Shown: one piece after another, positions 1 to 52,177 of the stretch | How positions within the stretch are numbered: position 1 is the first letter of the stretch | Layout of the letters: each line of letters opens with the position of its first letter | Source of the DNA: a virus | Taxonomy: Duplodnaviria > Heunggongvirae > Uroviricota > Caudoviricetes | Length of the DNA: 52,177 bases | Direction: 5' to 3' (one strand) | IMG/VR virus record: IMGVR_UViG_2563366958_000018 | Position numbers and translations under genes: made by a program | Notes under the pieces: model-generated | Told to the model about the DNA's origin: nothing | The model's database searches: none | What the model saw: the letters and a program-made list of their open reading frames with translations, nothing else

Positions 1-3000
1 ATGCCTGTCGACTTTCTAACCTCTGACCAAAAACAGAATTACGGTTGTTATGCTGCAGAACCTAATGACGTGCAACTGGCGCGCTATTTTCATCTTGATG
101 AACGGGATCTGGCCTTCATTAACCAACGACGGGGCAAACATAATAGGCTGGGCATTGCGCTTCAGCTCACCACAGCCCGTTTTCTGGGAACATTTCTGAC
201 GGATTTAACTCAGGTTCTGCCTGGTGTTCAACATTTTGTCGCGGTACAGCTTAATATCCACCGTCCAGAAGTTCTCTCCCGCTATGCTGAACGGGACACT
301 ACCCTTAGAGAACATACTGCATTAATTAAGGAATATTACGGCTATCATGAATTTGGTGATTTTCCATGGTCTTTCCGCCTGAAGCGTCTGCTATATACCC
401 GGGCGTGGCTCAGTAATGAGCGACCGGGTCTGATGTTTGATTTTGCCACTGCATGGTTGCTTCAAAATAAGGTATTACTGCCCGGAGCAACCACACTAGT
501 ACGTCTCATCAGTGAAATTCGTGAAAGGGCAAATCAGCGGCTGTGGAAAAAGCTGGCCGCACTGCCGAACAAATGGCAGGCAGCTCAAGTGATGGAGCTT
601 CTGGTCATTCCGGAAGGTCAGCGTGTATCAGCACTGGAACAGTTGAAAAAAGGCCCTGTTACAGTCAGTGGACCTGCGTTTAATGAGGCGCTGGAACGAT
701 ATATCCGATTACGAAGTCTTGAGTTTTCCCGACTGAACTTTTCCGGTCTGCCTGCCATTCAACTGCGTAATCTGGCTCGTTATGCTGGCATGGCGTCGGT
801 AAAATATATCGCTCGAATGCCACAGCAGAGAAAGCTTGCTGCACTTACTGCATTCGTTAAAGCACAGGAAATAACGGCATTAGACGATGCCGTTGATGTG
901 CTTGATATGCTAATTCTGGACATTATCCGCGAAGCAAAGAAAACCGGGCAAAAAAAAAGACTCAGGACACTGAAAGATCTTGATCAGGCCGCATTGTTAC
1001 TGGCGCGGGCATGTGCATTGTTGCTGGATGATAATACAGATGTCCCAGATCTCAGGCAGGTTATCTTCAAGTGCGTACCCAAAAACAGACTGGCAGAATC
1101 TGTAAGCAAGGTTAATGAACTTGCTCGTCCACAGAACAATAATTTCCATGACGAAATGGTTGAGCAGTACGGTCGGGTTAAACGTTTTCTTCCGGCGGTG
1201 TTGCGGGACCTGCATTTCCGTGCGGCACCGGCAGGTGAACATGTACTGGCTGCGATTCATTATCTGGCAGAACTGAATGGTTCGAAAAAGCGCATCCTTG
1301 ATGATGCGCCTGAACATATTATCACCGGTCCCTGGAAACGCCTCGTATACGATGCGGAGGGACGGATACAGCGTGCAGGTTATTCACTATGTTTGCTGGA
1401 ACGCCTTCAGGATGCACTGCGCCGCCGGGACATCTGGCTTGAAAACAGTGATCGCTGGGGAGATCCTCGCGAGAAGTTGTTGCAAGGTGAAGAGTGGCAG
1501 ACTCAGCGTATTCCTGTCTGTCGGGCACTGGGACATCCTGTCGATGGACGTAAAGGTGTGCAACAACTGGCTATTCAGCTGGATGAGACCTGGAAAGCCG
1601 TGGCATCACGATTTGAAAAGAATGCGGAAGTTCATATCTGTAATGAAGGTAAATATCCATCCCTGACTATCAGTTGTCTGGAGAAACAGGAAGAGCCACC
1701 ATCATTGCTTCGTCTAAATAATCGGATCAAACAGCTACTCCCACCGGTAGATTTAACGGAACTGTTACTTGAGATAGATGCCCAGACAGGATTTACACAT
1801 GAGTTTGCGCATGTCAGTGAATCTGGTGCTCGAGCGCAAGATTTGCACATCAGTTTATGTGCGGTATTGATGGCTGAAGCCTGTAATATCGGACTGGAGC
1901 CGCTGATAAAGCACAATATACCAGCACTGACCCGCCATCGGCTCAGTTGGGTGAAACAGAATTACCTTCGTGCAGAAACGCTGGTCAGCGCCAATGCCCG
2001 CCTGGTTGATTTTCAGTCCACACTGGAGCTTGCTGGTCGTTGGGGAGGTGGAGAAGTGGCATCAGCTGACGGCATGCGCTTTGTCACACCAGTGAAGACC
2101 ATCAACTCAGGATCTAACAGAAAATATTTTGGTTCTGGACGAGGCATCACCTGGTATAACTTCGTATCTGATCAGTACTCTGGGTTCCATGGCATTGTGG
2201 TACCCGGTACATTACGGGATTCGATTTTTGTACTGGAAGGACTTCTTGAGCAGCAGACAGGGCTGAATCCAGTTGAAATCATGACAGACACTGCGGGTAG
2301 CAGCGATATTATTTTCGGTCTGTTCTGGCTACTGGGGTATCAGTTTTCCCCCCGGCTTGCCGATGCAGGTGAGGCGGTGTTCTGGCGGGTGAATAAATCG
2401 GCAAACTACGGAGTACTGGATAAGTTGGCCCGAGGATATGCAGATCTGTCAAAAGCGGAGAGTCAGTGGGATGAGATGATGCGAACCGCTGGTTCGCTGA
2501 AGTTGGGTACAATTCATGCGTCAGAACTCATTCGCTCTTTACTGAAAAGCTCGCGCCCATCAGGACTGGCACAGGCAATTATGGAAGTAGGGCGTGTAAA
2601 CAAAACGCTATATCTCCTCAATTATATTGATGATGAAGATTATCGTCGGCGGATCCTGACGCAGCTTAATCGAGGAGAAGGCCGCCACGCTGTGGCTCGT
2701 GCGATTTGTTACGGACAACGCGGAGAGATCAGAAAGCGTTATCGTGAAGGGCAGGAAGATCAACTGGGGGCGCTGGGCCTGGTTACTAATGCAGTGGTTC
2801 TGTGGAACACGCTCTATATGGAGGAAGCGTTGAGCTGGATGCGCCGTAATGGCGAAGAAATTATAGATGAAGATATCGCTCGGCTATCTCCCCTGATGCA
2901 CGGGCATATCAATATGTTGGGCCATTATACATTCACGTTGCCAGAGGATATTTTAAAAGGGGAACTGAGAGCTCTAAATTTAAATATAAACAACGAATTA

Positions 3001-3009
3001 TCTCCTTAA
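1..3009 (+). CDS. tnpA: Tn3-family transposase TnpA (Tn1000/gamma-delta-like), 1002 aa
   Basis: Full-length ORF starting MPVDFLT; conserved Tn3-family TnpA blocks (RPGLMFD, GGGEVASADGMRFV, LSPLMHGHINMLGHY); stop codon lies inside the terminal IR as in Tn3-family elements. Confidence 0.9.
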   Translation: MPVDFLTSDQKQNYGCYAAEPNDVQLARYFHLDERDLAFINQRRGKHNRLGIALQLTTARFLGTFLTDLTQVLPGVQHFVAVQLNIHRPEVLSRYAERDTTLREHTALIKEYYGYHEFGDFPWSFRLKRLLYTRAWLSNERPGLMFDFATAWLLQNKVLLPGATTLVRLISEIRERANQRLWKKLAALPNKWQAAQVMELLVIPEGQRVSALEQLKKGPVTVSGPAFNEALERYIRLRSLEFSRLNFSGLPAIQLRNLARYAGMASVKYIARMPQQRKLAALTAFVKAQEITALDDAVDVLDMLILDIIREAKKTGQKKRLRTLKDLDQAALLLARACALLLDDNTDVPDLRQVIFKCVPKNRLAESVSKVNELARPQNNNFHDEMVEQYGRVKRFLPAVLRDLHFRAAPAGEHVLAAIHYLAELNGSKKRILDDAPEHIITGPWKRLVYDAEGRIQRAGYSLCLLERLQDALRRRDIWLENSDRWGDPREKLLQGEEWQTQRIPVCRALGHPVDGRKGVQQLAIQLDETWKAVASRFEKNAEVHICNEGKYPSLTISCLEKQEEPPSLLRLNNRIKQLLPPVDLTELLLEIDAQTGFTHEFAHVSESGARAQDLHISLCAVLMAEACNIGLEPLIKHNIPALTRHRLSWVKQNYLRAETLVSANARLVDFQSTLELAGRWGGGEVASADGMRFVTPVKTINSGSNRKYFGSGRGITWYNFVSDQYSGFHGIVVPGTLRDSIFVLEGLLEQQTGLNPVEIMTDTAGSSDIIFGLFWLLGYQFSPRLADAGEAVFWRVNKSANYGVLDKLARGYADLSKAESQWDEMMRTAGSLKLGTIHASELIRSLLKSSRPSGLAQAIMEVGRVNKTLYLLNYIDDEDYRRRILTQLNRGEGRHAVARAICYGQRGEIRKRYREGQEDQLGALGLVTNAVVLWNTLYMEEALSWMRRNGEEIIDEDIARLSPLMHGHINMLGHYTFTLPEDILKGELRALNLNINNELSP

Positions 3010-3042
3010 CGTACGTTTTCGTTCCATTGGCCCTCAAACCCC
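3005..3042. repeat. 38-bp Tn3-family terminal inverted repeat (Tn1000-like)
   Basis: CTTAACGTACGTTTTCGTTCCATTGGCCCTCAAACCCC is the reverse complement of a GGGGTTTGAGGGCCAATGGAACGAAAACGTACGTTAAG-type IR; overlaps the tnpA stop. Confidence 0.85.
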
Positions 3043-3843
3043 GATCTTTACGAGGTTGACGTAATAGTCATGGGGTAAGTTTGTCATGGTGATAGTTCCC
3101 TTAAAGGTTAAGGATACTCACCACCGTCTGGTTCCAATCATTGGGTGGTGAGACGTACAGGGTTGGAACTACCGGTCACCATGGAATCCGGCGAGTCTTA
3201 CGACTCCCCCGCACGCCCCACCATAATTTGGGTGTAGCAGTGCTTTACGCATAAAAAAACCGCTAACGCGGTATGCGCCATGATGATTATCGGGGTTCCA
3301 ATCCCGACCGTAGATTTTGCTACGGCTCGGAAAGTGTCCACCAATGGCGCATTCATGTCAATACGGCGGGATTTTAACAGAGACAACCACATAGCGTGGG
3401 TTTATTGGTAGGCAGAAACAAAAAAACCGCCCTATTGAGGACGGTTCTTTCGTGCTGATCGGATTCGCGGTCCTTTCAGCATAACGTCGTTGTATAAACA
3501 ACCACGCAAGCACAAGCAGCAAGTTAATTTTACCCAAAAGGTAATAATAGTCCACTATTATGCTTCAAAAAATTGTGGTTCTTGTTGTGCCTGCAAACTC
3601 ACAGATTGTGGGTAGGTTACTGATTTTGTGAAAATAAACGAGTTTTTTCGTTTAATTTCTTTCCTATTACTAATCTTAAAATAATCGTAAAATACCTGTG
3701 GACCTTCCCGCCGATTCGCACCCGGGCACCGACTTTAGGGGAGGATTCTCCGTTGCCGTACATGCAAGCACAAGCAGCCGTGCTTGCTCTCGCGTTGTTT
3801 TCGTCGGTGGGGATGCCGTGAAACGGCCTGTAAGGGCCATACA

Positions 3844-3966
3844 ATGAAAAAATACTGTATGTGTATTTTTATCGTTGTTACTGGGGCTTTGTTTACGCCA
3901 CATGGGGAGGGTTGGAAGATTACTGATAACGCTCTGAATGTGACGATAAACATTAGCAGCAAGTAG
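3844..3966 (+). CDS. Small hydrophobic ORF (40 aa, MKKYCMCIFIVVTGALF...), hypothetical
   Basis: ATG with weak upstream purine tract; single hydrophobic segment; followed directly by a strong hairpin plus T-run. Confidence 0.2.
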   Translation: MKKYCMCIFIVVTGALFTPHGEGWKITDNALNVTINISSK

Positions 3967-3971
3967 CGATT

Positions 3972-3995
3972 AGGCCCCTTCGGGGGCCTTTTTTA
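3972..3995 (+). terminator. Rho-independent terminator
   Basis: AGGCCCC-TTCG-GGGGCCT stem followed by TTTTTT. Confidence 0.5.
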
Positions 3996-4004
3996 TGGTT
4001 GAAT

Positions 4005-4154
4005 TTAAACGCTGGAGCGCATTAAGCCTTTCAGAACTGCTTCACGTACCCATTCTGGCCTGGTGGATAGCAGGGCAAATAAGCGACCAGCTTTCAGCCG
4101 TTTGAGGTCGGTTAGACGAGTTTTCAGTAACCGTGTATATTGTTGCTCGGACAT
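4005..4154 (-). CDS. Small basic hypothetical protein (49 aa, MSEQQYTRLLKTRL...)
   Basis: ORF with strong RBS (AAGGGGA-N7-ATG) downstream of the partition operon. Confidence 0.35.
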   Translation of the reverse strand: MSEQQYTRLLKTRLTDLKRLKAGRLFALLSTRPEWVREAVLKGLMRSSV

Positions 4155-4216
4155 AACAAATTCCCCTTGTTGTGTCGCGACGGCCAACAGTTGGCGCTGG
4201 AGGCCGTCACCTTCTC

Positions 4217-4465
4217 TTACTTCTGGTTGTATTGAGCCTTGAGTAACTCAAAAGATTTTGTCAGCACTTCTTTCAATGACATATCCATTGAGCTGGCGAA
4301 CGTTTTGTACTCGCGTTTAAATTCAGGGTCGACGTTAAACGCCATTTGTGCCCCACCTGATTTGGTTCTGGTTGGCGTTTCAGTCGGGTCGAAAACCTGC
4401 GGTTGTTCGATCGATGGCGGTACGCCTTTGCTGTTCTTCTTTGGTGGTTTTGATGGTCCGGCCAT
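4217..4465 (-). CDS. ParG-like ribbon-helix-helix centromere-binding partition protein
   Basis: 82 aa, disordered basic N-terminus and C-terminal RHH-like segment (MAFNVDPEFKREYKTFASSMDMSLKEVLTKSFELLKAQ); directly downstream of ParA-like ATPase; strong RBS. Confidence 0.55.
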   Translation of the reverse strand: MAGPSKPPKKNSKGVPPSIEQPQVFDPTETPTRTKSGGAQMAFNVDPEFKREYKTFASSMDMSLKEVLTKSFELLKAQYNQK

Positions 4466-4477
4466 GTGTATCCCCTC

Positions 4478-4508
4478 TTATATAAATCTATAAAACTATA
4501 ATTATATA
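4478..4508. repeat. AT-rich palindromic repeat block (TATAAATCTATA / TATAATTATATA) between the two partition genes
   Basis: Same motif family as at 5187-5287 and five other intergenic sites. Confidence 0.5.
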
Positions 4509-5177
4509 TTACGCGGCAGTAGTCAGAGCCTCAAGCTGGTTGATAATCCCCTGAATAACGTCGTCTGCCTTTTTGCGTGGCGCAACGTATGAGCATTCAA
4601 TGAGGCTTAAGCCCTTATCCTGAGCTTTGCTCAGAGCTGGCTTGTGGGGAATGTACTTATCGACAACAAAGTATGGCGTATTAGCTAGGTACTCTTGGGC
4701 TTCAATGTAGTCGGCTTCGTTTTCAGCCGCGCCTGAGAACACCATGCAAATTTTCTTGATTGGCACACCCTTTTTAACGATGCCGTGAGCTGTGTTAACG
4801 GTGGTTTCTAGGTCATCGGTAGAGAATCTGGTTGGCAAAATAACCATATCCAGAAATTCAGAGAGCTTCGGTACTGATTCAGATGCGTAGGCACCGCCAT
4901 CGACGATAACCAGGTCGTATACTTCTGATTCGATGATTTTCTGGACTTGTGATGGCGTGCCGCACGGCTGCGCCGCGATTGCAGGTTCGATATTGTTGGC
5001 CATTCTGCGTTGTACCCAACGCGTTACCGTTCCGTTAAGCACATCCATATCGATCAGGCATACATTCCAGCCGGCCTTTGCATAAGCAACTGCTAAAGCA
5101 CGGGCAATTGTTGATTTGGTTACGCCGCCTTTTCCGTTGAAAATACCTACAGAGATAGTCATTTGTCGAGACTCCAT
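4509..5177 (-). CDS. ParA/ParF-type partition ATPase (small ParA)
   Basis: Deviant Walker A (GIFNGKGGVTKST) near N-terminus, 222 aa; alternative start at 5162 (MTISV...) has the better RBS. Confidence 0.85.
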   Translation of the reverse strand: MESRQMTISVGIFNGKGGVTKSTIARALAVAYAKAGWNVCLIDMDVLNGTVTRWVQRRMANNIEPAIAAQPCGTPSQVQKIIESEVYDLVIVDGGAYASESVPKLSEFLDMVILPTRFSTDDLETTVNTAHGIVKKGVPIKKICMVFSGAAENEADYIEAQEYLANTPYFVVDKYIPHKPALSKAQDKGLSLIECSYVAPRKKADDVIQGIINQLEALTTAA

Positions 5178-5186
5178 GTGTTTGGT

Positions 5187-5287
5187 TATATAATTCTATA
5201 AATCTATATTTATAGAACGAGGTAAGCATAACCAACTTTTTGGCGGATGAAAAGCGTTTTATATAATTATATAAATCTATAATCATG
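5187..5287. promoter_or_regulatory. Candidate centromere/operator region upstream of the partition operon (two AT-rich palindromic repeat blocks)
   Basis: TTATATAATTCTATAAATCTATATTTATAGA (5187-5217) and TTTATATAATTATATAAATCTATAATCATG (5258-5287) immediately upstream of the ParA start. Confidence 0.45.
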
Positions 5288-5312
5288 TAAGCGGGCGTTA
5301 GCCCGCTTTCAG

Positions 5313-5687
5313 TCAGAGGTCAGCTATCGTTGATATCAGTTGATTTGCTAGCTGTCGCTGTTTACGTGAGAGGGTGAGAGCAGCTTCTGAGCGGTCGCTA
5401 AGAGGGGTGTTTTCATCAAGAATCATGAGGCATACAGAAATAATAGCCCTGTTATATGCCATCAATGGCTGGCACAGCTTCGATATCGCTGGCACATCGT
5501 ATTGTAAGGCCGTTTTGAGGCAGACTTTTTGTTCTGATGCCAGATGAAGGATAGATTCTATCCAGTCGATATCTTTCTCATTATCAATGATTTGGCATAA
5601 CATACACTCAATCGCTATGTTCAACGCTTGGATTTCGATTCCAGCAGTGATCAGAGTTTCGTTTTTATTGGCTGTATGTAATTCCAT
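5313..5687 (-). CDS. Hypothetical protein (124 aa), first leftward gene downstream of cI
   Basis: ORF preceded by a CI-type operator palindrome at 5723-5737. Confidence 0.45.
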   Translation of the reverse strand: MELHTANKNETLITAGIEIQALNIAIECMLCQIIDNEKDIDWIESILHLASEQKVCLKTALQYDVPAISKLCQPLMAYNRAIISVCLMILDENTPLSDRSEAALTLSRKQRQLANQLISTIADL

Positions 5688-5722
5688 GCGTAGCCTCTTT
5701 TATACTTTTACATGTTGTCAAA

Positions 5723-5737
5723 ACCACAAAATGTGGT
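5723..5737. promoter_or_regulatory. CI-type operator (ACCAC-AAAAT-GTGGT), OL-like
   Basis: Perfect 5+5 inverted repeat matching the operator consensus seen in the cI-cro intergenic region. Confidence 0.5.
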
Positions 5738-5779
5738 TTTTTTGAGCGTAGAAATGCACGGCTTTCGCCGTGCTGTGTA

Positions 5780-6436
5780 TCATAACCAGTTGACAACACT
5801 AACTACGCGGCCAAGAACTTTATAACGCTTAAATTCCTCGTTATTCAGATGCTTAGTGTTCATTTCAGCATCCCTTTCGGTTGACAGCATAACAGCATTG
5901 TCACCCGGTATGACTCTACAGTGCCTCAAAACAACCAGGCCATTTCTGTCTTCAAGGGCATAGATCCCCTCATGAATCTCTGTATCGTCTGTATTAATCA
6001 GGACTTGGGAGCCTGGGGATATTGTTGGTGACATTAACTCATCGTTGCTCTGGAGAACTGACAGAGACGATGGGTTGATGTTCTTGCTTCGTAGAATCTC
6101 CTGTTCTATCGCCAGCACTGGCTTTTCTCCGGCGTGCGATGCTATGTCATTTTTTATAGCTACAAGCCCAGGAATAACAGGAGCGTTAGTATTCTGGGGT
6201 GGGAACGGGTTATCTGTTAAGCACGCGATATAAGGCGCTGATGCTTTCAGGGCGTGCGCGATTTTCTTGATGGCAGGTATAGATGGTTGTCTTAATCCGG
6301 CCTCATAGTTCTGCAAGGTGCTTAAGCCTATTCCAGTGACTTGCTGGAGATCTCCGGCAGTCATGCCGGATTGTTTCCGTAGAGTCTGAATGCGCAGACC
6401 TATTTCTTTCTTGATGTTCTCGTCGTTGCTTTTCAT
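5780..6436 (-). CDS. cI: CI-like phage repressor (XRE-type HTH + S24/LexA-like autopeptidase domain)
   Basis: N-terminal HTH (LRKQSGMTAGDLQQVTGIGLSTLQNYEAG), Ala-Gly cleavage-site candidate, Ser (LMSPT) and Lys (KVLGRV) of the S24 dyad; divergent from the Cro-like gene. Confidence 0.85.
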   Translation of the reverse strand: MKSNDENIKKEIGLRIQTLRKQSGMTAGDLQQVTGIGLSTLQNYEAGLRQPSIPAIKKIAHALKASAPYIACLTDNPFPPQNTNAPVIPGLVAIKNDIASHAGEKPVLAIEQEILRSKNINPSSLSVLQSNDELMSPTISPGSQVLINTDDTEIHEGIYALEDRNGLVVLRHCRVIPGDNAVMLSTERDAEMNTKHLNNEEFKRYKVLGRVVSVVNWL

Positions 6437-6473
6437 GTCTCATCAATCGTGAATGGTGGGTTATTTATACATT

Positions 6474-6591
6474 ACCACATTTAGTGGTTTTCACATGGTA
6501 AGACGAGAGGTGGACCACAAATAGAAGGTTATTTTTTGTTTCGCCCATTGAAAAACTCACGATATGTGGTTTTAATACCACATATCGTGGT
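6474..6591. promoter_or_regulatory. OR-like operator region: three ACCAC-N5-GTGGT palindromes between cI and the Cro-like gene
   Basis: ACCACATTTAGTGGT (6474-6488), CTCACGATATGTGGT (6556-6570), ACCACATATCGTGGT (6577-6591). Confidence 0.6.
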
Positions 6592-6610
6592 TTTAACTGG
6601 AGTTCGTTAA

Positions 6611-7105
6611 ATGACCTTTCAGGAGTGGGTTGACGAAAATGGAGGCCAAATTGGTGTTGCCAGAAAGTTTGGCTTTACGTCATCACTGATTGGTGCCTGG
6701 TATCGCTTCGAGAGATTCCCTCGTGCGGATAACCTGACGCTGCTGGTGGCGTATTCGGAAGGCCGGATTAACGTCCAGCAATGGGCGGCAGATTTTGCCG
6801 AACGTCAGCGCCAGCGTAGCGATGGCACATCGGTTCGGCAGAACAAGATCAAAGGGAATCTCCCTGTTAACTGCTTATCAAGGCTGAAAGCGGTTTTCTC
6901 TGAGCTGGGGATGCCTGCGGAGCGTTGCAATCTACGCGGTCCGCGATTCATTGCTCGCTGGAAACACTCACATGTAACCGTTTCAGAGGTTCGTGATGCG
7001 ATTACCGTGCTGGAGCTTAAGAATAAAGATTCCAGCGATATCGAGCTGATTCATAAGGAGATTAGCAACGCCCGGCGTTCAGCACTTGGGAGGCTTGAGG
7101 AATGA
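6611..7105 (+). CDS. Cro-like HTH regulator (N-terminal HTH, 164 aa)
   Basis: Divergent from cI across the operator region; HTH-like segment GGQIGVARKFGFTSSLIGAWY. Confidence 0.5.
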   Translation: MTFQEWVDENGGQIGVARKFGFTSSLIGAWYRFERFPRADNLTLLVAYSEGRINVQQWAADFAERQRQRSDGTSVRQNKIKGNLPVNCLSRLKAVFSELGMPAERCNLRGPRFIARWKHSHVTVSEVRDAITVLELKNKDSSDIELIHKEISNARRSALGRLEE

Positions 7106-7617
7106 TGATTCTGGCCTTCTTTGGTGATAATCACCAGATTCAATCGCAGGTGGTGCACTACCTTGATCAAACGATTAAAGGATTTGTTATCGATCATATT
7201 GATAACGATAGCAAACGTCTATCTGTAGAGCAGAAAATTGGAGGTGTGCAGCGACTGGTTGCCAGCCGTAACAGACGTGACACCGTAACAGTCGTTACGG
7301 GGATTACGGAGGTCATGGAGTACCAGATGTTGCTGCATCGTGGAGCTGTTTTCTGCGTTCTTCCTGGTATTCTGCCAGCAATTCTTGCTCGTGGTTTTGT
7401 CCCTATTGATGAGTCGTTCTTATATGTAACCCCAAGCCGTTCCCTTCTGGATACGGAGGCGAAGCGTCGCATTTATATGATGCCGGACGAGGCATTTTCT
7501 GAATGTTACCGCCGTGAAATGAGGTTGGGTAAACGAGAAGTGTCTGTTGTTCGTGATGGCAGGTTTTTAAGAAGCCGCACGGTGAAAAGCACCAGAAATG
7601 ACGGGGGCCATCAATGA
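7102..7617 (+). CDS. Hypothetical early protein (171 aa)
   Basis: Overlapping start/stop with neighbours, same operon as the Cro-like gene. Confidence 0.45.
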   Translation: MMILAFFGDNHQIQSQVVHYLDQTIKGFVIDHIDNDSKRLSVEQKIGGVQRLVASRNRRDTVTVVTGITEVMEYQMLLHRGAVFCVLPGILPAILARGFVPIDESFLYVTPSRSLLDTEAKRRIYMMPDEAFSECYRREMRLGKREVSVVRDGRFLRSRTVKSTRNDGGHQ

Positions 7618-7847
7618 GTAGTTATGTTCGCGGTGCTGCGATGCATTGCCAGAATCCCCAATTCTGGCGCTTTCTGGTCAGTAAAACAGGGAAGAACGTT
7701 TCAAACAGTTCTGAGGCCTCTGTGATTCTGCGTGAGTTTTGCGGGATCTCATCCCGTAAAGAGCTGGCAAAGAACTACGCGGCCAGAAGCATGTATGTCC
7801 AGTTAATCAACGAGTTCAACCTCTTTATCAATGGTAAGGGGCGCTGA
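7614..7847 (+). CDS. Hypothetical early protein (77 aa)
   Basis: Translationally coupled ORF. Confidence 0.4.
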   Translation: MSSYVRGAAMHCQNPQFWRFLVSKTGKNVSNSSEASVILREFCGISSRKELAKNYAARSMYVQLINEFNLFINGKGR

Positions 7848-8251
7848 TGAACGGACGTACACCAACGAAGAAAGAGAAACTTTATATACAAGCGGTGCTC
7901 ACTCACGTGGGTTGCATAGCTTGCATTATTGATGGCCGTGAAATTGAGAATCCAGAGCTGTGGACGGAGCTACATCACGATCCTGATTACGGCAGCGTTG
8001 ATGAGAATTGCCACTTCCATAGCTTTGGGTTGTGCGCACCACATCATCGCGGTGTTGTGCCTGGTGGTGGGCGTGTGCCTCCGCATATTGCCGTTCGTCA
8101 CCCTCCCCTGAGTAATTGTGCTCGCTTTGTTGAGCGTTATGGCACAGATGAATTTTTGTGTGCGCAGACGTGGGAGCTGTTGCCGCAGTCAGTTAAAGAC
8201 GAAATTGGGTTTGATCTTAGTCTTGGTGAAGTACCAGGGGATACCAAATGA
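7847..8251 (+). CDS. HNH-motif zinc-binding nuclease-like protein (nin-region type)
   Basis: CxxC ... HH ... N ... H ... C ... HH arrangement (CIAC, ELHHDPD, DENCHFH, CAPHH). Confidence 0.4.
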   Translation: MNGRTPTKKEKLYIQAVLTHVGCIACIIDGREIENPELWTELHHDPDYGSVDENCHFHSFGLCAPHHRGVVPGGGRVPPHIAVRHPPLSNCARFVERYGTDEFLCAQTWELLPQSVKDEIGFDLSLGEVPGDTK

Positions 8252-8580
8252 GATATACCGGCTTTCGCAAACCAGCGACAAGGAAAAGCAAATACGGCAA
8301 TAAAAAAACGGTTGTCGATGATATCGCTTTTGATAGCAAAAAAGAGGCTGATTACTACTGCGAACTGAAGCTACTGAGAAAAGCTGGCCGCGTTGTGACG
8401 TTTCTTATGCAGGTGCCTTTTCATCTGCCAGGTGGTGTCGTTTATAAACTTGATTTCATGGTGTTTTATGACGATGGGACGATTGATTGTGTCGACACTA
8501 AAGGTGTGCGAACAGACGTCTACATCATGAAGAAAAAGCAGGTAGAGGCGCTTTATCCCGTCACGATACGGGAGATCTGA
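8248..8580 (+). CDS. DUF1064-like phage protein
   Basis: YGNKKT and FDSKKEA motifs typical of DUF1064 as recalled. Confidence 0.55.
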   Translation: MRYTGFRKPATRKSKYGNKKTVVDDIAFDSKKEADYYCELKLLRKAGRVVTFLMQVPFHLPGGVVYKLDFMVFYDDGTIDCVDTKGVRTDVYIMKKKQVEALYPVTIREI

Positions 8581-8583
8581 ACA

Positions 8584-8961
8584 GTGAGACGCGATCTGGA
8601 TAGCTTGTTTGAGCTATGGGCGCTGTGGGTGCGCAATGGCTGCAACGCCCGTAGCGGTTTCGCGTCGATGTTAGAAATGATGATGGTTACGCGCTGCCAG
8701 TTTACCGGAGGGGGCGGCGCACCAAATGACTCACTGGAAACCAGTATAGAGGGAGCGGTGACGGCCCTCACGGTAGTTGATGAGACTGCGGCGCTGGTTG
8801 TCCGAATTGAATACGGGGCGTGGGAGATTCGGGGCCTCGACATAAATGCACCGCATATTGATAAAGCCCACGCCCTTTCTCTTAGCCTCAGACAGTATCG
8901 CCGGAAGCTGGCAAAAGCCAGGGCGTATGTTGTCGACTATTTGAAAAAGCGAAGAGAGTAA
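8584..8961 (+). CDS. Possible Q-like late antiterminator (short Q family)
   Basis: 125 aa, GTG start, position after nin-like genes and N-terminal pattern (LFELWALW) reminiscent of short Q proteins; weak. Confidence 0.35.
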   Translation: MRRDLDSLFELWALWVRNGCNARSGFASMLEMMMVTRCQFTGGGGAPNDSLETSIEGAVTALTVVDETAALVVRIEYGAWEIRGLDINAPHIDKAHALSLSLRQYRRKLAKARAYVVDYLKKRRE

Positions 8962-9010
8962 AAGTGTCATTTTGAGCTGTTTTGATGGTGTGTAGACATC
9001 GGGAACATCG

Positions 9011-9130
9011 AAAATCTATAAATATATAATTATAGATTTATATAAAAAGTGCTTTACAGGTGGGAAAAAATTTCCTATGGTTATACCCGAAACCGAGCGA
9101 TACCCGCCCTGGTTAAACCGGAGAAATCTG
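9011..9130 (+). promoter_or_regulatory. Conserved promoter/operator/leader cassette, copy 1
   Basis: AT-rich palindrome + TTTACA-N17-TATGGT + 50-nt leader ending GGAG-N8-ATG; near-identical copies at 15968-16081 and 48828-48941. Confidence 0.5.
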
Positions 9131-10198
9131 ATGAATAAACAAGTAATTATTTCTGACTGGATCAACAACCCTAACAGCCTGTTAAGCACTGATACTGGCT
9201 ACCTATTACGCCATGTTAATGGTCGTATGGTCAAAAGCGATGAGCACGAAACCTTTTTCTTTGTTGAAGACGATGGGCGTATCTATGAGGATGGTTACTC
9301 TTATGAAGCCCAAACTGGTTGTATCCCTGCGGAGCTGGTGGATGTAACAGAAGATCTGCGCAAAGCATGGCTTGAACAGCAGCAGCGCGGAGATGATTAC
9401 GTAAACACCTATCAGGAACGCCAGAACGCGCGTCTTGCCCGATATATTGCTCGTGCAGAAAAAGCCAGAAAAGAAGGTGCGGTAGCGCATAAGCGAGCGC
9501 ATGACCTGTTGGATGTGATCCCGTTAGGCCAGCCGATTTTAGTTGACCATTATAGCGCGAAAGGCCATCGCCGCCGTTTGTCTAAAGCTGATGCGTTATT
9601 CAGAAAAGCGTTTGTTGAATGCGAAAGTAAAGCATCACACTACGAGAGCAAAGCCGCAGGTGTTGGTCGTAATGGAATTTCGTCTGATGATCCTGATGCG
9701 CTATTTAAGTTGCTTCGTAAGCTGCAAGGCTGCATGAAGTCACACGTCAAAATGAAGGCCGCAAATAAGGCCATTCGCAAATACAAAAAAGACCAAATAC
9801 AGCAGCTTTCTGCATTAATCGATCTCAGGTTTACAGAAAGCGAAGCCAAAGAGTTACTGGCCGGAGATTTCTGTGGGCGCATCGGATTCCCTTCATACGC
9901 ACTGAGCAACAATAACGCCGAAATCAAACGACTACAGAGCCGTATTAAGGAGCTTGAATCGGTCAAGTCTGTAACAGGAGCACAGCGCGAAGAATACGAC
10001 GGCTTTTCTATGGAGATAGATCCAGAGGATAACCGCATCCTGTTTTATTTCCCTGGCAAACCAGAGGCAAACATTCGTTCGCTGCTTAAATCACGCGCCT
10101 TTAAGTGGAGTCCAACCCGTAATGCATGGGTTCGCAAGATTACTCCAAACGCCCTGGCTGATGCCCGATATCTGAAAGAATCGCTATTGAAAGCCTGA
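9131..10198 (+). CDS. DUF3560-like protein (355 aa)
   Basis: GQPILVDHYSAKGHRRR and C-terminal FKWSP...NAWVR segments resemble DUF3560; start taken at the ATG after the conserved leader rather than the in-frame ATG at 9077. Confidence 0.55.
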   Translation: MNKQVIISDWINNPNSLLSTDTGYLLRHVNGRMVKSDEHETFFFVEDDGRIYEDGYSYEAQTGCIPAELVDVTEDLRKAWLEQQQRGDDYVNTYQERQNARLARYIARAEKARKEGAVAHKRAHDLLDVIPLGQPILVDHYSAKGHRRRLSKADALFRKAFVECESKASHYESKAAGVGRNGISSDDPDALFKLLRKLQGCMKSHVKMKAANKAIRKYKKDQIQQLSALIDLRFTESEAKELLAGDFCGRIGFPSYALSNNNAEIKRLQSRIKELESVKSVTGAQREEYDGFSMEIDPEDNRILFYFPGKPEANIRSLLKSRAFKWSPTRNAWVRKITPNALADARYLKESLLKA

Positions 10199-10275
10199 CA
10201 GTAAGCCTACGGCGGGATGTCTCCCGCCGTATATAGAATTATATATTTATATAAATGTATAAGGACGCCTCGACA

Positions 10276-10557
10276 ATGAAACGCAAAATTATTAACCCCC
10301 AAGATGTGATTAATTTCCTGACCGATCACCCATGTTCAAAAGTGGACGTAATCGCGGAGCACATTGGTGTGTCGCAGAACTCTATGCGTTGCAGACTGAG
10401 AAGCATGGTTGCCGAAGGACAGATAACAACCAGGAAAATAAATGGTTGCCTGTACTACTCCGCTAAACCGGAATTGCCATTTGGCATGAATCCTAACTCC
10501 ATGTTGTTTAACACCTTATTAGCCAAAGTTAAGCCGTTGAGAGGGGCTGTGGCATGA
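10276..10557 (+). CDS. Winged-helix DNA-binding protein (93 aa)
   Basis: HTH-like segment VDVIAEHIGVSQNSMRCRLRSMVAEGQI; RBS AAGGA upstream. Confidence 0.45.
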   Translation: MKRKIINPQDVINFLTDHPCSKVDVIAEHIGVSQNSMRCRLRSMVAEGQITTRKINGCLYYSAKPELPFGMNPNSMLFNTLLAKVKPLRGAVA

Positions 10558-10919
10558 GCATCAAAACACATACCGGAATAATCATTACCAATGATGGTGA
10601 GAAAAAAGTGAAGTTGCGCGAGACGCCGACAACCTGGTGTGTTGGTCCGAAAGAAACATATCGCAAGGAAGATGGCCGTCGTTGTGGGGCACCACTTTCC
10701 CGCCGTCGCCTCCTTTTGAGCACGATAAAACCTATCGGGCAGGTTGAGCAACCAACGACTCCGGTAACGAAGATTTCAGACAAGAGTCTGGCAAACCTGA
10801 TCGCCGATGCGGACAAGGTGCTGGAGCGGAACACCCCCGTTGCAGATGAGGAATGGTGGCAGGATTTCCGAGCCGCAATGCTAGAGCTTCAGGAACGTCG
10901 TCGGGAGGAGTTGAAGTGA
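10554..10919 (+). CDS. Hypothetical protein (121 aa)
   Basis: ATGA overlap with upstream gene. Confidence 0.45.
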   Translation: MSIKTHTGIIITNDGEKKVKLRETPTTWCVGPKETYRKEDGRRCGAPLSRRRLLLSTIKPIGQVEQPTTPVTKISDKSLANLIADADKVLERNTPVADEEWWQDFRAAMLELQERRREELK

Positions 10920-11107
10920 GCAAGAAAAATGCCGGATGGGTCAGGCCAATGAAGGCGAATAAACATCATTATTTTAATGAAGGTGAAGTAACCAGCATTT
11001 GCGGCCGTTGGATGTATTTTGGTGATTACCGTGAGCCAGACACTTTTGAGAGTCCTGATGATTGCGTGTCTTGTCGCCGGAAATTGAACAAGGTGGCTTC
11101 TAAATGA
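10916..11107 (+). CDS. Small Cys-containing hypothetical protein (63 aa, GTG start)
   Basis: GTG with GGGAGGAG RBS; C-x2-C near C-terminus. Confidence 0.35.
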   Translation: MSKKNAGWVRPMKANKHHYFNEGEVTSICGRWMYFGDYREPDTFESPDDCVSCRRKLNKVASK

Positions 11108-11796
11108 AAGAACGTGGTGTTGTTTTTAATGACGATATGGTTAGGGCCATCCTCGAAGGAAGGAAGACGCAGACTCGCCGACCTGTAAAAAATGTCAGGG
11201 CCGATAACTGCCTGGTTATCCGTAAACCGACAAAGAAACGCAATGGTGTCTATACCCACGTTATGGATGCACCGGAACATGGTTTATGCCCGTTCGGTAA
11301 CGTTGGTGATCGCATATGGGTCCGTGAAGCGTGGGCGATATTAGGCAATGAGGATGGTTGCAGTGTGGACTGGAACGACAACCTTTGTCGTGGCGATGAG
11401 AAGAACGCAGCAAGGATTTATCGGGCCAGTTGTGAGCAAAAGTCTGGTGATTACGGTTTATGGTCGATACCCGATGATGCCGACTGGAAACCTCACACTG
11501 TGAATGAAAAGTTTGATGGCGGGTGGCGTCCATCAATTCACATGCCGCGCTGGGCTTCACGTATTTTGCTGGAAATTACCGACGTGCGTGTGGAACGGCT
11601 GCATGACATGAGCGAGGCAGATGCTAAAGCGGAAGGCGCATCTCCGGCGACGTACAAGATTACACCGCCGGAAGCTGTTTATCGCGTTGGCTTTGGTGAT
11701 ATCTGGCGCGGTATTTACGGGCAAGAGAACTGGCTATCTAACCCGTGGGTATGGGTAATTGAGTTTAAACGTATTCAGGGGGCAACCAGTGAGTAA
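11104..11796 (+). CDS. ASCH/PUA-like domain protein (230 aa)
   Basis: N-terminal AILEGRKTQTRRP matches the GxKxxExR-type ASCH signature. Confidence 0.45.
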   Translation: MKERGVVFNDDMVRAILEGRKTQTRRPVKNVRADNCLVIRKPTKKRNGVYTHVMDAPEHGLCPFGNVGDRIWVREAWAILGNEDGCSVDWNDNLCRGDEKNAARIYRASCEQKSGDYGLWSIPDDADWKPHTVNEKFDGGWRPSIHMPRWASRILLEITDVRVERLHDMSEADAKAEGASPATYKITPPEAVYRVGFGDIWRGIYGQENWLSNPWVWVIEFKRIQGATSE

Positions 11797-12046
11797 TTCC
11801 GCACGGCTACAGCTTGGTTTTTCACCGCTATCAAAAACCATCGTGTTGGCCAAAATGCGCGATTTAGGTGACGGAACAAAACGCCGTGTAGGCAATGATC
11901 GCGGTCGTGATGTAACCAACGAGGCCGCACAACTCGTTTGGCATCTTGTCATGGCAGAAGGCGGTGAAATCAATTGGGAGCTGGATGATGGTTCTCGCAT
12001 GGTGTTAAGGGCAGAAAAGCAGGGGGCAAACGATGAAAAACCGTAA
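11789..12046 (+). CDS. Hypothetical protein (GTG start; alternative TTG at 11759)
   Basis: ORF in operon context; start uncertain. Confidence 0.3.
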   Translation: MSNSARLQLGFSPLSKTIVLAKMRDLGDGTKRRVGNDRGRDVTNEAAQLVWHLVMAEGGEINWELDDGSRMVLRAEKQGANDEKP

Positions 12047-12225
12047 AGCAAAGATGCTTATTTCCCGTGTATACAGACTTTGCTACCCCAGCCAGTGGTT
12101 GAGAGTTAGCAATCGCCGTGTGGTGTTGTTTTCATTTTCTGGAATTGCCAGAGAGGGAGTCAAAGATAAGCGCAGCGCGGCGCAAAACCGCTGGAAAAAC
12201 CACTTGCGTACTAAAGGAGAGTGAT

Positions 12226-12435
12226 ATGGCTGTTGCCGCAAGTTACACCATGCATCTCTATTGTGACTGCCGCCAGTGTACGGAAGGTGTATATCCAGTA
12301 CCAGACTTCGGTGAATATATCGGTACGTCATGGGCTGGCTGTGCAAAAGAGGCACGTAAAGATGGGTGGCGAATAAGCGCCGACAAAACGCGTGCTTTTG
12401 CGCCCGGGCATAAAGTTTTGAGGATTAACAAATGA
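12226..12435 (+). CDS. Small Cys-rich hypothetical protein (69 aa, CDCRQC motif)
   Basis: ATG with AAGGAGA RBS 5 nt upstream. Confidence 0.35.
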   Translation: MAVAASYTMHLYCDCRQCTEGVYPVPDFGEYIGTSWAGCAKEARKDGWRISADKTRAFAPGHKVLRINK

Positions 12436-12839
12436 CCACTTTAACCGACAAAGAACTGATTAAAGAAATCAAAGAGCGCATAGGCAGCCTGGACGTCCGA
12501 GACAATATTGAGCGCCGTGCTTATGAAATTGCTCTGGCATCACTGGAAGCAGAGCCGGTAGCGTGGGAATGCGGTGAAAACATAATCCTGTTTAACCCTG
12601 ACACAGTTGAAGCATACGCAAAACGTGCGGAAATATCACCTAAACCTCTATTCTCCGCGCCGCCAACGGTGGTAGTGCCGGATGATGGGCGCGAAAAGTT
12701 CGAAGCACTTGTCAGGTTTCATGCGGGTGATAAAAACCATGAAACATTATTGATTCGTGCCAACGAAGGGATGAATTACCAGGACCCGAATGTTGATCTG
12801 GCGTGGATATTCTGGAAGTCCAGTCGTGAACATATATAA
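12432..12839 (+). CDS. Hypothetical protein (135 aa)
   Basis: ATGA overlap with upstream ORF. Confidence 0.45.
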   Translation: MTTLTDKELIKEIKERIGSLDVRDNIERRAYEIALASLEAEPVAWECGENIILFNPDTVEAYAKRAEISPKPLFSAPPTVVVPDDGREKFEALVRFHAGDKNHETLLIRANEGMNYQDPNVDLAWIFWKSSREHI

Positions 12840-13180
12840 GCTGTAGTGAGAATCCATGCGATTACGAGCAGTATTCAGATATTCAGAGCGGGTAATGAAG
12901 CACATACAACCGAAAACATGGCAGAAACTGGACTCTATGGGAGCTAAGTTGGAGAAGATTACTCAACTTAAGCAGTGGCATATCGGCGAATATTATGGAA
13001 GTCCTGGTCGGGATGTTCGGTTGGTAAAAAGTTGAACATTGTTTTTTTATTGATCGATTAACCACGATATGAAGGTTTTTTTATGGAAAAACCTTGTTTT
13101 AGATGGTAACTGGGTGTAGTGTTTCATTTAACGTAGTAAAACTGCGTTAAGCGATTACCGCGTAATTTGTTGCTTTATGA

Positions 13181-13211
13181 AGCCCTGCCTTTTTCGGCGG
13201 GGCTTTTTTTT
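13181..13211 (+). terminator. Rho-independent terminator immediately upstream of the lysis cassette
   Basis: AGCCCTGCC-TTTTTC-GGCGGGGCT stem then a run of eight T. Confidence 0.5.
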
Positions 13212-13224
13212 AACGAGGATTTCA

Positions 13225-13620
13225 ATGTCAGCAGAACCAATTTCCGGTACGGCCGTTGCTGCTGGTGGCCTGATGGGTGCCAGCGTTTTTGGTATTGCAA
13301 CTGGTATTGATTACGGCGTTGTATTCGGGGCATTTGCTGGCGCTGTTTTCTATGTTGCTACAGCGGTGAATATTAGCCGTCTCAAGCTGATTGGCTATTT
13401 CTTTACATCGTTCATTGTTGGAGTGATTGGAGCGCCGTTAGTTGGCTCATTTCTTGCCAAATGGACCAGCTACAACGATCGACCTCTTGATGCGCTTGGT
13501 GCGGTTATTGTGGCTGCATTGACAATTAAAATCCTCACGTTCGTAAACAGCCAGGATCTCGGTAGCATCTTTGGAATGCTTTCCCGCTTACGTGGAGGGG
13601 GTTCAAATGGTAAGCAGTGA
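13225..13620 (+). CDS. Putative holin (multi-pass membrane protein)
   Basis: Gly/Ala-rich hydrophobic helices; first gene of the lysis cassette; RBS GAGGA. Confidence 0.5.
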   Translation: MSAEPISGTAVAAGGLMGASVFGIATGIDYGVVFGAFAGAVFYVATAVNISRLKLIGYFFTSFIVGVIGAPLVGSFLAKWTSYNDRPLDALGAVIVAALTIKILTFVNSQDLGSIFGMLSRLRGGGSNGKQ

Positions 13621-13903
13621 CCCGTCAGCACTGATTAATGCGGTGCTTTGCACAGTAATAGTAATGGCGCTGATGCTTTATCAACGGAAAGACTCCAGGC
13701 ATCGTCCATTTGTTTCCTTTCTGGCTTATATCTACGTCATTGTATACGCCAATGTTCCCTTCCGTTATGTGTTCGGTCTTTATCAAGAATCCCACTGGCT
13801 GGTGGTTATTGGAAATCTGATTATCTGCATCGTTGTTCTGTATTTCAGGGGCAATCTGGCGCGGATAGTTGACGCATTAGGATTTAATCATGACCAAAGA
13901 TGA
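13607..13903 (+). CDS. Small membrane protein (holin/antiholin partner candidate)
   Basis: Two to three hydrophobic helices, between holin and endolysin. Confidence 0.4.
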   Translation: MVSSDPSALINAVLCTVIVMALMLYQRKDSRHRPFVSFLAYIYVIVYANVPFRYVFGLYQESHWLVVIGNLIICIVVLYFRGNLARIVDALGFNHDQR

Positions 13904-14432
13904 GATTTTTAACAGCATTCTTGGAAAAGAGGGCGGCTATGTGGATCACCCTGACGACAAGGGAGGCCCAACAAAGTGGGGCATTACTCAGAACACTGCC
14001 CGTGCTCATGGATACCGTGGCGATATGCGCGATTTAACCCGCGAACAGGCACTAGAAATCCTTGAGGCTGATTACTGGTACGGACCACGCTTTGATCAGG
14101 TGGCCGCATTATCCTCTGATATTGCCGCAGAGCTGTGTGATACCGGTGTGAATATGGGGCCAACAGTGGCGTCCAAAATGCTTCAACGCTGGCTGAATGT
14201 GTTCAATCTGCGTGGGAAGCTGTATCCCGATTTGGATGCAGATGGACGAATCGGTCCACGTACCATTAATGCGCTGCGTGCTTATCTTGGGAATCGGGGA
14301 AAAGACGGCGAACGGGTGATGCTGACGTCGCTGAACTGTACGCAGGGCGAACGCTATCTGGAGCTGGCGGAGAAGCGCGAGGCGAATGAGTCGTTTGTCT
14401 ACGGCTGGATGAAAGAGCGAGTGGTGGTATGA
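13890..14432 (+). CDS. Endolysin, GH108-type N-acetylmuramidase with peptidoglycan-binding domain
   Basis: N-terminal ILGKEGGYVDHPDDKGGPTKWGIT signature of GH108 lysozymes. Confidence 0.8.
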   Translation: MTKDEIFNSILGKEGGYVDHPDDKGGPTKWGITQNTARAHGYRGDMRDLTREQALEILEADYWYGPRFDQVAALSSDIAAELCDTGVNMGPTVASKMLQRWLNVFNLRGKLYPDLDADGRIGPRTINALRAYLGNRGKDGERVMLTSLNCTQGERYLELAEKREANESFVYGWMKERVVV

Positions 14433-14707
14433 CTGGTTTGAAGGCCGTTTTGTCATTTATTGGCACAATTATATTGGTTGCATTCGGCGCGTTTGGTTTT
14501 GGTCGTATGAAGGGGCGAGAAAAGGCCGAAGATGAAGCTGAAAAGCAGCGCATTAATGAGAATGCAGCCGCCGTAAAAGCCACTGCGGAGCGGCGTATAG
14601 AAGTGACAAAAGAGGCGGGGAATGTACAGCAGAGTGTTAACCATATGGCTGATGACGATGTTGATCGCGAGCTGCGGGAGTCGTGGAAGCGTCCCGGTGG
14701 TGGTTGA
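14429..14707 (+). CDS. i-spanin (Rz-like)
   Basis: N-terminal TM helix, charged coiled-coil region, directly after endolysin. Confidence 0.6.
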   Translation: MTGLKAVLSFIGTIILVAFGAFGFGRMKGREKAEDEAEKQRINENAAAVKATAERRIEVTKEAGNVQQSVNHMADDDVDRELRESWKRPGGG

Positions 14708-14831
14708 TACCGCCTGTGATTGGGTAAAGCCCATCTACCTGACTGATCACGACATCGATGTTATGGACCGCCAGACAAAGAAAGATATTCTGGCTCATAA
14801 CAGGGCATGGGAAATCAACTGCCGAAAGTAA
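14622..14831 (+). CDS. o-spanin (Rz1-like lipoprotein), overlapping the i-spanin 3' end in another frame
   Basis: Signal peptide with lipobox LIAS-C, Pro-rich mature part. Confidence 0.6.
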   Translation: MYSRVLTIWLMTMLIASCGSRGSVPVVVDTACDWVKPIYLTDHDIDVMDRQTKKDILAHNRAWEINCRK

Positions 14832-15000
14832 TATATATTTCTATAATTATATAAATATATAGTTACAACATTCTATGCGCTTTTCTCATGGGCGCACGCA
14901 TCAACCATGTTTGTCTGATATGCCGCCGCGCCCAAAAATCCTGAATTTATTGGCTGGGATTTTCGTGCGCGGCGCCACACCAGACAAACAAATCAAATAT

Positions 15001-15076
15001 GGCCCCTTAGCTTAGTGGTTAGAGCAGGCGACTCATAATCGCACGGTCATCGGTTCAAATCCGGTAGGGGCCACCA
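15001..15076 (+). tRNA. tRNA with CAU anticodon, most similar to tRNA-Ile2 (ileX-type, lysidine-dependent AUA decoder); could also be a Met tRNA
   Basis: Cloverleaf folds: acceptor GGCCCCT/AGGGGCC, anticodon loop CUCAUAA, T-loop TTCAAAT, 3' CCA encoded. Confidence 0.85.
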
Positions 15077-15383
15077 ATTCACCCTCACACATAAAGATAA
15101 GCGCGGTGGAGTTACTTCTTCGTGCTCATCTTTATGCGTGCCTGGTGCGCATTTCGGGCGAACGTGGGGCTAAGTTACAGGCAGGGCCTGTTATCCGCAA
15201 AGGGGTAAAAGCTGGAGCGGCACGGAACTGTAGCCGTGTTACCAAAACAGCGTTGTCGGGCGATATCCGGCACACAACAGGCAAGGGCATTAATCAGTCT
15301 GGTTAGTGCCCTTTTCGTTGTGTCTGCTGTAGAGCTGGTCAGCGTTATGACTGCCGGAGATAAGCGCCGGAGGCACAACTAAC

Positions 15384-15971
15384 ATGGAGGCAATTGCATT
15401 GTTTAATCTGATTTATGCAGATCCCCCCTGGGAATACAAAGATAAGTGTAAGGATGGGAATCGTGGAGCTGGTTTTAAGTATCCAACGATGAAAGCTGAG
15501 GATATTGCTCGTATTCCTGTCTGGCAGCTTGCTAATCCTGAATCGTGTTTGTTGGCCATGTGGTGGGTTCCGACTCAGCCAGAAGAAGCGTTGCTGGTGG
15601 TGAAAGCATGGGGATTCAGGCTTATGACCATGAAGGGCTTCACATGGAACAAATGTGGTAGCCGACAACCAGATAAGCTGGTGATGGGGATGGGGCATAT
15701 GACTCGTGCAAACAGTGAAGATTGCTTGTTTGCGGTAAAAGGCAAATTGCCGACCCGCCTTGATGCGGGGATCATTCAGTCGTTTACATCGCCTCGTCTG
15801 GAGCATTCTCGGAAGCCTGATGTGGTTCGTGACAAGCTGGTAAGGCTGTTAGGTGATGTTCCTCGTATTGAGCTGTTTGCTCGCGGTGATTTACCTGATG
15901 GTTGGCATGGCTGGGGCAACCAGTGCAATGGAGGTATCCAGTTGCATGATGCTCTCTGGCAAGTGGCATAG
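15384..15971 (+). CDS. MT-A70-family N6-adenine DNA methyltransferase (orphan)
   Basis: Catalytic DPPW motif (IYADPPWEY), 195 aa; no adjacent restriction endonuclease. Confidence 0.8.
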   Translation: MEAIALFNLIYADPPWEYKDKCKDGNRGAGFKYPTMKAEDIARIPVWQLANPESCLLAMWWVPTQPEEALLVVKAWGFRLMTMKGFTWNKCGSRQPDKLVMGMGHMTRANSEDCLFAVKGKLPTRLDAGIIQSFTSPRLEHSRKPDVVRDKLVRLLGDVPRIELFARGDLPDGWHGWGNQCNGGIQLHDALWQVA

Positions 15972-16081
15972 AATTATATAATTATAGATTTATATAAAAA
16001 GTGCTTTACAGGTGGGAAAAAATTTCCTATGGTTATACCCGAAACCGAGCGATACCCGCCCTGGTTAAACCGGAGAAATCT
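15968..16081 (+). promoter_or_regulatory. Conserved promoter/operator/leader cassette, copy 2
   Basis: Identical to copy 1 over ~100 bp. Confidence 0.5.
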
Positions 16082-16352
16082 GATGAAAGTACAAGACCGT
16101 GAAGTAGTAAAAAACCTCCTGCAATACCTGACCTCAAAAAACCTGACGGGCAGCGTTGAGTTCCGTGAAGCGTTAAAACATTTCAACGTCACTACGGTTT
16201 ATCGTTGGGAAAACAAACATTCTGAAAGACCGTATGTGGTGGATGTTTTTGCGCCTGATATTGAGTGCGGTTTTGAGCGTCATTCGTTCAAGGAGAAACA
16301 TTCTGCTGATTTTTTTTGTGAGGTTGTATGTGCGGCAGGAGATGATGAGTGA
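16082..16352 (+). CDS. Hypothetical protein (90 aa)
   Basis: First ORF after cassette copy 2. Confidence 0.45.
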
Positions 16353-16549
16353 TGCGTATTTCCTTCAAACGTGCGACTGAGCAGCAACGCAAAGAGTTCC
16401 TGGCTGATGATGTAGCGACCGTTTATGACCTCATGAAAGAGGTTGTGGAATCAGGGAACTACACGGCGGCAAAGATGCTTAAACTGCAATTCTTGCTGGG
16501 CGACCTGAAATACAAATCCGAAGTTGTCGCCGGACGACGCGAGCATTAA
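16349..16549 (+). CDS. Hypothetical protein (66 aa)
   Basis: Overlapping start with upstream ORF; terminator follows. Confidence 0.4.
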   Translation: MMRISFKRATEQQRKEFLADDVATVYDLMKEVVESGNYTAAKMLKLQFLLGDLKYKSEVVAGRREH

Positions 16550-16572
16550 ACCGTAACGATAACGAACAACGA

Positions 16573-16598
16573 GCCTCGGCAATTGCCGGGGCTTTTTT
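16573..16598 (+). terminator. Rho-independent terminator
   Basis: GCCTCGGC-AATT-GCCGGGGC then TTTTTT. Confidence 0.5.
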
Positions 16599-16623
16599 AC
16601 ATCCAGACAAAGGAGAACATGGG

Positions 16624-16923
16624 ATGCCTTCGACAAGCACCAAAAAAGAAATGGCGGTTAGTGATGTGCTTTACGCGCTTTCGACTATATGTGACGGAGC
16701 AATGATGAGGATGAAAGTCCTCCGTGAAGCATACGGAAAAAGTCACGATGAGGCAGCTAAAGAATGCCTGAATGAGATTGTGGACTTCATTGATAACCAT
16801 CGTTCAGTTATATCGCGTCAACCGACAGAGTCGTCCATCACGATTAGCGCACCGGTTATCAATATATCAGTAACTGCGGCGTGTAAATCAGCAGCGGAAG
16901 ATGATCGTGCTTATGCCGAGTGA
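16624..16923 (+). CDS. Hypothetical protein (99 aa)
   Basis: AGGAGA RBS 7 nt upstream. Confidence 0.45.
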   Translation: MPSTSTKKEMAVSDVLYALSTICDGAMMRMKVLREAYGKSHDEAAKECLNEIVDFIDNHRSVISRQPTESSITISAPVINISVTAACKSAAEDDRAYAE

Positions 16924-17113
16924 TTTGTTCTGGTTTCAGCTTCCAATAAGAGATTTGTTGGTATTTCTGGCTGGCGCTTACGTCTGGAGAAAAGCGAAAG
17001 ATACCTCGTTATCTTTGAGGTTTGTCTTAGCTATATCGGTAGGAACCGCGCTGGGTACGGCGTATCTCTTGATATTACTGGAGGTATTCATTGAAAAATG
17101 GATAGTTTCATGA
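16901..17113 (+). CDS. Small membrane protein (70 aa)
   Basis: Two hydrophobic helices. Confidence 0.3.
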   Translation: MIVLMPSDLFWFQLPIRDLLVFLAGAYVWRKAKDTSLSLRFVLAISVGTALGTAYLLILLEVFIEKWIVS

Positions 17114-17262
17114 ATGGTCTTGGCATTTTTCTGATGGTTGTGGCTGTGTGTTTTTGTATCTCGCTGGTGGTTATTGCTGGTGTCCTGTGGCGCATCTTAG
17201 TGGCGCAGAGAGCTTTTCGGCTTAAGCGGGAGCAAATGCGCCTTGATTTCTATCGAAAGTAA
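17110..17262 (+). CDS. Small single-TM protein (50 aa), below the ORF-track size cut-off
   Basis: ATGA overlap with upstream ORF; hydrophobic helix; terminator follows at about 17271-17300. Confidence 0.3.
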   Translation: MNGLGIFLMVVAVCFCISLVVIAGVLWRILVAQRAFRLKREQMRLDFYRK

Positions 17263-17309
17263 CTCTTACAGCCTCGCGTGTCGCGGGGCTTTTATTTTCA
17301 GGTGATGTT

Positions 17310-17720
17310 ATGGAAAAGAAAGAAGATAAACCGATTGCCATTGGTGCAGAGTCTGTTCCGTTTAAGTTTGAATTATCCCAACTGGTAACAATGCGTATCA
17401 GTGAAGAGTGGGGAGAAGTTCAAGCCCGTGCTCAGTATGCAAATGGCGAAAACCAGTATTTGATTCACTATCAGGCGGCTGATGGTCGTGCTACCACAGA
17501 GTGGTTCGGTGAATCGATGTTGATTGCGATGGAAGATGATCGTTATCCAGGCTGCCCTGTTTTTGCCTGTGTTGATTTGCCAGAAGGCGCGGTACTTGAA
17601 GACGACAAAGAAGAATGCTCGTCTGATGGCGAACTTGTCATTACTGGAATCGTTGATGGTAAGCCGGAATACTCTCGTATTGAGGTAAATAACGGCCGCA
17701 TCCGTTTGATCCCTGCGTAA
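17310..17720 (+). CDS. Hypothetical acidic protein (136 aa)
   Basis: ORF followed by a 10-bp stem hairpin plus T-run. Confidence 0.45.
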   Translation: MEKKEDKPIAIGAESVPFKFELSQLVTMRISEEWGEVQARAQYANGENQYLIHYQAADGRATTEWFGESMLIAMEDDRYPGCPVFACVDLPEGAVLEDDKEECSSDGELVITGIVDGKPEYSRIEVNNGRIRLIPA

Positions 17721-17954
17721 CGCATTACAGCAGCTCTTGTGCTTACCAGGGGCTGCGATAATGCGCAAACCAAAGCTGCCTCATTAACTCCAGCTCGCTG
17801 TGGAGTTAATGCTGGTGGCTTTTTTATTACTGGAAGGTGGGCGACCGCCGTCAGTTGCGACCTGACGACAGTCATTCATACCCACAGGGTGCCGTGGATA
17901 CAAACCGAGGCCCACTTGCTTGCACAAGCGAGGGGATTTTAGCGGATAAACGGC

Positions 17955-18578
17955 ATGACAAAACATCTTAATGTGGTTTCTTTACCACTTTCTGTGTTGA
18001 TTGGTTATGAAAAGAACGCTCGCACACACTCCGTGGAGCAGGTAGATCAGATTATTGCCAGCATACAGGAGTACGGATGGACTAATCCGATCCTGATAGA
18101 CGAGAACAACGTTGTAATTGCTGGTCATGGTCGAATTGCTGCGGCCACTCAGTTGGGGATGGATGATGTTCCCTGCATTGTTCTGGCTGGGCTAACGGAG
18201 AATCAGAAGAAGGCATATCGTCTGGCCGACAACCGTATTCCGCTGAATGCTGGTTGGGATGAAGAGTTGTTAAGCGCGGAGCTTGCAGATCTTGCGGCCG
18301 ATGATTTTGCTCTGGACTCAATTGGTTTTACTCAGCGCGAACTGGATAACTTATTGAGTGCGGCGGTCTACGATGACACAGAGGGTATGGATATCCCATT
18401 TGAGAAGGATGAGGCCAAATCAGGCGTAAAAGTTCAGTACCTGTCATTTGGAGGTCATAAAATCCCGGCAACGGATGAGGAAGCGGATCGTTTTGACTGC
18501 GCGGTGTCTCGTTATGTTGATGATAATGGCAGCTATATCGGATTTGTATCCGCATTGCTGGCTGGGGAGGTGTGCTGA
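17955..18578 (+). CDS. ParB/Srx-like nuclease-domain protein (207 aa)
   Basis: N-terminal ParB-type fold with GHGR arginine motif (VIAGHGRIAAA); paralogue of 21244-21834. Confidence 0.7.
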   Translation: MTKHLNVVSLPLSVLIGYEKNARTHSVEQVDQIIASIQEYGWTNPILIDENNVVIAGHGRIAAATQLGMDDVPCIVLAGLTENQKKAYRLADNRIPLNAGWDEELLSAELADLAADDFALDSIGFTQRELDNLLSAAVYDDTEGMDIPFEKDEAKSGVKVQYLSFGGHKIPATDEEADRFDCAVSRYVDDNGSYIGFVSALLAGEVC

Positions 18579-19951
18579 TGCTTCACCTCAATTACGACAT
18601 AACGCACCTACGCGGCGCGGAATATAACCCGCGTTTTATCGGTGAGGATGATCTTGCGAGGCTGGCGGAAAGCGTCAGGGAGCTGGGGCTTGTGAAGCCA
18701 TTGATAGTGCGCGGCGATTTGCTGGTGGCGGGACACCAAAGGACGAAGGCGCTACGTAAGTTGGGAATAACGCGTGCTGCGGTGTATGTGTTGCCCTGTG
18801 AAACGACGGTATACGACGAAGTACGGTTTAACCAACTGCATAACGGAACGGATTTTGATAGCGGAGATGAGCGTTGCAGGGTGTCCGGTCTGGAAGATAA
18901 GCATGGTTTTGTTCAGGTATCGGCAAGCCAGATCTCAGGCAATATGCGCGCGAAAATGGCATATGTTCGAAAGAACATAGCGGAACTGGTTATCAAGTAT
19001 GGTCCGTGGGGTGGTTGTGTTGCTACTCAGTCTGGTGAGGTTATTCACTGTGCTCAGTATGCATTAGCAGCGAAAATGACGCGCACACCGCTAACGGTGT
19101 TTGTGATCCCTGATGTTGAGAAGGAAAAATACCAAAGTTATCTGAATAAAACTTATGGTGTATTTGAGTATTCTCATCTGGAGAAAACAACATACATCCA
19201 GACGTATGCGCAGCTTATGCGGTTGCGTAATGGTGGCAGCCTGAAATCAAATCTGTATGAGTCGTTGATCCTCCCGATCGTTGCCAAGACGCCAAGAGGA
19301 ATTGATTTTGGTTCGGGGCAGGGAGACTACGCGCGAATGCTCAGGGCAAAGGGATATAACCTGCATGATCTTGAGCTTTTTCGCCGTAAGGGCGCTGGAA
19401 ACACTCTGGATAGGGCTGCAACAAACCGAATGATTGATACGCTGGTGGACGACTTAAAAACGCGAGGGCGTTACGACTACGTGATTTGCGATAGCGTTTT
19501 GAACTCGGTCGATAGTGTCGAGGCTGAATGGTCCGTTCTGACGGTTCTGAAAGGCCTGTGTAAAGCTGGTGGGTCAATATTCTTTTCTGGTCGTAGCCGT
19601 GGAGAGCTGGAAACAGTCCTGAAGCAAACACAAGCGGCGAGTTCCAAAAGCCGGCTTTATTTTATTGATCATAACGGTTTTACCGCGTTGTACCGGAAGG
19701 GGCACTGGTTTTACCAGAAGTTTCACTCTGATGATGAAGTGAAGCAGTTGTGTCGTGTACATGGTTTCAGGATTAAGCGGTCAATATTCAACTGTAATAG
19801 CTGGTATTTGCACGTCATTAACGATGATTCCCTTAGTTGGGCGAGTCTGGAGAAAGCTGTTCGTTTTGAGTTTGAGTTGCCGTTGCCTGGTGGTTCAACA
19901 ATCGGACGATCTGATGATGTGCTGGCGGCTTTCCGGCCGTTGATTAAGTAG
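18578..19951 (+). CDS. ParB/Srx-like N-terminal domain fused to a class I SAM-dependent methyltransferase domain
   Basis: N-terminal LVAGHQRTKA ParB motif; C-terminal motif I GIDFGSGQGDYA and acidic post-I motif (YVICDSVLN); no DPPY/NPPY motif seen. Confidence 0.6.
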   Translation: MLHLNYDITHLRGAEYNPRFIGEDDLARLAESVRELGLVKPLIVRGDLLVAGHQRTKALRKLGITRAAVYVLPCETTVYDEVRFNQLHNGTDFDSGDERCRVSGLEDKHGFVQVSASQISGNMRAKMAYVRKNIAELVIKYGPWGGCVATQSGEVIHCAQYALAAKMTRTPLTVFVIPDVEKEKYQSYLNKTYGVFEYSHLEKTTYIQTYAQLMRLRNGGSLKSNLYESLILPIVAKTPRGIDFGSGQGDYARMLRAKGYNLHDLELFRRKGAGNTLDRAATNRMIDTLVDDLKTRGRYDYVICDSVLNSVDSVEAEWSVLTVLKGLCKAGGSIFFSGRSRGELETVLKQTQAASSKSRLYFIDHNGFTALYRKGHWFYQKFHSDDEVKQLCRVHGFRIKRSIFNCNSWYLHVINDDSLSWASLEKAVRFEFELPLPGGSTIGRSDDVLAAFRPLIK

Positions 19952-19967
19952 TGTGTAGGAGGCGCTG

Positions 19968-20687
19968 GTGGCTGACAGAATTGAGATAAAGATGGATTTT
20001 TCTTCTCAGGATATTCAACGACAACTCCAGCGCCTTGAAGAACGCGAATTGCCGTTCGCAATGGCGCTTGCGGCAACCAGAACGGCAAAGGCTTCTCAGG
20101 CTGCGATTAAGAATGAAATTAATCGGGTATTTGACAGGCCCACGCCGTGGATTCAGAACTCTACTTACGTTTTGGCCGCAAAGAAGAGTGATCCTACAGC
20201 CATTGTGTATGCTCGTGAATGGGGAGGAACGCCAGCCCCTGTAACGTTGACTCCGCAAATCGAAGGTGGCCAACGACAGTACAAACGCTCAGAAGGGGCG
20301 CTAAGGGCTGGTGGATATTTGCCTAACGGCTGGCAGCTTGCTCCTGGTCCCGGCGCAAAGCTGGACAAATACGGGAATATTTCGCGGGGGCAATTACAGC
20401 AGGTCTTATCTGGCCTAAGAGTTCAGCGAGATGCGCATCAAAATCGCCGTCAGGGCAAGCCTACGGAGTTTTTTGTTGTTCGACCTGGTACAAGTAACCC
20501 GCTTCAACCAGGCGTCTGGCAGCGCGTTGGGCGGCGTCCTACGTTGATCCTTACGTTTATCCAGCAACCTAACTATTCGCAGCGTCTTGATTGGCATGGC
20601 GTGGCGCTGCGTGCTGGTGAGGATGCGTTTGCTGATGAAGTCACAAAGGCTATTGATGACATTCTTTCTAAGACCTTCTCTCGTTAA
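19968..20687 (+). CDS. Hypothetical protein (239 aa, GTG start)
   Basis: AGGAGG RBS upstream. Confidence 0.45.
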   Translation: MADRIEIKMDFSSQDIQRQLQRLEERELPFAMALAATRTAKASQAAIKNEINRVFDRPTPWIQNSTYVLAAKKSDPTAIVYAREWGGTPAPVTLTPQIEGGQRQYKRSEGALRAGGYLPNGWQLAPGPGAKLDKYGNISRGQLQQVLSGLRVQRDAHQNRRQGKPTEFFVVRPGTSNPLQPGVWQRVGRRPTLILTFIQQPNYSQRLDWHGVALRAGEDAFADEVTKAIDDILSKTFSR

Positions 20688-20879
20688 TCATCGTGTGGTT
20701 GATGGTGTTGTTATGCAGAGTGTATTCACTGTGTTCTGTAGCGTCGCTCGCTGGCTGTCTGTGGGGGAGCACGAGCATCGTTTCATCGTCCGGCAGAATT
20801 GGGTCCTTCTGGCCAAAAGCGTTGGATGCGGGTCATTCGAACCCCGATATTCGGCTAGCTAAACGTGAAAAAAGTTAGG

Positions 20880-21243
20880 TTAAAAGTTGCGGTAAAAGAA
20901 ATTTACTCATCTCATTGAAAAATATCGGGAAAACGTGATTTTTTCTGTATTTGTGCTGGTAAAAAGAAAGTGGAAAATTTTCTTTTAGATCATCAAGATA
21001 CGCGCAGATCTTTAACCAATGTGATGTTGTTCTGATAAAAATCGTTATAAATCATGCAAATACATCCAATCTTTTAACCAAAACACCATCGCAAGATCCT
21101 TTTTACTTATAAAAACTTAATAAAATCAGATAATTATGCTGGTTTGTGTGATTTTTCATGAGTAAAAAGATCGTCATTTTTCTCTTTTAGTATCAATAAG
21201 TTAAACAGTTTTCTTTAACCTGTTGTGTTATGGCGGTTAAAAA
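20880..21243. promoter_or_regulatory. AT-rich intergenic region upstream of the packaging genes; candidate cos/pac and late regulatory region
   Basis: Three TCTTTAACC-type repeats (about 21009, 21070, 21212) and four AGATC sites in about 200 bp. Confidence 0.3.
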
Positions 21244-21834
21244 ATGGCTCTAAAAATCGAATATTTACCAGTCGGTAAGTTGCTCAGATATGCCAAAAAT
21301 TCACGGACTCATTCAGATGAGCAAGTTGAACAGTTGGTGAACAGTATCCGTGAGTTCGGTTTCACTAATCCTGTGCTGATCGATGAAAAGAATGAACTGA
21401 TTGCGGGGCATGGGCGGCTTGCAGCAGCCGAAATTCTGGAAATGGATAAAGTTCCGGCGATTCGGTTGAGTAACCTTTCTGAAAAACAGAAGAAGGCTTA
21501 CAGGATTGCAGATAACAAGCTGGCCTTAAATGCTGGCTGGGATATGCAGCTTCTGGCCGAAGAAGTCAAAGAGTTAATGGATGATGATTTTGATATTGAT
21601 CTGCTTGGGTTTAATGATGCAGAGCTTGACGAAATGTTAAGCGATGAACAGCCGCAGGAAGAAGACGATAATTCTTCCCCTGTTGTTCAAATTAAGTACC
21701 TGGCTATTGATAAAGAACGTATTCCCGCGACGGATATGGAAATTGCATTGTTGCTGGATGTTTATCGTCAGTACCACGACGCGCATGAAACGCATGAGGG
21801 ATTTGTTCAGTATCTTGCTAATGGTTGCAAGTAA
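21244..21834 (+). CDS. ParB/Srx-like nuclease-domain protein immediately upstream of terminase small subunit
   Basis: LIAGHGRLAAA motif; clear paralogue of 17955-18578. Confidence 0.7.
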   Translation: MALKIEYLPVGKLLRYAKNSRTHSDEQVEQLVNSIREFGFTNPVLIDEKNELIAGHGRLAAAEILEMDKVPAIRLSNLSEKQKKAYRIADNKLALNAGWDMQLLAEEVKELMDDDFDIDLLGFNDAELDEMLSDEQPQEEDDNSSPVVQIKYLAIDKERIPATDMEIALLLDVYRQYHDAHETHEGFVQYLANGCK

Positions 21835-22385
21835 TGGCCATCGTCAGTAAGTCAGAGTTTGCCCGCCGGAAAGGTATTTCTCCGGCAATGGTTACGAAGC
21901 TCTGTTGTTCCGGTCGCATTCCAGTGCTGAAAAGCGGCAAGCTGGATTTTGATAAAGCCAGTGCGGCTTATGAAGCGAGCCGACAGGTTGGTCGTGAGGT
22001 ATCTGCTGAAAATGGAAAAAGAGGGCATGGGATATCTTCGGAACAACCAGAGTTACCCGCTGATGATGCCGGATTAGCTGGTGGTACTTCCGGTGTTGCG
22101 GTGCAATTCAACAAGGCTAAGACCGCAGAAAAAATTTATCAGGCAAAGCTGAAACGCCTTGAATTTGAAGAAAAGGAAGGCTCTCTCATCGCTAAAGATG
22201 CGGTCAGGGATGATGCATTTCTGGCAGCTAATGAATTGCGTAGCCGCTTATTTAGTATTGCTCCAAGAGCAGCTCCCCGTTGTGAAGGCAAAACAGCCAG
22301 GGAGATCGAGCGCATTATTGAAGACGAGATTAATTTTGCGCTTCAGGCGCTCCAGGAATCCCGATTTATTAAGCAGGAAGAATAA
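21834..22385 (+). CDS. Terminase small subunit (Nu1-like)
   Basis: N-terminal HTH (SKSEFARRKGISPAMVTKL) and position directly upstream of the large subunit; TAATG coupling. Confidence 0.6.
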   Translation: MAIVSKSEFARRKGISPAMVTKLCCSGRIPVLKSGKLDFDKASAAYEASRQVGREVSAENGKRGHGISSEQPELPADDAGLAGGTSGVAVQFNKAKTAEKIYQAKLKRLEFEEKEGSLIAKDAVRDDAFLAANELRSRLFSIAPRAAPRCEGKTAREIERIIEDEINFALQALQESRFIKQEE

Positions 22386-22390
22386 ACCTC

Positions 22391-24247
22391 ATGGGCGAAA
22401 CAGTATGGAGCACCGCTTTTTTCCGTGCGCTTCGCCCTAAATCACGGCTAACTGTTTCCGAATGGGCTGATAAGTATCGTCATGTAGCGCCGGGAACGTC
22501 TCCAGAGCCAGGGCCGTGGCGTACAAGCCGAGTGCCATATTTGCGTGAACCAATGGATGTTATTGGTGACGCTGATACAGAAACAGTAGTGATGCAATGT
22601 AGCTCGCAAATTGGTAAATCCGAATTACAGCTAAATGTTATGGGTTACTTTGCAGATCAGGAGCCATCTCCTCAGTTGATGATTTATCCAACGGTAGAGG
22701 CGGCTGAGGCTTTTTCAAAAGAGCGTATTGATCCGACGTTCAAATATTCCCCTGGTTTGAAACACAAGCTGCATGAAGGGAAAGAGGGGCGCGGTGCAGC
22801 CAAAAAGTCCAGCACGACTATACGTATGAAGCATTACGCTGGTGGATATATAGCACTTGTTGGTGCTAATTCCCCAGCAGGTCTTGCATCCAGGCCAATT
22901 CGAATACTGTTAGCTGATGAGATTGATCGTTACGGTGTGACGCAGGAGGGCGACCCACTAAAACTAGGTATTCAGCGTACTACCAACTTTCATAATCGTA
23001 AGAAAGTTTTTGTTTCTACTCCTGTTTTGGAGGAAACAAGCAAAATCCACAAGTGGTTTAAGCTCTCCGATCAGCGTTACTACCATGTTCCTTGCCCATG
23101 TTGTGGCACCATGCAGGTGATGAAATGGTCGCAAGTCAGATGGGATAAGAGCGATTCAGGTGAGGCGTTACCGGAAACGGCCAGATATGAGTGCTGTGAG
23201 TGCGGCGGGATTATGCGCGGATCTGGTAAACCAGACGTTGATTGGTTGGCGAAGGGGGTATGGATAGCTGAACATACTGGAGTTAAAGGTATTGTTGGTT
23301 TTCATATTAACAGTCTTTACTCCCCGTGGGTTGCATTGTCAGAGCTGGTTGAAGAATTTACGGAAGCAACCAGAAACCGCGATAAAAATGGATTAATGGA
23401 GTTTATTAACCTTAAGCTGGGTGAGCCATGGAAAGAGGATGCTAAAGACGATATCGATCCTGAATACTTGTTGCAACGCAGAATAAGGTTTGAAGAGTTT
23501 TTACCAGATGATGTTTTATTGTTAAGTGCTGGTGTTGACGTACAGGACACGTATTTAGTTTGTGAATTGGTCGGTTGGGGAAAAGGTAAGGAGTCATGGG
23601 GGATAGAATATAAAATATTCCCAGGTGATCCCGCACAAGATGTTGTCTGGAAACAACTTGATGAATACTTACTCCGTAGCTGGTCATTCCGTGACGGTCG
23701 AAAATTACAGATTTCTTCCGTTTGTATTGACTCTGGTGGGCATTTTACGACAGAGGTATATCGCTTTACTAAGCCGAGAGAATCAAGGCGAATATACTCT
23801 ATCAGGGGGCGTGGTGGGGTAGGTTTACCATTTATAGGAAAGCCAAGTAATAATAACCGTGTGGGTGCTATGTTGTTTAATTTGGGGGTTGATGATGGTA
23901 AAGGGACCATCATGGCAAGAATTAAACTACATGATCCTGGTCCTGGTTATATGCATTTCCCATTAGATTCTGACAGAGGATATGATACCGAATACTTTAA
24001 AGGATTATTATCAGAGAAAAAAATATTTGAATATAAAAATGGGCAGACAAAAGAAAAGTGGGTGAAAGTCTACGAGCGTAACGAGCCTCTTGATTGCCGT
24101 AACTATGCAACTGCCGCGATGGAAATTCTGAACCCTAATTTTAACTGGCTTGCCGAACAGGAAATGCGAGGTAATGTGTATGTGCAGAACTCGTCAGGTA
24201 TACGTAGAAGACGCCGTAGAGTTATAAGTAAAGGCGTAACCATATAG
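22391..24247 (+). CDS. Terminase large subunit (lambda gpA family)
   Basis: 618 aa; gpA-like layout with PCPCCG zinc motif and C-terminal nuclease domain. Confidence 0.9.
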   Translation: MGETVWSTAFFRALRPKSRLTVSEWADKYRHVAPGTSPEPGPWRTSRVPYLREPMDVIGDADTETVVMQCSSQIGKSELQLNVMGYFADQEPSPQLMIYPTVEAAEAFSKERIDPTFKYSPGLKHKLHEGKEGRGAAKKSSTTIRMKHYAGGYIALVGANSPAGLASRPIRILLADEIDRYGVTQEGDPLKLGIQRTTNFHNRKKVFVSTPVLEETSKIHKWFKLSDQRYYHVPCPCCGTMQVMKWSQVRWDKSDSGEALPETARYECCECGGIMRGSGKPDVDWLAKGVWIAEHTGVKGIVGFHINSLYSPWVALSELVEEFTEATRNRDKNGLMEFINLKLGEPWKEDAKDDIDPEYLLQRRIRFEEFLPDDVLLLSAGVDVQDTYLVCELVGWGKGKESWGIEYKIFPGDPAQDVVWKQLDEYLLRSWSFRDGRKLQISSVCIDSGGHFTTEVYRFTKPRESRRIYSIRGRGGVGLPFIGKPSNNNRVGAMLFNLGVDDGKGTIMARIKLHDPGPGYMHFPLDSDRGYDTEYFKGLLSEKKIFEYKNGQTKEKWVKVYERNEPLDCRNYATAAMEILNPNFNWLAEQEMRGNVYVQNSSGIRRRRRRVISKGVTI

Positions 24248-24258
24248 AGGAAATATAA

Positions 24259-24498
24259 ATGAACAATGAAGCATTTTCTCTGACTGAAGCCAGAGAGATG
24301 TTATCTGTCTGGCGGGAAGCATATCGCGCTATTGCTATTGGCGGTCAGTCATATAAATTTGGTACGCGGCAGTTAACTCGTGCGGATTTATCAGAAGTCA
24401 GAAAAGAGATGGATTACTGGCGTAATGAAGTAGAAAGATTATCAGCAGGTGTACGCCGAGGCCCACGAATTAAACGAGTGGTGATAAGAGATTTATGA
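24259..24498 (+). CDS. Head-tail joining protein (gpW-like)
   Basis: 79 aa ORF between terminase and portal, the position of lambda W. Confidence 0.5.
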   Translation: MNNEAFSLTEAREMLSVWREAYRAIAIGGQSYKFGTRQLTRADLSEVRKEMDYWRNEVERLSAGVRRGPRIKRVVIRDL

Positions 24499-26069
24499 AT
24501 ATTCTTGATCGAGTTATTGCGCCGTTTTCACCTCAGAGGGCATTAAATCGAGCTTTGGCAAGAAAACGGTTAGAAGCACTTGAAGGTATTAATAACCTTG
24601 GATATTCACGTCATGGTGCAAGCACTCATAAAAAATCATTAAGGGGTTGGTTTAGTAAAGCTGGTTCTCCTGATGATGATGTTGTTAAAAATATAGATAA
24701 ATTGCGTGAGCGTTCTCGTGATCTCTTCATGGGAAACCCGCTATCTGTTGGCGCAATAAAAACTATCAGGACAAACGTTGTTGGTTCCGGTTTAAAACTA
24801 AATGCGAACATTGATGCCGATTTCTTGGGGATGACGCAGGAAGAAGCGCGAGCATGGGAAAAGCATGTTGAGCGTGAGTTTAGATTATGGGCTGATTCTC
24901 CAAATTGTGATGCATCAAGAATGTGTACTTTTGGACAATTGCAATCATTGGTCCAAATATCTGCGTTAACATCTGGCGATATATTTGCTGCGCTACCAGT
25001 TATTAAGCGTAAGGGTGTTATATATGATTTGTGCGTCTATTTAATTGAAGGTGATCGTGTTTGCAATCCAGAGGATCGTTTTATACCAAATCTTTACGGT
25101 GGCGTAGAGGTTGGTGAATTTAGCGAGCCTGTGGCGTACTGGGTTGCAAAACATCACCCAGCCGGGACTTCTGGTTTTGTAACCCGCAAGTGGGAACGTA
25201 TTCCCGCATATGGGAGTAAAACAGGAAGAAGAAATATTCTGCATGTCATGCAGGATTTTGAAAGGCCTGGGCAACGCCGTGGCGTTCCTGTCCTTGCTCC
25301 TGTAATTGAAGCATTGAAGCAGTTAGGACGATACACCGATGCTGAATTGGTTGCTGCGGTTGTGTCAGGGATGTTTACTGTCTTTATTAAAACAGACGCT
25401 CCTGATGGGCCAGTCGGTGAATCGGGTATCCCTCAGTACGAGCAGATCGATAACCATGATAATAACACCCAAGAAATGGGGAATGGCTCCATAGTAAGTT
25501 TGGGTGAAGGTGAGTCGATAGATACAGCAAATCCCGGGCGACCAAATACGGCATTTGATGGTTTTGTTGTCGCCATATGCCGTCAAATTGGGGCTGCTTT
25601 AGAACTCCCTTACGAACTCTTGGTAAAGCATTTTACAGCAAGTTATAGCGCAAGCAGGGCCGCATTACTTGAAGCCTGGAAAATGTTCCGTATGCGACGT
25701 GACTGGATGGTTCAGTCATTTTGCCAACCGATCTATGAGGAATGGTTGGCCGAAGCCGTTGCTAAAGGTCGTGTTATTGCCCCTGGTTTTTTTTATGGGC
25801 CTGAATATCGCGCTGCATGGAGTGGCGCTCAATGGTATGGCCCATCACAAGGCCAATTAGATCCCCTTAAAGAAGTCAAAGCTGCAAAACTGCGTGTTGA
25901 GGAAACATTCTCTACCCGTGAAAAAGAAGCGGCTGAAATGTCAGGTCTTAACTGGGAAGAAACCGCACAAATCTGTGGCAGAGAAGAGAATGCTCGCCGT
26001 GAGTTGGGGCTTATTACACCTCCTGTTTCTGAGGTAAATGAACAAAATATGGAGACTGATGATGCCTAA
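24495..26069 (+). CDS. Portal protein (lambda gpB family)
   Basis: 524 aa, position and size. Confidence 0.85.
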   Translation: MNILDRVIAPFSPQRALNRALARKRLEALEGINNLGYSRHGASTHKKSLRGWFSKAGSPDDDVVKNIDKLRERSRDLFMGNPLSVGAIKTIRTNVVGSGLKLNANIDADFLGMTQEEARAWEKHVEREFRLWADSPNCDASRMCTFGQLQSLVQISALTSGDIFAALPVIKRKGVIYDLCVYLIEGDRVCNPEDRFIPNLYGGVEVGEFSEPVAYWVAKHHPAGTSGFVTRKWERIPAYGSKTGRRNILHVMQDFERPGQRRGVPVLAPVIEALKQLGRYTDAELVAAVVSGMFTVFIKTDAPDGPVGESGIPQYEQIDNHDNNTQEMGNGSIVSLGEGESIDTANPGRPNTAFDGFVVAICRQIGAALELPYELLVKHFTASYSASRAALLEAWKMFRMRRDWMVQSFCQPIYEEWLAEAVAKGRVIAPGFFYGPEYRAAWSGAQWYGPSQGQLDPLKEVKAAKLRVEETFSTREKEAAEMSGLNWEETAQICGREENARRELGLITPPVSEVNEQNMETDDA

Positions 26070-27126
26070 TTGGTGGGAAATAAAAAATAGCACGGGTGAA
26101 GATGACTCTCCGGCTGAACTTTTAATTTACGGGTATATTGGTGAATTTGATGAGGTTTCTTCTTCTGACATAGTTAATAAATTAAAGGATATTTCATCAA
26201 ATACTATCAACGTAAAAATTAATAGTTATGGTGGTTCTGTTTTTACTGCTCAAGCTATTCTTTCATCATTAAAGCGTCATAAGGCGAATATTACGGTTTA
26301 TATCGACGGGATTGCTGCATCGGCTGCAACTATTATTGCAATGGCGGGTGATAAAATTATTATCCCATCTAATGCTATGATGATGATCCATAATCCGTGG
26401 ATATTTGCTGCTGGCGATGCGGATGAATTGCGTGATATTGCTGAGATGATGGATAAGATACGCAATAGTATTTTATCTGCATATAAGGAGAAAACAGGGC
26501 TTTCTGAGGATAAATTAATTGAACTAATGGATCAGGAAACATGGCTAAATGCAGAAGAGGCTGTAGAGCTTGGATTTGCTGACGAAGTTGAAAAACCAAT
26601 ACGCTTATCCGCTTCTATAAAGGAAGGGATGCTTTCGCTTAATGGAATAACTTTTGAAGCATCAAGGTTTTCAAAATTACCTGATTCACTCGCAAAGTTG
26701 CCGCAAAATAAAAATGAGTTATCTACTGAATCAAATGAACAAAATGAGGACGATATTGTGACTCTTGATGAATTAAAAAATAAATATCCAGAATTATACA
26801 ATCAGGTTTTTAATGCTGGTAAAGACGAGGGCGTTAAATCAGAACGCGAGCGCATTGAAACAATCGAGAATAGCGTGATTCCTGGTCATGACGACCTGGT
26901 TAAGAATGCAAAATTCAAAACAGGAGTTTCTGCGGCTGAACTTGCTTTGGAAATTATGAATGCAGAGCGAGCGCGTAACAAAAACTTTCTTAATCAACGG
27001 CAAGAAGACGCAAGTGAGGTGAATGATTCAGTTGATGTTAATCAACCAGAAAACAACGGCAACAAACAGGCTGAAGCAGTAAAAAATGTTATTGGGTCAG
27101 TATTTAAAAACCGCGATAAAAATTAA
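26059..27126 (+). CDS. Prohead protease (ClpP/S49-like) with C-terminal scaffold-like domain
   Basis: Ser-His-Asp region (DGIAASAATIIAMAGDK, MMIHNPW) plus coiled-coil acidic C-terminus. Confidence 0.8.
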   Translation: MMPNWWEIKNSTGEDDSPAELLIYGYIGEFDEVSSSDIVNKLKDISSNTINVKINSYGGSVFTAQAILSSLKRHKANITVYIDGIAASAATIIAMAGDKIIIPSNAMMMIHNPWIFAAGDADELRDIAEMMDKIRNSILSAYKEKTGLSEDKLIELMDQETWLNAEEAVELGFADEVEKPIRLSASIKEGMLSLNGITFEASRFSKLPDSLAKLPQNKNELSTESNEQNEDDIVTLDELKNKYPELYNQVFNAGKDEGVKSERERIETIENSVIPGHDDLVKNAKFKTGVSAAELALEIMNAERARNKNFLNQRQEDASEVNDSVDVNQPENNGNKQAEAVKNVIGSVFKNRDKN

Positions 27127-27135
27127 GGTGAGTTT

Positions 27136-27519
27136 ATGCGAGAGTCTTTTTCATTTGAACCAGATAATCTGATTATTTCTGGTGGTATGCCAGCAATTCC
27201 AGCAAGTATTAAACTTGCCAGCGGTAAAGTAAAACGGGGTGAGTTACTTGCTTTTGTCAGTATTGATCAGACAACAAATGTTGTCACTGTGGCGCCAATA
27301 AATCTCTCTGGTGAAGGGGAGGCAAAAGAACCGTATTGTATCGCTCAACACAATATTGATGCGACTGATTCAGCGCAAGTCGGAACAGCATGGCTGACCG
27401 GAATGTTCAATGCACATGCGGTTATCCTTCCTGAATCAGCAAAAGTTGCCGATGTATATCTGGCTTGCCGGAAGGTTGGAATATTCCTTAATACCGCACA
27501 ACAAAATCCATCTGCATAA
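27136..27519 (+). CDS. Head decoration protein (gpD-like)
   Basis: 127 aa ORF directly upstream of the major capsid gene. Confidence 0.5.
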   Translation: MRESFSFEPDNLIISGGMPAIPASIKLASGKVKRGELLAFVSIDQTTNVVTVAPINLSGEGEAKEPYCIAQHNIDATDSAQVGTAWLTGMFNAHAVILPESAKVADVYLACRKVGIFLNTAQQNPSA

Positions 27520-27539
27520 TATAAAGAGGTCGTATTTTT

Positions 27540-28583
27540 ATGCCGAATATTGATATTTTTGAACGACGTACGATGCTTGAGCCTGTTATTCAGAATTTCA
27601 AGGCTCGTCGTTTTCTTCTTCGTACCTTTTTTCCTGGTGTTCAGACCTTTAATACAAAGAAAGTTGATCTGGATTTTGTTCGCGGTGGCCGTACTATGGC
27701 TCCGTTTGTTGGTAAAGGTTTTGGCTCAAAAACCGTTGAGCGACGCGGCTTTGTAACGAGAACTCTGGAGCCACCACTTGTTGCACCTGATTTGGTAACA
27801 ACAGCCGAGCTGCTTTTAAACAGGCTTCCGGGTGAGAATATTTACAACGCAAAATCGCCAGCAGAACGAGCCGCCGAGCAATTAGGTAAAGATTTGCTTG
27901 AGCTTGATGAAATGGTTAACCGCCGTGAAGAATGGATGTGTGCACAAGTCTTGTTTACGGGGCAGGTTGATATTGTTGGTGAAGGAGTGGATGACACAGT
28001 TTATTTTTGGCCTGAAGAGGAAGGAGATAAACCATATCTTGAACTGACAGGTGATGATTTATGGAGTGCAGCAAAATCAGATCCGTTAGTCAATGTTCGC
28101 AACTGGAAACGTCGGGTATCACTAACTTCAGGTTTTACACCTCGTGTTGCCGTAATGGGCGCAAAAGTTGTTGATGCCTTCGTTAAAAATGAAGCAGTAA
28201 CTAAATATCTTGATAATCGCCGAAAAGAGCTTGGGTATATTGAGCCTAAAGAGTTAGAAGAAGGCGTAACTCATTATGGCAATCTTGAAGGTGTCGATTT
28301 TTATGGTTACGACGAACTTATTCGCAATGATAAAACAGGAAAACCTGAACCATTAGTACCGGAAGATAAGATCCTCTTTGGCTCTCCTGGTCGAGGAACG
28401 ATGCTGTATGGTGCTGTAGAGCTTGTAGATGACGCCGAAAAGACTCTAACGATTGTTGAGTCACCACGAGTTCCAGACACTTGGGTAACTCGTAAGCCGG
28501 CTGGCCGTTATGTTGCCATGAAGTCATCTCCACTGCCTAATCCTGGTGTGGCTGATGCCTATCTGGTGGCTAAGGTGGTTTAA
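27540..28583 (+). CDS. Major capsid protein (lambda gpE family)
   Basis: 347 aa; position after protease and decoration genes. Confidence 0.8.
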   Translation: MPNIDIFERRTMLEPVIQNFKARRFLLRTFFPGVQTFNTKKVDLDFVRGGRTMAPFVGKGFGSKTVERRGFVTRTLEPPLVAPDLVTTAELLLNRLPGENIYNAKSPAERAAEQLGKDLLELDEMVNRREEWMCAQVLFTGQVDIVGEGVDDTVYFWPEEEGDKPYLELTGDDLWSAAKSDPLVNVRNWKRRVSLTSGFTPRVAVMGAKVVDAFVKNEAVTKYLDNRRKELGYIEPKELEEGVTHYGNLEGVDFYGYDELIRNDKTGKPEPLVPEDKILFGSPGRGTMLYGAVELVDDAEKTLTIVESPRVPDTWVTRKPAGRYVAMKSSPLPNPGVADAYLVAKVV

Positions 28584-28976
28584 ATGGCCAGACTGATTAA
28601 AAACATTGATACGATAAGCCACGGCTCGCTAAAAGCGGGCCGTTTGCTTAATGGGCTAATGGATAACTCCAGAATTGCCGAACTGATTGCGTCAGGACAT
28701 GCTATTGCCACCGAAGAGGATGGTGATTTGGCATCGGCTGGGGGCTATGATGCTGCTAAGTTAGCTTTTGAGCATGGATACGCATCTGCTGTTAATGATG
28801 CTGTGGACGCGGGGTTGATTACGCGAACGGAGGCGGGTAGCTGTGTATTCGAGGTTGAGTTTGAGGATGATGGCGGCAATGAGGAAATGGTTGCTGATGA
28901 TTCATCTGAATCTGTAGCTACTTCTGATACCAGTAATGCGAAAAAATCAACGCAAAAAAAAGGTAATAAGAAGTAA
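28584..28976 (+). CDS. Hypothetical head-associated protein (acidic C-terminus)
   Basis: Position only. Confidence 0.35.
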   Translation: MARLIKNIDTISHGSLKAGRLLNGLMDNSRIAELIASGHAIATEEDGDLASAGGYDAAKLAFEHGYASAVNDAVDAGLITRTEAGSCVFEVEFEDDGGNEEMVADDSSESVATSDTSNAKKSTQKKGNKK

Positions 28977-29320
28977 TGAACTCCTTCAAAGAGGTTATAG
29001 CGCAAGATATTTCTGCAATATTCCTCAATGAAAAAGAGTTTGCCGATACATATAACATAGACGGCAAGGATATCCTTGCCGTTATTGATACAGACCTTAT
29101 TCATGAGCGGAATAAACGCTCATATGCTGAGTTTGCAGAGGGAATAAATCAGGGGCAAATAATATTATTTGTTTCAAGAAAAGATTTTCCTGTTCTCCCT
29201 GTCAAAGACCAGTCAATGAAAATCAACGGTAAAAATTATATTGTTGATGAAGTATCAGATAATGTTGGTGTATTGGAAATAACTCTCACTGTTAATACTA
29301 ACAGAGGAATGCCGATTTGA
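28976..29320 (+). CDS. Putative head-tail connector/adaptor protein
   Basis: Position and size only. Confidence 0.4.
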   Translation: MNSFKEVIAQDISAIFLNEKEFADTYNIDGKDILAVIDTDLIHERNKRSYAEFAEGINQGQIILFVSRKDFPVLPVKDQSMKINGKNYIVDEVSDNVGVLEITLTVNTNRGMPI

Positions 29321-29802
29321 TTAATCTTTTGATAGATGCAATAAAAAATCGGTTGGAACATGAGGTTTTCCATGATTTATTAGTGCAGGGGCCTCCTTAT
29401 GATGAAACAGACAGCGATATTAAATTGTTTGTTCCAACAATATTTAAAGGGTACTTGCCTCCTAAATCACAACCATCTCCAGATAAACCGCCAGAATTTC
29501 CTCATGTGATTATCAGGCCCACGGAAGGAGGAATGCAGCCTGAAACGGATGAAGTTAAGGTTAAGTTTCTTCTAGGTGGTTTTTGTGAGGACCATACTGG
29601 ATATGAATGGGTAATGGCTCTTCTTGAAAGGATGATGTTTCATTTTCAGGAGAAGCCTTTACTTGAAGAGAAATTTCTCTTTCAGGGTGATATCAGATGG
29701 CGAATGTTTGATGATCAACCATATCCATATTGGATAACGGAAGCAACTGGAACGTGGCTAGTATTAAAGCCTCAGAATATTCAGTCTCAGGAGTTTATCT
29801 AA
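29317..29802 (+). CDS. Putative neck/tail completion protein
   Basis: Position and size only. Confidence 0.4.
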   Translation: MINLLIDAIKNRLEHEVFHDLLVQGPPYDETDSDIKLFVPTIFKGYLPPKSQPSPDKPPEFPHVIIRPTEGGMQPETDEVKVKFLLGGFCEDHTGYEWVMALLERMMFHFQEKPLLEEKFLFQGDIRWRMFDDQPYPYWITEATGTWLVLKPQNIQSQEFI

Positions 29803-30093
29803 ATGGCTAATAAGAAAAGTAGTAAAGAAGATATAGAAAAGAAGGAAGATGTTGCTCAAACATTTGTATATATAGGGCCAACAATCCCTCAACTCTCAAT
29901 TTTGAAGCATAAACTATTTAAGAATGGCTTATCTCCAGAGTGTGAAAAATTAATATCACATATTCCTGGTGCAAAGTGTTTGTTTGTGGCAACCAGTGAT
30001 TTTTCAGATGCAGAAAAAAGACTTTCTGATAAAACCAGTGTCGAGTATGTAATGTACTCTAGAGTTTCTTCTTCTATCATGGAGATTAAATAA
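29803..30093 (+). CDS. Hypothetical protein (96 aa)
   Basis: Position only. Confidence 0.35.
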   Translation: MANKKSSKEDIEKKEDVAQTFVYIGPTIPQLSILKHKLFKNGLSPECEKLISHIPGAKCLFVATSDFSDAEKRLSDKTSVEYVMYSRVSSSIMEIK

Positions 30094-31556
30094 TGGGAAA
30101 TCGCCACGGTATTTATATATCTGAGCTGGCTACATCTATAACTCCTCCAGTACAAGTTAGTGCTGGGTTGATTGTCGCATTTGGTACAACTCCTGTTAAT
30201 CAGTTAGAAGATCCAGCCTCAGCGGTAAATAAACCTATCATTGCTTATACATACGCAGAGGCCGTATCTAAAATAGGATATAGCACAAACTTCGAGAAAT
30301 ATACTTTAAGCGAAGTAATTAAAGTCGCATTTGGAATATATGGTGTTGCGCCAGTTGTATTTATCAATGTGCTTGATCCAGCAAAGCATAAGAAAGACGT
30401 AACTGATGAGGTAGTAAAACTTTCTGGCGGGAAAGGTACGCTCTCTAACGATGGTGTCTTATATAAATCTGTTGTTGTGAAAAAAGCAGATGGTGATTCT
30501 CCAGGGTTAACGGTTGATACAGATTATGTACTGGCGCTGGATGATAATGGCTATACGGTCATTACCGCTATTAGCGGAGGAAAAATTACTGAAAAAGACG
30601 CCACTCTTAAGGTTAGTTATACGCATCTTGATCCCGGGGCTGTAACTAAAAACGATATTATTGGTGGTGTGGATTCCAACACTAAAGCGAATACGGGGCT
30701 TGAGTTACTGTCGGATGTTTATCCCCGCTTCAAACTAGTTCCAGGACAAGTGATTGCGCCTGGATTTAGTTCTGATAGTGAAGTTGGCCAGCTAATGGCG
30801 GCTAAAGCTGCGCTGATTAGTGAATTGTTCAAAGCAGAAGCTATCACCGATGCGCCGACTGATAAATCTACTATCAGTGATTATTCTGCTGTTCCTGAAT
30901 GGAAGCAGAACAATAATCATATGGCAGCTAACCAGACAGTGTGCTGGCCGATGGTGAAACTTGGTGACAATATTTACCATCACTCAACCCATTTAGCGGC
31001 AGCAACATGCTTGCTGGATAGTCAGTATGGTGATATTCCATCACGTTCTCCGTCAAATATAAAACTACAGATGGACGGTGCTGTACGTAAAGATGGCAGT
31101 GAGGTATGGCTTAACATTAGCCAGGCAAACTACTTAAATGGACAGGGGATTGTAACAAGCCTTAATTTTGATGGTTGGAAATCATGGGGAAACCGTAATG
31201 CTATTTATCCAACATCTACAGACCCCAAAGACGCATTTCGTGTTTGCCGACGTATGTTTAACTGGGTGGGTAATACGTTAATTCTTTCGCATTGGTCAAA
31301 AATAGACAATCCTGCAAACCGTCGATTAATTGAATCGATTGTTACTAGTGCGAATATTTGGCTTAACGGCCTCACTGGTAATCAGGATATTGCAGGTGGT
31401 GTTGTTACCTTTGATCAGTCTGAAAACACGATTACGTCATTGATGGACGGGATTGTTAAATTCCATGTAAAAATGACACCATTCTCACCTGCCAGAGATA
31501 TAGAGTTCGTCATGGAATATAATCCTGATTATCTGCTGAACTTGTTTTCTGAATAA
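30093..31556 (+). CDS. Contractile tail sheath protein
   Basis: 487 aa; followed by tube, chaperone and tape-measure genes. Confidence 0.8.
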   Translation: MGNRHGIYISELATSITPPVQVSAGLIVAFGTTPVNQLEDPASAVNKPIIAYTYAEAVSKIGYSTNFEKYTLSEVIKVAFGIYGVAPVVFINVLDPAKHKKDVTDEVVKLSGGKGTLSNDGVLYKSVVVKKADGDSPGLTVDTDYVLALDDNGYTVITAISGGKITEKDATLKVSYTHLDPGAVTKNDIIGGVDSNTKANTGLELLSDVYPRFKLVPGQVIAPGFSSDSEVGQLMAAKAALISELFKAEAITDAPTDKSTISDYSAVPEWKQNNNHMAANQTVCWPMVKLGDNIYHHSTHLAAATCLLDSQYGDIPSRSPSNIKLQMDGAVRKDGSEVWLNISQANYLNGQGIVTSLNFDGWKSWGNRNAIYPTSTDPKDAFRVCRRMFNWVGNTLILSHWSKIDNPANRRLIESIVTSANIWLNGLTGNQDIAGGVVTFDQSENTITSLMDGIVKFHVKMTPFSPARDIEFVMEYNPDYLLNLFSE

Positions 31557-31572
31557 ATAATAGGAGGTTGCT

Positions 31573-32094
31573 TTGAGCAATCAAATTCCTGAGAGACTTA
31601 TTAACTTTACAGTATACGGTGAAGGAAACCGTATTATCGGTGTTGCTGACGCAAAGCTGCCATCAATTGAGATGATGACAGAAACTGTTAGTGGTGCAGG
31701 TATCGCTGGAGAGCTTGAGAGCGGAACGCTGGGGCATTTCAAACCAATGACTGTCTCTCTTAAATGGCGAACTCTGACCTCTGCTGGTACAAAATTATTT
31801 CTATCCTCATCGCATCAGGTAGATTTTCGCGGTAGCCAGCAGGTTTATGATGCAGGAACAGGAAAATATAAAACGGTTCCTATTCGGGCTTCAATGAAGC
31901 TAAACCCTAAAAAACTGGATTTAGGTTCGCTACAGGTGGCAAAGGCTACTGATTCAGAGAATGAATTTGAAGTTCTCTATATCAAATTATTTATTGATGG
32001 AAAAGAAGTCCTGGAAATTGATAAGTTGAACTTTATTTGTATCTTTGATGGTGAAGATATATTAAAAAGCGTTCGTGATGATTTAGGTTTATAA
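31573..32094 (+). CDS. Tail tube protein
   Basis: 173 aa directly after sheath; TTG start with AGGAGG RBS. Confidence 0.75.
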   Translation: MSNQIPERLINFTVYGEGNRIIGVADAKLPSIEMMTETVSGAGIAGELESGTLGHFKPMTVSLKWRTLTSAGTKLFLSSSHQVDFRGSQQVYDAGTGKYKTVPIRASMKLNPKKLDLGSLQVAKATDSENEFEVLYIKLFIDGKEVLEIDKLNFICIFDGEDILKSVRDDLGL

Positions 32095-32103
32095 GGTGAC
32101 AAA

Positions 32104-32385
32104 ATGGAAACCGTTAAATTAAGTAAAGAATATAGTTTTGAAGACTTTGAGCCGGTGACTGAACTCAACCTTGATTTAGACAACCTAAAAGGCAGTGATA
32201 TTTTAGAGGTATCGGACTTACTGCAATCTCAAGGGCATGTTTCAGTTCAAACATCACTTGATAATAAAGTCCATGCAGCCTTGGCTGCTCGCTGTATTGG
32301 TCGTCCAATAGAGTATCTGAATGGATTACCAGCGAAAGACTTTGTTAAAGTTTGTCAAAAGGTACAGAATTTTTTGCTCTCGTAG
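32104..32385 (+). CDS. Tail assembly chaperone (G/E-like)
   Basis: Small acidic protein between tube and tape measure. Confidence 0.55.
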   Translation: METVKLSKEYSFEDFEPVTELNLDLDNLKGSDILEVSDLLQSQGHVSVQTSLDNKVHAALAARCIGRPIEYLNGLPAKDFVKVCQKVQNFLLS

Positions 32386-32534
32386 GTTTTGATGAGCAAA
32401 AACCTATTGATAAGCAAATAATGAGGGCCGCGAGTTCTCTATCTCAATCATCTCAATCAACACCTATATCCTACTGGCTTTCGCTTCGGTTGAGGCGAAT
32501 CGTCGCATGGATTGACGTGTTTAATGAGGATTAA
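32352..32534 (+). CDS. Putative -1 frameshift extension of the tail assembly chaperone (GT/E+E'-like)
   Basis: Overlapping -1 frame ORF; slippery heptamer T_TTT_TTG at 32370-32376 just before the 0-frame stop. Confidence 0.45.
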   Translation: MSKGTEFFALVGFDEQKPIDKQIMRAASSLSQSSQSTPISYWLSLRLRRIVAWIDVFNED

Positions 32535-32539
32535 TACTA

Positions 32540-35332
32540 ATGGCCAGCAATAAGAACTTTAAGCTGGCTTTTGAAATTGGCGGCAAAGTTGCCGCCTCTC
32601 TCCCCAAAAGTTTTACTACAGCTAATCAGGCTGTTGCTAAATTAAATGCAGAGCTTGCTGGATTAACGAAAGAACATGGGGAAATTCAAAAGCTACAATC
32701 TGTAAAAGTAAAGGTTGGACAGACTGCCCTCGAATATCATAAAGCTGCCGCTCGCGTTGAAGAGTTACAGAAGCAAATAAAAAACACGGCCAATCCAACC
32801 AGAGCGATGCTTCGTGACTTTGAGAAGGCAAAAACACATTCATCAAATTTACGAGCATCACTACGTTCTCAGCGTGAAGAACTGGCCGCTTTAAAGTCTG
32901 CCTATCAGGGAGCTGATACATCTGCCAGAGCTTTGGCCTCAAGAGAGAAAGAGCTTAAAGCCAGCATTGATCGTAATCGTGAGGCTCAGGCCCGTAGCGT
33001 TGAGCAGGTTAACCGCTACAGAACGGCTTTGGCTTTAGCCAGAGCAAATGTTCAGCAAGTGAAAAAACAGCAGGAGGAACTTAACCGGGCATTAGAAAAA
33101 CAACGTATTGATAAAATTAACAGCTATAAAAATGCGTTGGCTGAAGCACGGAAAAATGTTCTTGCAGTAAAACGTGCTCAGGAGGAGTTAAACCGCGCGT
33201 TGGAAAGGCAGCGTGAATTGAAGCGAGAGCATCTTGGTGAGGCAAAGAGTCAACTTGTAAGGTCAGGATTACAAACTGGTGCTGTAGCGGCTGGTGCATT
33301 TGCTGCTGCTAACAATGCAGCAAATTTCAATCGTGAAAACAAAATGATTGGTCTTACGGCAGATATGAAGCCGGAAGAAGTTCAGGCGATGGGGCAGGCG
33401 ATGCTTGTTACCGGAACGGCTACCAACCAGTTTGCATCTGATATTCAGGCCGCTCAGGGTTTTCTCGTCGCTGCTGGGCAGGATTATAAAGAGGCTCAGG
33501 CGAATCTACTAACTATTGGGCGAACAGCTACAGCTACTGGCTCTGATATCCTCGATGTCTCGAAAGCATCATTTACATTAAGTGACTCATTGAAGATTGA
33601 TCCATCTCAAATGAAGTCTGCAATGGGGATTCTGGTTCAGGCAGGGAAAGAGGGGAACTTTGAATTTAAAGATATGGCCAAAAATCTTCCTGTGCTTGGT
33701 GCTCAGTTCCAGGCATTAAAAATGGGAGGTAAAGAAGCAGCCGCGACGATGGGTGCAGCTTTGCAGATAGCTCGCAAGGGGGCTGCAACTTCGGATGAGG
33801 CTGCTAATAATATGAACAACTTTTTGGCAAAAATACTTTCCCCTGAAACACTAAAAAAAGCAAAGAAAAATTTCGGTGTAGATTTATATAAAATTGTTAC
33901 AACAGCGCAGAAAAAAGGGAAGAATCCATTCGAAGCTGCAATGCATTCTGTCATGAAAATGACTAAGAACGGAGATCAGAAGTTACTTGGTGAACTATTT
34001 GGCGATATGCAGGTTCAGAACTTTGTTCGTCCGATGATTCAAAACTGGAAGGAATACCAGAGAATCAAAGCAACATCTCTTGGAGCTGGAAGTGCTGTTA
34101 TTGACCGCGATTTTGCCAACATAACGAAAGATAATGCGGAGCGATTGAAACAATTACGTATTCAGGCTAGCAATGCATCATTAAGTTTTGGTCAGGCCTT
34201 GCAACCTGCTTTGAATGCCGCGCTTAGTGTTTTGGTTCCGCTGATTACAAAAATTAGTGAATTTGTAGCTAACAACCCCAATTTTGTGTCTCAGATAGTG
34301 ATGGCGGCAGGTGCGTTTCTAACCATGAAAAGTGTGGTTATAGCGTGTAGGGTAGCTATGCTGGCTTTATCTGTAGCGACAAAGCTAACACCCTTCGGGT
34401 GGATTCAGATGGCTATATCTGCGCTGGTTGCCGCAGGAATATTGCTCTATCAGAATTGGGATAAGATCAGAGATTATGCTGTCAGAGTTTGGCCTTCTGT
34501 TAAGGAATATACAGTTAAATCATTTGAGGCTATAAAAAACTTTATCTTAAACTTTGACCTCAATGGATGGATTATATCTATGTTTGGTAAAGCATGGGAT
34601 TATCTTTCCAACATAAACTGGAGTTCGGCAGGAGTAAGAATTTACAGTACATTAATTAGTGCTTTTAAATGGATGTCTCCGCTTCCGTTCTTAATTAAAG
34701 CATTTAAAATTACAACAAATTACCTTTCTGGCATTAACTGGAGCGAAACAGGAAAGAAAATCATAGATACACTGGTATCTGTTTTTATGCGTTTTTCACC
34801 AGTTGGACTCTTTATAAGAGCATTCCAATCTGTAACGACTTATTTATCTGGAATAAACTGGAGTGAGTCAGGCGCAAAAATAATTGAGACGTTAATCACT
34901 GGGATAAAATCAAAAGCAAATGCTTTAATTAATGAAGTGAAAGGCGTTTTTTCTTCTGTACGTGAGTATTTACCGTTCTCTGACGCGAAAAAAGGTCCAT
35001 TCTCACAGCTAACAAAGTCAGGTGGTGCAATAATGACTACTCTGGCATCAGGTGTTAGCAGGAATAACAGCTTACAGAATGCAATAGCAAGCAAGTTCGG
35101 GCAATCAAATTTATCACCTCACGGGATATCTGCCGCTGGGACTTCTGGACCTCGCCAGAACGTTAACGCTGTGACTGGTGGAATAACCTATTCACCTGTA
35201 ATCAATCTTCCGGCTGGTTCACCAAAGGAAACTGAGGCGGCAGCTAAAAGAGCATTAGATGCGGGATATTCTGATTTTGAGAAGAAATTGAGTGCTCATA
35301 TGTTCCAACAACGGAGATTAAGTTTTGGATGA
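32540..35332 (+). CDS. Tail tape measure protein
   Basis: 930 aa, coiled-coil N-terminal half, hydrophobic central segment. Confidence 0.85.
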   Translation: MASNKNFKLAFEIGGKVAASLPKSFTTANQAVAKLNAELAGLTKEHGEIQKLQSVKVKVGQTALEYHKAAARVEELQKQIKNTANPTRAMLRDFEKAKTHSSNLRASLRSQREELAALKSAYQGADTSARALASREKELKASIDRNREAQARSVEQVNRYRTALALARANVQQVKKQQEELNRALEKQRIDKINSYKNALAEARKNVLAVKRAQEELNRALERQRELKREHLGEAKSQLVRSGLQTGAVAAGAFAAANNAANFNRENKMIGLTADMKPEEVQAMGQAMLVTGTATNQFASDIQAAQGFLVAAGQDYKEAQANLLTIGRTATATGSDILDVSKASFTLSDSLKIDPSQMKSAMGILVQAGKEGNFEFKDMAKNLPVLGAQFQALKMGGKEAAATMGAALQIARKGAATSDEAANNMNNFLAKILSPETLKKAKKNFGVDLYKIVTTAQKKGKNPFEAAMHSVMKMTKNGDQKLLGELFGDMQVQNFVRPMIQNWKEYQRIKATSLGAGSAVIDRDFANITKDNAERLKQLRIQASNASLSFGQALQPALNAALSVLVPLITKISEFVANNPNFVSQIVMAAGAFLTMKSVVIACRVAMLALSVATKLTPFGWIQMAISALVAAGILLYQNWDKIRDYAVRVWPSVKEYTVKSFEAIKNFILNFDLNGWIISMFGKAWDYLSNINWSSAGVRIYSTLISAFKWMSPLPFLIKAFKITTNYLSGINWSETGKKIIDTLVSVFMRFSPVGLFIRAFQSVTTYLSGINWSESGAKIIETLITGIKSKANALINEVKGVFSSVREYLPFSDAKKGPFSQLTKSGGAIMTTLASGVSRNNSLQNAIASKFGQSNLSPHGISAAGTSGPRQNVNAVTGGITYSPVINLPAGSPKETEAAAKRALDAGYSDFEKKLSAHMFQQRRLSFG

Positions 35333-35543
35333 TTATAGAACGGTTCAAGGGGACTCATGGGATAGTATCGCTTTAAAGTTGTATGGTAATGAGTACCTGT
35401 CTTATCTTCTTATTGATGCTAATACTGAGCACCGCTTTACGGTGCTTTTTTCTGCGGGAATTATTCTTAAAGTTCCTGATGCTCCGGTTATGCCAATATC
35501 AGTAAACAATTTTCCTCCGTGGAGACGCAATAGTGTTACGTAA
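35325..35543 (+). CDS. Tail protein X-like (LysM-like, P2 gpX family)
   Basis: 72 aa with QGDSWDSIALKLYG motif; TTG start. Confidence 0.55.
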   Translation: MDDYRTVQGDSWDSIALKLYGNEYLSYLLIDANTEHRFTVLFSAGIILKVPDAPVMPISVNNFPPWRRNSVT

Positions 35544-36534
35544 AACGCTTTTTGATGTTATATATCAGAATGTAAATATTACCGCTCATATGTCACCTGA
35601 TGTTTTGTCAATGTCTTATACAGATAATGAAGATGGTCAGGTCGATGATATTTCTATTATATTAAAAAATGATGATGGGAAATGGTCTGGAGACTGGACA
35701 CCTAAAAAGGGTGATTTTATTGATTTGAGCTTTAAGCCTATAAATCAAATCGTCCTTGAGTGCGGGAAATTCCAGGTAGATGGCATAACTTGCTCTGGAC
35801 CACCTTCTGTGGTTGAGGTAACTGCTGTTTCTGTTCCTGTTTCATCAGGCATTAGACGTGATTTAAAAAGTAATGCATGGGAAAAAACAACTCTTAAAGA
35901 TATAGCAACTTCTATAGCTAAATTAGCTAACCTTGAACTGTTGTTTCTTATTGATGGTGATAGTAATCCATATTATGCGCGTGAAGATCAAATGGAGGAA
36001 AGCGATTTAAAATTTCTCCATCGACTTTGCCAGGATGAAGGGTTGTCGTTAAAGGTCACTGATAGCCAATTAATAATATTTGCTCAAGAGATGTTTGAGC
36101 AAAAAGATCCTATCGCTACGCTTACGTTAGGTATTGATGAGATAATCAGATATAGCTTTAGCACACAATCTACAGATTTGTATAAAAGTTGCACGTGCAA
36201 ATATCGCGTACCTAAAAAAAGAAAGTCGCTTTCGTATACTTGGGTAGATCCATCCGTAGAAGAAGGGTCGAATCTTAAGATAAGAAAACTGGTAGCTAAT
36301 TTAGATGAAGCAAAACGTAAGGCAAAGGCTGCTTTGCGGCTTAAAAATAGATATCAAAATACCGGATCTTTAGTATTGGTTGGAGACACCAGATTGGTAG
36401 CTGGTGTAACTATAAATCTGGAGGGATTCGGTTCATTTTCTGGAAAATATCTTATATCGAAAGCTGTGCATTCAATTGGGACTAGTGGTTATACCACCTC
36501 GATTGATGTCCGAAGAGTAATTAATGGGTATTAA
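35533..36534 (+). CDS. Baseplate hub/late control gpD-like protein
   Basis: 333 aa, position after tape measure and X; GTG start. Confidence 0.55.
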   Translation: MLRKTLFDVIYQNVNITAHMSPDVLSMSYTDNEDGQVDDISIILKNDDGKWSGDWTPKKGDFIDLSFKPINQIVLECGKFQVDGITCSGPPSVVEVTAVSVPVSSGIRRDLKSNAWEKTTLKDIATSIAKLANLELLFLIDGDSNPYYAREDQMEESDLKFLHRLCQDEGLSLKVTDSQLIIFAQEMFEQKDPIATLTLGIDEIIRYSFSTQSTDLYKSCTCKYRVPKKRKSLSYTWVDPSVEEGSNLKIRKLVANLDEAKRKAKAALRLKNRYQNTGSLVLVGDTRLVAGVTINLEGFGSFSGKYLISKAVHSIGTSGYTTSIDVRRVINGY

Positions 36535-36536
36535 TT

Positions 36537-37157
36537 ATGAATGATTTAGAAACATTATTACGTCAGACTATAAGAGTTGGCGTTGTTTCTGATATTGATG
36601 ATGGTGATGTTACAGCAAGAGTTACTTTCGATGATCAGGATAACGTCACTTCGGCAAAGTTATCAGTTATTGTGAAAAATACAGATAAGAATGCTGATTA
36701 CTGGATGCCAGATATTGGTGAGCAAGTTTTGTGTATCTTTCATCCCGCGGGGCCGCAACAAGGTTTTATTCTTGGTAGTTTTTATGATGAAACACAGAAG
36801 CCGCCATCTAATACTGTTAATAAACGCGTCATTAGATTTAATAACGGAACTCGTATTGAGATAGACAGAGAATCTAATTTACTCCTTGTTGATGCTGTCG
36901 GAGATGTAACCATTAAGGCTACAGGAACCGTAACTATTGATGCTCCAGAAACCATCATTACCGGAAATGCTACAGTTGAAGGATTACTAACCTTCAAAGG
37001 TGGAATGAAAGGATCTTCTGCTGGAGGTGTTGCAGCTACAATTTCTGGGAATGTTAAGGTTGTTGGTGGTGATATAGATGTTGATGGGATTAAATCTAAA
37101 GGCCACCATCACACAGCTCAGGGGGAATACGCTCCGACAACGGAGGCTCAGGCATGA
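36537..37157 (+). CDS. Baseplate spike protein (gpV-like)
   Basis: 206 aa with Gly-rich C-terminal repeat region. Confidence 0.55.
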   Translation: MNDLETLLRQTIRVGVVSDIDDGDVTARVTFDDQDNVTSAKLSVIVKNTDKNADYWMPDIGEQVLCIFHPAGPQQGFILGSFYDETQKPPSNTVNKRVIRFNNGTRIEIDRESNLLLVDAVGDVTIKATGTVTIDAPETIITGNATVEGLLTFKGGMKGSSAGGVAATISGNVKVVGGDIDVDGIKSKGHHHTAQGEYAPTTEAQA

Positions 37158-37621
37158 TTGTGGGTATGCTTGGTACAATGCCTTTTGTTGCCTCATCAAT
37201 AGTGGTGAATACGTTCAACAATTTTAAAAGGACGTCAAAGCGTCGTGTAGCGCGCCATGATGTTATTGGGCTTAAACCTGTTCTGGAGGATATAGGTCCA
37301 GATCTGGATGAAGTTAGTTTTAATATGCGGTTGGATACAACACTTGGCATTGTTCCATTGGCTGCGCTTTCATTACTTAGGACAATGCAATCAATTCAGG
37401 AAGTAAATCCTGTTGTAATTGGTATTCAGTATTTTGGTAATTTTATAATTACAGATATAGAGGAATCATGGACTTATTTCGGTCCAACTGGGAATCCACG
37501 AGTGATTATCGTCGGCATTAAATTACAGGAAGTCGGACAGACCTCTCTGAAAGAAGCATTAGTTGATATTGCTGGCAATATAGAGTCAAAAACTAGAAGT
37601 GCGTTAGGTAAATTATTATGA
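37154..37621 (+). CDS. Hypothetical baseplate protein (155 aa)
   Basis: Position within baseplate module. Confidence 0.4.
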   Translation: MIVGMLGTMPFVASSIVVNTFNNFKRTSKRRVARHDVIGLKPVLEDIGPDLDEVSFNMRLDTTLGIVPLAALSLLRTMQSIQEVNPVVIGIQYFGNFIITDIEESWTYFGPTGNPRVIIVGIKLQEVGQTSLKEALVDIAGNIESKTRSALGKLL

Positions 37622-37938
37622 ATAATACGTTTACCATATCATCACCTTCTTACTCGATTGATTGGTCGCCCAAAACAGTTGTAGAAGAAGTTTTGCAAAA
37701 TGTCTCTACTATTATTAATACTCAAATTGGCACTGTACCATATGCCAGAAAATTAGGAATTAATTCAAGTCTTGTTGATAGCCCTAGTCCAATTTTTATT
37801 GCTACAGCAACACGAGAAATAATTCAAAAAATTAGTGAGTTTGAGCCTAGAGCGATTATCCATTCTGTTACTTTTGAAAGAACGGACGTTTCTGATGGTT
37901 TTATTAGGCCAAAACTTGTGATAGGAGTTAGAGAATGA
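37618..37938 (+). CDS. Baseplate wedge protein (gpW/gp25-like)
   Basis: 106 aa with EPR motif (EFEPRAIIHSVTF). Confidence 0.65.
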   Translation: MNNTFTISSPSYSIDWSPKTVVEEVLQNVSTIINTQIGTVPYARKLGINSSLVDSPSPIFIATATREIIQKISEFEPRAIIHSVTFERTDVSDGFIRPKLVIGVRE

Positions 37939-39059
37939 CGTTGCCGCGTGGTGGTTTGCCAGATATTACTTTCGCAGATTCTAACCCGACTGATATAACA
38001 ACTCGTTCAATCAGGGCTTTTGAGAGTATAACAGGTGAAACATTAGCACCTGCTGATCCACGTAGATTATTCATCTTATCATTGTGTGAGATTATTATAC
38101 AGCAAAGAAAAGCTATCGATTTTTCTGCAAAACAAAACCTTCTTACATATGGTGAAGGTGAATATCTCGACCATATAGGCTATCTGACGGATACGCCTAG
38201 GCTGGAAGCTCAATCTGCCTTGACTACATTTGAGTTTAATCTGTCAACAAAATTATCGGGGATATATACAATACCTGCTGGCACTCAAGTTTCAACTGGA
38301 AATGGTGTTATTTTCCAAACAGATATTTTGTTGGAAATACCTGCTGGGAAAACAGTTGGTACAGTCTCAGGATATGCTGTTATACCTGGTTTATCTGGGA
38401 ATGGCTTTTTACCAGGGCAAATAAATGAGTTGGTGACTCCGTTGCCGTATGTTTCCAGAGTAAGGAATGTAACAACATCTAATTCTGGTGCTGATACGGA
38501 GTCAGATGATAATTATGCTGAAAGAATAAAACTGTCGCCGGAAAAACTGTCTACAGCAGGGCCGGAGGATTCTTATAAATATTGGACAAGAACAGCCAAT
38601 CAGAATATAAAAGATGTGAATGTATATACACCATCGCCCGGAATTGTAGAAATCCGTTCTTTGTTAGAGAACGGAGATATACCTTCTGATGAACTATTAG
38701 AGCAGATAAATAGCGTTCTCTCTGCAACTAATATTCGACCATTCACAGATAAAGTTCTTGTTAAGAAACCAGAGAGCATTGAATACGATATAATAATTAA
38801 ATACTGGATTAACTCATCGGACAAAAACAGAACAACTTTAATTCAAAGTGAGGTTGAGAAAGCTATTGATGAGTATAAACAATGGCAACGTTCGGTTATG
38901 GGAAGAGATATAAATCCAGATGAAATTATTCAACGTTTAAAAAATGCTGGGGCTAAAAGATTAGAAATATCAAGTCCTGTTTTTAATGTGGTTGGAGAGA
39001 CACAGGTCGCCAGAGAGAGAAATATAAATTGCCAGTATGCGGGGTTAGAGGATGGCTGA
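37935..39059 (+). CDS. Baseplate J-like protein
   Basis: 374 aa following the gp25-like gene. Confidence 0.7.
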   Translation: MTLPRGGLPDITFADSNPTDITTRSIRAFESITGETLAPADPRRLFILSLCEIIIQQRKAIDFSAKQNLLTYGEGEYLDHIGYLTDTPRLEAQSALTTFEFNLSTKLSGIYTIPAGTQVSTGNGVIFQTDILLEIPAGKTVGTVSGYAVIPGLSGNGFLPGQINELVTPLPYVSRVRNVTTSNSGADTESDDNYAERIKLSPEKLSTAGPEDSYKYWTRTANQNIKDVNVYTPSPGIVEIRSLLENGDIPSDELLEQINSVLSATNIRPFTDKVLVKKPESIEYDIIIKYWINSSDKNRTTLIQSEVEKAIDEYKQWQRSVMGRDINPDEIIQRLKNAGAKRLEISSPVFNVVGETQVARERNINCQYAGLEDG

Positions 39060-39633
39060 TATCTTTAATGTTAGCTTGTTGGATGTTTTACCTCCTAACT
39101 TAGCTAGCGATCCCAACGTGATAGCTATGTCGAAAGCTATTGATGATGAACTACAAGCAATTAACAATTTAATATATAAGACAGAAATATATAGCGTTGT
39201 TGATAACCTGGACTCAGTTGTTCTCGATCATTTAGCTTGGCAATGGAATGCTGATACATGGAGGGATAGTTGGCCTGTATCGTTAAAGCGTTCTGTTTTT
39301 AAATCAATAATACGAACAAAGCGAATAAAGGGTACAAGGGCAGCGGTTGAAGATGTAGTAAATAGCTTGGGTGGAGAGGTAAACATAACAGAATGGTTTG
39401 AAACATCACCACCTGGCGAACCATATACAGCCTCAATTGTTGCTTCGATTAACTCTTTTGATGGTGCTGTTCCTTCGAAAGAGATGTTGGAGGATACGTT
39501 AAGAAGTATCAAGAGTGCAAAGTCGGCAAGAACACTATTTACATTTTCGCAAGCAACCAATGTTTCAGGTGGTGTTGGTATTGTCGGTGCTTTCCAGCCT
39601 GTGTCTTATGTACGATTAATTGGTGAGTGCTAA
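39052..39633 (+). CDS. Tail protein I-like (baseplate)
   Basis: 193 aa between J-like gene and tail fibre gene. Confidence 0.6.
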   Translation: MADIFNVSLLDVLPPNLASDPNVIAMSKAIDDELQAINNLIYKTEIYSVVDNLDSVVLDHLAWQWNADTWRDSWPVSLKRSVFKSIIRTKRIKGTRAAVEDVVNSLGGEVNITEWFETSPPGEPYTASIVASINSFDGAVPSKEMLEDTLRSIKSAKSARTLFTFSQATNVSGGVGIVGAFQPVSYVRLIGEC

Positions 39634-39663
39634 TTTGCGATTTGTTAATCCAAGGAATTAAGC

Positions 39664-42510
39664 GTGAGTAAATTATTATTTACGATGACTGACGCCGGGC
39701 GTAAGGCGCTGGTTAATGCCAACAAGACTGGAACAAATAAAGTTGAGATCGTTTCTGTTGGTTTAGGTAGTAGATATTATGCCACATCAACCACACAAAC
39801 AAAAATAACAGATGAAATAAAGCGACTTACCACAATAGGAGGCAAAGTCGTTTCTCCTGATACCATTCATGTAACTGCGAAGGATGATAGTAAAGATGAG
39901 TATGTTGTCCATACAATAGGTTTGTATACAAATAAAGGAACATTGTTTGCTGTATACTCGCAAGAACAAGTAATAATAAATAAAGCATCTTCTACAATTG
40001 CTTTAATATCAAGTGATATAGCAATTAAAAATCTTGATACTAAAAACATTACATTTGGTGATGTTGAGTTTATTAACCCTCCCGCAACCGAAACTGTTGT
40101 TGGAGTAGCAAGATTTGCTAATGAACAAGAAATTGATGCAGGTACAGATGATTCCCTGGCTGTTTCAGCAAAGCGGCTTAAGCAAGCTATTGTAAAACAT
40201 GAGCAATCACGTAATCATCCTGATGCAACTTTAACATCAAAAGGCATTGTTCAACTCAGTAATGCCACCAATAGCACGTCTGAAAAGCTCGCAGCGACGC
40301 CTAAGGCTGTTAAGGCTGCATATGACCTGGCTAACGCTAAATACACCGCACAGGACGCTACCACGGCGCGAAAAGGGATTGTTCAGCTCAGTAGTGCCAC
40401 TAACAGTACGTCTGAAACGCAGGCGGCAACGCCAAAAGCGGTCAAGGCAGCAAATGACAACGCAAATTCACGTCTGGCGAAAAATCAGAACGGTGCAGAT
40501 ATCCAGGATAAATCAGCTTTTCTGGACAATGTTGGCGTTACCAGCCTGACGTTTATGAAAAACAATGGCGAAATGCCGCTTGATGCTGATCTGAATACGT
40601 TTGGTCCTGTTAAGGCTTATTCAGGTATCTGGTCTAAAGCAACATCCACCAACGCAACACTGGAGAAAAATTTCCCGGAAGATAATGCTGTCGGTGTGCT
40701 TGAGGTTTTTGCTGCCGGCAATTTTGCAGGTACGCAACGCTTTACCACGAGAGACGGCAATGTATACATGCGTAAACTCGCCAATAAGTGGAATGGCACT
40801 GATGGTCCGTGGGGCGTATGGCGTCACACTCAATCTGCTACCCGCCCTTTGAGTACGACTATAGACCTGAATACGCTTGGAGCCGCCGAGCATCTTGGTT
40901 TATGGCGTAACAGTAGCTCAGCTATAGCTTCATATGAACGCAATTATCCAGAGGAAGGCGGCTTTGCTCAGGGGATGCTTGAGATCCTCGAAGGCGGAAA
41001 TTATGGAAGAACGCAACGTTATACCACTCGCCGTGGAAATATGTATGTCCGCTGTCTTGCGGCAAGCTGGGATGCATCAAATCCGCAGTGGGAACCGTGG
41101 TTAAGAGTCGGTCATCAGTCAGAGAGTCGTTATTACGACGGTGATTTGAATGATGTAACCTCACCAGGTATTTACAGCGTTACAGGTAAAGCGACCAACG
41201 GTCCAATACTGGACGGAAACGGCGTGACAGTCCTCGGTATTCTGGAGGTGTTGAGGCGCTTTGATGGTGTTAATGTATGGCAGCGTTATACAACTGCCGG
41301 AACAGGTACAACCCTTAAAGGCCGCACCTTTGAGCGCGTCTTTACCGGCAGCTCATGGAGCGAATGGCGGGAAGTCTACACCTCGTATTCACTTCCCCTG
41401 AATCTGGGTATCGGCGGTGCTGTGGCAAAGCTCACCAGCCTGGACTGGCAGACCTACGATTTTGTGCCGGGCAGTCTGATAACCGTTCGGCTTGATAACA
41501 TGACCAATATTCCCGACGGTATGGACTGGGGCGTCATTGATGGCAACCTGATAAACATCTCAGTCGGTCCGAGTGATGATTCTGGTTCGGGACGCTCAAT
41601 GCATGTATGGCGCAGCACTGTAAGTAAAGCCAACTACCGCTTTTTTATGGTTCGCATTTCAGGAAATCCGGGAAGCCGCACGATCACGACAAGACGTGTG
41701 CCAATTATCGACGAAGCTCAGACATGGATGGCGAAACAGACATTCAGCGGTGGTCTTTCAGGCGAACTATCCGGCAATGCTGCTACAGCAACAAAGCTGA
41801 AAACGGCAAGGACAATTAACGGCGTAAAATTTGACGGCTCGGCAAATATTGAAGCGTTTCCGCCAGGTGTTCCGCTGCCGTGGCCATCAGATACGCCACC
41901 TGCAGGTTATGCAATCATGCTGGGGCAGACGTTTGATAAGGCAGCATATCCGAAACTGGCTATTGCCTATCCTTCTGGTGTTATTCCAGATATGCGCGGC
42001 TGGACAATCAAGGGCAAACCCGCCAGTGGTCGGGCCGTATTGTCTCAGGAACAGGATGGCATTAAATCGCACACCCACAGTGCCAGCGCATCCAATACGG
42101 ATTTGGGTACGAAAACCACATCGTCGTTTGATTACGGTACTAAATCAACGAATAACACAGGTGCACATACCCATAATGTATCTGGTACTGCAAATAGTGC
42201 TGGCGCACATACTCATACCGTTCCATTAAGGAGACCAAACAGTGGCGGTATGAATTTCGACTGGCTGGATGGTTCATCAAGTGGCACGGTGGTGGGGAAT
42301 GGAACTGTGCCTTCTTCTGGCGCACATACCCACTCAGTATCAGGTACCGCTACAAGTGCTGGGGCACATGCACACACTGTTGGTATTGGCGCTCATACGC
42401 ACTCTGTTGCGATTGGTTCACATGGACACACCATCACCGTTAACGCTGCTGGTAACGCGGAAAACACCGTTAAAAACATCGCATTTAATTATATTGTGAG
42501 GCTTGCATAA
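39664..42510 (+). CDS. Tail fibre protein (P2 gpH-like N-terminal domain, His-box C-terminal repeats)
   Basis: [30 protein letters not shown]...[29 protein letters not shown] block closely resembles P2 gpH as recalled; C-terminal GAHTHxVSGTA repeats. Confidence 0.85.
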
Positions 42511-43127
42511 TGGCATTCAGAATGAGTGAACAATCACGTACCGTAAAAATTTATAACCTGCTGGCCGGAACTAATGAGTTTATTGGTGAAGGTGACGCAT
42601 ATATTCCACCTCATACAGGGCTGCCAGCTAATTCTACAGATATCGCCCCACCGGAAATTCCTGCTGGCTTTGTGGCAGTTTTTAACAGTGAAAATGAATC
42701 GTGGAATATTGTTGAAGACCATCGTGGTAAAACGGTCTATGACGTGGCGTCGGGGGACGCATTGTTTATTTCTGAACTCGGACCGCTACCAGAGAATGTC
42801 ACCTGGTTGTCGCCAGCAGGGGAGTATCAGAAGTGGGACGGCGTATCCTGGGTGAATGATGAGGAAGCAGAAAAACTGTTTCGGATACGGGAAGCGGAAG
42901 AGAAAAAGGCAAGGTTGATCCAGGAAGCAACAGATAACATCGCAATTCTGCAGGATGCAGTTAATCTTGAAATAGCAACAAACGAGGAAAATTCACAACT
43001 GGATTCCTGGAGAAAATACAGAGTATTAGTGAGTAGAATTGACACCAGTACAGCTCCGGATATCGTATGGCCAGAGCTGATGAATCAGGGTTATGTTCGG
43101 GAGGACGAGCAGATAACTTCAGACTGA
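42510..43127 (+). CDS. Tail fibre assembly protein (Tfa/gpG-like)
   Basis: 205 aa ORF coupled to the fibre gene stop (ATAATG). Confidence 0.7.
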
Positions 43128-43446
43128 AATTTAGTGATGAATGTTGAATCATCAGGAATATCATGCAATACCAATGCATGAGCACCTATTGTGACATTGT
43201 TTCCTATACGCACTTTGCCACCAAGAATGGTGGCATTACAACCAATGGTCACATTATGCCCTATAACAATATCCATATCATTAAATTCCCCGCGAAGTCC
43301 AATAGTTACTCCGGGCTTAATTGAACAATTTTCACCGATTGTTACTTTGTGACCGATAACAACACTGTTGAGATAAGAAATATCAAAGCCTTTCCCTATA
43401 TTTACAGTTAAAGGGACTGTTACATTATATTTATCAAGAATGAAAC
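43091..43446 (-). pseudogene. 3' portion of a hexapeptide-repeat (LbH) acetyltransferase gene interrupted by the Tn3 remnant
   Basis: Frame encodes repeated [LIV]-G-x-x-x-x hexapeptides (VIGHKVTIGENCSI, IVIGHNVTIGCNATILGGKVRIGNNVTIGAHALV); reading frame joins in-frame with 45016-45222 when the insertion and one TTCTA copy are removed. Confidence 0.6.
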
Positions 43447-43451
43447 GTTCT

Positions 43452-43489
43452 AGGGGTCTGACGCTCAGTGGAACGAAAACTCACGTTAA
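43452..43489. repeat. Tn3 38-bp terminal inverted repeat (bla-proximal end)
   Basis: GGGGTCTGACGCTCAGTGGAACGAAAACTCACGTTAAG. Confidence 0.9.
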
Positions 43490-43599
43490 GGGATTTTGGT
43501 CATGAGATTATCAAAAAGGATCTTCACCTAGATCCTTTTAAATTAAAAATGAAGTTTTAAATCAATCTAAAGTATATATGAGTAAACTTGGTCTGACAG

Positions 43600-44472
<873 letters not shown>

Positions 44473-44642
44473 TCAATATTATTGAAGCATTTATCAGGGT
44501 TATTGTCTCATGAGCGGATACATATTTGAATGTATTTAGAAAAATAAACAAATAGGGGTTCCGCGCACATTTCCCCGAAAAGTGCCACCTGACGTCTAAG
44601 AAACCATTATTATCATGACATTAACCTATAAAAATAGGCGTA

Positions 44643-45222
<580 letters not shown>

Positions 45223-45637
45223 AAGATAATCATGTGACCAATTATTGTAATAATTTTAATGGTATGTTTCTACTGGCTATCCAGCGTGTCTGATATCCAG
45301 TAACAAATCGTCAACACGGGTGCAATCAAATAGTGAGTGTTAAGACTGACCACTTATTACCAGGTATGAGTGGCCAGCATTAAATCAGAACAGCCCTTTA
45401 ACTGAACTGGCCGCGCTGTTAAGGGATGATGTCACCTTATCTTTGAAGCCGGACAGCATATTGCTGAACGATGAGTTTACCGCAGGTTTCTGGCTGGGAA
45501 TCATTGACTGGAGTTAGGCCAGTAGTATGATGCTCGCAAAACGAGATCCAATTTAGATCCTTTTACTGGTGGATTATCGTTCGATCAGTGAGAGACTTCG
45601 TGCATGACCGAAAGTGTTGTGGTAGAGTTCTCTTAAA

Positions 45638-45652
45638 ACCACGTAACGTGGT
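45638..45652. promoter_or_regulatory. CI-type operator palindrome (ACCAC-GTAAC-GTGGT) in the repA promoter region
   Basis: Perfect match to the ACCAC-N5-GTGGT consensus (extended AACCAC/GTGGTT), about 40 bp upstream of the repA leader, overlapping a TATGAT -10 candidate. Confidence 0.4.
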
Positions 45653-45688
45653 TATGATTGTGGGTGTCTGGTTGGAAAGTGACCAGAT

Positions 45689-46669
45689 ATGGAAACAAAA
45701 AGCCCGCAGATAAATCTGCGGGCTTCTTGCGACATCCACGGAAAACCAACAACAACAATCCATGGGCGCCTCGACAACTCCCATTATACGTTGGTTTTCC
45801 GTGGACGCAAGAGCGAACATATGGATAGACCAATGCCGTCTCTACGTTCAGCTTACGTTTGTAATTTGTCGCCGGAGTTCCAGCCTCCAAAGCACCATAC
45901 GCACAAGCTGCCGCTGGTGTTATCTGATGCTTTACAGCGCATTAATGGGCGTGATCTTACGTGTGAGGTTGCGTTCTACGTTAATCAACCGTCAGAGCGG
46001 AAGCGCCGGATAAACGAGCATCGTCGTCGGGCGATTAATGCTGTGATCGCTGCGATTTTGCACCATGTAAACATCATTTCTAAGCGGGTTCTGGCTAGTG
46101 CTGAGGCGTTGGCTGATTTTTGCGGCCTGTCTACCGTATCCGAAGCTGGGAACAAGTCTATAACGCGCTGTACAAGGGCGTTGTCGCAACTGAAAGCGTT
46201 AGGTTTTATTGATTATGAACGTCGCTGGGATCGGGTGAATAAACAGTATTGGCCAGCGAAAATAGAGATTCGTGATCAACTGCTGGAAACCGTTGGTATT
46301 ACTGAACAAGCATGGAGACGTGCGGTTAGCCAGAAACTTAATTACTTCAATGCGAAGAATAGCGAACGGCTTAAAAAAGCGATAACGGAGGCTGATTATA
46401 AGCGTATTGTTATTCAGGAGCAGATGGAGAATGTATGGCGTCAGAGGAAGACGGCCAGAGAGATAAAGGCAAAACAGAAAGCAGCGGAGAGAGCTGCGCG
46501 TCTTGTTCGGGAAAAGGGAGAGGCCGAACTTCGTCATCAAATCACCAGAGAGGTTAGTCAGGAATTTGCTGATGGCATGTATCCTGGTGCTGACCTTGCA
46601 TATTTACGATCCCTCGTTGAGCAGCGTTATAACAGGTTAAGAAAGACCTGGAAATCACTCCAACATTAA
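45689..46669 (+). CDS. repA: Plasmid replication initiator RepA (IncFII RepA1 / I-complex RepZ family)
   Basis: Conserved RRRAINAVIAAILHH and CGLSTVSEAGNKSITRCTRALSQLKALGFIDY blocks align with IncFII RepA1 as recalled; likely true start at ATG 45821 (282 aa), with 45689-45820 being leader. Confidence 0.85.
   Translation: METKSPQINLRASCDIHGKPTTTIHGRLDNSHYTLVFRGRKSEHMDRPMPSLRSAYVCNLSPEFQPPKHHTHKLPLVLSDALQRINGRDLTCEVAFYVNQPSERKRRINEHRRRAINAVIAAILHHVNIISKRVLASAEALADFCGLSTVSEAGNKSITRCTRALSQLKALGFIDYERRWDRVNKQYWPAKIEIRDQLLETVGITEQAWRRAVSQKLNYFNAKNSERLKKAITEADYKRIVIQEQMENVWRQRKTAREIKAKQKAAERAARLVREKGEAELRHQITREVSQEFADGMYPGADLAYLRSLVEQRYNRLRKTWKSLQH
45699..45810 (+). promoter_or_regulatory. repA leader with two strong hairpins (candidate antisense-RNA target / translational control region)
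   Basis: AGCCCGCAG-ATAAAT-CTGCGGGCT (45701-45723) and CCACGGAAAACCAAC...GTTGGTTTTCCGTGG (15-bp stem, 45736-45804). Confidence 0.35.
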
Positions 46670-47300
46670 CCCACCTGAATGATGAATCCGGTTTTACCGG
46701 AGGATTATCTACGTCGCAATAAAATATCTGTTCAAAAAACAATCTAAATTAATTTTCTCTAAACCTGAACACAGCAAAAATATCGCCTTTACAGGCATCG
46801 GCTAATAAAGTTATCCACAGTTCTGATATGTATATGCAAATGGTTTTTTATAATAGATGCACTAAACAAATAAATGCAAAATCACTTTCTTTTATTAAGA
46901 CTTTCTTTATTTAACTTACGCAGGCTTTGCCTGTGAATATGTTCGCCCTTGCAGCGAGCTAAAGCTCGCGCCGGTTCGAGTCGCTACGCTCAAATATACC
47001 TCCTCCGGCACTTGCCGGAGGCATGGAGCAGCCTGATCATCCTTTTCGAAACGGCACGTTTCGAACTATACAAAATCAATTTATATAAGGCCGAAATAAG
47101 GCCTACGGCCGGGCTTTGCAGGAGGAAGGGGCGAGCCTTATCAATAAACGTCGATAAATACGCACACAGTAGCCATCAGAACGCGATAAAATGTAAGAAA
47201 CATCATTTCCTATTAGACATAGAAAACTTGTCTTATACGCAATGTAGTAAATTTCTATTGCCACATAGGAAAAGATTTCCTACCATCGTAGATATAATAA
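46670..47300. other. Probable replication origin region downstream of repA (AT-rich, DnaA box)
   Basis: TTATCCACA at 46811-46819; AT-rich tracts and GC-rich hairpins (for example CGAAACGGCACGTTTCG). Confidence 0.4.
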
Positions 47301-47312
47301 ATGGAGATGGTT

Positions 47313-47600
47313 ATGGATAAAGATACTGTTTTAAAAATGTTGAATCCGGCTTGTTTAAAAAAAGCGGATGAATGGGAATCTCCTACATGTGGAGAAGTTC
47401 GGGCAGTCATTGGCCTGACCGGAATGAGCGGCTCGCAGTTAGCCAAAAAACTAGGCTTAAAAGATAGTCGCAATGTTCGCAACTGGCAGATGTTAAAGGA
47501 GTCCACATCCAGATCCAGCATTCCGTATGCAGCCTGGGCGCTGCTGTGTTACTTCGCTGGGTTAGGGTTAATCTTCATTGATAACAAAACAGATGTTTGA
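47313..47600 (+). CDS. Hypothetical HTH-like protein (95 aa)
   Basis: GGAG RBS; segment GEVRAVIGLTGMSGSQLAKKLGL resembles an HTH. Confidence 0.4.
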   Translation: MDKDTVLKMLNPACLKKADEWESPTCGEVRAVIGLTGMSGSQLAKKLGLKDSRNVRNWQMLKESTSRSSIPYAAWALLCYFAGLGLIFIDNKTDV

Positions 47601-47623
47601 AACATGCAAATATGAGGTTTGTT

Positions 47624-47887
47624 ATGGAACTTGTACGCAAAACACGCAAAGAGTTCTTGGACCTGTATCGCATGGGAGCTTTCACTTGTGTTGTGGCTAC
47701 CCAGGACGAAGTGACAAAAAGCTGGCGGCTTTTTGCTCTCAATAAAAAAGGGATTGCCGTTTTCATTGAAAAAGCCCGTGGTGGTATCCGCGAATGGGCG
47801 GGATTGAATTATGTGGCTGATTTTTGCGCAGCTATGGGGATTCGTCGCTGGGAAGTCCATATGCCAGGAGTAAAGTCACAAAAATAG
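47624..47887 (+). CDS. Hypothetical protein (87 aa)
   Basis: GAGG RBS 6 nt upstream. Confidence 0.4.
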   Translation: MELVRKTRKEFLDLYRMGAFTCVVATQDEVTKSWRLFALNKKGIAVFIEKARGGIREWAGLNYVADFCAAMGIRRWEVHMPGVKSQK

Positions 47888-48131
47888 GGCTTTCGCGTCG
47901 AAAATGAGGCGAAACTGAAAACGAGATTTCATTAACAAATAAGCAACATAAAAAACGGTGGAAAACGCCCAGGAAAACATGATCTTTTGAGCGGATTTTT
48001 TAGATCCGACAATGAACGGTGATCCGGTGGTGCCGATAACGTCCATTATGTTAAATAGCCCCGTTTTTCTTGAAATTATAACTCACAGGTTATATAGTTA
48101 GTGATATAAACTACAGGTTATAGGATTGAGC

Positions 48132-48479
48132 ATGTGGACGGTACTTTTTAGCCAGCGATTTGACGACTGGCTAAATGAGCAAGAAGACGCTCTTCAGGAA
48201 AAGGTTTTGGCTGATTTGAAAAAGCTACAGGTTTACGGACCTGAGTTACCCAGGCCATATGCCGATACCGTAAAAGGTTCTCGGTACAAAAATATGAAAG
48301 AGCTTCGCGTTCAGTTTTCTGGCCGTCCGATAAGAGCCTTTTATGCGTTCGATCCGATTCGCCGGGCCATCGTTCTTTGTGCAGGAGACAAAAGTAACGA
48401 TAAGCGGTTTTATGAAAAACTGGTGCGTATAGCTGAGGATGAGTTTGCAGCACATCTGAACACACTGGAGAGCAAGTAA
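48132..48479 (+). CDS. RelE/ParE-superfamily toxin (HigB / Gp49-like)
   Basis: 115 aa, toxin-first gene order, TAATG coupling to a downstream HTH antitoxin. Confidence 0.6.
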   Translation: MWTVLFSQRFDDWLNEQEDALQEKVLADLKKLQVYGPELPRPYADTVKGSRYKNMKELRVQFSGRPIRAFYAFDPIRRAIVLCAGDKSNDKRFYEKLVRIAEDEFAAHLNTLESK

Positions 48480-48778
48480 TGAGAACATTAGATGAGGCGA
48501 TTGCCAGCCGTTCACCTGAAAGCCAGGCGCGAATTAAAGAAATGGCAGATGAGATGATTCTTGAGGTCGGCTTGCAGATGATGCGTGAAGAACTCCAGTT
48601 ATCACAAAAACAGGTTGCTGAGGCGATGGGTATAAGCCAGCCAGCAGTAACAAAGCTGGAGCAGCGCGGAAATGATTTAAAGCTGGCGACATTAAAGCGT
48701 TACGTTGAAGCTATGGGAGGCAAATTAAGCCTGGATGTTGAGCTTCCCACAGGAAAACGAATAGCGTTTAACATCTGA
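48479..48778 (+). CDS. HigA-like XRE-family HTH antitoxin
   Basis: HTH (LQLSQKQVAEAMGISQPAVTKLE) in C-terminal half; coupled to upstream toxin. Confidence 0.6.
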   Translation: MRTLDEAIASRSPESQARIKEMADEMILEVGLQMMREELQLSQKQVAEAMGISQPAVTKLEQRGNDLKLATLKRYVEAMGGKLSLDVELPTGKRIAFNI

Positions 48779-48793
48779 TCAGAACGAATGATA

Positions 48794-48820
48794 AGCCCCT
48801 GTTGCAAAGGGGCTTTTTTG
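48794..48820 (+). terminator. Rho-independent terminator
   Basis: AGCCCCT-GTTGCAA-AGGGGCT then TTTTTT. Confidence 0.45.
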
Positions 48821-48827
48821 CGCTCAT

Positions 48828-48941
48828 AGAATTATATAATTATAGATTTATATAAAAAGTGCTTTACAGGTGGGAAAAAATTTCCTAAGGTTATACCCGA
48901 AACCGAGCGATACCCGCCCTGGTTAAACCGGAGATAACCCG
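48828..48941 (+). promoter_or_regulatory. Conserved promoter/operator/leader cassette, copy 3
   Basis: Identical to copies 1 and 2 except a T-to-A change (TAAGG vs TATGG) and a divergent last 10 nt. Confidence 0.5.
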
Positions 48942-49322
48942 ATGAGCATGATTAAAATCCGCAAAAACGCTTTCCTTAAAATTCAAACTATCCTGGCTGG
49001 TTCTGTTGGCGTGATTTGCCGTTCTTCTTCAAGCCGCATCGATGACGGCTACGATGATGAGTATCGTTTGTCCTCGTGCGATGAGGCTTTAACCTGGCTG
49101 AAGGAGAATCAGGAACGTGCCCAGGTATATCTGGAAACAGAGAACGGCAATCAGATGCTCCGTATTAGCGGTCGTTATGGATTTGAAACCACATTCATGG
49201 CCTATTTTAATCAGGCTTACTTTGACAAGGAGTTGGCCTGGTACACTGATCGCATGAGCAAAAGCGAGCCAGCCCCGATTACACCGCCGAACGATAAACC
49301 ATTTTTATTCCTCGTTAAGTAA
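48942..49322 (+). CDS. Hypothetical protein (126 aa)
   Basis: First ORF after cassette copy 3. Confidence 0.45.
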   Translation: MSMIKIRKNAFLKIQTILAGSVGVICRSSSSRIDDGYDDEYRLSSCDEALTWLKENQERAQVYLETENGNQMLRISGRYGFETTFMAYFNQAYFDKELAWYTDRMSKSEPAPITPPNDKPFLFLVK

Positions 49323-49425
49323 ACACAATGCGCAAAGTGTCAAAATGACACTTTGCGAGTGTTAATATAGGGGGCGTTTGAAGATAGATAACTTATTGTG
49401 GGGCAAGCCGATAACTTACATTGGG

Positions 49426-49851
49426 TTAGCTTGAATAGGTAGTTGGTATTTTGAGCATATGGCCAATCTCTTCGAGATGCTTAGATGGATTCTCCCCAGT
49501 CTTACCTTCATGTATTGACGCTATATAGTTCAAATTTTGAGCTGCCCCAAGAATCTCGGTGGCTGATGGAACAAGACGAAAGCCGATATGTAACTTTTTG
49601 ATATAGAAAGGTAAAGTGGAATATTTCGCCATTAACTGTGCTGCGGAATCTTTTAGATCATGAATGATTTCTGGCTTTAAGTTCGAGCCAGGATTCACTA
49701 TTTTTGCTTGGTTACACAATAACAGATTGGATATTTTCCCTAGCTGTTCCCTGAATGAAATGTAAGGCTCAATAGCTCCTTTGACGATGAGTTGGCCTAG
49801 AACAAAAACACTTACACCAGTGACCACGGTGACAAAAGCAGATGAACTCAT
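49426..49851 (-). CDS. Single-pass membrane protein (141 aa), hypothetical
   Basis: N-terminal hydrophobic helix AFVTVVTGVSVFVLGQLIV; divergent from an HTH gene. Confidence 0.45.
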   Translation of the reverse strand: MSSSAFVTVVTGVSVFVLGQLIVKGAIEPYISFREQLGKISNLLLCNQAKIVNPGSNLKPEIIHDLKDSAAQLMAKYSTLPFYIKKLHIGFRLVPSATEILGAAQNLNYIASIHEGKTGENPSKHLEEIGHMLKIPTTYSS

Positions 49852-49952
49852 TTTTTACCTAAAGCCTAAAGATTGGATTGTTAATACATCTTATTTTGTC
49901 GTGAGTGGCTATGTCTAATTTATTGAATATCTAGGGAAAGGTAGAGGATGTA

Positions 49953-50213
49953 ATGACGGGTTACGAATTGAAATTATGGCGTCGTGGGATGAACTGGACG
50001 CAGGAGCGAGCCGCCGAAGAGTTTGGGATATCGTTGGCTACATATAAGCGATATGAGAAGGGTGAGCCGCCGAGGGTCATTGAGATGGCCATTCGCGTTC
50101 TGTCGTTTGACGATATGGTTAAGGATCTTTCACACCTTGATAAAGATGTGATTCTGTTAAGGCTGCAAACCCTTGTATGGGAAAAGGTTAAAGTGTCGTC
50201 AGAATTGGAATAA
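49953..50213 (+). CDS. XRE-family HTH transcriptional regulator (86 aa)
   Basis: HTH (MNWTQERAAEEFGISLATYKRYEKG); GAGGA RBS. Confidence 0.55.
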   Translation: MTGYELKLWRRGMNWTQERAAEEFGISLATYKRYEKGEPPRVIEMAIRVLSFDDMVKDLSHLDKDVILLRLQTLVWEKVKVSSELE

Positions 50214-50275
50214 GGGATCAAATGATCCTTTACGGATCGTTTTATGGTGGTGTAATGTAAGCGCCAGAAAGACAA

Positions 50276-50300
50276 AAACCGCCTTGCCGGGCGGTTTTCA
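50276..50300 (+). terminator. Rho-independent terminator
   Basis: CCGCC-TTGCCG-GGCGG then TTTTCAG. Confidence 0.45.
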
Positions 50301-51010
50301 GTCTGAAATTTAAATCTTGCTTGGTAGGCTGGATTTAAAAAGACACCTCTTGATTGGGGCGGCTTTCTTGCGTCTAAAGATAATCAAATCTTTTTGCGCC
50401 TGCAACCCCTTTTTTACTGGTGCCCATTTCAGACTCACGCTCGCGTCGTTGTCTTTGCCACTTCGTTGGGTTCGGTGTTTTTGGGCGAAGTGGCGCGCGG
50501 GTATGCGTACAAGGGGAAAGTGTGCTGACGCAAGCCAGGAACAGCGATCTAAACTAAGTCGAGTCTGAGAAAGGCAGGAGTGCGACAACTCGCCTGTGCT
50601 CTATGAGCAGAAGAAGGTATATCAGACGACCAATGGCATGATTGTGGGCCACAGGGCGCACACGGCGGCGAAGCATTGGAAACAATGTGGAGCTATCTGG
50701 TGGCATGAGTTCCGGTACTCGATCTCGAGCTTTTTTTGATGCTTTTGAGAAGGGGCCGGAACTCCGGTAAAGGGCACCCTGTATGGGGGGAGGGGGGGTT
50801 GTGTCTGAAGGGTGGTTATCGGTTATGGTGGAATTATGATGCGTAGAAAAGCGAGTTTGCTGCAAGCTATTGGGTCCATTATTTCTTTGTTTCCGGCAGT
50901 TGATCATTTTCGTCATATGGCGACGCGTTCCAGTATGGGCTTGGCGCGTGATGCTGACGCTATTCGAAAGGATTTTCAGAAAGTCTCTGGCGTTGATAAG
51001 AGAGAAAAGA

Positions 51011-51032
51011 GTAAGGGGCCGTAGCCCCTTGT
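51011..51032 (-). terminator. Hairpin terminator downstream of the antirepressor gene
   Basis: AAGGGGC-CGTA-GCCCCTT, T-rich tract on the minus strand. Confidence 0.4.
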
Positions 51033-51034
51033 AG

Positions 51035-52177
51035 TTATGGTCTGCTTTTCTGTGCCAGCTTATCAGCACATGTTTTTATCAGATCCTGTAGTGTCTTGGC
51101 TGGCAGGTTTGCATCCAGTACGCTGAGTATGCTGTTGTGATCAGCTTGGTCGACTACTTTGCCTGTCGGTGGTAGTAGCTTGAGCTGAGGATTCAGGTTT
51201 TCGTCAAAGCTGATAAGTGCTCTGGCGTTTCTGAGCAGATCAAGAAGTAAGGCTGATATCACATTTTCCTGAGTCATTGCTGGCAGATTTAGCGCCGCTT
51301 TGGTTTTCCCTGTTGCCTTGTCAAACGCCTTGATTAGTTCCTTCCTGTAGTTCGGTTCCGTTAATAGCCGATTATGCTCTGTTGCCGCGCGGATAATCGT
51401 TTTTTCCTGGTACAGTCGTTTAGCCAGATCACGCTCGTACTGTGTTTTTAACACGCTGCTGATAGCGTTAAAGGCTTCAATGTAGGCCAGCTTGATATCT
51501 TTCACGCTTGGACCGTCGATGCTCTCCATGAGCAAGGTAAATCCGTCTTTTGTCATGCGATAGATTGTTATTTCGCGGTCGCTTCCTTCCAGCGGTCGTT
51601 GCTCTTTAAAGAAGTGACGCGCCGCAGCCGTGCGAGGAATGCGTAGCGCATCGATGGCCATAACGATGGAATTGTTTGTGGTGCTGAATGCTTGGGCAAC
51701 ATCGGCTGAGGTTGTGAGTGGCTCGTTGTTGCACACTTTAATGTAAAACATCGGTTTGGCGTTGAGCGTATCGACAACCTCACGAGCATTGTTTGGCGAG
51801 ACGGTTACGGTCGCGGCCGTTTGCGCGTTCTGGCTGAAATAGCAGTCTTCCAGCCGTTCGAATACATCCCACGCCTGATCGGTTTCGAGCATTTTGGCGT
51901 GACGTGCAGCCCCGCGTTCTGTCCAGAGAATGAGGGAGCGGGCATTTTTACCAACTAACCCGATTGTTTCAGGTCTGTTCTTGAACTCGCGTAATTCGTT
52001 TTTTTCAATTTTAAAGTAATGCTTTCCGGCTATGAATCGCGTCGTGTTGTTCAGAAAGTTATCAGAAATGTTTTTGATTTTTGTTCCGTATAACTGCGCC
52101 AGAAGTTCAGTTGTAATAACGGGGATCTGGTTATGCAAGATAGGCTGTAGGGTGTTAACGGTCGGAAGCGTTTTCAT
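51035..52177 (-). CDS. Phage antirepressor (AntA/ORF6N-type N-terminal domain, Rha-like central region)
   Basis: 380 aa; N-terminal ITTELLAQLYGTKIKNISDNFLNN...RFIAGKHYF; start codon is the last three bases of the window so the true start may lie beyond it. Confidence 0.7.
   Translation of the reverse strand: MKTLPTVNTLQPILHNQIPVITTELLAQLYGTKIKNISDNFLNNTTRFIAGKHYFKIEKNELREFKNRPETIGLVGKNARSLILWTERGAARHAKMLETDQAWDVFERLEDCYFSQNAQTAATVTVSPNNAREVVDTLNAKPMFYIKVCNNEPLTTSADVAQAFSTTNNSIVMAIDALRIPRTAAARHFFKEQRPLEGSDREITIYRMTKDGFTLLMESIDGPSVKDIKLAYIEAFNAISSVLKTQYERDLAKRLYQEKTIIRAATEHNRLLTEPNYRKELIKAFDKATGKTKAALNLPAMTQENVISALLLDLLRNARALISFDENLNPQLKLLPPTGKVVDQADHNSILSVLDANLPAKTLQDLIKTCADKLAQKSRP

Follow-up and report, generated by a model that had tools for sequence, protein, structure and literature searches.

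The 52,177-bp stretch of DNA analysed here (the window) carries a tRNA gene with a CAU anticodon, which raises the question of which tRNA this is, Ile2, elongator Met or initiator fMet, and what it brings to the element that harbors it. The gene very probably encodes an ileX-type tRNA-Ile2 of a ~48 kb E. coli phage-plasmid, where it would supplement AUA decoding by the host. A feature of this kind is already known: such genes have long been seen, as the tRNA-Ile of P1/P7 and the ileZ of Stx phages, and the identical gene is already annotated as tRNA-Ile in RefSeq.

Identity of the CAU tRNA

ARAGORN called a single tRNA in the window (GGCCCCUUAGCUUAGUGGUUAGAGCAGGCGACUCAUAAUCGCACGGUCAUCGGUUCAAAUCCGGUAGGGGCCACCA); it spans 15001-15076 of the + strand and has the anticodon CAT at tRNA position 34 (window 15034-15036). 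The Rfam family RF00005 matched 15001-15073 with 65.8 bits (E = 3.8e-12; gathering score, 29). The gene is 76 nt long and ends with the discriminator A73 and an encoded CCA. The acceptor stem has 7 bp, the D stem 4 bp including one U.G pair and the T stem 5 bp, while the anticodon stem (GGCGA/UCGCA, closing the loop CUCAUAA) has 5 positions, the top one of which, 27-43, is G.A. ARAGORN, Rfam and stem pairing therefore agree with a sequence-only reading that had placed a tRNA(CAU) of canonical cloverleaf here. The likeness to ileX which that reading had noted was borne out by the alignment: 67/76 positions are identical to those of the chromosomal tRNA-Ile gene found in the rpoD-mug-tRNA-nfeF context.

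Reference genes were taken from one E. coli K-12-type chromosome: ileX from the above context, ileY, the elongator genes metT/metU from the Gln/Met/Leu tRNA cluster and the initiator genes metZ/metV, which adjoin mltA. Alignment to these genes gave 9 differences between the window tRNA and ileX and 11 for ileY, compared to 21 for metT/metU and 31 for metZ/metV. By the minimum-differences strategy for sorting tRNAs with a CAT anticodon (Silva et al. 2006, PMC1635315), it is thus closer to the Ile2 tRNAs of E. coli than to Met or fMet tRNAs.

The positions read by the modifying and charging enzymes point in the same direction. The acceptor stem, GGCCCCU/AGGGGCC, is that of ileX with no change. 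The major identity elements for E. coli TilS are the base pairs 4:69 and 5:68 (PMC11947777), specifically C4-G69 and C5-G68 (PMC1635315), and both are present in the window tRNA. PMC9976931 lists an identity set for bacterial Ile tRNAs; of its stem, discriminator and anticodon-loop elements, all are found here, namely A73, C4-G69, U12-A23, C29-G41, A35, U36, A37 and A38. The same IleRS set also has the D-loop elements G16, U20 and U21; the window D-loop is that of ileX, and position 16 is a U in both where the published set has G16. E. coli TilS is known to act less well on tRNAs whose anticodon stem has been altered. In the window tRNA, positions 27-42 are those of ileX and position 43 is an A in place of U43 (G27.A43 vs G27.U43).

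Pair 27-43 is non-Watson-Crick in all Ile2-type relatives examined: G.A in the window and in P1/P7, G.U in ileX and A.C in the ileZ of Stx phages. The U13 allele (U13.G22) occurs in the window, in plasmid pGMI14-004_3 and in one viral contig, whereas most family members have C13 (C13-G22). Judging from these sequences, U13.G22 and G27.A43 look unlikely to disable the tRNA, though either may affect TilS. In the T stem, two pairs differ from ileX by changes on both sides (49-65, G-C to A-U; 51-63, U-A to C-G) and a third has become a wobble (50-64, C-G to U.G), with all 5 positions still paired. Pairing kept despite such changes is the pattern expected of a tRNA under selection for structure.

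A 100% identical copy is present on the E. coli plasmid pGMI14-004_3 (NZ_CP028194.1), where RefSeq labels it tRNA-Ile, and the 88%-identical chromosomal genes among the matches listed carry the same label. PGAP calls tRNAs with tRNAscan-SE, whose isotype models discriminate Ile2 from Met. Because PGAP draws on these models, the RefSeq label can serve as a proxy for the classifier.

An elongator tRNA-Met, reading AUG, would share the CAT anticodon, and tRNA-Met is indeed the name given to the window gene by ARAGORN and to the near-identical copies of vB_YpM_39/41/44 in their GenBank records. Since the ARAGORN label presumably reflects the CAT anticodon alone, it is not evidence for Met. The Met labels in general are most likely anticodon-only naming: similar CAU tRNAs are found in ~900 phage records, inconsistently labelled tRNA-Met in some and tRNA-Ile in others. 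We regard this as a recurring annotation error, affecting vB_YpM_39/41/44 and many other phage records. An unmodified fraction of tRNA-Ile2 is also charged by MetRS and reads AUG (PMC1635315, PMC9976931). Nevertheless, the acceptor determinants of MetRS, U4-A69 and A5-U68 (PMC9976931), are absent from the acceptor stem of the window tRNA, where the TilS pairs C4-G69/C5-G68 stand in their place (PMC9976931, PMC11947777); U4 and A5 are found in E. coli metT/metU. With more than twice as many differences from these genes as from ileX, and with the identical sequence labelled tRNA-Ile in RefSeq, the elongator reading is very improbable.

An initiator tRNA-fMet, for which the CAT anticodon is the single argument, can be set aside almost with certainty. 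The features of initiators are absent from the window tRNA: positions 1-72 are paired as G1-C72, compared to C1/A72 in E. coli metZ/metV, and 11-24 is C-G, whereas fMet is told apart by A11-T24 (PMC1635315). The window anticodon stem, too, differs from that of the initiator, in addition to the 31 differences counted above. Taken together, these comparisons strongly support an Ile2-type tRNA and not a Met tRNA. The Ile2-type identity that had first been proposed is upheld by the 9 vs 21/31 differences, by the presence of TilS and IleRS determinants and by the absence of the MetRS acceptor determinants.

The phage-plasmid and the leader containing the tRNA

The element belongs to a common family of circular E. 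coli plasmids of 47-50 kb (~48 kb), of contractile-tail myovirus type. It carries plasmid genes (RepA_IncFII_LM, 231 bits, and a ParA-type ATPase) as well as phage genes, in the form of a full terminase-to-tail-fibre set and a holins/endolysin lysis cassette. Over ~80% of its length, the window is ~98% identical to vB_YpM_41, a Yersinia phage isolated in virion form on Y. pestis; all three relatives vB_YpM_39/41/44 are isolated Yersinia phages, ~98% identical. With RepA/ParA next to a phage gene set, and relatives known both as circular plasmids and as virions, the element is the phage-plasmid it had been taken for from its sequence. The family includes the 48.5 kb plasmid of E. coli strain ATCC 25922, and the window copy carries blaTEM. 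We found no literature on the tRNA of this ~48 kb phage-plasmid family. The AnCo elements were considered as members of the same family and rejected, being SSU5-like instead.

In PLSDB, 58 records contain the window terminase gene and 58 contain the tRNA-containing intergenic region, each at ≥80% coverage, the two sets of 58 being compared by number only. The tRNA thus seems to be fixed in the E. coli phage-plasmid family.

It is common for temperate phages to use tRNA genes as integration sites and to carry pieces of tRNA, and E. coli ileY adjoins prophage-like remnants. The gene could in that case be a remnant or mimic of an integration site (attP) and not a working tRNA. This is scarcely credible here, as the gene is of full length with stems and CCA intact, complete for both ARAGORN and Rfam, and diverges from the host copies (88% identical). 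Moreover, the element has the replication mode of a plasmid (RepA, ParA), and in the annotated part read of one relative (~39 of 48.7 kb) there is no integrase, with serine recombinase-family genes only. The integration-site idea was therefore rejected, on the full length of the tRNA and the plasmid nature of the element.

The tRNA gene lies in a 552-nt non-coding interval (14832-15383) that separates the lysis cassette from a MT-A70 methyltransferase gene, all on the same strand. The lysis cassette (13177-14707, + strand), immediately upstream, comprises genes for two holins and for a GH108 endolysin, plus a small ORF in a spanin-like region, as assigned by Pfam (Phage_holin_8, Phage_holin_3_7 and Glyco_hydro_108 with PG_binding_3) and by the RefSeq annotation of pGMI14-004_3; the mEp390 match in this cassette is annotated as an Rz-like spanin. 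The first gene downstream of the leader (15384-15971, + strand) encodes a MT-A70-type DNA methyltransferase (RefSeq; PHROG 359, E = 1e-102). The late morphogenesis block, assigned from RefSeq annotation of relatives, occupies 21244-43127 on the + strand and includes genes for terminase, portal, protease, capsid, sheath, tube, tape measure, baseplate and tail fibre.

The leader was compared with those of two tRNA-less relatives, the Salmonella plasmid CP053324.1 (L008), in which ARAGORN finds zero tRNAs, and a viral contig (L023). The tRNA and a hairpin that follows it form a ~158-nt cassette (14990-15147), and both are missing together from L008 and L023 with identical breakpoints. Unrelated non-coding DNA (376 or 672 nt) stands in for the cassette at the same two breakpoints. 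The other parts of the leader, an AT-rich block, a first hairpin, the stretch 15148-15282 and a terminator-like hairpin, are conserved in both relatives.

The AT-rich palindromic block (14831-14876, without strand assignment; inverted repeats I3-I5) contains a TATAAT at 14842-14847. About 45 nt of it are almost invariant in L008, while the surrounding DNA is ~76% identical. A related copy is found at 5258-5282, upstream of the ParA-type gene (0 expected by chance). The block is a possible promoter or operator of the leader holding the tRNA. A sigma-70 consensus scan of 14400-15500 made no promoter call, and the -35 region of the TATAAT is weak by eye.

The first hairpin (14908-14990, + strand) is 83 nt long, with 34-nt arms that are 85% complementary, and ends 10 nt before the 5′ end of the tRNA. 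It has a folding z of -5.3 and 27 predicted pairs, 4 of which are kept in L008 via changes on both sides; this covariation, like that of the terminator stem, comes from two effective lineages only and its support is thin. As judged by the alignments, the first hairpin is a backbone element, outside the tRNA cassette. The second hairpin (15086-15140, + strand; 27-nt arms, 78% complementary) begins 10 nt past the 3′ end of the tRNA and is found in the minimum-energy fold of 15077-15325. It is followed by a conserved non-coding segment (15148-15282, + strand) that, judged by eye from the alignments, is ~90% identical to both L008 and L023, within a wider match (15148-16110) of 75% identity. Just before the MT-A70 gene, a terminator scan gave a hairpin that resembles an intrinsic terminator and has a T-rich tail (15283-15323, + strand); it consists of a 14-pair stem and then TTCGTTGTGT. 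Its stem is kept in L008 and L023, with changes on both sides and a 36-nt loop insertion. No Rfam family matches the flanks of the tRNA, where sub-threshold matches to generic hairpins only were obtained, and the phage collection holds no homologues of the upstream or downstream leader outside the family.

The interval resembles a late-operon leader with a variable slot, filled in the window by the tRNA cassette, a layout that recalls ileZ downstream of Q. A search of neighbouring and selected early-region proteins with PHROGs (10 proteins) and NCBIfam detected no Q-like antiterminator or late activator. We consider the late-operon leader with its variable slot, as read from these alignments, to be a lead. 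A bolder proposal is that the tRNA is a swappable cassette in a structured leader, in which RNase P/3′ processing, or cutting of the long hairpins beside the tRNA by RNase III, would be coupled to terminator read-through or to late-mRNA stability. Such a coupling is doubtful; if true, release of the tRNA would be mechanistically linked to late-gene expression and the leader would be an undescribed regulatory RNA of the family. The tRNA-bearing and tRNA-less lineages with exact shared breakpoints offer a clean natural system for gauging the worth of a single phage tRNA.

AUA codons and the proposed role

Codons were counted in the curated ORFs of the window and in 42 annotated genes of a 50 kb E. 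coli chromosome stretch, used as the host sample. In the late morphogenesis block, AUA reaches 19.9 per 1000 codons (143 in 7190) and 30% of the Ile codons, against 13.6 per 1000 and 22% in the rest of the element and 2.4 per 1000 and 4.2% in the host sample; over the whole element the value is 17 per 1000. The odds ratio for late genes is 8.3 vs the host (p = 1e-38) and 1.5 vs the rest of the element (p = 0.006). The sequence-only reading had counted a lack of AUA enrichment in late genes against its proposal; relative to this host sample, the enrichment is present. No other host-rare codon is as frequent in the late genes as AUA with its 143 occurrences, and the late block is the main consumer of AUA decoding.

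When normalised by third-position composition at four-fold degenerate sites, the observed/expected ratio of AUA is 0.89 in late genes, 0.73 in the rest of the element and 0.21 in the host. The element uses AUA near the level predicted from mutation bias alone and the host strongly avoids it. AGA and AGG are enriched as well (9.7x and 6.5x, respectively), and the cognate tRNA is absent from the element. Because these codons are about as enriched without a cognate tRNA, the AUA signal largely reflects AT-rich third positions (GC3 0.335). The distribution among genes is uneven: AUA accounts for 0/9 Ile codons in the major capsid gene (27540-28583), the late gene with the highest expression, and 1/13 in the tail tube gene, compared to 18/36 in a baseplate gene (37935-39059). 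It seems to be avoided where expression is highest.

In the diverged, tRNA-less L008, the orthologous late genes have 14.6 AUA per 1000 codons, with an observed/expected ratio of 0.82. Since this relative is similarly AUA-rich, an AUA-rich backbone exists independently of the tRNA, and the tRNA makes most sense as an answer to AUA demand, not as a requirement for AUA-rich genes. The difference between tRNA-bearing (0.89) and tRNA-less (0.82) late genes was considered as a signal of co-adaptation; it is small and comes from the one relative measured, and was rejected as evidence either way.

The enrichment fits codon supplementation. In such a role, the tRNA would be transcribed on the strand of the lysis and late genes, within the structured leader between both, and presumably excised by RNase P and the 3′ processing enzymes of the host. 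Conversion of C34 to lysidine by host TilS would come next, a step that we infer from good precedent. Once modified, the tRNA would be charged by IleRS instead of MetRS and would read AUA instead of AUG. Its additional copies would enlarge the scarce host pool of tRNA-Ile2 during bulk translation of the element's genes. A supplement to this pool would be useful because AUA makes up 17 codons per 1000 in the element's genes and 20 in its late genes, compared to 2.4 in the host. The benefit for late-gene translation, its size and the timing of expression, in the lysogen or in the lytic state, are what we infer beyond the counts themselves. Should the tRNA be expressed in the plasmid state, its hosts could also gain modestly in AUA decoding capacity.

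An Ile2-type tRNA might be kept for a reason other than codon supply, either to make up for host tRNA lost to degradation or cleavage, in the course of infection or through defences that target tRNAs, or as a near-neutral passenger. The discrete ~158-nt cassette, sitting in a variable slot that holds other non-coding DNA in tRNA-less relatives, would suit this reading, and so would the similar normalised AUA usage in L008. An unrelated viral contig moreover carries a tRNA with 1 difference, as part of the array Arg(UCU)-Thr(UGU)-Ser(UGA)-CAU. To our knowledge, however, no anticodon nuclease targets tRNA-Ile2, and the anticodon loop is that of the host, so that the tRNA would offer no escape from a loop-specific nuclease. 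A neutral passenger fits poorly with identity elements that are all intact and a T stem that is still paired. The tRNA is apparently kept in every E. coli family member sampled (58 and 58), and AUA outnumbers the other host-rare codons in the late genes. These observations make a role other than supply rather unlikely, and we retain supplementation of host AUA decoding as the probable function.

Relatives of the tRNA and comparison with known systems

No chromosomal donor of the tRNA was found among representative genomes. The exact 3′ half of the tRNA has zero matches in 185,579 of them, and a degenerate phage-type T-arm pattern was found in two contigs only, one of 83 kb from Escherichia sp., whose tRNA is identical to the P1-like tRNA, and one from Citrobacter amalonaticus. 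From these searches, the allele seems to circulate among phages instead of being a recent capture from the host chromosome.

The chromosomal ileX and ileY genes, whose tRNA-Ile2 has lysidine at position 34 (k2C34) and reads AUA, have in common with the window tRNA the length of 76 nt, the CUCAUAA anticodon loop, the D-loop and the discriminator, as well as the E. coli TilS determinants and the checkable IleRS determinants. The acceptor stem is identical in ileX, whereas ileY deviates at the 6-67 pair. Compared to both, the window tRNA differs in three T-stem pairs, T-loop position 59, variable-loop position 44, A43 for U43 and U13 for C13. It is also located on a mobile element, within a phage leader that separates the lysis genes from the late genes.

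The comparisons with P1/P7 and with ileZ rest on annotated sequence records. The closest relative found is the third tRNA gene of P1/P7, which is 93.4% identical, with 5 differences from the window tRNA and 4 from the consensus of the window family, where position 13 is C, and shares G27.A43, A49-U65 and C51-G63 with the window tRNA. Like the window element, P1/P7 are enterobacterial phage-plasmids carrying a tRNA-Ile. The tRNA-Ile of P7 is located upstream of ban, in the ban operon controlled by the C1 repressor, with tRNA-Asn and tRNA-Thr further upstream. This organization is unlike that of the window element, where a lone tRNA follows the lysis cassette and precedes the late region. Homology with P1-like plasmids ends at the borders of the tRNA, save ≤11 nt of 5′ leader, and the backbones are unrelated (48 kb for the window element, 94-100 kb for P1-like elements).

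A further case is a T4-like vibriophage, one of whose two tRNA(CAU)s is reported to carry k2C34 (review PMC13191261), an experimental precedent for lysidine in a CAU tRNA of phage origin. That phage is large and virulent, carries 18 tRNAs and degrades host nucleic acids, in contrast to the single tRNA of the temperate phage-plasmid in the window. The tRNA-Ile-2 of its relative KVP40 is 78.9% identical to the window tRNA.

The ileZ gene of Stx-converting lambdoid phages, annotated as tRNA-Ile, is 82.9% identical to the window tRNA, with 13 differences. In Stx2 phages the order is Q, ileZ, argN, argO and stx2AB. As in the window, an Ile2-type tRNA is located in the leader of a late transcript, upstream of late genes, ileZ being downstream of the late regulator. 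It is accompanied by two tRNA-Arg genes, whereas the window element has no tRNA-Arg despite its AGA enrichment. The rare-codon rationale is common to both, and the window element reads as a textbook case of a mobile element carrying the decoder for a host-rare codon.

The tRNA slot and its flanking elements

The Ile2-type tRNA gene (CAU anticodon, 15001-15076, plus strand) and a hairpin located 3′ of it form a cassette of about 158 nt at window positions 14990-15147. Alignment with two tRNA-less relatives of the phage-plasmid, the Salmonella plasmid CP053324.1 (L008) and the viral contig L023, showed that this cassette occupies a variable slot. The breakpoints were exactly shared by the window and both relatives (n = 2 compared), in which the slot (L008 40127-40502; L023 7989-8659) holds 376 or 672 nt of apparently non-coding sequence, unrelated to the cassette.

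Immediately 5′ of the tRNA, an 83-nt hairpin (14908-14990) folds with a z-score of -5.3. Among its 27 predicted pairs, 4 are retained in L008 through two-sided changes, and the hairpin is a conserved structure of the backbone. An Rfam search returned generic miRNA-type matches only, all below threshold. Further upstream, a palindromic AT-rich block including TATAAT (14831-14876) is near-invariant in L008, where its surroundings are about 76% identical. A second copy with 3 mismatches is located at 5258-5282, upstream of a ParA-type gene, for a chance expectation of 0. The two copies may have a common function as operator, promoter or centromere-like site.

On the 3′ side, a non-coding stretch of about 135 nt starting at 15148 is more conserved than the adjoining genes. 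The conserved segment (15148-15323) is closed by a terminator-like hairpin whose stem is retained via double changes in L008 and L023, and it may correspond to a late-operon leader RNA. No homologue of this segment beyond the phage-plasmid family was found in the phage collection.

Many ORFs of L008 are shorter than their window counterparts, as exemplified by the terminase (235 vs 617 aa) and the sheath protein (394 vs 486 aa). This reflects either a frameshift-rich assembly or decay of the element, and in both cases the shortened ORFs make L008 weaker as a functional control.

Allele and naming of the tRNA

Position 13 of the tRNA (window 15013) is a U, forming a U13.G22 wobble pair, in the window, in the E. 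coli plasmid pGMI14-004_3 and in one viral contig. C13 is present in 10 of the 11 other sampled family copies, including that of the related Yersinia phage vB_YpM_41, as well as in the near-identical tRNA of L019, a viral contig with an unrelated backbone. U13 is a minor allele among the sequences sampled. Many GenBank phage records (OR545053-OR545055 among them) list this gene or a similar Ile2-type one as tRNA-Met, and others list it as tRNA-Ile; the tRNA-Met labels are most likely a systematic mis-annotation arising from naming by anticodon only.

Resistance, small RNA and ParB-domain segments

The window copy is a phage-plasmid carrying resistance. It includes a Tn3-family transposase gene (tnpA, 1-3009, 1170 bits) and, non-adjacent to it, a segment composed of a TEM beta-lactamase gene (bla, 43600-44460, 668 bits) together with a resolvase ORF truncated to its C-terminal part (44643-44975). 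None of these three intervals is covered by the alignment with vB_YpM_41. The region of this phage carrying the hin invertase and an invertible tail-fibre segment is also mostly unaligned to the window, which points to a rearrangement.

Three Rfam small RNAs are clustered at 3141-3994: the C4 antisense RNA (3141-3228, minus strand, 84 bits), known as a component of the P1/P7-type immunity region; isrK (3253-3326, minus strand, 70 bits); and a full-length homologue of ryfA (3698-3994, plus strand, 142 bits), which is associated with a small toxic peptide. The interval that separates the tRNA leader from the terminase gene encodes several proteins with ParB N-terminal domains (17955-21834). The domain was assigned by Pfam at 21244-21834 and, below the gathering score, at 17955-18578, and by RefSeq annotation of a relative at 18572-19951.

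Rare codons in the late genes

The AUA share of Ile codons is very unequal among late genes: 0/9 in the major capsid gene (27540-28583) and 1/13 in the tail tube gene, against about 50% in a baseplate gene (37935-39059) and the adjoining 39052-39633. Such a pattern fits some remaining selection against AUA in the genes with the highest expression. Compared with the host sample (42 genes in 50 kb of E. coli chromosome), the late genes (21244-43127) are also enriched in AGA (9.7-fold) and AGG (6.5-fold). Despite this enrichment, a tRNA scan of the window detected no tRNA-Arg. The phage-plasmid differs in this respect from Stx phages, whose ileZ-argN-argO set includes tRNA-Arg, and from L019, where an Arg-UCU tRNA lies in an array together with Thr, Ser and CAU tRNAs.

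Follow-up and report, generated by a model that had tools for sequence, protein, structure and literature searches.

Cassette copy 2, a unit of about 120 nt (15966-16085) in the DNA of a tailed phage-plasmid, is probably a promoter under the control of both a plasmid partition protein and an HTH repressor, one of a set of gene-converted copies that head variable cargo genes. The element is a temperate phage-plasmid of ~48 kb carried by E. coli ATCC 25922, and all positions refer to the window, the whole stretch of 52,177 nt that was analyzed. The upstream end of the cassette overlaps the stop codon of an MT-A70 methyltransferase gene, and six small ORFs lie downstream. From 5′ to 3′ it consists of four 8-bp units (TTATAKAW), a sigma-70 promoter, a 17-bp palindrome, a leader hairpin, a Shine-Dalgarno sequence and an ATG:

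15384-15971, plus strand: MT-A70 family DNA methyltransferase gene (Pfam MT-A70, E = 3.4e-23; PHROG DNA methyltransferase, E = 1e-102)
15966-15997, plus strand: array G of cassette copy 2, contiguous units GCATAGAA, TTATATAA, TTATAGAT and TTATATAA, consensus TTATAKAW
16005-16033, plus strand: sigma-70-type promoter, TTTACA (−35), 17-nt spacer and TATGGT (−10), from a consensus scan (9 of 12 matches)
16013-16029, plus strand: 17-bp palindrome TGGGAAA-AAA-TTTCCTA, core TAGGA-N7-TCCTA, in the spacer and overlapping the −10
16043-16066, plus strand: leader hairpin (RNAfold), outer stem AACC/GGUU and inner stem GCG/CGC
16072-16085, plus strand: Shine-Dalgarno GGAGA and ATG of the first cargo gene, at which the repeated cassette ends in a three-copy alignment

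The initial annotation had copy 2 abutting the methyltransferase stop. Its location is correct, but the TAG (15969-15971) falls within the first array unit (GCATAGAA, 15966-15973), which means that stop and cassette overlap and are not simply adjacent. The units of array G score 6, 8, 8 and 8 of 8 in register, with flanks at no more than 4, and we propose that the array is a putative binding site of a ParG-like partition protein. The −35, the 17-nt spacing and a TAnnnT −10 are conserved in all cassettes compared (15/15, five genomes), and this geometry is retained in E. coli, Salmonella and Serratia relatives despite differing surrounding sequence; AAACCGGAGA is likewise conserved at the 3′ end of the cassette in all relatives. 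A distance of 2-3 nt separates the leader hairpin from the point where the transcript is predicted to begin. RNAalifold on 10 cassettes gives it nine pairs, two of which carry AU-to-GC changes on both sides between lineages, compensatory changes that represent essentially one split between two lineages. An Rfam search of the cassette and leader returned no known RNA family, its sole match being a sub-threshold isrJ hit (E = 0.28) over the terminator T1 listed below, and the screen for antisense RNAs that could pair with the leader in trans gave matches of chance length only (longest 11 nt, ~0.6 expected).

Downstream of the cassette, three terminators partition the small ORFs:

16083-16549, plus strand: g1 (89 aa, 16083-16352) and g2 (66 aa, 16349-16549), PHROG 6143 and 6621, families of unknown function
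16571-16600, plus strand: intrinsic terminator T1 from the terminator scan, hairpin 16571-16594, dG −18.8 kcal/mol
16624-17262, plus strand: g3 (99 aa), the hydrophobic g4 (70 aa) and g5 (54 aa, with a single predicted membrane helix), from ORFs and hydropathy
17270-17298, plus strand: intrinsic terminator T2 from the terminator scan, hairpin 17270-17290, dG −15.3
17310-17720, plus strand: g6, an acidic protein of 136 aa (ORF; computed pI 4.4)
17772-17832, plus strand: intrinsic terminator T3, hairpin 17772-17822 (RNAfold dG −27.5) followed by the U run UUUUUUAUUA

The initial annotation described a cluster of small membrane and acidic proteins, split by two intrinsic terminators and driven by copy 2 over 16082-17720. 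The description of the proteins holds, as the 70- and 54-aa ORFs are hydrophobic (hydrophobic 19-mers with mean Kyte-Doolittle values of 2.2 and 3.1) and the 136-aa ORF has a pI of 4.4. Both terminators were found as well, but there is a third and stronger one, T3, behind the last ORF. The assigned extent of transcription needs narrowing: a conserved sigma-70-type promoter is present, but T1 begins only 22 nt after g2, so the cassette promoter alone would serve mainly g1-g2 and not the 16082-17720 set. Pfam, PADLOC and NCBIfam gave no match for g1 and g2 and no name to the cassette-driven proteins, and none of the cassette genes matched a defence or anti-defence model. The Salmonella relative has only diverged g1-, g4- and g6-like genes and the Serratia relatives have none of g1-g6, and comparison of these gene contents supports the view that the genes behind the cassettes are variable cargo.

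A promoter-like site, terminators and cargo that varies among relatives are also what an autonomous moron would present, with a constitutive promoter and its own terminators acting independently of the phage and plasmid circuits and with the A+T stretch serving as an UP element. A+T-rich DNA upstream of a −35 can indeed act in this way. The evidence against such autonomy comes from the distribution of the two operator-like elements over the genome.

The 42-nt core of the cassette matches the window three times (9046, 15998, 48856) with 0-1 mismatches where shuffled sequences are expected to give none, in agreement with the earlier claim that the cassette is a repeat; a 127-nt repeat family, D2, is located at 9017, 15969 and 48827. 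The other two copies head different genes:

9014-9133, plus strand: cassette copy 1, with array D (9014-9045), promoter (9053-9081), palindrome (9061-9077) and ATG (9131), heading a DUF3560 gene (9131-10198)
48824-48944, plus strand: cassette copy 3, with array H (48824-48855), −10 TAAGGT, palindrome (48871-48887) and ATG (48942), heading a gene for a 126-aa protein (48942-49322) and flanked on both sides by terminators (48793-48815 and 49331-49357)

Over the 90 nt that run from the last array unit up to the ATG, copy 2 matches copy 1 at every position, and copy 3 has four differences. Within each E. coli plasmid, copies 1 and 2 have a −10 variant in common. The Salmonella relative has the same 92-nt core in all three of its copies (3/3), and this core differs from the E. 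coli copies at 8-13 positions. The identity of the copies within each genome points to gene conversion as the process that keeps the three cassettes uniform. A precedent is given by the PeSLs of T4-type phages, repeated units of promoter and stem-loop that border variable genes and through which recombination can take place (PMC2839356). They resemble the three near-identical cassettes, for which we have evidence of gene conversion here, but PeSLs combine a T4 early promoter with a terminator stem-loop and occur by the dozen, whereas the cassettes number three per genome, contain putative regulator sites and share a leader up to the ATG.

The window contains exactly eight stretches with at least 26 of 28 A+T positions, and each is made up of four contiguous TTATAKAW units in a single 8-bp register. 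TTATAKAW occurs 49 times in the window, compared with 14.6 in shuffles. The eight arrays are scattered over seven loci, one of them a partition locus:

4217-4465, minus strand: ParG-like centromere-binding protein (CBP), 82 aa, from AF2, family profile and gene order
4478-4509, minus strand: array A, four units, located after the parA stop and before the CBP start
4509-5177, minus strand: ParA ATPase, type Ib, 217-222 aa (Pfam CbiA/ParA/MipZ over the whole length; PHROG ParA-like)
5186-5290, minus strand: parA promoter region, with array C (5259-5290), −35 TTTTCA (5253-5248), −10 TATGCT (5230-5225) and array B (5186-5217)
10231-10262, plus strand: array E, four units, directly adjoining the Shine-Dalgarno of the gene for a 93-aa winged-helix protein (10276-10557)
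14831-14862, plus strand: array F, four units, flanked by the lysis genes and a tRNA-Met gene (15001-15073)

Array C ends 5 nt upstream of the parA −35 and array B begins 7 nt downstream of the −10, so that the two bracket the parA promoter, and array A takes up the space separating parA from the CBP gene. The parA promoter is our own reading, with 8 of 12 consensus matches, which is under the threshold of the scan, and the scan did not call it. Arrays D, G and H stand 7 nt upstream of the −35 in the three cassette promoters. Arrays A, E and F have no recognizable promoter downstream, and 'operator' therefore cannot describe every array.

These positions bear on two alternatives. The A+T stretch required as an UP element by an autonomous moron is here a strict four-by-eight-bp array, which also occurs where there is no downstream promoter (A, B and E) and which brackets the parA promoter. 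A second alternative, which we consider unlikely, takes the arrays as dispersed parS sites only and the cassettes as recombining mobile units that shuffle cargo in the manner of PeSLs, with no transcriptional role for the CBP. Dispersed centromeres are known from the phage-plasmid N15. Gene conversion between copies, variable cargo and the PeSL precedent (PMC2839356) agree with this alternative, as does the finding that four contiguous repeats are the minimum functional parS of pSM19035 (PMC9499535). It accounts poorly for the four arrays that, in two lineages, keep a constant distance of 5-8 nt to a −35, which is operator geometry, and for array B, which covers the parA start site as operators do. 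Dispersed parS function is largely compatible with control of the cassettes by two regulators rather than exclusive of it.

Three further explanations of the arrays were rejected. Iterons, whether for the IncFII-type RepA or for the DUF3560/primase-like protein, do not fit arrays that are scattered over seven loci and that go with ParA/CBP in other replicons. Promoters of a T7-like or other phage RNA polymerase do not fit arrays at par, and there is no RNA polymerase gene in the annotated parts of the window or in the annotated relative. As candidate readers, the 93-aa winged-helix protein and a 124-aa protein encoded beside parA are without homologues in the array-bearing Serratia relatives.

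The ParA protein is Walker-type, without an N-terminal HTH domain, and a KGGVTKS motif is visible in its translation. The CBP ORF starts 43 nt after the parA stop; the same gene order is found in seven other contexts, and the CBP gene lies directly behind a ParA in every context examined. AF2 predicts a disordered basic tail, a short extended segment and two helices. Pfam RHH_10 matches 14 of 48 members of the CBP family (74-92 aa) and ParG matches 1 of 48, and the family profile searched against the PDB aligns in register with ParG (1p94) at a weak E of 0.72, with no omega or pSM19035 chain among its matches. With the 82-aa protein of the window itself, Pfam gave no family match, phmmer against the PDB gave no match, and Foldseek with the monomer model against the PDB gave ribosomal and axonemal noise only. 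We make a weak assignment of this protein, at sequence level, to the ribbon-helix-helix class and propose it as the candidate reader of the 8-bp units.

The array layout recurs beside a distant ParA/CBP pair in an unrelated IncFII plasmid (ParA 46% identical) and with ParA/CBP in metagenomic and plasmid contigs (L006, L007, L011, L012, L013). The core of the unit varies from lineage to lineage (TTATAKAW, TTAAAKAW, TTAGCGAW, TTAACGAW, TTGTAGAA), and the predicted beta-strand residues of the CBP change in step with the unit (M-A-F-N-V, M-N-F-N-V, L/M-N-F-K-V, L-N-F-Q-V). In two Serratia phage-plasmids, whose CBPs are 46% (L008; 44% in an alignment) and 38% (L009) identical by tblastn, the par arrays and all three cassettes carry the A-type unit TTAAAKAW; L008 contains 26 A-type units (4.3 expected) and 2 T-type units (3.9 expected). 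The concerted switch from T to A at all sites in the Serratia lineage also speaks against an autonomous moron.

Reading of the arrays by another protein, whether a nucleoid protein of the host (H-NS, IHF, Fis) or a phage regulator such as a cI-like repressor, seems to us distinctly improbable. TpA-rich A+T DNA is a typical H-NS target, and a cI-like repressor co-occurs with the arrays in the phage-plasmid relatives. Host proteins, however, cannot explain lineage-specific cores (TTAGCGAW, TTGTAGAA) that track the CBP, and the arrays accompany ParA/CBP in the non-phage IncFII plasmid, where the match to the cI-like repressor is weak and partial (65 aa of the HTH region, E = 2e-4). The region around cI has its own, different palindromes, ACCACA-N4-TGTGGT, which are likely the operators of the cI-like repressor, distinct from the arrays.

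The second shared element is the 17-bp palindrome, which occurs exactly four times per genome in the window and in four relatives (L002, L003, L008, L009), where we calculate a chance expectation of ~0.1 copies. Three copies are in cassettes, and the fourth precedes a gene that follows repA and lies outside any cassette operon:

47266-47600, plus strand: fourth palindrome, the perfect TAGGAAA-AGA-TTTCCTA (47266-47282), and the gene of a 95-aa HTH protein (47313-47600)

This palindrome lies between a −35 (TTGCCA) and a −10 (TACCAT) upstream of the gene, whose product is Aca/Xre-like. In four genomes (the window, L002, L003 and L008) it forms part of the HTH gene promoter; the L009 copy has the same −35 setting, but the stretch downstream is unannotated. 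The AF2 model of the HTH protein (pLDDT 83.7) has AcrIF24 as its best Foldseek match (TM 0.70, modest E of 2e-3, 31% identity), with further matches to Aca1-DNA complexes containing palindromic DNA, Aca2, HipB and C-proteins. Inverted repeats are the sites through which Aca proteins repress promoters (PMC8633003, PMC9410906), and we propose the 17-bp palindrome as the putative operator of the 95-aa protein. A palindrome over the −10 that is shared with the HTH gene promoter is a further point against an autonomous moron, a reading we hold to be improbable. The initial annotation had proposed independently regulated moron-like genes; promoter, terminators and variable cargo support a moron-like layout, but two operator-like elements shared genome-wide argue against independence. 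As the arrays are shared with parA-CBP and the palindromes with the HTH promoter, the cassette reads as a member of a plasmid-style regulon and not as an autonomous moron.

By comparison with characterized systems, the cassette set would be a variant of the known plasmid global regulons of omega (pSM19035) and ParG, here in a phage-plasmid. ParG binds tetramer boxes with 4-bp spacers, an 8-bp period, at operator and centromere alike (PMC3130281). The ParF-ParG-parH/OF locus of TP228 likewise pairs a small Walker-type ParA with a following protein of ~76-82 aa that has a basic flexible tail and a strand-helix-helix, and it has arrays of 8-bp period, direct and inverted, at the par promoter. The TP228 sites act as operator and centromere (PMC3130281), the two roles that we propose here. 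There is no significant sequence similarity between the systems (ParG 1p94, E = 0.72), and the TP228 unit is an ACTC box with an AT spacer in 8-12 units, whereas here TTATAKAW occurs in exactly four units at seven loci of a phage genome. Omega, a ribbon-helix-helix partition protein, binds 7-bp repeats that overlap three promoters (copS, delta, omega), connecting partition to further plasmid functions, and at least four contiguous repeats are needed (PMC9499535). Repeats at several promoters outside the par operon are common to both regulons (here D, G and H; also at the E and F loci), but omega uses heptads in arrays of 7-10 on Gram-positive plasmids, in contrast to eight four-unit arrays in a tailed phage-plasmid. 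No homology to omega was detected, and the promoters here would add a second, HTH-type operator.

The systems of Aca1, Aca2 and AcrIF24 pair a small dimeric HTH protein with a palindrome in or near core promoters including its own, as is proposed here for the 95-aa protein, whose predicted fold is closest to AcrIF24 and Aca1, but the HTH gene here shares no operon with the cassette genes and does not follow an anti-CRISPR gene in one. Lambdoid morons have a similar unit of promoter and terminator with accessory genes between conserved phage genes. Morons are autonomous by definition, unlike this cassette, which shares two operator-like elements with plasmid maintenance genes and has three homogenized copies.

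On the reading in which both proteins control the cassettes, host RNA polymerase would fire from the cassette while both regulators are still at low levels, such as immediately after the DNA has entered a cell. The A+T-rich array may contribute in the manner of an UP element, and the mRNA may be stabilized by the leader hairpin. Copy 2 would yield g1-g2, with most transcripts ending at T1. As the 82-aa ribbon-helix-helix CBP from the parA-CBP operon builds up, its dimers would coat the four units (about −43 to −75), and a dimer of the 95-aa HTH protein would occupy the palindrome over the −10 and, jointly with the CBP, turn the promoter down. The four-unit arrays around the parA promoter would provide autoregulation and are probably also dispersed centromere sites. 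We infer the direction of control, repression versus activation, from the position of the sites. In this arrangement, plasmid inheritance and the expression of cargo genes look to be wired together.

More tentatively, the CBP and the Aca-like repressor could form a two-key timer that allows a burst of establishment or anti-defence cargo after entry and then silences it, with the arrays doubling as dispersed centromeres; we regard this as possible, though doubtful. Candidates for the cargo of such a timer are the DUF3560 protein, g1-g6, the 126-aa protein and perhaps the unit of tRNA-Met and MT-A70.

Accessory and resistance genes are commonly carried by phage-plasmids, and one relative contains blaTEM-1. 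To our knowledge, little is known beyond P1 and N15 of how plasmid upkeep and phage gene expression are coordinated. A search of the literature on the plasmid family, by accession and phage name, returned no description of the elements. The family is present in 74 of 5,426 complete E. coli genomes, among them that of ATCC 25922, a universal reference strain, and the predictions are thus cheap to test.

If control by both proteins is correct, a type Ib partition protein would be a genome-wide regulator in a tailed phage, and the shared cassettes would flag cargo worth screening for anti-defence or establishment functions. The CBP family would offer a simple ribbon-helix-helix recognition code, in which the core of the 8-bp unit changes with one or two beta-strand residues. 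If the timer is also correct, the pairs of unit and protein (TTATAKAW, TTAAAKAW, TTAGCGAW and others) would constitute a natural orthogonal set of ribbon-helix-helix specificities.

Cassette copy 2 (15966..16085) belongs to a real repeat with two further members, copy 1 (9014..9133) and copy 3 (48824..48944). A 42-nt core gave three matches with 0-1 mismatches versus none in shuffles, and the three copies can be aligned gap-free from the A+T-rich part through the ATG. This A+T-rich part is an octamer array and not generic A+T DNA: only eight stretches in the whole 52-kb window contain at least 26 A+T in 28 positions, and each of these is made up of exactly four adjoining 8-bp units that fit TTATAKAW, share one register and may face either way, with flanking sequence that does not match the unit. 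The unit occurs 49 times in the window, compared with 14.6 in block shuffles. The initial annotation had the cassette directly abutting a methyltransferase stop; the upstream ORF (15384-15971) does encode an MT-A70 methyltransferase, but its TAG (15969-15971) is contained in the first repeat unit. The expected promoter was recovered by scan (TTTACA-17-TATGGT, 16005-16033). Its −35 is positioned 7 nt 3′ of the last array unit, a 17-bp palindrome (TGGGAAA-AAA-TTTCCTA) forms the spacer and the first two −10 bases, and a small two-part leader hairpin begins 2-3 nt after the predicted transcript start, followed by AAACCGGAGA and then the ATG. Comparison of ten different E. coli, Salmonella and Serratia cassettes shows two outer pairs of this hairpin switching from A-U to G-C, with both partners replaced.

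Six small ORFs (g1-g6) and three intrinsic terminators (T1-T3) follow copy 2 in this order:

g1, 89 aa
g2, 66 aa
T1, 16571-16594, −18.8 kcal/mol
g3, 99 aa
g4, 70 aa
g5, 54 aa
T2, 17270-17290, −15.3 kcal/mol
g6, 136 aa
T3, 17772-17822, −27.5, the strongest of the three, 3′ of the last small ORF

Both terminators originally proposed (T1 and T2) were found by scan, and T3 makes a third. As described, the cluster encodes small membrane and acidic proteins (g4 and g5 are hydrophobic; g6 has a pI of 4.4), and Pfam, PADLOC and NCBIfam assigned no named family to any of the six. Promoter, terminators and variable cargo all fit the suggested moron-like unit. The proposals that copy 2 drives the whole ORF set and that the unit is independently regulated fared less well: by itself this promoter would scarcely serve the full set of six ORFs, and it is unlikely that the unit is regulated independently.

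The window is a temperate phage-plasmid, with phage genes (contractile-tail virion module, lysis genes, cI-like repressor and antirepressor) and plasmid genes (IncFII-type RepA, RelE/ParE-family toxin with HTH antitoxin, small ParA). Over a queried 3-kb stretch, Yersinia phages vB_YpM_39, 41 and 44 are ~97% identical to it. Its cassette is carried at 94-99% identity by a ~48-kb non-mobilizable E. coli plasmid family that includes the E. coli ATCC 25922 plasmid NZ_CP009073.1. Among complete E. coli genomes the cassette is present in 74/5426, with a median of three copies per genome and 214 of the 217 places on plasmids.

Copy 1 and copy 2 agree at every position over 90 nt, and copy 3 has four differing positions. 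Within each of the two E. coli plasmids, copy 1 matches copy 2 exactly and the pair has a common −10 variant, TATGGT in the window and TAAGGT in ATCC 25922. All three Salmonella copies are identical over the 92-nt promoter-leader core and differ from the E. coli copies at 8-13 positions. Given this within-genome identity, the copies have been homogenised, a pattern for which gene conversion would most simply account.

The eight arrays (A-H) are located as follows:

Array A, fills the interval between the parA stop and the 82-aa ORF (4217..4465, minus strand)
Array B, starts 7 nt 3′ of the parA promoter −10 and extends to the parA ribosome site
Array C, 5 nt upstream of the candidate parA promoter TTTTCA-17-TATGCT
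Arrays D, G and H, within the three cassettes
Array E, directly next to the ribosome site of the gene for a 93-aa winged-helix protein
Array F, lysis genes on one side and tRNA-Met on the other

The parA promoter is our own reading, matching 8/12 consensus positions and falling under the scan threshold. A strong hairpin without a U run (10208-10229, ΔG −19) lies between the DUF3560 gene and array E, directly 5′ of the array. At the array E position of a Salmonella Concord relative (NZ_CP044178.1, 10001-11059) a DGQHR-domain gene is inserted directly 3′ of the DUF3560 gene, another sign that array/cassette junctions are cargo insertion points.

The 82-aa protein is likely a ParG-like centromere-binding protein (CBP), also in its fold. 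Its gene lies directly 3′ of a ~215-aa ParA in every genomic context examined. The N-terminal half is basic and predicted to be disordered, leading into a short extended stretch and then two helices. Family members are 74-92 aa long; of 48 members, 14 matched Pfam RHH_10, nine Antitox_RHH and one ParG. The family profile is in register with ParG (1p94) across the strand and first helix, at an E-value of only 0.72; Foldseek with the monomer model and phmmer against the PDB were both uninformative. Three genes with ParB/Srx N-terminal domains 5′ of the terminase (17955-19951, 21244-21834), one of them (18572-19951) fused to a SAM-dependent methyltransferase domain, are not the window's partition protein.

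We compared unit and CBP across relatives. A Salmonella relative (L003), whose CBP is 90% and capsid protein 84% identical to those of the window, shares all eight array positions with it. A non-phage IncFII plasmid with a ParA 46% identical also has TTATA-type 8-bp arrays, located 5′ of parA, in the parA-CBP gap and at other intergenic sites. In the non-phage IncFII plasmid L005 (NZ_CP019191.1; related ParA/CBP), TATAA-type A+T arrays at 3282, 5051, 22099, 24442 and 24952 precede type IV secretion, SprT-like, nuclease and mobC genes, a distribution that hints at a comparable global regulon. More distant ParA/CBP pairs keep the layout with an altered unit, and the predicted β-strand residues of the CBP family vary in step with it:

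Units and predicted CBP strand residues
TTATA unit: strand M-A/S-F-N-V
TTAAAKAW (L006, L008, L009, L013): strand of TTAAA unit M-N-F-N-V
TTAGCGAW (L007) and TTAACGAW (L011): strand of CG-containing cores L/M-N-F-K-V
TTGTAGAA (L012): strand L-N-F-Q-V

The Serratia phage-plasmids L008 and L009 are the decisive comparison for the proposed array-CBP link. L008 has a contractile tail and L009 a lambda-like tail; each carries three cassettes of the same design with a homologous leader, and both have the A-type unit in par arrays and cassette arrays alike. L008 contains 26 A-type units (4.3 expected) and two T-type units (3.9 expected), the reverse of the window. No homologues of the 93-aa winged-helix protein or the 124-aa protein beside parA were found in L008/L009. 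The cI-like repressor co-occurs with arrays in this comparison, and the cI region has its own distinct palindromes (ACCACA-N4-TGTGGT). Palindromes of this type flank the cI-like gene (5780-6436, minus strand) at 5716-5743, 6470-6490 and 6549-6600, and are probably operators of this repressor, distinct from the two element types of the cassette. L008 (CP083756.1), from Serratia marcescens, carries blaTEM-1 (23202-24062) alongside the same regulatory design. In L009 (NZ_CP074139.1) a non-contractile, lambda-like tail module is joined to the same plasmid/early-gene module as in its relatives (cI-like gene, ParA, CBP, Rha, Ref, DUF1064, three cassettes), so different virion types have this regulatory module in common.

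Exactly four copies of the palindrome core TAGGA-N7-TCCTA are present in every one of five genomes (the window, L002, L003, L008 and L009); we calculate a chance expectation of ~0.1 copies in 52 kb. Three copies per genome lie in cassette promoters, and the fourth has the same −35/spacer/−10 setting. It precedes a conserved ~95-aa gene 3′ of repA in the window (47313-47600), L002, L003 and L008, and an unannotated stretch in L009. In the right arm every E. coli and Salmonella copy has TTCCTA, and every Serratia copy has GTCCTA. The 95-aa protein (PHROG 8351, unknown function) has a confident predicted model (pLDDT 83.7, pTM 0.76), with the HTH part of AcrIF24 as top structural match (TM 0.70, 31% identity, E 2e-3), Aca1 bound to palindromic DNA as the other best match, and further matches to Aca2, HipB and restriction-modification controller proteins. 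From sequence and model we infer a dimeric HTH repressor that would autoregulate and occupy the three cassette promoters.

Several other features of the window were observed. Its start is exactly the ATG of a 1002-aa Tn3-family transposase gene (1-3046; PHROG transposase), which ends in a terminal inverted repeat that we take to resemble that of Tn1000 (gamma-delta), and its end is exactly the antirepressor ATG (51035-52177, minus strand); the remainder of the transposon therefore falls outside the window. Rfam matches over the gathering score at 3141-3326 (minus strand) and 3698-3994 (plus strand) comprise C4 antisense RNA (84 bits), isrK (70 bits) and ryfA (142 bits). In P1/P7, ant is controlled by C4, the antisense RNA of immI. 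Because the transposon fragment sits between c4 and ant, this copy may have an interrupted immI-like operon. The tape-measure gene and the long tail-fibre-region ORF contain in-frame repeats, tandem or nearly so, of 120, 132 and 159 bp (34600-34881, 40239-40458, 42160-42381). In the ATCC 25922 plasmid, oppositely oriented tail-fibre-assembly genes adjoin a 'recombinase family protein' gene 3′ of the tail-fibre gene, an arrangement that suggests an invertible host-range segment; in the corresponding region of the window (42510-45188) only uncharacterised ORFs were seen, on both strands.

Taken singly, the parts belong to known types. [quoted passage not shown] A search of the available literature found no description of these elements, and the combination appears new: a tailed phage-plasmid in which a type Ib partition protein goes with dispersed four-unit arrays, the pairing of those arrays with an Aca-like operator, and three homogenised promoter-leader cassettes.

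From the anatomy and comparisons observed here, we propose the following working. While the regulators are scarce, host polymerase would fire at the cassettes; at copy 2, g1-g2 would be made and most transcripts would end at T1. CBP dimers would next coat the four units just 5′ of the −35, and the HTH dimer would sit over the −10 and, jointly with CBP, may reduce cassette output. The same arrays would autoregulate parA and would probably also serve as dispersed centromere sites.

Follow-up and report, generated by a model that had tools for sequence, protein, structure and literature searches.

Two adjoining genes in the window, by which we mean the whole 52,177-nucleotide stretch of DNA that was analysed, encode a short ParB-type protein (ParB1) and a ParB-methyltransferase fusion, and we found that these two proteins constitute a conserved pair located ahead of phage packaging genes. 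We tentatively interpret the pair as a late-expressed, ATP-binding, two-subunit methyltransferase that may act on phage DNA by non-canonical chemistry, a reading that we regard as plausible while falling a little short of probable. In 71 of the 74 viral loci (33-99% identity) the gene immediately preceding the fusion encodes the short acidic ParB, the other three loci being cut by contig ends, and in two natural single-chain fusions (P0412 and P0413) a full short ParB is followed by a full ParB-methyltransferase. The two partners also carry opposite charge, the family medians of the pI being 4.56 (short ParB) and 8.79 (fusion).

The element carrying the pair is an E. coli phage-plasmid of ~48 kb. 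Both open reading frames lie on the same strand between positions 17955 and 19951, where the first-pass annotation had placed an adjacent pair of ParB-type genes with GHGR and GHQR motifs, and both motifs were recovered. ParB1 (17955..18578, plus strand) has 207 residues and a pI of 4.3, and the fusion (18578..19951, plus strand) has 457 residues, a pI of 9.1 and membership in PHROG 5475. The annotated end of the second gene at 19951 held, but its start had to be revised, and is most likely the ATG at 18578 (457 aa) rather than the GTG at 18572, since the PHROG profile aligns only from residue 3 of the GTG version, the RefSeq annotation is 1374 nt long, and the ATG is preceded by GGAGG 9 nt upstream and overlaps the ParB1 stop codon as TGATG. 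The two genes are translationally coupled through this overlap, with GGAGG upstream. Strong purifying selection was evident for both (dN/dS of 0.035 for the fusion and 0.056 for its partner), and the signal is far beyond chance, given the full-length homologues of the fusion at 33-99% identity, its 73 invariant columns and its dN/dS. A scan of positions 17000-22500 detected no promoters or terminators above shuffled expectation, and an Rfam search of the region gave no match.

On sequence criteria, both proteins can be assigned to the ParB/Srx superfamily (PF02195, the ParB-CTPase fold). ParB1 matched Pfam ParB_N at E=8.8e-5 with 22.9 bits, slightly below the 26.3-bit cutoff, and PHROG 620 ('ParB-like') at E=1.2e-73. 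Its GHGR motif occupies residues 57-60 (18123-18134) within the Box II sequence GHGRIAA, and the alignment showed a Box III-like helix (QKKAYRLADN), an acidic linker (DFxLDxxGF) and a C-terminal motif of ~45 aa (IPxTxxE...YVxxNG...GFV). ParB1 aligned with ParB-fused DNA methylases over their N-terminal ~150 residues (phrog_498, E=2e-50; PADLOC MTase_II, E=3.7e-37). A paralogue that the first-pass annotation had overlooked, ParB3 (21244..21834, plus strand; 196 aa, acidic), is 47% identical to ParB1 over the full length (BLASTP E=8e-62), matches PHROG 620 at E=4.6e-75 and has the Box II sequence GHGRLAA. On the models of the ParB-fused methylases the two short proteins align over positions ~7-158 (436-position model) and ~31-183 (633-position model) and no further; both stop after the C-terminal motif, and the methyltransferase domain is absent from each. 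No helix-turn-helix (HTH) can be recognised in ParB1, and past residue 95 its sequence is very acidic, so that it is unlikely to act as a DNA clamp on its own. The 3′ end of ParB3 overlaps a small-terminase ORF (21825-22385; PHROG 57 match). ParB3 is related to the module and may serve either the methyltransferase or the packaging genes. An AT-rich repeat region separates it from the ParB-methyltransferase module.

The fusion matched PHROG 5475 at E=9.1e-265, with residues 3-459 (GTG numbering) placed on profile positions 1-457 of 458, so that the match is full-length and collinear across the ParB-N, middle and methyltransferase domains. It has more than 739 homologues, and at E<=1e-30 the family comprises 308 representative clusters (50% identity), nearly all of 450-490 aa. 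The N-terminal ParB/Srx domain (predicted ParB-CTPase fold; residues 1-95, 18578..18862, plus strand) scored 24.3 bits against Pfam ParB_N, below the 26.3-bit cutoff, and E=2e-14 against PHROG 620; 44 of 45 fusion homologues matched ParB_N at E<=1e-3, and the family profile retrieved the Spo0J N-domain from the PDB at E=1.5e-8. GHQR is located at residues 52-55 (18731-18742) in the Box II sequence AGHQRTKA, of which AGHQR is invariant across the 45 homologues and aligns with GERRFRA of Spo0J, and Box II is followed by a Box III-like invariant motif, DExRFNQLHNGTD.

The middle domain (residues 96-235, 18863..19282, plus strand) contains the invariant residues R131, W144, G145, H157, Q160, Y161, Y193, Q208, Q212 and R215, and could possibly be a second, degenerate Srx-like domain. 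In the AF2 model its secondary-structure order (E,H,E,E,H,E,H) is that of residues 1-90, and a short-ParB HMM gave weak matches to it in a consistent register (best E=6e-4); an hhalign comparison of residues 1-95 with residues 96-200 was negative for an internal ParB duplication. The AF2 model of the whole fusion is compact over the three domains (pLDDT 93.5, pTM 0.89), and this high pTM suggests that the ParB domain belongs to the enzyme as an integral part and is not a flexible arm for loading DNA.

The C-terminal domain (residues 236-457, 19283..19948, plus strand) matched Pfam Methyltransf_23 with 31.5 bits, over the 27-bit cutoff, and the same match was obtained in all 45 fusion homologues. 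It has the features of a class I SAM-dependent methyltransferase, namely a motif I of the form (D/E)xGxGxG (IDFGSGQGDY, within the GIDFGSGQG segment, with GSGQG at residues 245-249, 19310-19324), an acidic residue ending beta2 (E266, motif II) and a seven-stranded fold; the motif IV region reads CDSVLNSVD. Within the fusion family D243, G245 and G247 of motif I, E266 and D305 are invariant, as are many Arg, Asn, Gln and His residues, and invariance at 33-99% identity extends to the motif IV region, R339, D364, R373, W377, Q380, H383 and E431. A regular-expression search of both proteins found none of [DNS]PP[YFWH], PCQ or ENV, and neither protein matched a Pfam DNA-methylase family, including PF00145, at E<=0.01, whereas the MT-A70 adenine methylase gene of the same element (15384-15971), our positive control, was recovered by both tests through its DPPW motif and PF05063 (E=3e-23). 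The family profile matched UbiG in the PDB at E=1.3e-6, and the domain groups with Methyltransf_11/12/23/25. Its closest structures are uncharacterised small-molecule enzymes, ToxA-like N-methyltransferases, Trm9, METTL6, UbiG and a protein-lysine methyltransferase; with 10-18% identity, similarity to these neighbours, whose substrates are small molecules, tRNA and proteins, is flat and unspecific. Both the middle domain and the methyltransferase domain have a basic pI (9.1-9.3). Motif, Pfam and structure searches thus agree with the earlier description of a class I SAM-binding domain without a DPPY-type or PCQ motif, and placement in a known DNA methyltransferase family, which would have spoken against that description, was checked: the domain lies outside all amino- and C5-methylase families. 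In a search of defence and anti-defence families, none matched the methyltransferase domain or the 239-aa protein encoded downstream, and the sole match in an anti-phage defence library was to the ParB part of the type II methylase model.

Genomes with the pair come from at least eight bacterial phyla, and the carriers include integrated prophages, one of them in Bradyrhizobium. In most loci a large terminase gene lies 1-3 kb downstream, and these terminases fall into three Pfam families (GpA, Terminase_6C and Terminase_3). The pair is also found on a ~48-kb plasmid of the standard strain E. coli ATCC 25922 and in culturable Yersinia phages such as vB_YpM_39/41/44, and about 1.3% of complete E. 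coli genomes have plasmids of similar type; Yersinia phage HQ103, which was also considered, is an unrelated 32-kb phage. An uncharacterised Cys/His beta-sandwich protein of ~150 aa, c150, joins the pair in about two thirds of loci and is absent from the locus in the window. At the loci examined, no hypermodification genes (5mYOX, glycosyltransferase or other) accompanied the module, which therefore appears self-contained. The partner rule for the short ParB, the coupling, the natural fusions, the terminase-proximal site and the c150 association are new here.

The first-pass annotation had tentatively grouped the pair with the downstream 239-aa protein in one module, a candidate for DNA-targeted modification or anti-restriction. 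The functional pairing of the two ParB-type genes is well supported by the 71 loci, the translational coupling and the natural fusion proteins, but the 239-aa protein had to be excluded: it accompanies the pair only in the seven closest loci, and in phages without the ParB-methyltransferase its homologues (32-41% identity) immediately precede Nu1/gpA terminase genes. This gene travels with lambda-type terminases and is not part of the module. The protein gave no PDB or Pfam match, and its PHROG label, 'minor tail protein', receives no support from its position before the terminase genes.

The ParB_N domain, and database annotations of the type 'chromosome (plasmid) partitioning protein', could be taken to mean that the pair are the centromere-binding partition proteins of a phage-plasmid. 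This reading is effectively refuted, and we give it next to no probability. TIGR00180 scores (30.5, 16.4 and 40.1 bits) stayed below the 58.45-bit cutoff, NCBIfam yielded only sub-cutoff ParB and Noc matches, ParA is encoded 13 kb away (4509-5177) with its own small partner gene, and the pair occurs in integrated prophages without parA, near terminase genes. The earlier view that the pair is unrelated to the partition system is thereby upheld. In their predicted N-terminal fold, and in having a Box II of the form GxxRxxA, the window proteins resemble the CTP clamps ParB, Noc and KorB but, unlike these, have no HTH, C-terminal dimerisation domain, ParA-interaction motif or adjacent parA.

Le and colleagues (PNAS 2025, PMC12704722) have catalogued fusions of a ParB-CTPase domain to Methyltransf_23 (PF13489) and report their enrichment in phages and prophages, so that the architecture is already on record: PHROG 5475, of unknown function, is equivalent to these fusions. 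According to the same paper, an 'Mtase23' protein with the Box II sequence GHQRTKA bound ATP in DRaCALA. The window fusion has the same architecture and the same Box II; this alphaproteobacterial protein, known from a MAG, is placed in exactly the family of the window fusion by its Box II motif only. The ligand reported there for the architecture is ATP, and not CTP as in the canonical clamps. The searched parts of PMC12704722 and its supplements describe no short-ParB partner, three-domain fusions, c150 or terminase-proximal position, and assign the Methyltransf_23 fusion no substrate, partner or genomic rule; our literature searches brought up no work on what proteins of the ParB plus Methyltransf_23 architecture do.

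Two other groups of systems are informative. The ParB-fused N6/N4 methylases (PHROG 498, PADLOC PDLC03229) likewise combine a ParB N-domain with a SAM methyltransferase in prophages beside terminase genes, and one of them, Bce_0392 of a B. cereus prophage, located beside the small terminase, nicks DNA non-specifically (PMC3592412, PMC5512222). However, their methyltransferase is a beta-class amino-methyltransferase with DPPY-type catalysis, whereas the window fusion has an unrelated class I domain of small-molecule type; and their ParB-plus-linker module is in-chain, whereas here it forms the separate ParB1 and the fusion has a different ParB domain of its own. The non-specific adenine methylase M.EcoGII was dropped as a ParB-bearing comparator, as the M.EcoGII paper makes no mention of ParB. 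In the second group, a phage ParB-like protein activates a DNA thymine dioxygenase (5mYOX; PNAS 2026, PMC13229309), and this stand-alone ParB is the obligatory partner of an adjoining post-replicative DNA-modifying enzyme, often near terminases; the 5mYOX enzyme, however, is an Fe/2OG dioxygenase, and that of the window a methyltransferase.

In the reading that we tentatively favour, ParB1 would be the small acidic ParB/Srx-fold partner, and the basic fusion, with its putative ATP-binding ParB/Srx domain, conserved middle domain and active-looking class I SAM methyltransferase, the second subunit of one enzyme. To judge from gene position, the complex would be produced in the late phase of infection. 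Through nucleotide-gated modules of ParB type it may engage replicated phage DNA, as in the ParB-fused methylases and the ParB-activated thymine dioxygenases, and the complex would then methylate this DNA before packaging at sites other than N6-A, N4-C and C5-C, probably as an escape from host restriction or other DNA-sensing defences. A stronger version, in which the complex adds an undescribed ATP-dependent methyl mark to phage dsDNA before packaging, on a ring nitrogen (N7-G, N3 or N1), an exocyclic oxygen or a phosphate, would make this a methyltransferase class new to DNA and a new, widespread, self-contained anti-restriction chemistry, with c150 assisting in most lineages; we consider this version improbable. 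Against DNA methylation in general stand the lack of any DNA-methylase motif or family match, the nearest structures, which act on small molecules, tRNA and proteins, the acidity of ParB1 and its missing HTH, and the high pTM of the fusion, which speaks against a flexible DNA-loading arm; moreover, the element already has a canonical DPPW adenine methylase of the MT-A70 type.

A rival reading has the same two-subunit ATP-binding enzyme acting on something other than DNA: a packaging, virion or host protein, RNA (tRNA, for instance), or a small molecule that resembles a nucleotide. The Srx-type domain would then bind nucleotide or take part in phosphotransfer, and would not target DNA. The Methyltransf_11/12/23/25 grouping with its structural neighbours, the missing DNA-methylase motif, the compact AF2 model and the acidic partner without an HTH all favour this explanation, and, according to PMC12704722, sulfiredoxin (Srx) and SerK are ParB/Srx-fold enzymes that use ATP and do not act on DNA. 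A comparable enzymatic role for ATP is compatible with the compactness of the predicted fusion structure, but the window proteins have no sequence-specific similarity to Srx (GCHR motif) or SerK, and a phosphotransfer substrate is not evident. A non-DNA substrate is nevertheless somewhat unlikely in our view: ParB1 corresponds to a module that genuine ParB-DNA-methylase fusions carry at their N-terminus and that is detached here, the window fusion is basic in both its middle and its methyltransferase domain, and the position before the packaging genes is kept in at least eight phyla whose hosts have few specific proteins in common, which is easier to reconcile with a universal substrate such as DNA than with a host-specific protein. 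That same position might instead reflect a packaging accessory, with the ParB-like proteins marking or processing the region where packaging starts and the methyltransferase adjusting terminase action. Precedents would be the control of P1 pac cleavage by Dam methylation and the help that HNH nucleases give to HK97-type terminases. The proximity of the large terminase in most loci, the overlap of ParB3 with the small-terminase ORF, the AT-rich repeats between module and ParB3, and the ability of ParB domains of ParB-methylase fusions to nick DNA would agree with such a function. We consider it very improbable, however, as the module accompanies three unrelated terminase families and was found in just 7 of the 50,697 records of cultured phages, so that packaging does not generally require it; accessory genes are common between the lysis and the terminase genes, and position by itself is weak evidence. 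Finally, a non-catalytic sensor or regulator that only binds SAM and ATP and gates some late function can be given hardly any credence: conservation extends well past the cofactor site, from the motif IV region to E431, and such invariance is typical of a substrate pocket.

ParB-fold proteins are now seen as general nucleotide-gated modules that phages join to DNA-modifying enzymes, and the Methyltransf_23 fusions among them had been counted before and never explained. Our results show that the fusion is half of a strictly conserved, sometimes fused, acidic and basic two-protein unit ahead of packaging genes, and the system is unusually tractable, given the E. coli ATCC 25922 plasmid, the other E. 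coli plasmids and the culturable Yersinia phages. If the substrate is other than DNA, the pair would represent a widespread late phage function of unknown purpose. If the pair modifies DNA, it would represent a class of methyltransferases for which no action on DNA is known, and the modification would be missed by current methylome motif callers and REBASE-style annotation.

The two adjacent ParB-type reading frames proposed by the first-pass annotation were confirmed in the sequence. ParB1, a short acidic protein of 207 aa (17955-18578, +), carries GHGR at residues 57-60, and the following ParB-methyltransferase fusion, whose ORF ends at 19951, carries GHQR at residues 52-55 and GIDFGSGQG, which includes GSGQG, at residues 241-249. 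The fusion likely starts at the ATG at 18578 (457 aa) and not at the GTG at 18572; this ATG overlaps the ParB1 stop codon as TGATG and has a GGAGG 9 nt upstream. The reported absence of DNA-methylase motifs also held, since a motif search found no (D/N/S)PP(Y/F/W/H), PCQ or ENV in either protein. Against Pfam, the single sequences scored 22.9 and 24.3 bits for ParB_N, slightly below the 26.3-bit cutoff, and the Methyltransf_23 match of the fusion (31.5 bits) was over its cutoff; among 45 homologues of the fusion, ParB_N was matched by 44 and Methyltransf_23 by all 45, so that a ParB assignment that is marginal from single sequences is solid at family level. A PDB search with the fusion-family profile retrieved the Spo0J N-domain (E=1.5e-8) and UbiG (E=1.3e-6). 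ParB1 matches PHROG 498 (E=2e-50) and PADLOC MTase_II (E=4e-37), and is by its sequence a detached counterpart of the first ~150 residues of type II DNA methylases fused to ParB.

The AlphaFold2 model of the fusion, built with 45 homologues as input, is confident and compact (pLDDT 93.5, pTM 0.89). It comprises a ParB/Srx domain (residues 1-95) with Box II AGHQRTKA and an invariant DExRFNQLHNGTD at the Box III position, a conserved middle domain (residues 96-235), and a class I methyltransferase domain (residues 236-457) with invariant motif I, E266 and CDSVLNSVD region. The secondary-structure elements of the middle domain repeat the order of the N-domain in the model, and at sequence level a duplication is weakly supported. 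The fusion matches PHROG 5475 ('unknown function') across its full length (E=9e-265). A word-indexed search returned more than 739 homologues, constant in length, and an exhaustive profile search with the fusion family gave 308 clusters at 50% identity (E<=1e-30), nearly all of 450-490 aa. The hosts of the family fall in the Enterobacterales, Alphaproteobacteria, Bacillota, Planctomycetota, Myxococcota, Chloroflexota, Chlorobiota, Bacteroidota and Kiritimatiellia; only 7 of 50,697 cultured phage records contain a member. Over homologues at 45-99% identity, 73 alignment columns are invariant, and dN/dS is 0.035. PMC12704722 includes ParB-CTPase plus Methyltransf_23 among fusions enriched in phages, gives it no known role, and describes ATP binding by a methyltransferase fusion with Box II GHQRTKA, identical to the invariant motif of the family studied here.

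The neighbourhoods of the fusion were sampled in 77 viral loci, where its homologues range over 33-99% identity. Searched with a short-ParB HMM, 71 of 74 loci had a full-length match immediately upstream, in the same orientation; the remaining three are cut by a contig end, and bacterial genomes showed the same arrangement. In two representative proteins of ~659 aa (P0412 and P0413), an entire short ParB and an entire ParB-methyltransferase are naturally joined in one chain. Median pI is 4.56 for the short ParB family, which is acidic (ParB1 4.30), and 8.79 for the basic fusion family (9.10 in the window). Taken together, translational coupling, conserved gene order, naturally fused proteins and complementary charge indicate that ParB1 and the fusion would work as one unit.

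The functional module proposed at first pass stands for this pair, but not for the 239-aa protein that had been included in it (19968-20687, +; basic, pI 10.1). Of the 77 loci, just the 7 closest have it beside the pair, and its distant homologues (32-41% identity) are always directly upstream of Nu1/small terminase and gpA large terminase genes in lambda-like phages without the module; it was therefore rejected as a member and grouped with the genome's packaging end. As a conserved gene at the genome end, beside packaging genes, its label in PHROG 1924, 'minor tail protein', looks doubtful. In other lineages the third gene is c150 (143-171 aa; invariant W, HCxxC, YxCxV, NxH and TCRNxQ), which stands after the fusion in 51 of the 77 loci, mostly in a stop/start codon overlap. 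Our searches gave c150 no family or fold assignment, although its model reached pLDDT 96, and neither the window nor the enterobacterial clade has it. The module is expanded in the most distant clade, gut metagenome phages at 33% identity (L069-L077): L070:5815-12499 encodes an extra stand-alone class I methyltransferase (Methyltransf_25/11), two short ParBs, the ParB-methyltransferase, a 167-aa protein and c150, then an HTH small-terminase-like protein, a SNF2-family helicase and a Terminase_3 large terminase. A Bradyrhizobium prophage (L002:11054-17196) has Amidoligase_2, two GGACT/AIG2 proteins and an opposite-strand MTS-type methyltransferase between the module and Terminase_3, another set of accessory genes at the same hotspot ahead of the terminase.

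The window is an E. coli phage-plasmid about 4 kb longer than its ~48-kb relatives. Its module region shares 99.4% identity with a plasmid carried by E. coli ATCC 25922 and with about 60 other plasmids, and 98-99% identity with Yersinia phages vB_YpM_39/41/44 and Escherichia phage vB_EcoM-613R2; the gene pair occurs in 71 of 5426 complete E. coli genomes, at 76 places of which 75 are on plasmids. A Tn3-family transposase (1-3009, +; DDE_Tnp_Tn3 E=3e-149) is also present, as is a TEM beta-lactamase (43600-44460, -; 286 aa, E=9e-191), so this copy carries an antibiotic-resistance gene. C4 antisense RNA is a P1/P7-type immunity RNA; Rfam matches above gathering score to C4, isrK and ryfA (3141-3228, -; 3253-3326, -; 3698-3994, +) adjoin an ORF6N/Rha antirepressor-like gene (51035-52177), which suggests a P1-like antisense immunity circuit.

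Locally, the order is lysis genes, tRNA-Met (CAT; 15001-15076, +), an MT-A70 family adenine methylase (15384-15971, +; PF05063 E=3e-23), small ORFs, the pair, the 239-aa gene, a 557-nt AT-rich gap, ParB3, small terminase, gpA-type large terminase and portal. With its DPPW motif, the MT-A70 gene, 2 kb upstream of the pair, means that the element already has a canonical adenine DNA methylase. In the 235-nt gap separating a 136-aa gene from ParB1, a hairpin at 17786-17811 (+; perfect 9-bp stem TTAACTCCA ... TGGAGTTAA, 8-nt loop, T-run 11 nt later) may be a terminator or regulatory hairpin ahead of the module; another strong terminator-like hairpin lies at 17270-17290. ParB3 (21244-21834, +), also short and acidic, shares 47% identity with ParB1, and its 3' end runs 10 nt into the small-terminase ORF; L060, L069-L077 and L120-L121 likewise have two or three short ParBs. 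In the AT-rich non-coding stretch at 20870-21240, which lies between the 239-aa gene and ParB3, CTTTTAACC / GGTTAAAAG occurs several times, in both orientations, and a 15-nt unit recurs every ~75 nt; the Yersinia phage records start and stop near 20831-20843. This stretch may be a cos, small-terminase-binding or late-promoter region.

The pair is well supported as a predicted two-subunit, nucleotide-binding, SAM-dependent methyltransferase under strong selection, in an accessory region that immediately precedes the packaging genes. Also well supported is its separation from partition, as first proposed: ParA is 13 kb distant, and a role as partition proteins is effectively excluded. The literature searched assigns no substrate to the family. 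We tentatively favour action on phage DNA before packaging, given the ancestry of ParB1, the module's universality among hosts and earlier cases in which ParB assists DNA modification. In phages, a ParB-like protein activates the DNA thymine dioxygenase encoded beside it (PMC13229309), and a B. cereus prophage ParB-adenine-methylase, encoded beside the small terminase, nicks DNA non-specifically (PMC3592412, PMC5512222). The main rival, that the substrate is protein, RNA or nucleotide, is somewhat unlikely; the fold neighbours of the methyltransferase domain, the compact fusion model and an acidic partner without HTH speak for it.

In most loci the module is followed, 1-3 kb further on, by a large terminase. 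Control of packaging by the module is nevertheless improbable, because these terminases belong to three Pfam families (GpA, Terminase_6C and Terminase_3), and a non-catalytic sensor is more improbable still in view of the invariant pocket residues. No recurring hypermodification genes surround the module in the viral loci, and it thus appears self-contained. The window genes are new members of a family already catalogued, its function uncharacterised. We found no earlier account, in the literature searched, of the obligate acidic partner, the natural fusions, c150 or the terminase-proximal position, and within that literature it is these features of the module that are new.

Follow-up and report, generated by a model that had tools for sequence, protein, structure and literature searches.

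The locus studied here raises the question of where, and by which type of mechanism, the DNA of its virus is cut for packaging. In the window, that is, the whole stretch of 52,177 nucleotides that was analysed, an intergenic gap extending from a stop codon at 20687 to the ATG at 21244 precedes the terminase genes, and an initial annotation had interpreted its right-hand part as an AT-rich, non-coding cos/pac and late regulatory region. The composition agreed with this description, as the G+C content of 20880–21243 was 28.8%, compared with 51.5% and 43.1% in the flanking genes and 44.8% in the entire window, and zero open reading frames of at least 40 aa were found on either strand of 20879–21243. 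The genes that follow the gap are:

21244..21834, + strand: gene for a ParB_N-domain protein of 196 aa (PF02195 at 3.8e-8; phrog_620), the first gene past cos
21825..22385, + strand: small terminase (TerS) gene (phrog_57 at 3e-41), the presumed reader of the repeats S1–S9 described below
22391..24247, + strand: large terminase (TerL) gene of the gpA family (PF05876 at 7e-76; PF20454 at 1e-84), the presumed nicking enzyme

The two Pfam matches of TerL substantiated its earlier assignment to the gpA family. A head-tail adaptor gene and then a lambda-type portal gene lie past TerL. The phage-encoded adenine methyltransferase that had likewise been announced was found as an MT-A70 gene at 15384–15971, and a ParB_N-methylase fusion is also encoded. 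Neither TerS nor TerL had a significant sequence match in the PDB.

The window carries an E. coli phage-plasmid of ∼47–49 kb with ∼98% identity to the Yersinia phages vB_YpM_39, vB_YpM_41 and vB_YpM_44; two partial E. coli phage records were also ∼98% identical to it. The region bearing the cos site was present in 72 of 5426 complete E. coli genomes (∼1.3%), and 72 of its 73 occurrences in these complete genomes were on a plasmid of about 47–50 kb. Plasmid pECO-b75 codes for RepA, ParA, a toxin-antitoxin pair, an XRE repressor, lysis genes and an MT-A70 methylase, together with a full set of head and contractile-tail genes, and this combination of plasmid functions with complete virion genes identifies the element as a phage-plasmid. 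The family, which is also infectious on Yersinia pestis, is uncharacterised, and a literature search found no paper on vB_YpM_39, vB_YpM_41 or vB_YpM_44. The idea that the window is a wrapped copy of a 47.5-kb plasmid was rejected, as was a relationship with the pSLy3 phage-plasmid group, which is SSU5-like and unrelated to the element.

Distant relatives were found by means of the small terminase (42–48% identity) among the Vibrio phages X29, phi 2, XM1, PVP-XSN and R20L, in which the genome start is followed by about 140 bp and then by the ParB-like gene, TerS and TerL. A search of genome contigs with a TerS alignment yielded zero confirmed relatives.

Position of cosQ and cosN

Comparison with the genome ends of these relatives placed the following features in the left part of the gap:

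20801..20807, + strand: cosQ-like heptamer GGGTCCT, by homology to lambda the putative signal to end packaging
20831..20842, + strand: cosN with the 12-nt cohesive end GGTCATTCGAAC, placed by comparison with the relatives' genome ends
20843..20877, + strand: right flank of cosN (CCCG..TTCG.CTAGCT.AACG..AAAAGTTA), conserved between enterobacterial and Vibrio phages and partly alignable with the lambda left end

The deposited genomes of vB_YpM_41 and vB_YpM_39 begin at the position corresponding to 20831 (GGTCATTCGAAC CCCGAT...) and end at 20830, and that of vB_YpM_44 starts at 20843 and has GGTCATTCGAAC as its final bases, an offset from the other two of exactly 12 nt. As these three records bear the label circular, their starts might conceivably have been set during editing; an offset of exactly 12 nt, together with linear records that agree independently, makes this unlikely. 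Among the Vibrio phages, the linear records of XM1, PVP-XSN and R20L open with GGTGCTCGCGAC CCCG and finish with ...GAGCG. That of XM1 also finishes with GGTGCTCGCGAC plus one A and thus carries the 12-mer at both ends, probably due to the filling-in of a 5' overhang during end-repair. X29 was published with defined ends (PMC5690320), and its split is one base off the right nick. Genome ends are not discussed in the XM1 paper, and the papers on the Vibrio relatives describe no cos site. For Acinetobacter phage HFM1, whose TerS is 35% identical, GenBank gives a 5' cohesive sequence of 11 nt determined by PhageTerm; its context GCG/GGACCGAGGAC/CCC (slashes mark the nicks) has the same GCG/GG..AC/CCC frame as the window. 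Window positions 20797–20862 align with the end sequences of all these relatives, and the 12-mer GGTCATTCGAAC was invariant in 24 IMG/VR relatives.

Nicks before 20831 on the top strand and after 20842 on the bottom strand would accordingly produce a 5' overhang, the polarity of which is taken from the relatives XM1 and HFM1 only. The site of cleavage had been considered impossible to locate from the sequence; the comparison instead puts cosN at 20831–20842, and the cut most likely lies about 40–50 bp to the left of 20880. The conserved cos core, situated just outside 20880–21243, had escaped the initial annotation.

The heptamer GGGTCCT is reportedly the cosQ of lambda, its packaging-termination signal. 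From its end to the left nick there are 23 nt in lambda and in the window alike, and the cosQ–cosN spacing is 22–23 nt in the relatives. The heptamer is also present in the Vibrio phages, and it is kept in enterobacterial relatives from IMG/VR, including those with a different upstream gene, its presence in the loci retrieved by the search pattern described below not being independent, as cosQ formed part of that pattern. One relative (L122) carries a variant heptamer in place of cosQ.

According to Feiss et al. (2015; PMC4669245), cos consists of cosQ, cosN and cosB, of which the 7-bp cosQ is highly conserved in lambda-like phages; CG dinucleotides flank the nicks, and cosB carries the TerS sites R3, R2 and R1 with an IHF site, I1, between R3 and R2. 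The arrangement in lambda, GGGTCCT-N23-/GGGCGGCGACCT/CGCGGGTTTTCGCTA, is matched in the window by GGGTCCT-N23-/GGTCATTCGAAC/CCCGATATTCGGCTA. Both have a CG before the left nick, a gpA-family large terminase and, on the side of the terminase genes, a repeat-bearing recognition region, which is putative in the window. The cohesive end, 12 nt long and 5'-protruding in lambda, would be so in the window as well, to judge from relatives. The dinucleotide on the right flank, in contrast, is CC in the window and CG in lambda, and GGTCATTCGAAC matches GGGCGGCGACCT at only 4 of 12 positions. As 'lambda-like phages' are defined by significant identity of their cohesive ends to lambda GGGCGGCGACCT (Feiss et al., PMC4669245), the element would therefore have a lambda-type architecture but fall outside the narrow lambda cohesive-end group. 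Further differences are that the window has nine repeat sites in about 360 bp and lambda three in 120 bp, that the TerS of the window belongs to phrog_57 and has no detectable sequence similarity to Nu1, that a ParB_N-domain gene is placed between cosB and terS, and that the cos site belongs to a plasmid prophage whose tail is contractile.

The Vibrio phages X29, phi 2, vB_VpaM_XM1, PVP-XSN and R20L (proposed 'Weiviridae') have a homologous cosQ and cosN, in which GGGTCCT is followed by GCG/GGTGCTCGCGAC/CCCG, and the agreement with the window extends to the order cos, ParB-like gene, TerS and TerL and to a repeat array, GGTTAACAC, that begins at about +47. In these phages, however, five repeats in a single orientation lie within about 100 bp, without a long AT-rich extension, and both the repeat motif and the TerS recognition helix differ from those of the window.

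A tRNA gene or attachment site was also considered for the cosN region, as GGGTCATTCGAACCC resembles a tRNA T-arm. This was rejected, ARAGORN and Rfam searches being empty at 20.8 kb; the resemblance arises because cosN has partial two-fold symmetry.

The repeat array and its candidate reader

Three TCTTTAACC-like repeats had been noticed in the AT-rich stretch, and all three were recovered. TCTTTAACC occurs exactly at 21009–21017 and 21212–21220, the sole exact copies in the 52-kb window, and the third copy at 21070–21079 reads TCTTTTAACC, with one T more. This number exceeds chance, since none of 2000 dinucleotide-preserving shuffles of 20843–21243 contained two exact copies or four copies with at most one mismatch. 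In a motif-blind test, the most frequent 9-mer was GGTAAAAAG, the same motif read on the other strand, with five copies; in the shuffles, the top 9-mer averaged 2.6 copies and never exceeded 4, so that 0 of 300 shuffles reached five.

TCTTTAACC proved to be the reverse-strand reading of a more extensive family, GGTWAAAAGA, with nine sites in both orientations between 20878 and 21244, and five of the ten window-wide matches with at most one mismatch fall within these 367 bp, the motif and its position weight matrix having been derived from the same region that they describe. This two-orientation family beyond the three repeats had not been recognised in the initial annotation. Another strong copy of the motif was seen at 13023, where a gap precedes the lysis genes. 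The sites and the IHF-consensus matches among them are, with classes A and B as defined below:

20878–20887, forward: S1, GGTTAAAAGT, at +48 from the nick; invariant in all class-A lineages
20891–20900, forward: S2, GGTAAAAGAA, at +61 from the nick; with S1 the repeat pair nearest cosN
20958–20967, forward: S3, GGTAAAAAGA, position conserved; GGTTAACAAA in class B; retained in vB_YpM_44
21008–21017, reverse: S4, ATCTTTAACC, first of the three repeats noticed initially; conserved T.TTT.ACC; TTGTTAACC in class B
21070–21079, reverse: S5, TCTTTTAACC, the second of these repeats; TTTGTTAACC in class B
21098–21107, reverse: S6, CCTTTTTACT, left part of an inverted module (21098..21170)
21124–21136: IHF-consensus match AATCAGATAATTA, between S6 and S7
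21161–21170, forward: S7, AGTAAAAAGA, right part of the inverted module
21191..21203, + strand: second IHF-consensus match, TATCAATAAGTTA, partly conserved
21211–21220, reverse: S8, TTCTTTAACC, the third repeat noticed initially; conserved; TTTGTTAACC in class B
21235–21244, forward: S9, GGTTAAAAAA, the least conserved site

S6 and S7 belong to an imperfect inverted repeat of 31 nt with arms at 21099–21129 and 21139–21169, and S8 and S9 form an inverted pair (inverted repeat I11) directly at the start of the ParB-like gene. The arrangement S6–IHF consensus–S7 resembles R3–I1–R2 of lambda, the IHF site of the window being a consensus match only.

The gap could be aligned almost without indels among five class-A lineages, in which the orientations and positions of the S sites persist. 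Invariant columns made up 60–85% over cosQ, cosN and S1 and 15–40% at 20969–21068, and islands of conservation coincided with the S sites and with the IHF-consensus match at 21124–21136. Every class-A lineage has the WATCARNNNNTTR match at the latter position, as does one of the three lineages of class B. A 90-bp deletion (20968–21057) removes S4 from vB_YpM_44, and this site appears dispensable if the vB_YpM_44 sequence is accurate and the phage viable.

The behaviour of the array in more divergent lineages bears on the protein that reads it. In the three class-B lineages (loci L120–L123, one from Yersinia proxima), TerS is 52–57% identical to that of the window, and the gap of ∼510 bp is kept with the same site positions and orientations. 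The sites S1, S2, S3, S4, S5 and S8, however, have all been switched to GGTTAACAA (TTGTTAACC on the other strand), the S1/S2 pair reading GGTTAACAA / AGTTAACAA. The predicted recognition helix of TerS is constant within each motif class and different between classes:

Class A (window and close relatives): motif GGTWAAAAGA; TerS recognition helix ISPAMVTKL
Class B (L120–L123): motif GGTTAACAA; TerS recognition helix LSRAA(I/V)TKL
Class C (Vibrio phages): motif GGTTAACAC; TerS recognition helix RSHVWV(K/S)KL

Lineages that lack the ParB-like gene have repeats of their own, starting at about +47 and lying directly before a phrog_57 TerS gene, for example CCTGACA at +47, +59, +76 and +92, and also GCTTAACA, GTTGACA and GGTCAC. 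Such lineage-specific repeats that track TerS imply a phage-encoded, lineage-specific reader, for which TerS would be the most economical candidate. Residues 5–39 of TerS match a Cox-like helix-turn-helix, and AlphaFold predicted with confidence (pLDDT about 88) an N-terminal domain composed of strand, helix, turn, helix and wing. The best Foldseek matches of this model were excisionase/MerR-type winged helices and 6hn7 chain B, all of them weak (E > 0.5); 6hn7 is an entry deposited with a paper on E. coli islands that redirect the packaging of helper phages. TerS gave no Pfam match, and no similarity to lambda Nu1 was detected by BLASTP (E = 0.19). One locus (L029; 45% TerS identity, same cos) was considered as a natural test of specificity and dropped, its terS being frameshifted.

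The ParB_N-domain protein encoded at 21244–21834 could bind the repeats in place of TerS, for instance as an accessory cos-binding or nicking factor. Its gene stays between cos and terS in enterobacterial and Vibrio lineages, its sequence likewise varies with the motif class, and two further ParB_N genes sit just upstream of cos. We nevertheless regard this as improbable: the gene is absent from many lineages with the same cosN, in which repeat arrays at the same offset directly precede terS, all motif classes share a highly conserved ParB_N domain, and the search for a helix-turn-helix in this protein was negative, whereas the recognition helix of the N-terminal helix-turn-helix of TerS tracks the motif class.

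With TerS as the candidate reader, we assign a probability of roughly 0.7 to packaging of the element by a lambda-type cohesive-end mechanism that uses cosQ, cosN and a long cosB. Of its parts, the location of cosQ and of cosN, the length of 12 nt, the conservation of the repeats and their concerted switching emerge from comparison of related sequences; binding by TerS, participation of IHF and a role of the distal sites S3–S9 in packaging are inferred. In this model, cosB would span about 20843–21243, so that 20880–21243 would essentially be cosB, with S1–S3 pointing right, S4–S6 left, then the IHF-like site, and beyond it S7 and S9, which point right, on either side of the left-pointing S8. 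TerS would contact the GGTWAAAAGA sites through its N-terminal winged helix-turn-helix, a bend at the S6/S7 module may be contributed by host IHF, and the TerS–DNA complex would anchor the large subunit on cosN. The gpA-family large terminase would then nick cosN in a staggered fashion to leave the 5' overhang, and packaging would run rightwards and stop at the next cosQ–cosN on the concatemer. The earlier proposal of a cos/pac region is thereby supported in part, namely for a cos site, for cohesive-end packaging and for the repeats as plausible terminase sites, and is not supported for P1-like control. The proposed cosB is longer than that of lambda (∼360 bp, nine sites), and S3–S9 may serve another purpose, since the Vibrio relatives manage with about 100 bp.

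GATC sites and possible other functions of the AT-rich array

Four AGATC sites within about 200 bp had been reported, and these were found to start at 20987, 21006, 21094 and 21168 (GATC at 20988, 21007, 21095 and 21169), a span of 182 bp. It had been suggested from them that packaging is regulated by methylation as at the pac site of P1, with the clustered GATCs and the phage adenine methylase gating cleavage. The number of GATC sites is indeed ∼4.6 times the local expectation of 0.86 sites (16 of 2000 shuffles reached four), the element carries both the MT-A70 methylase and the ParB_N-methylase fusion, and two of the GATCs lie symmetrically about the S6–IHF–S7 module. Like P1 pac, the packaging region combines an IHF-like site with several GATCs, and the prophage is a plasmid. 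An equally dense GATC place exists elsewhere in the window (about 50.05–50.3 kb), which makes the cluster unremarkable on a window-wide scale, and in three of the four cases the GATC is simply the 3' continuation of the repeat (GGTWAAAAGATC). None of them is conserved: GATC 20988 is changed to AGATA in vB_YpM_41 and 21007 to AGAAC in vB_YpM_39, both are removed by the deletion in vB_YpM_44 and missing in another class-A lineage, and there are lineages that lack 21095 and lineages that lack 21169. In P1, the cut at pac is flanked by seven TGATCA/G hexamers, inside pacA (PMC10028697), whereas such a hexamer was not found among the four GATCs, all of which read AGATC, and their distances to the nick range from 157 to 338 bp. 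The PacA/PacB headful system of P1 is absent from the window as well, where a gpA-type terminase goes together with defined ends in relatives. Methylation-gated cleavage of the P1 kind is thus not borne out, and we give it almost no credence.

A second explanation, that the array is a plasmid replication origin with iterons or a partition centromere, would fit the AT-richness, the reiterated motifs, the IHF-like sites and the GATCs, and the element is plasmid-borne in 72 E. coli genomes. RepA (window ∼45.7–46.7 kb) and ParA (∼4.5–5.2 kb), however, are encoded at distances from the cos region of about 25 kb for repA and about 16 kb for parA, each with its own adjoining non-coding DNA. Moreover, homologous arrays lie beside cosN in non-plasmid phages and prophages, and the motif tracks TerS. 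An origin or centromere is therefore highly improbable.

More weight, though still on the side of the unlikely, is due to the view that about 20950–21243 mainly controls transcription of the parB-like/terS/terL operon, with only S1 and S2 serving in packaging and the remaining repeats acting as operators for a phage regulator or for TerS on its own operon. The gap between cosN and the first gene is only about 100 bp in the Vibrio phages, the distal array being about 270 bp longer than in these relatives. The S8/S9 pair at the start codon, the likeness of the S6–IHF–S7 module to a bent operator and the strong motif copy upstream of the lysis genes (13023) point in the same direction. Against this, no sigma-70-like promoter was found in 20400–21500, where 2.2 were expected from shuffles, and the same interval contained no + strand terminator that would demand a new promoter, the one terminator-like match being on the wrong strand. 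The + strand carries every gene from the early region through to the tail fibres, and a strong terminator just before the holin gene is of the type typical of antitermination control, which suggests a lambda-like read-through mode of late transcription. Finally, the distal sites share the motif of S1 and S2 and switch together with them, which argues for one protein reading both the proximal and the distal sites. A separate late promoter, or a second, regulatory function of the distal array, may nevertheless exist, and transcriptional control is compatible with packaging, the two not being mutually exclusive.

In the enterobacterial phage-plasmid lineages, cosB may have been enlarged into this array of nine sites over 360 bp. 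Its distal half consists of the inverted sites S4–S6, the S6–IHF–S7 hairpin module, each arm of which contains a GATC, and S8/S9 over the start codon. A role for this half beyond the recruitment of terminase is quite unlikely in our judgement; for instance, TerS might repress or time the parB-like/terS/terL operon in the plasmid state, or Dam hemimethylation of the S6/S7 GATCs might bias terminase loading towards replicated concatemers. Either of them, if true, would tie plasmid maintenance to packaging.

Distribution of the cosQ–cosN core

The spread of the core was assessed with a search pattern composed of cosQ, a gap of 19–24 nt and the cosN frame TTGGGTCCT...GGGTNNTNNNNACCCC. It replaced a stricter pattern of cosN and right flank, which had retrieved 4 viral contigs only because one base of the flank varies. 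At least 80 viral contigs, with at least 63 distinct sequences, contained the cosQ–cosN pattern. Among the matches listed, 43 distinct loci had 3 kb or more of downstream sequence, and in about 39 of these a gpA-type TerL followed the site; TerL started about 450–1000 bp downstream where the ParB-like gene was absent. The same pattern was present at 70 loci in bacterial genomes of Alpha-, Beta- and Gammaproteobacteria, in which phmmer matched a downstream TerL at just 7 of 39 loci; a link with terminase genes is therefore asserted for the viral contigs alone.

The lambda cosQ–cosN core hence reaches well past the lambdoid siphoviruses, into myovirus phage-plasmids, Vibrio phages and many proteobacterial prophages, and this conserved nicking core is paired in each with a lineage-specific TerS/cosB code. 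Lambda, 21 and N15 likewise have a common nicking core and lineage-specific cosB and TerS specificity, and the architecture described here is an ordinary lambda-type cos that involves no new principle. This map of the presumed cut, the overhang sequence and the candidate recognition motif in its several variants is testable, and could be used for setting genome start points, for cosmid-like or transducing vectors and for predicting which relatives cross-package. The commonest cohesive ends among the matches listed were GGTAATTCGCAC, GGTAATTCGAAC and GGTAATTCGGAC.

Phage-plasmid identity and extent

The element in the window is a phage-plasmid. It was found in 72 of the 5426 complete Escherichia coli genomes, nearly always on a plasmid of 47-50 kb, and the plasmids bearing it encode RepA, ParA and a RelE/ParE toxin-antitoxin pair (compare pECO-b75, locus L117). 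Furthermore, plaque-forming phages of Yersinia pestis with the same genome as this E. coli plasmid element have already been isolated. Comparison of the window with pECO-b75 revealed collinearity throughout except for positions 1-3042, for which no match to the plasmid was obtained. A simple wrap-around of the 47.5-kb plasmid circle was rejected as an explanation of the window. The tRNA with anticodon CAT was assigned differently by two sources, as tRNA-Met by ARAGORN and as tRNA-Ile in the RefSeq annotation of a near-identical plasmid.

Position of the tRNA
15001-15076, tRNA, anticodon CAT

Putative control of immunity and late genes

Three Rfam matches were located in the immunity region.

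Rfam matches in the immunity region
3141-3228, minus strand, C4 antisense RNA
3253-3326, minus strand, isrK
3698-3994, plus strand, ryfA

These matches suggest an antirepressor under antisense control of the P1/P7 type. A strong intrinsic terminator is present within a 379-bp gap, immediately upstream of the holin gene.

Terminator before the holin gene
13160-13215, GCCCTGCC-loop-GGCGGGGC, followed by T8

This arrangement is similar to that of lambda pR'-tR', a likeness suggesting that the late genes are under antitermination control. The cos repeat occurs there once as a strong copy, GGTAAAAAGT, at position 13023.

Surroundings and natural variants of cos

The packaging site cos is bracketed by three genes encoding ParB_N domains.

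ParB_N-domain genes around cos
17955-18578, ParB_N-domain gene, first of the three
18572-19951, ParB_N-domain gene fused to a methyltransferase domain, middle of the three
21244-21834, ParB_N-domain gene, directly after cos

The last of these keeps the same position in the Vibrio relatives and is missing from many lineages sharing the same cosN.

The deposited phage genome vB_YpM_44 carries a 90-bp deletion relative to window positions 20968-21057, which takes out repeat S4 of the cos array together with two GATC sites, a loss which suggests that the array can do without this stretch. One relative, L029/L094 (IMG/VR 2880350357_000007), shares its genome with an intact copy; its small terminase gene terS is frameshifted, its cos region is intact, and it is probably a decaying prophage.

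Apart from the cos-region cluster, four GATC sites fall within 190 bp at just one place in the window, 50051-50310.

The cosQ-cosN signature in bacterial chromosomes

The bacterial loci L128-L197 include many Rhodobacteraceae chromosomes in which this cosQ-cosN signature recurs with a GGGTTGTTGTTGTT-type repeat after it (for example L170, L174, L164 and L154). Several of these Rhodobacteraceae loci, having no ORF of large-terminase size within 4.5 kb downstream, may represent cos-carrying satellites or decayed prophages.

Follow-up and report, generated by a model that had tools for sequence, protein, structure and literature searches.

RESULTS

A tail chaperone gene overlapped by a -1 frame

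The 52,177-nucleotide (nt) stretch of viral DNA analyzed here (the window) encodes a complete myovirus-type structural module together with plasmid genes (Table 1). The central genes of the tail module are ordered sheath, tube, chaperone, and tape measure, and the sheath gene (phrog_23) indicates that the tail is contractile. The tape-measure protein is presumed to be the client of the chaperones. Downstream, the gpX-like LysM gene begins at a TTG (35325) that lies in the tape-measure gene, 8 nt from its end, and the gpD-like gene begins at a GTG (35533) that overlaps the end of the gpX-like gene, both overlaps reflecting the tight translational coupling typical of tail operons. The tube protein, a member of the P2 FII family, falls in phrog_55, which is labeled "head closure," and the same label is carried by the RefSeq tube genes of Vibrio phage X29, Paenibacillus phage Lily, and Faecalibacterium phage Epona; this looks like a propagated misannotation.

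TABLE 1 Features of the chaperone locus, its tail module, and the rest of the element, in window coordinates
Feature	Position	Strand	Details
Tn3-family transposase	1–3009	+	1002 aa; PF01526, 3e-149
ParA-like ATPase	4509–5177	-	
Tail sheath gene	30093–31556	+	phrog_23, 3e-94
Tail tube gene (P2 FII family), upstream neighbor	31573–32094	+	PF04985, 3.5e-44
Short tail assembly chaperone ORF (gpE-like)	32104–32385	+	93 aa, 10.4 kDa; ATG start, TAG stop 32383–32385
Predicted fusion, join(32104..32376, 32376..32534)	32104–32534	+	91 + 52 = 143 aa, 16.1 kDa
AAGGT, weak Shine-Dalgarno-like, candidate 5' stimulator	32359–32363	+	11 nt upstream of heptamer
Slippery heptamer T_TTT_TTG	32370–32376	+	P-site TTT 32371–32373; A-site TTG 32374–32376
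-1 frame extension (E'-like)	32376–32534	+	52 codons plus TAA 32532–32534; base 32376 re-read
9-bp hairpin (GUAGGUUUU / AAAACCUAU), candidate 3' stimulator	32382–32407	+	Starts 5 nt past heptamer; dG -9.1 kcal/mol
Tape measure gene, downstream neighbor	32540–35332	+	PF10145, 1e-20; phrog_28, 9e-109
gpX-like LysM protein	35325–35543		PF05489
gpD-like hub	35533–36534		PF05954
gpV-like spike	36537–37157		PF04717, PF18715
Class A beta-lactamase	43600–44460	-	286 aa; PF13354, 2e-41
IncFII-type RepA	45689–46669		PF02387, 1.3e-43

The heptamer lies in the X_XXY_YYZ register, with the 0-frame codons AAT (32368 to 32370), TTT, and TTG followed by CTC, TCG, and the TAG stop, leaving 6 nt between the heptamer and the stop. 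The -1 frame contains no stops from 32349 up to its terminal TAA, and the extension ends 5 nt short of the tape-measure ATG (32540). The initial annotation had placed here a chaperone open reading frame (ORF), an overlapping -1 frame ORF reaching 32534, and a T_TTT_TTG close to the chaperone stop, and all three were confirmed in position and reading frame. Its starting point for the region, 32352, is only the first TTG in a -1 frame that is itself open from slightly farther upstream, and the fusion product, put at about 145 amino acids (aa), was recomputed as 143 aa.

By itself, the sequence TTTTTTG is common in the window (7 copies on the plus strand and 13 on the minus strand), and only the combination of an in-frame heptamer with a long -1 extension is unique. 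Plus-strand ORFs of at least 80 aa were scanned for in-frame X_XXY_YYZ heptamers from which the -1 frame continued for at least 30 codons beyond the 0-frame stop. The 68 ORFs contain 63 in-frame heptamers, and the chaperone site is the sole one with a genuine long -1 extension; two further cases proved to be spurious ORFs nested in the tail-fiber gene (39664 to 42510).

The element as a probable phage-plasmid

With its RepA and ParA-like genes alongside the structural module, the element looks like a phage-plasmid. Relatives occur in 71 of 5,426 complete E. coli genomes, always as plasmids of 46 to 50 kb and never in chromosomes, and include a plasmid of E. coli ATCC 25922 and the Yersinia phages vB_YpM_39/41/44. 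The Tn3-family transposase and the beta-lactamase are unexpected cargo for a phage. The region from 1 to 3042 is absent from the closest phage-plasmids, and the beta-lactamase gene lies ~7.7 kb from the transposase gene when the distance is taken across the window ends. The element may be a phage-plasmid that carries resistance.

Family and predicted fold of the chaperone domain

The 93-aa ORF matches PF10109 (Phage_TAC_7) at positions 1 to 78 of the 79-position profile, with a score of 26.0 bits (E value of 9.5e-06) that lies marginally above the cut-off of 25 and drops to 24.3 bits when the fusion is scanned; the corresponding score of P2 is 47.8 bits. This profile, titled "Phage tail assembly chaperone proteins, E, or 41 or 14," represents the P2 gpE/Mu gp41 family. 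Homologues of the ORF carry precomputed PF10109 hits, and the ORF itself matches phrog_3140, "tail assembly chaperone," at 7e-43. Profile matching thus assigns the ORF to the P2 gpE/Mu gp41 family of chaperones through a PF10109 match that is marginal but consistent.

An AlphaFold (AF2) model of the 93-aa domain (pLDDT of 77) folds into a beta-hairpin and four helices. Its best matches are predicted viral tail-assembly or tape-measure chaperones (TM scores of 0.85 to 0.86), including a 147-aa protein with 46% identity (TM score of 0.86), a "tail assembly chaperone," and the "tape measure chaperone" of Burkholderia phage Mica. Searches of the PDB, by sequence and by Foldseek, returned no counterpart of the chaperone, and the fold assignment is therefore backed by predicted viral structures only. 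NCBIfam contained nothing that matched the fusion or the extension.

The heptamer is conserved across distant lineages

The site was compared across 15 lineages, P2 included, ranging in identity from 34 to 100% and in origin from enterobacterial phage-plasmids to elements of Vibrio, Acinetobacter, Paenibacillus, Faecalibacterium, and Blautia. Chaperone protein identity is 95 to 99% in the close phage and plasmid relatives, 68 to 77% in the other enterobacterial relatives (Klebsiella, Hafnia, Symbiopectobacterium, and metagenomes), and 34 to 46% in the distant phages (Vibrio phages X29 and R20L, Pararheinheimera phage KLER1-1, Paenibacillus phage Lily, Faecalibacterium phage Epona, Acinetobacter phage HFM1, and Blautia/Agathobacter prophages). 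Most of the useful loci were supplied by contigs encoding homologues, by IMG/VR, and by tblastn searches of phage records; a single-sequence scan of genome contigs recovered no relatives, and an alignment-based rescan of these contigs recovered two Firmicute loci only. When the fusion was used as the tblastn query, its two halves aligned as two pieces in adjacent frames in 5 of 5 close phage relatives.

In every lineage (15 of 15), T_TTT_TTN occupies homologous codons, reading NNT TTT TTN. The codon preceding the P site is AAT, AGT, TCT, or GGT, such that the amino acid varies and T is constant at the synonymous third base. The P-site codon is TTT in all 15 lineages and TTC in none, and the A-site codon is TTG in 13 lineages, TTA in 1, and TTC in 1. 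Neighboring synonymous sites vary, with CAG or CAA upstream and CTC, CTA, or CTG downstream, and amid these variable neighbors three heptamer positions that are themselves synonymous sites remain fixed. Because the heptamer is conserved in relatives, its presence by chance is excluded. The -1 extension measures 52 to 60 aa in every lineage. In lineages with a known tape-measure start, it stops at that start or shortly beyond, with the exception of Acinetobacter phage HFM1.

In HFM1 (L045, 1143 to 1511), the extension ends ~370 nt before the annotated tape-measure start and an extra small ORF (1251 to 1412) lies between the two; the junction is tight in all lineages other than this one. The Firmicute members keep the six T's and change the last base of the heptamer, which is TTTTTTA in the Blautia/Agathobacter prophages (L037, 1758 to 1764, and L038) and TTTTTTC in Faecalibacterium phage Epona (L044, 958 to 964), placing either Leu-UUA or Phe-UUC in the A site. 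This difference may track the tRNA pools of the hosts.

Two IMG/VR sequences, L035 (UViG_2880355930_000001) and L036 (UViG_2880350357_000007), at first seemed to be exceptions without a heptamer. Both have many indels, with frame hops throughout their contigs, and the hops within the chaperone gene include the T run, where ...SFFAGVGF... can be read in a single frame. These hops look like products of indel-rich assemblies rather than biology. In a third locus, L015, the sequence is unrelated from ~25 nt past the chaperone stop. All three are uninformative, L035 and L036 because of their indels and L015 because of its unrelated downstream sequence.

A run of six T's could also be subject to slippage by RNA polymerase, in which the addition of one U would bring ordinary translation into the -1 frame and join the two frames as ...NFFALVG.... 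The homopolymer for such an event is present and the product would likewise be 143 aa long, and the tests applied here do not directly separate transcriptional from ribosomal slippage. However, the run is exactly 6 T's in 15 of 15 lineages, never longer, and it always stands in the X_XXY_YYZ register required for two tRNAs to slip in tandem. Efficient transcriptional slippage in bacteria involves runs of ~9 A's or T's, with shorter or mixed runs needing a special context (PMC5009743, PMC1088944), and the P2 case is annotated (AF063097), and cited in PMC3091744, as translational. Slippage during transcription is thus very unlikely to be the source of the longer product. The two mechanisms predict different junction peptides: VQNFLALVGFDEQKPIDK (2060.094 Da, containing F-L-A) if the ribosome slips and VQNFFALVGFDEQKPIDK (2094.079 Da, containing F-F-A) if the polymerase does.

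The -1 extension evolves as coding sequence

Among seven enterobacterial lineages, the -1 frame has dN/dS values of 0.05 to 0.29 (Nei-Gojobori) and no stops, and its pooled differences number 252, 145, and 483 at codon positions 1, 2, and 3, respectively. When read in the other two frames, the identical columns yield dN/dS values of at least 1.0 where these are computable, along with 4 to 13 stops. This substitution pattern indicates that the -1 extension is real coding sequence under purifying selection. Conservation is evident in the motif MRAAxSLS..TPISYWLSLRLxR..WI..FNE and in the residues directly after the slip point (A-x-V/I-G-F/L).

Selection that is codon periodic in the -1 frame only, conservation of the heptamer and of the extension length down to 34% identity and across phyla, and the uniqueness of this configuration among the 63 in-frame heptamers make it scarcely conceivable that the overlap and the heptamer are coincidental and that the 155 bp preceding the tape-measure gene are a noncoding spacer. 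What speaks for a spacer is that the stretch is unannotated in GenBank and RefSeq relatives and that TTTTTTG is present 20 times in the window.

The extension belongs to a protein family of its own, phrog_30074 ("unknown function"; 2e-37), and others have therefore called the -1 ORF as an independent small gene, as in Vibrio phage R20L, Pararheinheimera phage KLER1-1, and Paenibacillus phage Lily, where it is a separate coding sequence (CDS). Such a gene would dispense with the frameshift and begin at TTG 32352 or ATG 32421, and 6 of 7 enterobacterial lineages do have a TTG or GTG 24 nt ahead of the slip point. The candidate starts nevertheless have almost no Shine-Dalgarno pairing: the anti-Shine-Dalgarno duplex energies are -0.9 kcal/mol for the TTG and -0.7 kcal/mol for the ATG, compared with -3.7 to -10.9 kcal/mol for the real genes of the module. 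Moreover, the -1 frame start codon upstream of the heptamer is missing in the L016 lineage (which has CTG), in the Blautia homologue, and in P2, and the conserved residues after the slip point lie upstream of any internal Met. A separate gene would also leave the three frozen synonymous sites in the heptamer unexplained. From these sequence features, an independent translation start for the -1 ORF appears unlikely, and a separate gene expressed without any frameshift extremely so.

The extension could not be joined to P2 E' by homology searches. PF06528 (Phage_P2_GpE) had no match in the window extension even at an E value of ≤10 and matched 0 of 12 lineage representatives at ≤1. A profile-profile comparison of the extension with P2 E' (hhalign) gave a nonsignificant probability of 5.5%, in an alignment that pairs STPISYWLSLRLRRIVAWID with HWPPSELYPMSLTELITWRE at the same relative position. 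Judged by sequence, it may represent either an E' that has diverged greatly or a domain of another kind.

Candidate RNA stimulators

Upstream of the heptamer, the weak Shine-Dalgarno-like AAGGT is conserved: all 10 of the enterobacterial loci read A(A/G)GGT, and the equivalent register of P2 reads TAAGGTGGT. The same bases encode a conserved Lys/Arg-Val, and selection at the RNA level and at the protein level is therefore confounded and cannot be separated.

Downstream of the heptamer, neither 60 nor 100 nt fold better than shuffled sequences (z scores of -0.6 and -0.95, respectively), and the same holds for the relatives and P2. The 121-nt context that spans the site has z scores of -3.4 in the window and -3.05 in L014, a relative with 95% identity, and these low values are due to the 9-bp hairpin listed in Table 1. 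In the relatives with 68 to 76% identity, the hairpin is absent and the z scores for this context range from -0.2 to +1.2, and the consensus fold across relatives reaches only -5.7 kcal/mol with little covariation. The hairpin, confined to the window and its 95% relative, is therefore lineage specific at best, and no conserved downstream stimulatory RNA emerged from the search, in agreement with the lack of structure reported for P2. The heptamer is also predicted to pair with GAGCAAAAA or with CAAAAGG upstream, but these pairings were set aside because a ribosome positioned on the site would have melted them and because they are either not conserved or built from G-U pairs.

A more elaborate reading is that the 52-aa extension is a distinct tube-recruiting domain, nonhomologous to P2 E', and that the E. 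coli lineage has acquired in this hairpin, 5 nt after the heptamer, its own means of tuning frameshift efficiency. We regard this combination as improbable; were it true, the ratio of short to long chaperone would be tuned differently from that of relatives, and the clade would offer a natural series for the modulation of a stimulator-less U_UUU_UUG site.

Annotation of the locus in relatives

The long form of the chaperone is unannotated in all of the close relatives examined, namely, five GenBank phage records, the RefSeq plasmid of E. coli AR_0067, and contigs from Klebsiella, Hafnia, Symbiopectobacterium, and metagenomes. In the GenBank and RefSeq relatives, the 93-aa product is the only one annotated, and the ~155 bp that follow are left blank. 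The megablast matches in the 71 of 5,426 complete E. coli genomes likewise show only a single "phage tail assembly protein" flanked by the tube and tape-measure genes.

The -1 extension is often called as a small gene standing alone: at 32352 to 32534 in the window, 967 to 1137 in L041, 1018 to 1143 in L042, and 1009 to 1131 in L043, under the labels phrog_30074 "unknown function," "hypothetical protein," and "tail assembly chaperone." These stand-alone CDSs are probably truncated pieces of a frameshift product, and PHROG 30074 could be labeled as the frameshift extension of a tail assembly chaperone.

DISCUSSION

The 93-aa ORF and the overlapping -1 ORF very probably constitute one recoded gene of the P2 gpE/gpE+E' type, expressed by means of a -1 ribosomal frameshift, through which long-tailed phages are well known to obtain a short and a long tail assembly chaperone from a single gene. 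The initial annotation had proposed that the two frames yield a tail chaperone pair in this way, and the proposal is supported by the anatomy of the locus and its position in the tail module, the family of the N domain, the precedent of P2, the conservation of the heptamer, the purifying selection on the -1 frame, and the want of a credible start of its own for the extension. The ribosomal nature of the slippage, and the role of both products in tail assembly, we infer by analogy with the known systems.

According to the proposed mechanism, most ribosomes would translate the 0 frame to its end and release the 93-aa tail assembly chaperone. A minority would slip on U_UUU_UUG with tRNA-Phe on UUU in the P site and tRNA-Leu on UUG in the A site, both tRNAs shifting back by one base to re-pair with UUU and UUU. 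Decoding would then resume at GCU in the -1 frame and terminate at the stop at 32532 to 32534, producing a 143-aa form that has the first 91 residues in common with the short form and continues into a different domain of 52 residues (...VQNFL-ALVGFDEQ...). By analogy with lambda gpG/gpGT, the shared N domain would coat the tape-measure protein encoded by the next gene, and the rare long form would use its extension to recruit the tube protein, after which tube and then sheath would polymerize around the tape measure. The frameshift would set a fixed ratio of short to long product. From comparable systems, its efficiency is probably between a few and about 10 percent.

The heptamer had been called a less common slippery sequence, which holds for E. 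coli motifs in general but not for the PF10109 chaperone family, in which it is the normal site. Heptamers measured as efficient in E. coli include V_VV.A_AA.R and H_HH.U_UU.Y, and U_UU.U_UU.G does not appear among the efficient or selected motifs (PMC4066793). Heptamers that end in G are themselves not unusual in bacteria, since A_AA.A_AA.G and A_AA.A_AA.A make up 72% of those found in insertion sequence elements (PMC4066793). A motif of low efficiency suits a system that needs only a minority of long product.

The site is a true recoding signal of an already known kind that had gone unannotated in this element. It extends the P2-type T_TTT_TTN site to a group of plasmid-borne phages and to Firmicute phages, and conservation of the signal thus far exceeds that of the protein sequence it serves. 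The main value of the finding is for annotation, and the understanding of frameshifting or tail assembly is unchanged.

Comparison with known frameshift systems

The tau/gamma frameshift of E. coli dnaX requires a strong upstream Shine-Dalgarno sequence and a stable downstream hairpin and proceeds at an efficiency of ~50%. Like the site in the window, it operates in an enterobacterial host and entails a tandem -1 slip on a homopolymer-type heptamer whose last base is G. The window differs in having only the weak AAGGT and a nonconserved 9-bp hairpin, and its shifted product is the longer of the two, whereas that of dnaX is the shorter. A conserved hairpin or pseudoknot 5 to 9 nt after the heptamer, as in dnaX and IS3-type elements, was not found in the diverged relatives or in P2.

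Lambda gpG and gpGT were reportedly characterized by Levin et al. in 1993 and by Xu, Hendrix, and Duda in 2004, 2013, and 2014. As in G/GT-type loci, the window has a locus between the tube and tape-measure genes, a -1 overlap without a start of its own, a conserved in-frame heptamer, and a coding extension. The proposed roles are also alike, with a shared domain that would bind the tape measure and an extension that would recruit the tube protein. The two differ in that lambda has G_GGA_AAG and a noncontractile tail and the window has T_TTT_TTG and a contractile tail, and no sequence or Pfam relationship was detectable between lambda gpG/gpGT and the window proteins. PMC5009743 gives a gpG:gpGT ratio of ~30:1 for lambda and reports that P2-type sites are 2- to 3-fold more efficient.

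The closest relative in which the frameshift has been annotated is Vibrio phage X29 (NC_024369.2), whose joined CDS is described as a "lambda gpGT analog." It resembles the window in its N domain (46% identity), in a TTTTTTG located 6 nt before the stop, in an extension of 57 aa, and in the motif TPIPYW...L. X29 differs in its host and in having a 41.6-kb linear phage genome, and its joined CDS is itself a prediction.

The primary description of the P2 E/E+E' frameshift is, as cited in PMC3091744 and PMC5009743, that of Christie et al. in 2002, and in P2 the signal has been demonstrated by experiment. As described in PMC3091744, the gpE (91 aa) and gpE+E' (142 aa) of P2 arise through a -1 frameshift at TTTTTTG, a site reported there to be without RNA structure. 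The P2 record (AF063097) holds a joined CDS at 19430 to 19857 and a "site of -1 translational frameshift" at 19685; its heptamer, at 19678 to 19684, is in a register identical to that of the window, and the 142-aa product could be reconstructed from it. The two loci nevertheless differ in several respects. A BLASTP comparison of the fusion with E+E' finds nothing, and P2 E' matches PF06528 at 1.2e-21, whereas the window extension does not. The 0-frame stop follows the heptamer by 6 nt in the window and by 18 nt in P2. The tail operon of P2 runs FI-FII-E-E'-T-U-D, whereas in the window the tape-measure gene is followed by the gpX-like LysM gene and then by gpD (PF05954), with no gpU between. 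Finally, the window is a plasmid-borne phage, and P2-like phages are integrating prophages.

Against these differences stand a contractile tail and the order of sheath, tube, chaperone, and tape measure, an N domain in PF10109, an in-frame T_TTT_TTG with AAGGT 11 nt upstream, and a K-V-x-x-F-L context (K-V-V-G-F-L in P2 and K-V-Q-N-F-L in the window). The product sizes are also close (91/142 aa in P2 and 93/143 aa in the window), and in both cases there is no conserved downstream RNA structure and the extension ends at the tape-measure start. By analogy, then, the locus in the window is the P2 E/E+E' system in mechanism and architecture, with a membership in its protein families that is partial.

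Follow-up and report, generated by a model that had tools for sequence, protein, structure and literature searches.

A perfect 17-bp palindrome in the leader of repA, the replication gene of an Escherichia coli phage-plasmid, shares its consensus with the operators that flank the element's own CI-like repressor gene. Its place in the CI operator family and its link to repA are well supported by computation. We put at roughly 0.6 the probability that CI at this site, here called O-rep, blocks the proximal repA promoter and that loss of CI raises the RepA level and the copy number. CI would then bind O-rep and repress repA, and its removal would be felt in copy number and in lytic replication. 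The stretch of DNA analysed, 52,177 nucleotides in all, is referred to as the window.

Phage-plasmids must reconcile low-copy inheritance with lytic amplification. The route from the lysis-lysogeny switch to the replicon has been worked out for very few of them, N15 being the case confirmed in the literature. If the present reading is true, a phage repressor has taken over the position of CopB in an IncFII-type copy-number circuit, and induction signals or mutations in operator or repressor would raise the dosage of carried resistance genes such as blaTEM.

The phage-plasmid and its replicon

The window is a ~47-kb E. coli phage-plasmid of the myovirus type plus Tn3/TEM pieces. Its repA region is shared by 71 PLSDB plasmids 32-52 kb in size, almost all of them from Escherichia and almost all non-mobilizable, and by three GenBank entries deposited as infectious phage isolates (Yersinia phages vB_YpM_39, vB_YpM_41 and vB_YpM_44). 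The replicon was found in 71 of 5,426 complete E. coli genomes and was plasmid-borne every time. Records of the family are circular, and annotated relatives have the gene order head, tail and baseplate genes, repA, a toxin-antitoxin pair, an antirepressor, parA, an HTH repressor and a divergent early operon. The uninterrupted relative used for comparison was pE1-5 (L015). The repA gene follows the tail-fibre/invertase region and is not adjacent to cI, from which it is separated by ~10 kb in the uninterrupted relative.

The family was not named after pSLy3, an element of about 100 kb; that name was rejected because pSLy3 belongs to the SSU5 supergroup, a separate group of elements. A literature search that included accessions and phage names, together with searches of the library, found no paper describing this phage-plasmid family. 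The markers of a 2025 survey of phage-plasmids in clinical Enterobacteriaceae were those of the P1, D6, SSU5 and N15 groups only, so the present family falls outside that screen.

The replicon has the following parts downstream of O-rep.

45693-45812, minus strand: predicted CopA-like antisense RNA, with a long hairpin (45737-45806) and a terminator hairpin (45700-45730) with a T-run
45833-46669, plus strand: repA, 278 aa, with the start taken from Salmonella annotation (E. coli records use an in-frame start at 45689)
46811-46930, no strand: probable oriR, a DnaA box (46811-46819) and then an AT-rich stretch

RepA matches the Pfam family IncFII_repA (PF02387, 1.3e-43) and the NCBIfam model RepA_IncFII_LM (NF040977, 232 bits against a cut-off of 70), and fails the strict incFII_RepA model (TIGR03474, 79 bits against 447). 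The replicon is IncFII/LM-like. Folding of the leader's minus strand (45815-45690) gives two hairpins and a terminator at -68 kcal/mol (z = -9.2), and both hairpins and the antisense loop CGCCTCGAC are conserved in the lineage alignment. Rfam gave no CopA match at gathering or relaxed thresholds, only sub-threshold look-alikes of a generic hairpin-plus-terminator kind on the minus strand, and the promoter scan called no clear antisense promoter. From its fold and conservation the minus-strand leader RNA is predicted to be transcribed.

Plasmids R1 and R100, of the IncFII group, have a CopA antisense RNA and CopB, a repressor of the proximal repA promoter. The plus strand from 45476 to the leader holds no open reading frame of copB size, the longest being 41 aa and overlapping the operator. 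The original prediction had noted that a copB-like gene is missing where IncFII-type replicons normally use CopB. The absence of such a gene is confirmed; since RepA passes the broad RepA_IncFII_LM model and falls far below the strict one, the remark on normal use of CopB holds for IncFII proper only.

The window's only perfect DnaA box, TTATCCACA at 46811-46819, begins 140 bp past the repA stop. Together with the AT-rich DNA it sits where the origin of an R1-type replicon would be. Searches of the early region with Pfam and PHROGs turned up no further gene recognisable as a replication initiator. A 373-aa DUF3560 protein of the early operon (9077-10198) partially matches a PHROG annotated as primase, and is the sole hint of a second replication function.

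The palindrome upstream of repA and its operator family

Operators of the family were found at six sites, which are listed in order of position. The sites other than O-rep were placed by motif and weight matrix, and none is assigned to a strand.

3385-3401: operator with one mismatch, upstream of the isrK-C4-antirepressor transcription unit, which is on the minus strand
5722-5738: perfect operator between the cI terminator hairpin and the orf124-parA operon
6473-6489, 6555-6571 and 6576-6592: three operators between cI and the early operon, which starts at 6611
45637-45653: O-rep, predicted CI-type operator in the repA leader, a 17-bp perfect palindrome, AACCACGTAACGTGGTT

The symmetry of O-rep is perfect, 8+1+8, and can be written AACCACGT-A-ACGTGGTT. 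Its arms AACCAC and GTGGTT around the spacer GTAAC are present as originally predicted, an exact match to the consensus. The interval given then, 45638-45652, is the inner 15 bp; the full 17-mer is one base wider on each side. Exact matches to AACCAC-N5-GTGGTT number two in the window, at 5722 and 45637, against 0.01 expected from dinucleotide shuffles. The earlier judgement that a chance match is unlikely is borne out by this count, and its estimate of order 0.1 expected was conservative. With up to two mismatches there are nine matches against 1.69 expected, and none of 100 shuffles reaches nine. The other matches cluster at the repressor gene (6473, 6555, 6576 and 5722), with a further one at 3385, upstream of isrK/C4. 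The gap between cI and the early operon, which holds three of them, is 174 bp.

A weight matrix was trained only on the three intergenic sites between cI and the early operon (6473, 6555 and 6576). O-rep scores 21.5 bits with this matrix, which exceeds the training sites and ranks second among all 17-mers of the 52 kb. The scan found six sites at 17.4 bits or more and a next best of 14.2 bits; the highest value reached by any of 200 shuffled windows was 18.0. The site upstream of the replication gene shares the consensus of the operators flanking the repressor gene, in the window as well as in the Salmonella, Serratia-type and L014 genomes. The assignment of O-rep to the CI operator family is well supported.

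Some lesser sites were seen. The best operator-like site outside control regions, GACCACCTTCTGTGGTT at 35798-35814 (14.2 bits), is within a baseplate/VgrG-like gene and is probably due to chance. Weaker operator-like sites are at 3597 and 3564. The operator at 5722-5738 is kept in a Salmonella relative (L002, at 34524) and is represented by tandem half-sites in the Serratia-type lineages. No convincing promoter could be placed near it; through this predicted operator CI may regulate the partition genes too.

Seven lineages were compared: E. coli, with many copies; Salmonella L002/L009, with CI 65% and RepA 86% identical; L010/L028, with RepA 81% identical; Serratia L003/L013, with CI 33-36% identical, depending on the method, and RepA 32%; and L014, L030 and L031, with RepA 30-33% identical. 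All seven have an invariant TGnTAGAGT and, 8-9 bp on, a site with an invariant GTGGTT arm. The site spacer varies among lineages (GTAAC, GTTGT, GATGT, GAAAT or AATTT). Three lineages have AACCAC as the second arm; in the remainder this arm is C-rich (ACCCC, CTCCC or CACCC). Only one arm of the repA site is good in the Serratia-type lineages. O-rep itself is invariant across all E. coli copies examined.

Genome by genome, the repA site is similar to the operators that flank the resident cI. L014 has AACCCCAAATTGTGGTT as its OR site and GCTCCCAATTTGTGGTT as its repA site, and TGTGGTT occurs there six times in 17 kb, five of these in the cI, par and repA control regions. In L003, CGAAATGTGGTTTT is found both upstream of par and upstream of repA. 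Among plasmids, viral contigs and metagenomes we found no relatives with a different repressor specificity, all retrieved lineages sharing the GTGGTT half-site; a scan of genome contigs gave no hits. The recognition-helix region of CI (STLQNYEAG) hardly varies among the three aligned CI proteins, in keeping with the invariant half-site.

The nearest non-phage replicon examined, of the pKPC_UVA01 type (L032, RepA 37% identical), has a similar TGaTAGATT, and no such palindrome follows it. None was found upstream of repA in an F-like plasmid from Rouxiella either. It therefore seems that the operator was added in the phage-plasmid lineages specifically. The small upstream open reading frames of these non-phage relatives gave no NCBIfam match, and those of the pKPC_UVA01 type, which were also run against Pfam, gave no match there.

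Promoters, repressor and proposed control of replication

The region between the upstream genes and O-rep has two candidate promoters.

45504-45531, plus strand: predicted distal promoter P1, TTGACT-16-TATGAT, from the promoter scan, with 10 of 12 consensus positions
45545-45586, no strand: GATC-rich inverted repeat with three GATC sites, between P1 and P2, conserved across lineages
45620-45628, plus strand: predicted proximal promoter P2, an extended -10 element TGgTAGAGT, invariant in all aligned lineages

In all aligned lineages the site lies 8-9 bp after the invariant P2 element. A conserved TGC (45601-45603) is 17 bp upstream of this -10 element, at the expected place of a -35 element. 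The consensus promoter scan did not call P2, because its -35 element is weak, and the evidence for P2 is its conservation. With a transcription start ~7 bp past the -10 element, the operator would span about +1 to +18, where repressors typically block RNA polymerase. P2 is probably a real promoter with a start near 45635.

The original prediction had used a different -10 element, TATGAT, with the operator overlapping the spacer before it. TATGAT does follow the site, at 45653-45658, but it is not conserved: other lineages have TATGAA, TAAGTA, TTTGAG or TTCCGG, and two E. coli copies from metagenomes (L017 and L027) have TACGAT immediately after the operator. TATGAT was rejected as the conserved promoter element. 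The broader claim, that the repressor controls replication, gains from the operator family, the position before repA and the promoter-adjacent conservation, and is to be corrected in its promoter detail and its remark on CopB.

P1, 110 bp upstream of the site, is a stronger sigma-70 match than P2. Its hexamers are kept in most lineages (Salmonella and Serratia-type) and less well in L010. With P1 upstream, repA may stay active when the proximal promoter is repressed: transcripts could come from P1 with or without CI on the site, provided that bound CI does not stop elongation as well. GATC clusters are also found upstream of repA in the non-phage plasmid L032, and control of repA by Dam methylation or SeqA is possible.

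The proteins of the switch are encoded elsewhere in the window.

5780-6436, minus strand: cI-like prophage repressor, 218 aa, with an N-terminal HTH_3 domain and a degenerate S24-like C-terminal domain
51035-52177, minus strand: antirepressor with ORF6N and Rha domains (domain match), likely inactivator of CI

The HTH_3 match of CI to Pfam covers residues 16-69 (4.5e-11), and the match to Peptidase_S24 is sub-threshold (18.4 bits, cut-off 23.3). BLASTP gave no alignment of CI with LexA, and in a search of solved structures the C-terminal half of CI was not covered by any match. Judged by motif spacing relative to LexA, conserved Leu134 and Arg171 of CI would sit at the places of the LexA catalytic Ser and Lys. 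These features suggest a repressor incapable of self-cleavage, as has been reported for CB of N15. In an intact relative the antirepressor gene is directly downstream of the C4 region. Rfam places C4 antisense RNA, isrK and ryfA next to one another (3141-3401 and 3698-3994), and the region looks like an immI module of the P1 type put under a lambda-type repressor. The lack of a clear self-cleavage domain in CI, together with an antirepressor behind an operator-bearing C4/isrK module, makes induction by antirepressor likelier.

The mechanism we propose draws on this anatomy and on what is established for R1 and N15. In the prophage-plasmid state CI on 45637-45653 would close P2, leaving RepA to be made from P1 only, under the brake of the CopA-like antisense RNA (~45812 to 45693, minus strand), and copy number would be low. 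Once CI is inactive, P2 would fire, RepA would rise beyond the hold of the antisense RNA and replication from oriR (~46811-46930) would increase, providing templates for lytic growth; the ORF6N/Rha antirepressor is a more probable cause of that inactivation than self-cleavage. CI would stand in the place that CopB has in R1-type replicons, and would act like the CB repressor at OL-repA of N15. Since no other initiator is recognisable in the early region, the rise in RepA and copy number may also drive lytic replication, and the DUF3560 protein leaves room for a separate lytic replication function. That one IncFII-like replicon serves both plasmid maintenance and lytic DNA synthesis, with the repressor replacing CopB as the switch between antisense-limited and runaway states, is a more tentative proposal, which we regard as possible but rather doubtful.

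Two alternatives deny the site any protein partner. Short palindromes do occur, and O-rep might be a chance match with no function, but the excess of exact matches, the failure of any shuffled window to reach the O-rep score and the conservation of its position down to 30% RepA identity reduce the chance of this to almost nothing. The palindrome might instead act as a hairpin, either a 5' stem-loop stabilising the repA mRNA or a DNA cruciform, and resemble an operator only incidentally. The sense leader of E. coli is indeed predicted to begin with a 7-bp hairpin made by the palindrome, and 81% of the cells in a 6-bp helix are pairable across lineages. However, the seven-lineage alignment has no compensatory changes, with drift in the 5' arm and none in the 3' arm; one of the pairs cannot form in four of the seven lineages; and the matrix score of 21.5 bits goes beyond mere palindromy. 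Free drift of the spacer without compensatory changes fits a protein site with half-site recognition rather than a hairpin. A hairpin in the E. coli lineage is compatible with the alignment, which gives no support for selection on pairing, and as the explanation of the site it is very improbable.

Other alternatives keep a protein partner and change its identity or its task. In lambdoid switches CI and Cro use the same operators, and a Cro-like lytic repressor recognising this motif would be indistinguishable from CI by the sequence of the site. The partner at repA could accordingly be a Cro-like repressor from the early operon, where the first gene (6611-7105) has no assigned function, or one of two small HTH_3 proteins encoded 3-4 kb from repA (48479-48778 and 49953-50213). 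Against this, the motif clusters near cI, the HTH protein encoded at 48479-48778 adjoins a Gp49/RelE-like toxin gene and looks like an antitoxin, and the Cro proteins of N15, phiKO2 and PY54 do not bind the repA operators (PMC4997575, PMC4488713); we think a partner other than CI distinctly unlikely. A little better, though still unlikely, are the prospects of a true CI operator whose main role lies elsewhere, in immunity or incompatibility toward incoming homo-immune genomes or as a partner in looping or oligomerisation, with transcription from P1 reading through so that steady-state repA levels would hardly depend on the site. The stronger promoter upstream of the site favours this, as do the operators spread over four control regions (3385, 5722, 6473-6592 and 45637). 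In phiKO2, CB is reported to form tetramers and probably octamers (data not shown by those authors), who describe long-range cooperation between OR and OL as a matter not yet known either way (PMC4997575). The distance of 8-9 bp from a conserved -10 element, fixed in every lineage, is the geometry of direct promoter occlusion, and as a looping partner needs no fixed position, this spacing counts against looping.

Occlusion of the proximal repA promoter by CI, the reading we prefer, has a precedent. In N15 and phiKO2, CB binds two OL operators overlapping the repA promoter, represses repA and lowers the copy number (PMC4997575, PMC4488713). The N15-type precedent invoked by the original prediction is thus borne out for N15 and phiKO2 (PMC4997575), and the logic by which a repressor controls replication is already established. 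The present case differs in replicon class, in virion type and topology, in its single distant operator, and in a predicted antisense circuit without CopB. Like CB, as reported, the present CI has no clear motif for self-cleavage, and the element has an antirepressor module that includes a small RNA. Phages of the N15 type are linear siphoviruses, whereas the present element has a circular genome of the myovirus type, with no protelomerase annotated in relatives (by their annotations). In N15-type phages repA adjoins cB with OL between them (PMC4997575), whereas here a single operator is ~10 kb from cI in the uninterrupted relative. The present RepA is of the IncFII/LM family with a predicted antisense RNA in its leader, and the operator differs in sequence, being a 17-bp site, AACCAC-N5-GTGGTT.

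Comparison with R1 and R100, for which we rely on established knowledge, gives the same Pfam family of RepA, two tandem promoter candidates, a strongly structured leader region with a predicted countertranscript, a DnaA box past repA in the probable oriR, and a palindrome, a putative protein site, at the proximal promoter. In contrast to R1 and R100, there is no copB between the promoters, the palindrome matches phage operators and the leader RNA has no Rfam CopA match. As in lambda, a repressor with an N-terminal HTH domain is divergent from the early operon, with three 17-bp operators of 6-5-6 symmetry and more elsewhere. The differences from lambda are the sub-threshold S24 match of the C-terminal domain and the extra operators at repA, the par operon and the C4/isrK antirepressor operon. 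In P1, which has separate plasmid and lytic replicons, C1 controls the lytic replicon (repL), and the immI region has a C4 RNA and an antirepressor. The present element is like P1 in being a phage-plasmid with dispersed operators for a master repressor, one of them at a replication function, and in having a C4-type RNA (by Rfam) upstream of an antirepressor; it differs in having only one recognisable initiator gene, of the plasmid type.

Transposon cargo and gene dosage

A replicon with dual use, were it real, would have consequences for cargo genes: partial loss of CI, expression of antirepressor or operator mutations would give rise to high-copy subpopulations, and cargo such as blaTEM would show copy-number heteroresistance. 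Term counts for a preprint of 2026 that deals with heteroresistance and phage-plasmids in E. coli (10.64898/2026.08.19.745698) are 41 for 'repA', eight for 'repA promoter', 11 for 'copA' and two for 'TEM-1', and zero for 'repressor', 'operator', 'IncFII' and 'copB'. Going by these counts, the preprint may concern a related replicon without invoking a repressor.

Compared with pE1-5 the window has an extra 1.56-kb Tn2/Tn3 remnant with blaTEM (43453-45015) and a separate Tn3-family tnpA (1-3042). The remnant is made up as follows.

43453-45015: Tn2/Tn3 remnant with a terminal inverted repeat
43600-44460, minus strand: blaTEM
44643-44975: truncated resolvase gene

The remnant interrupts an acetyltransferase gene just upstream of the replicon and has a 5-bp target duplication relative to the intact pE1-5. 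Both the Serratia phage-plasmid L003 and the non-phage plasmid L032 also have blaTEM-1, located 1.4-2.3 kb upstream of repA.

The other piece has a Tn3-family transposase gene beginning exactly at base 1 and its own, different terminal repeat (GGGGTTTGAGGGCCAATGG...). It stands in place of ~390 bp of pE1-5 that hold a small open reading frame and the 5' end of ant, and the last codon of the window is the ATG of the antirepressor gene (51935-52177 region). If the window is a closed circle, the Tn3-family piece parts the antirepressor from its isrK/C4 leader and CI-controlled promoter, and inducibility of the antirepressor may be impaired in this copy.

A tRNA gene (15001-15073, 65.8 bits with the Rfam tRNA model) lies shortly past the lysis genes and upstream of a gene for an MT-A70 methyltransferase (15384-15971).
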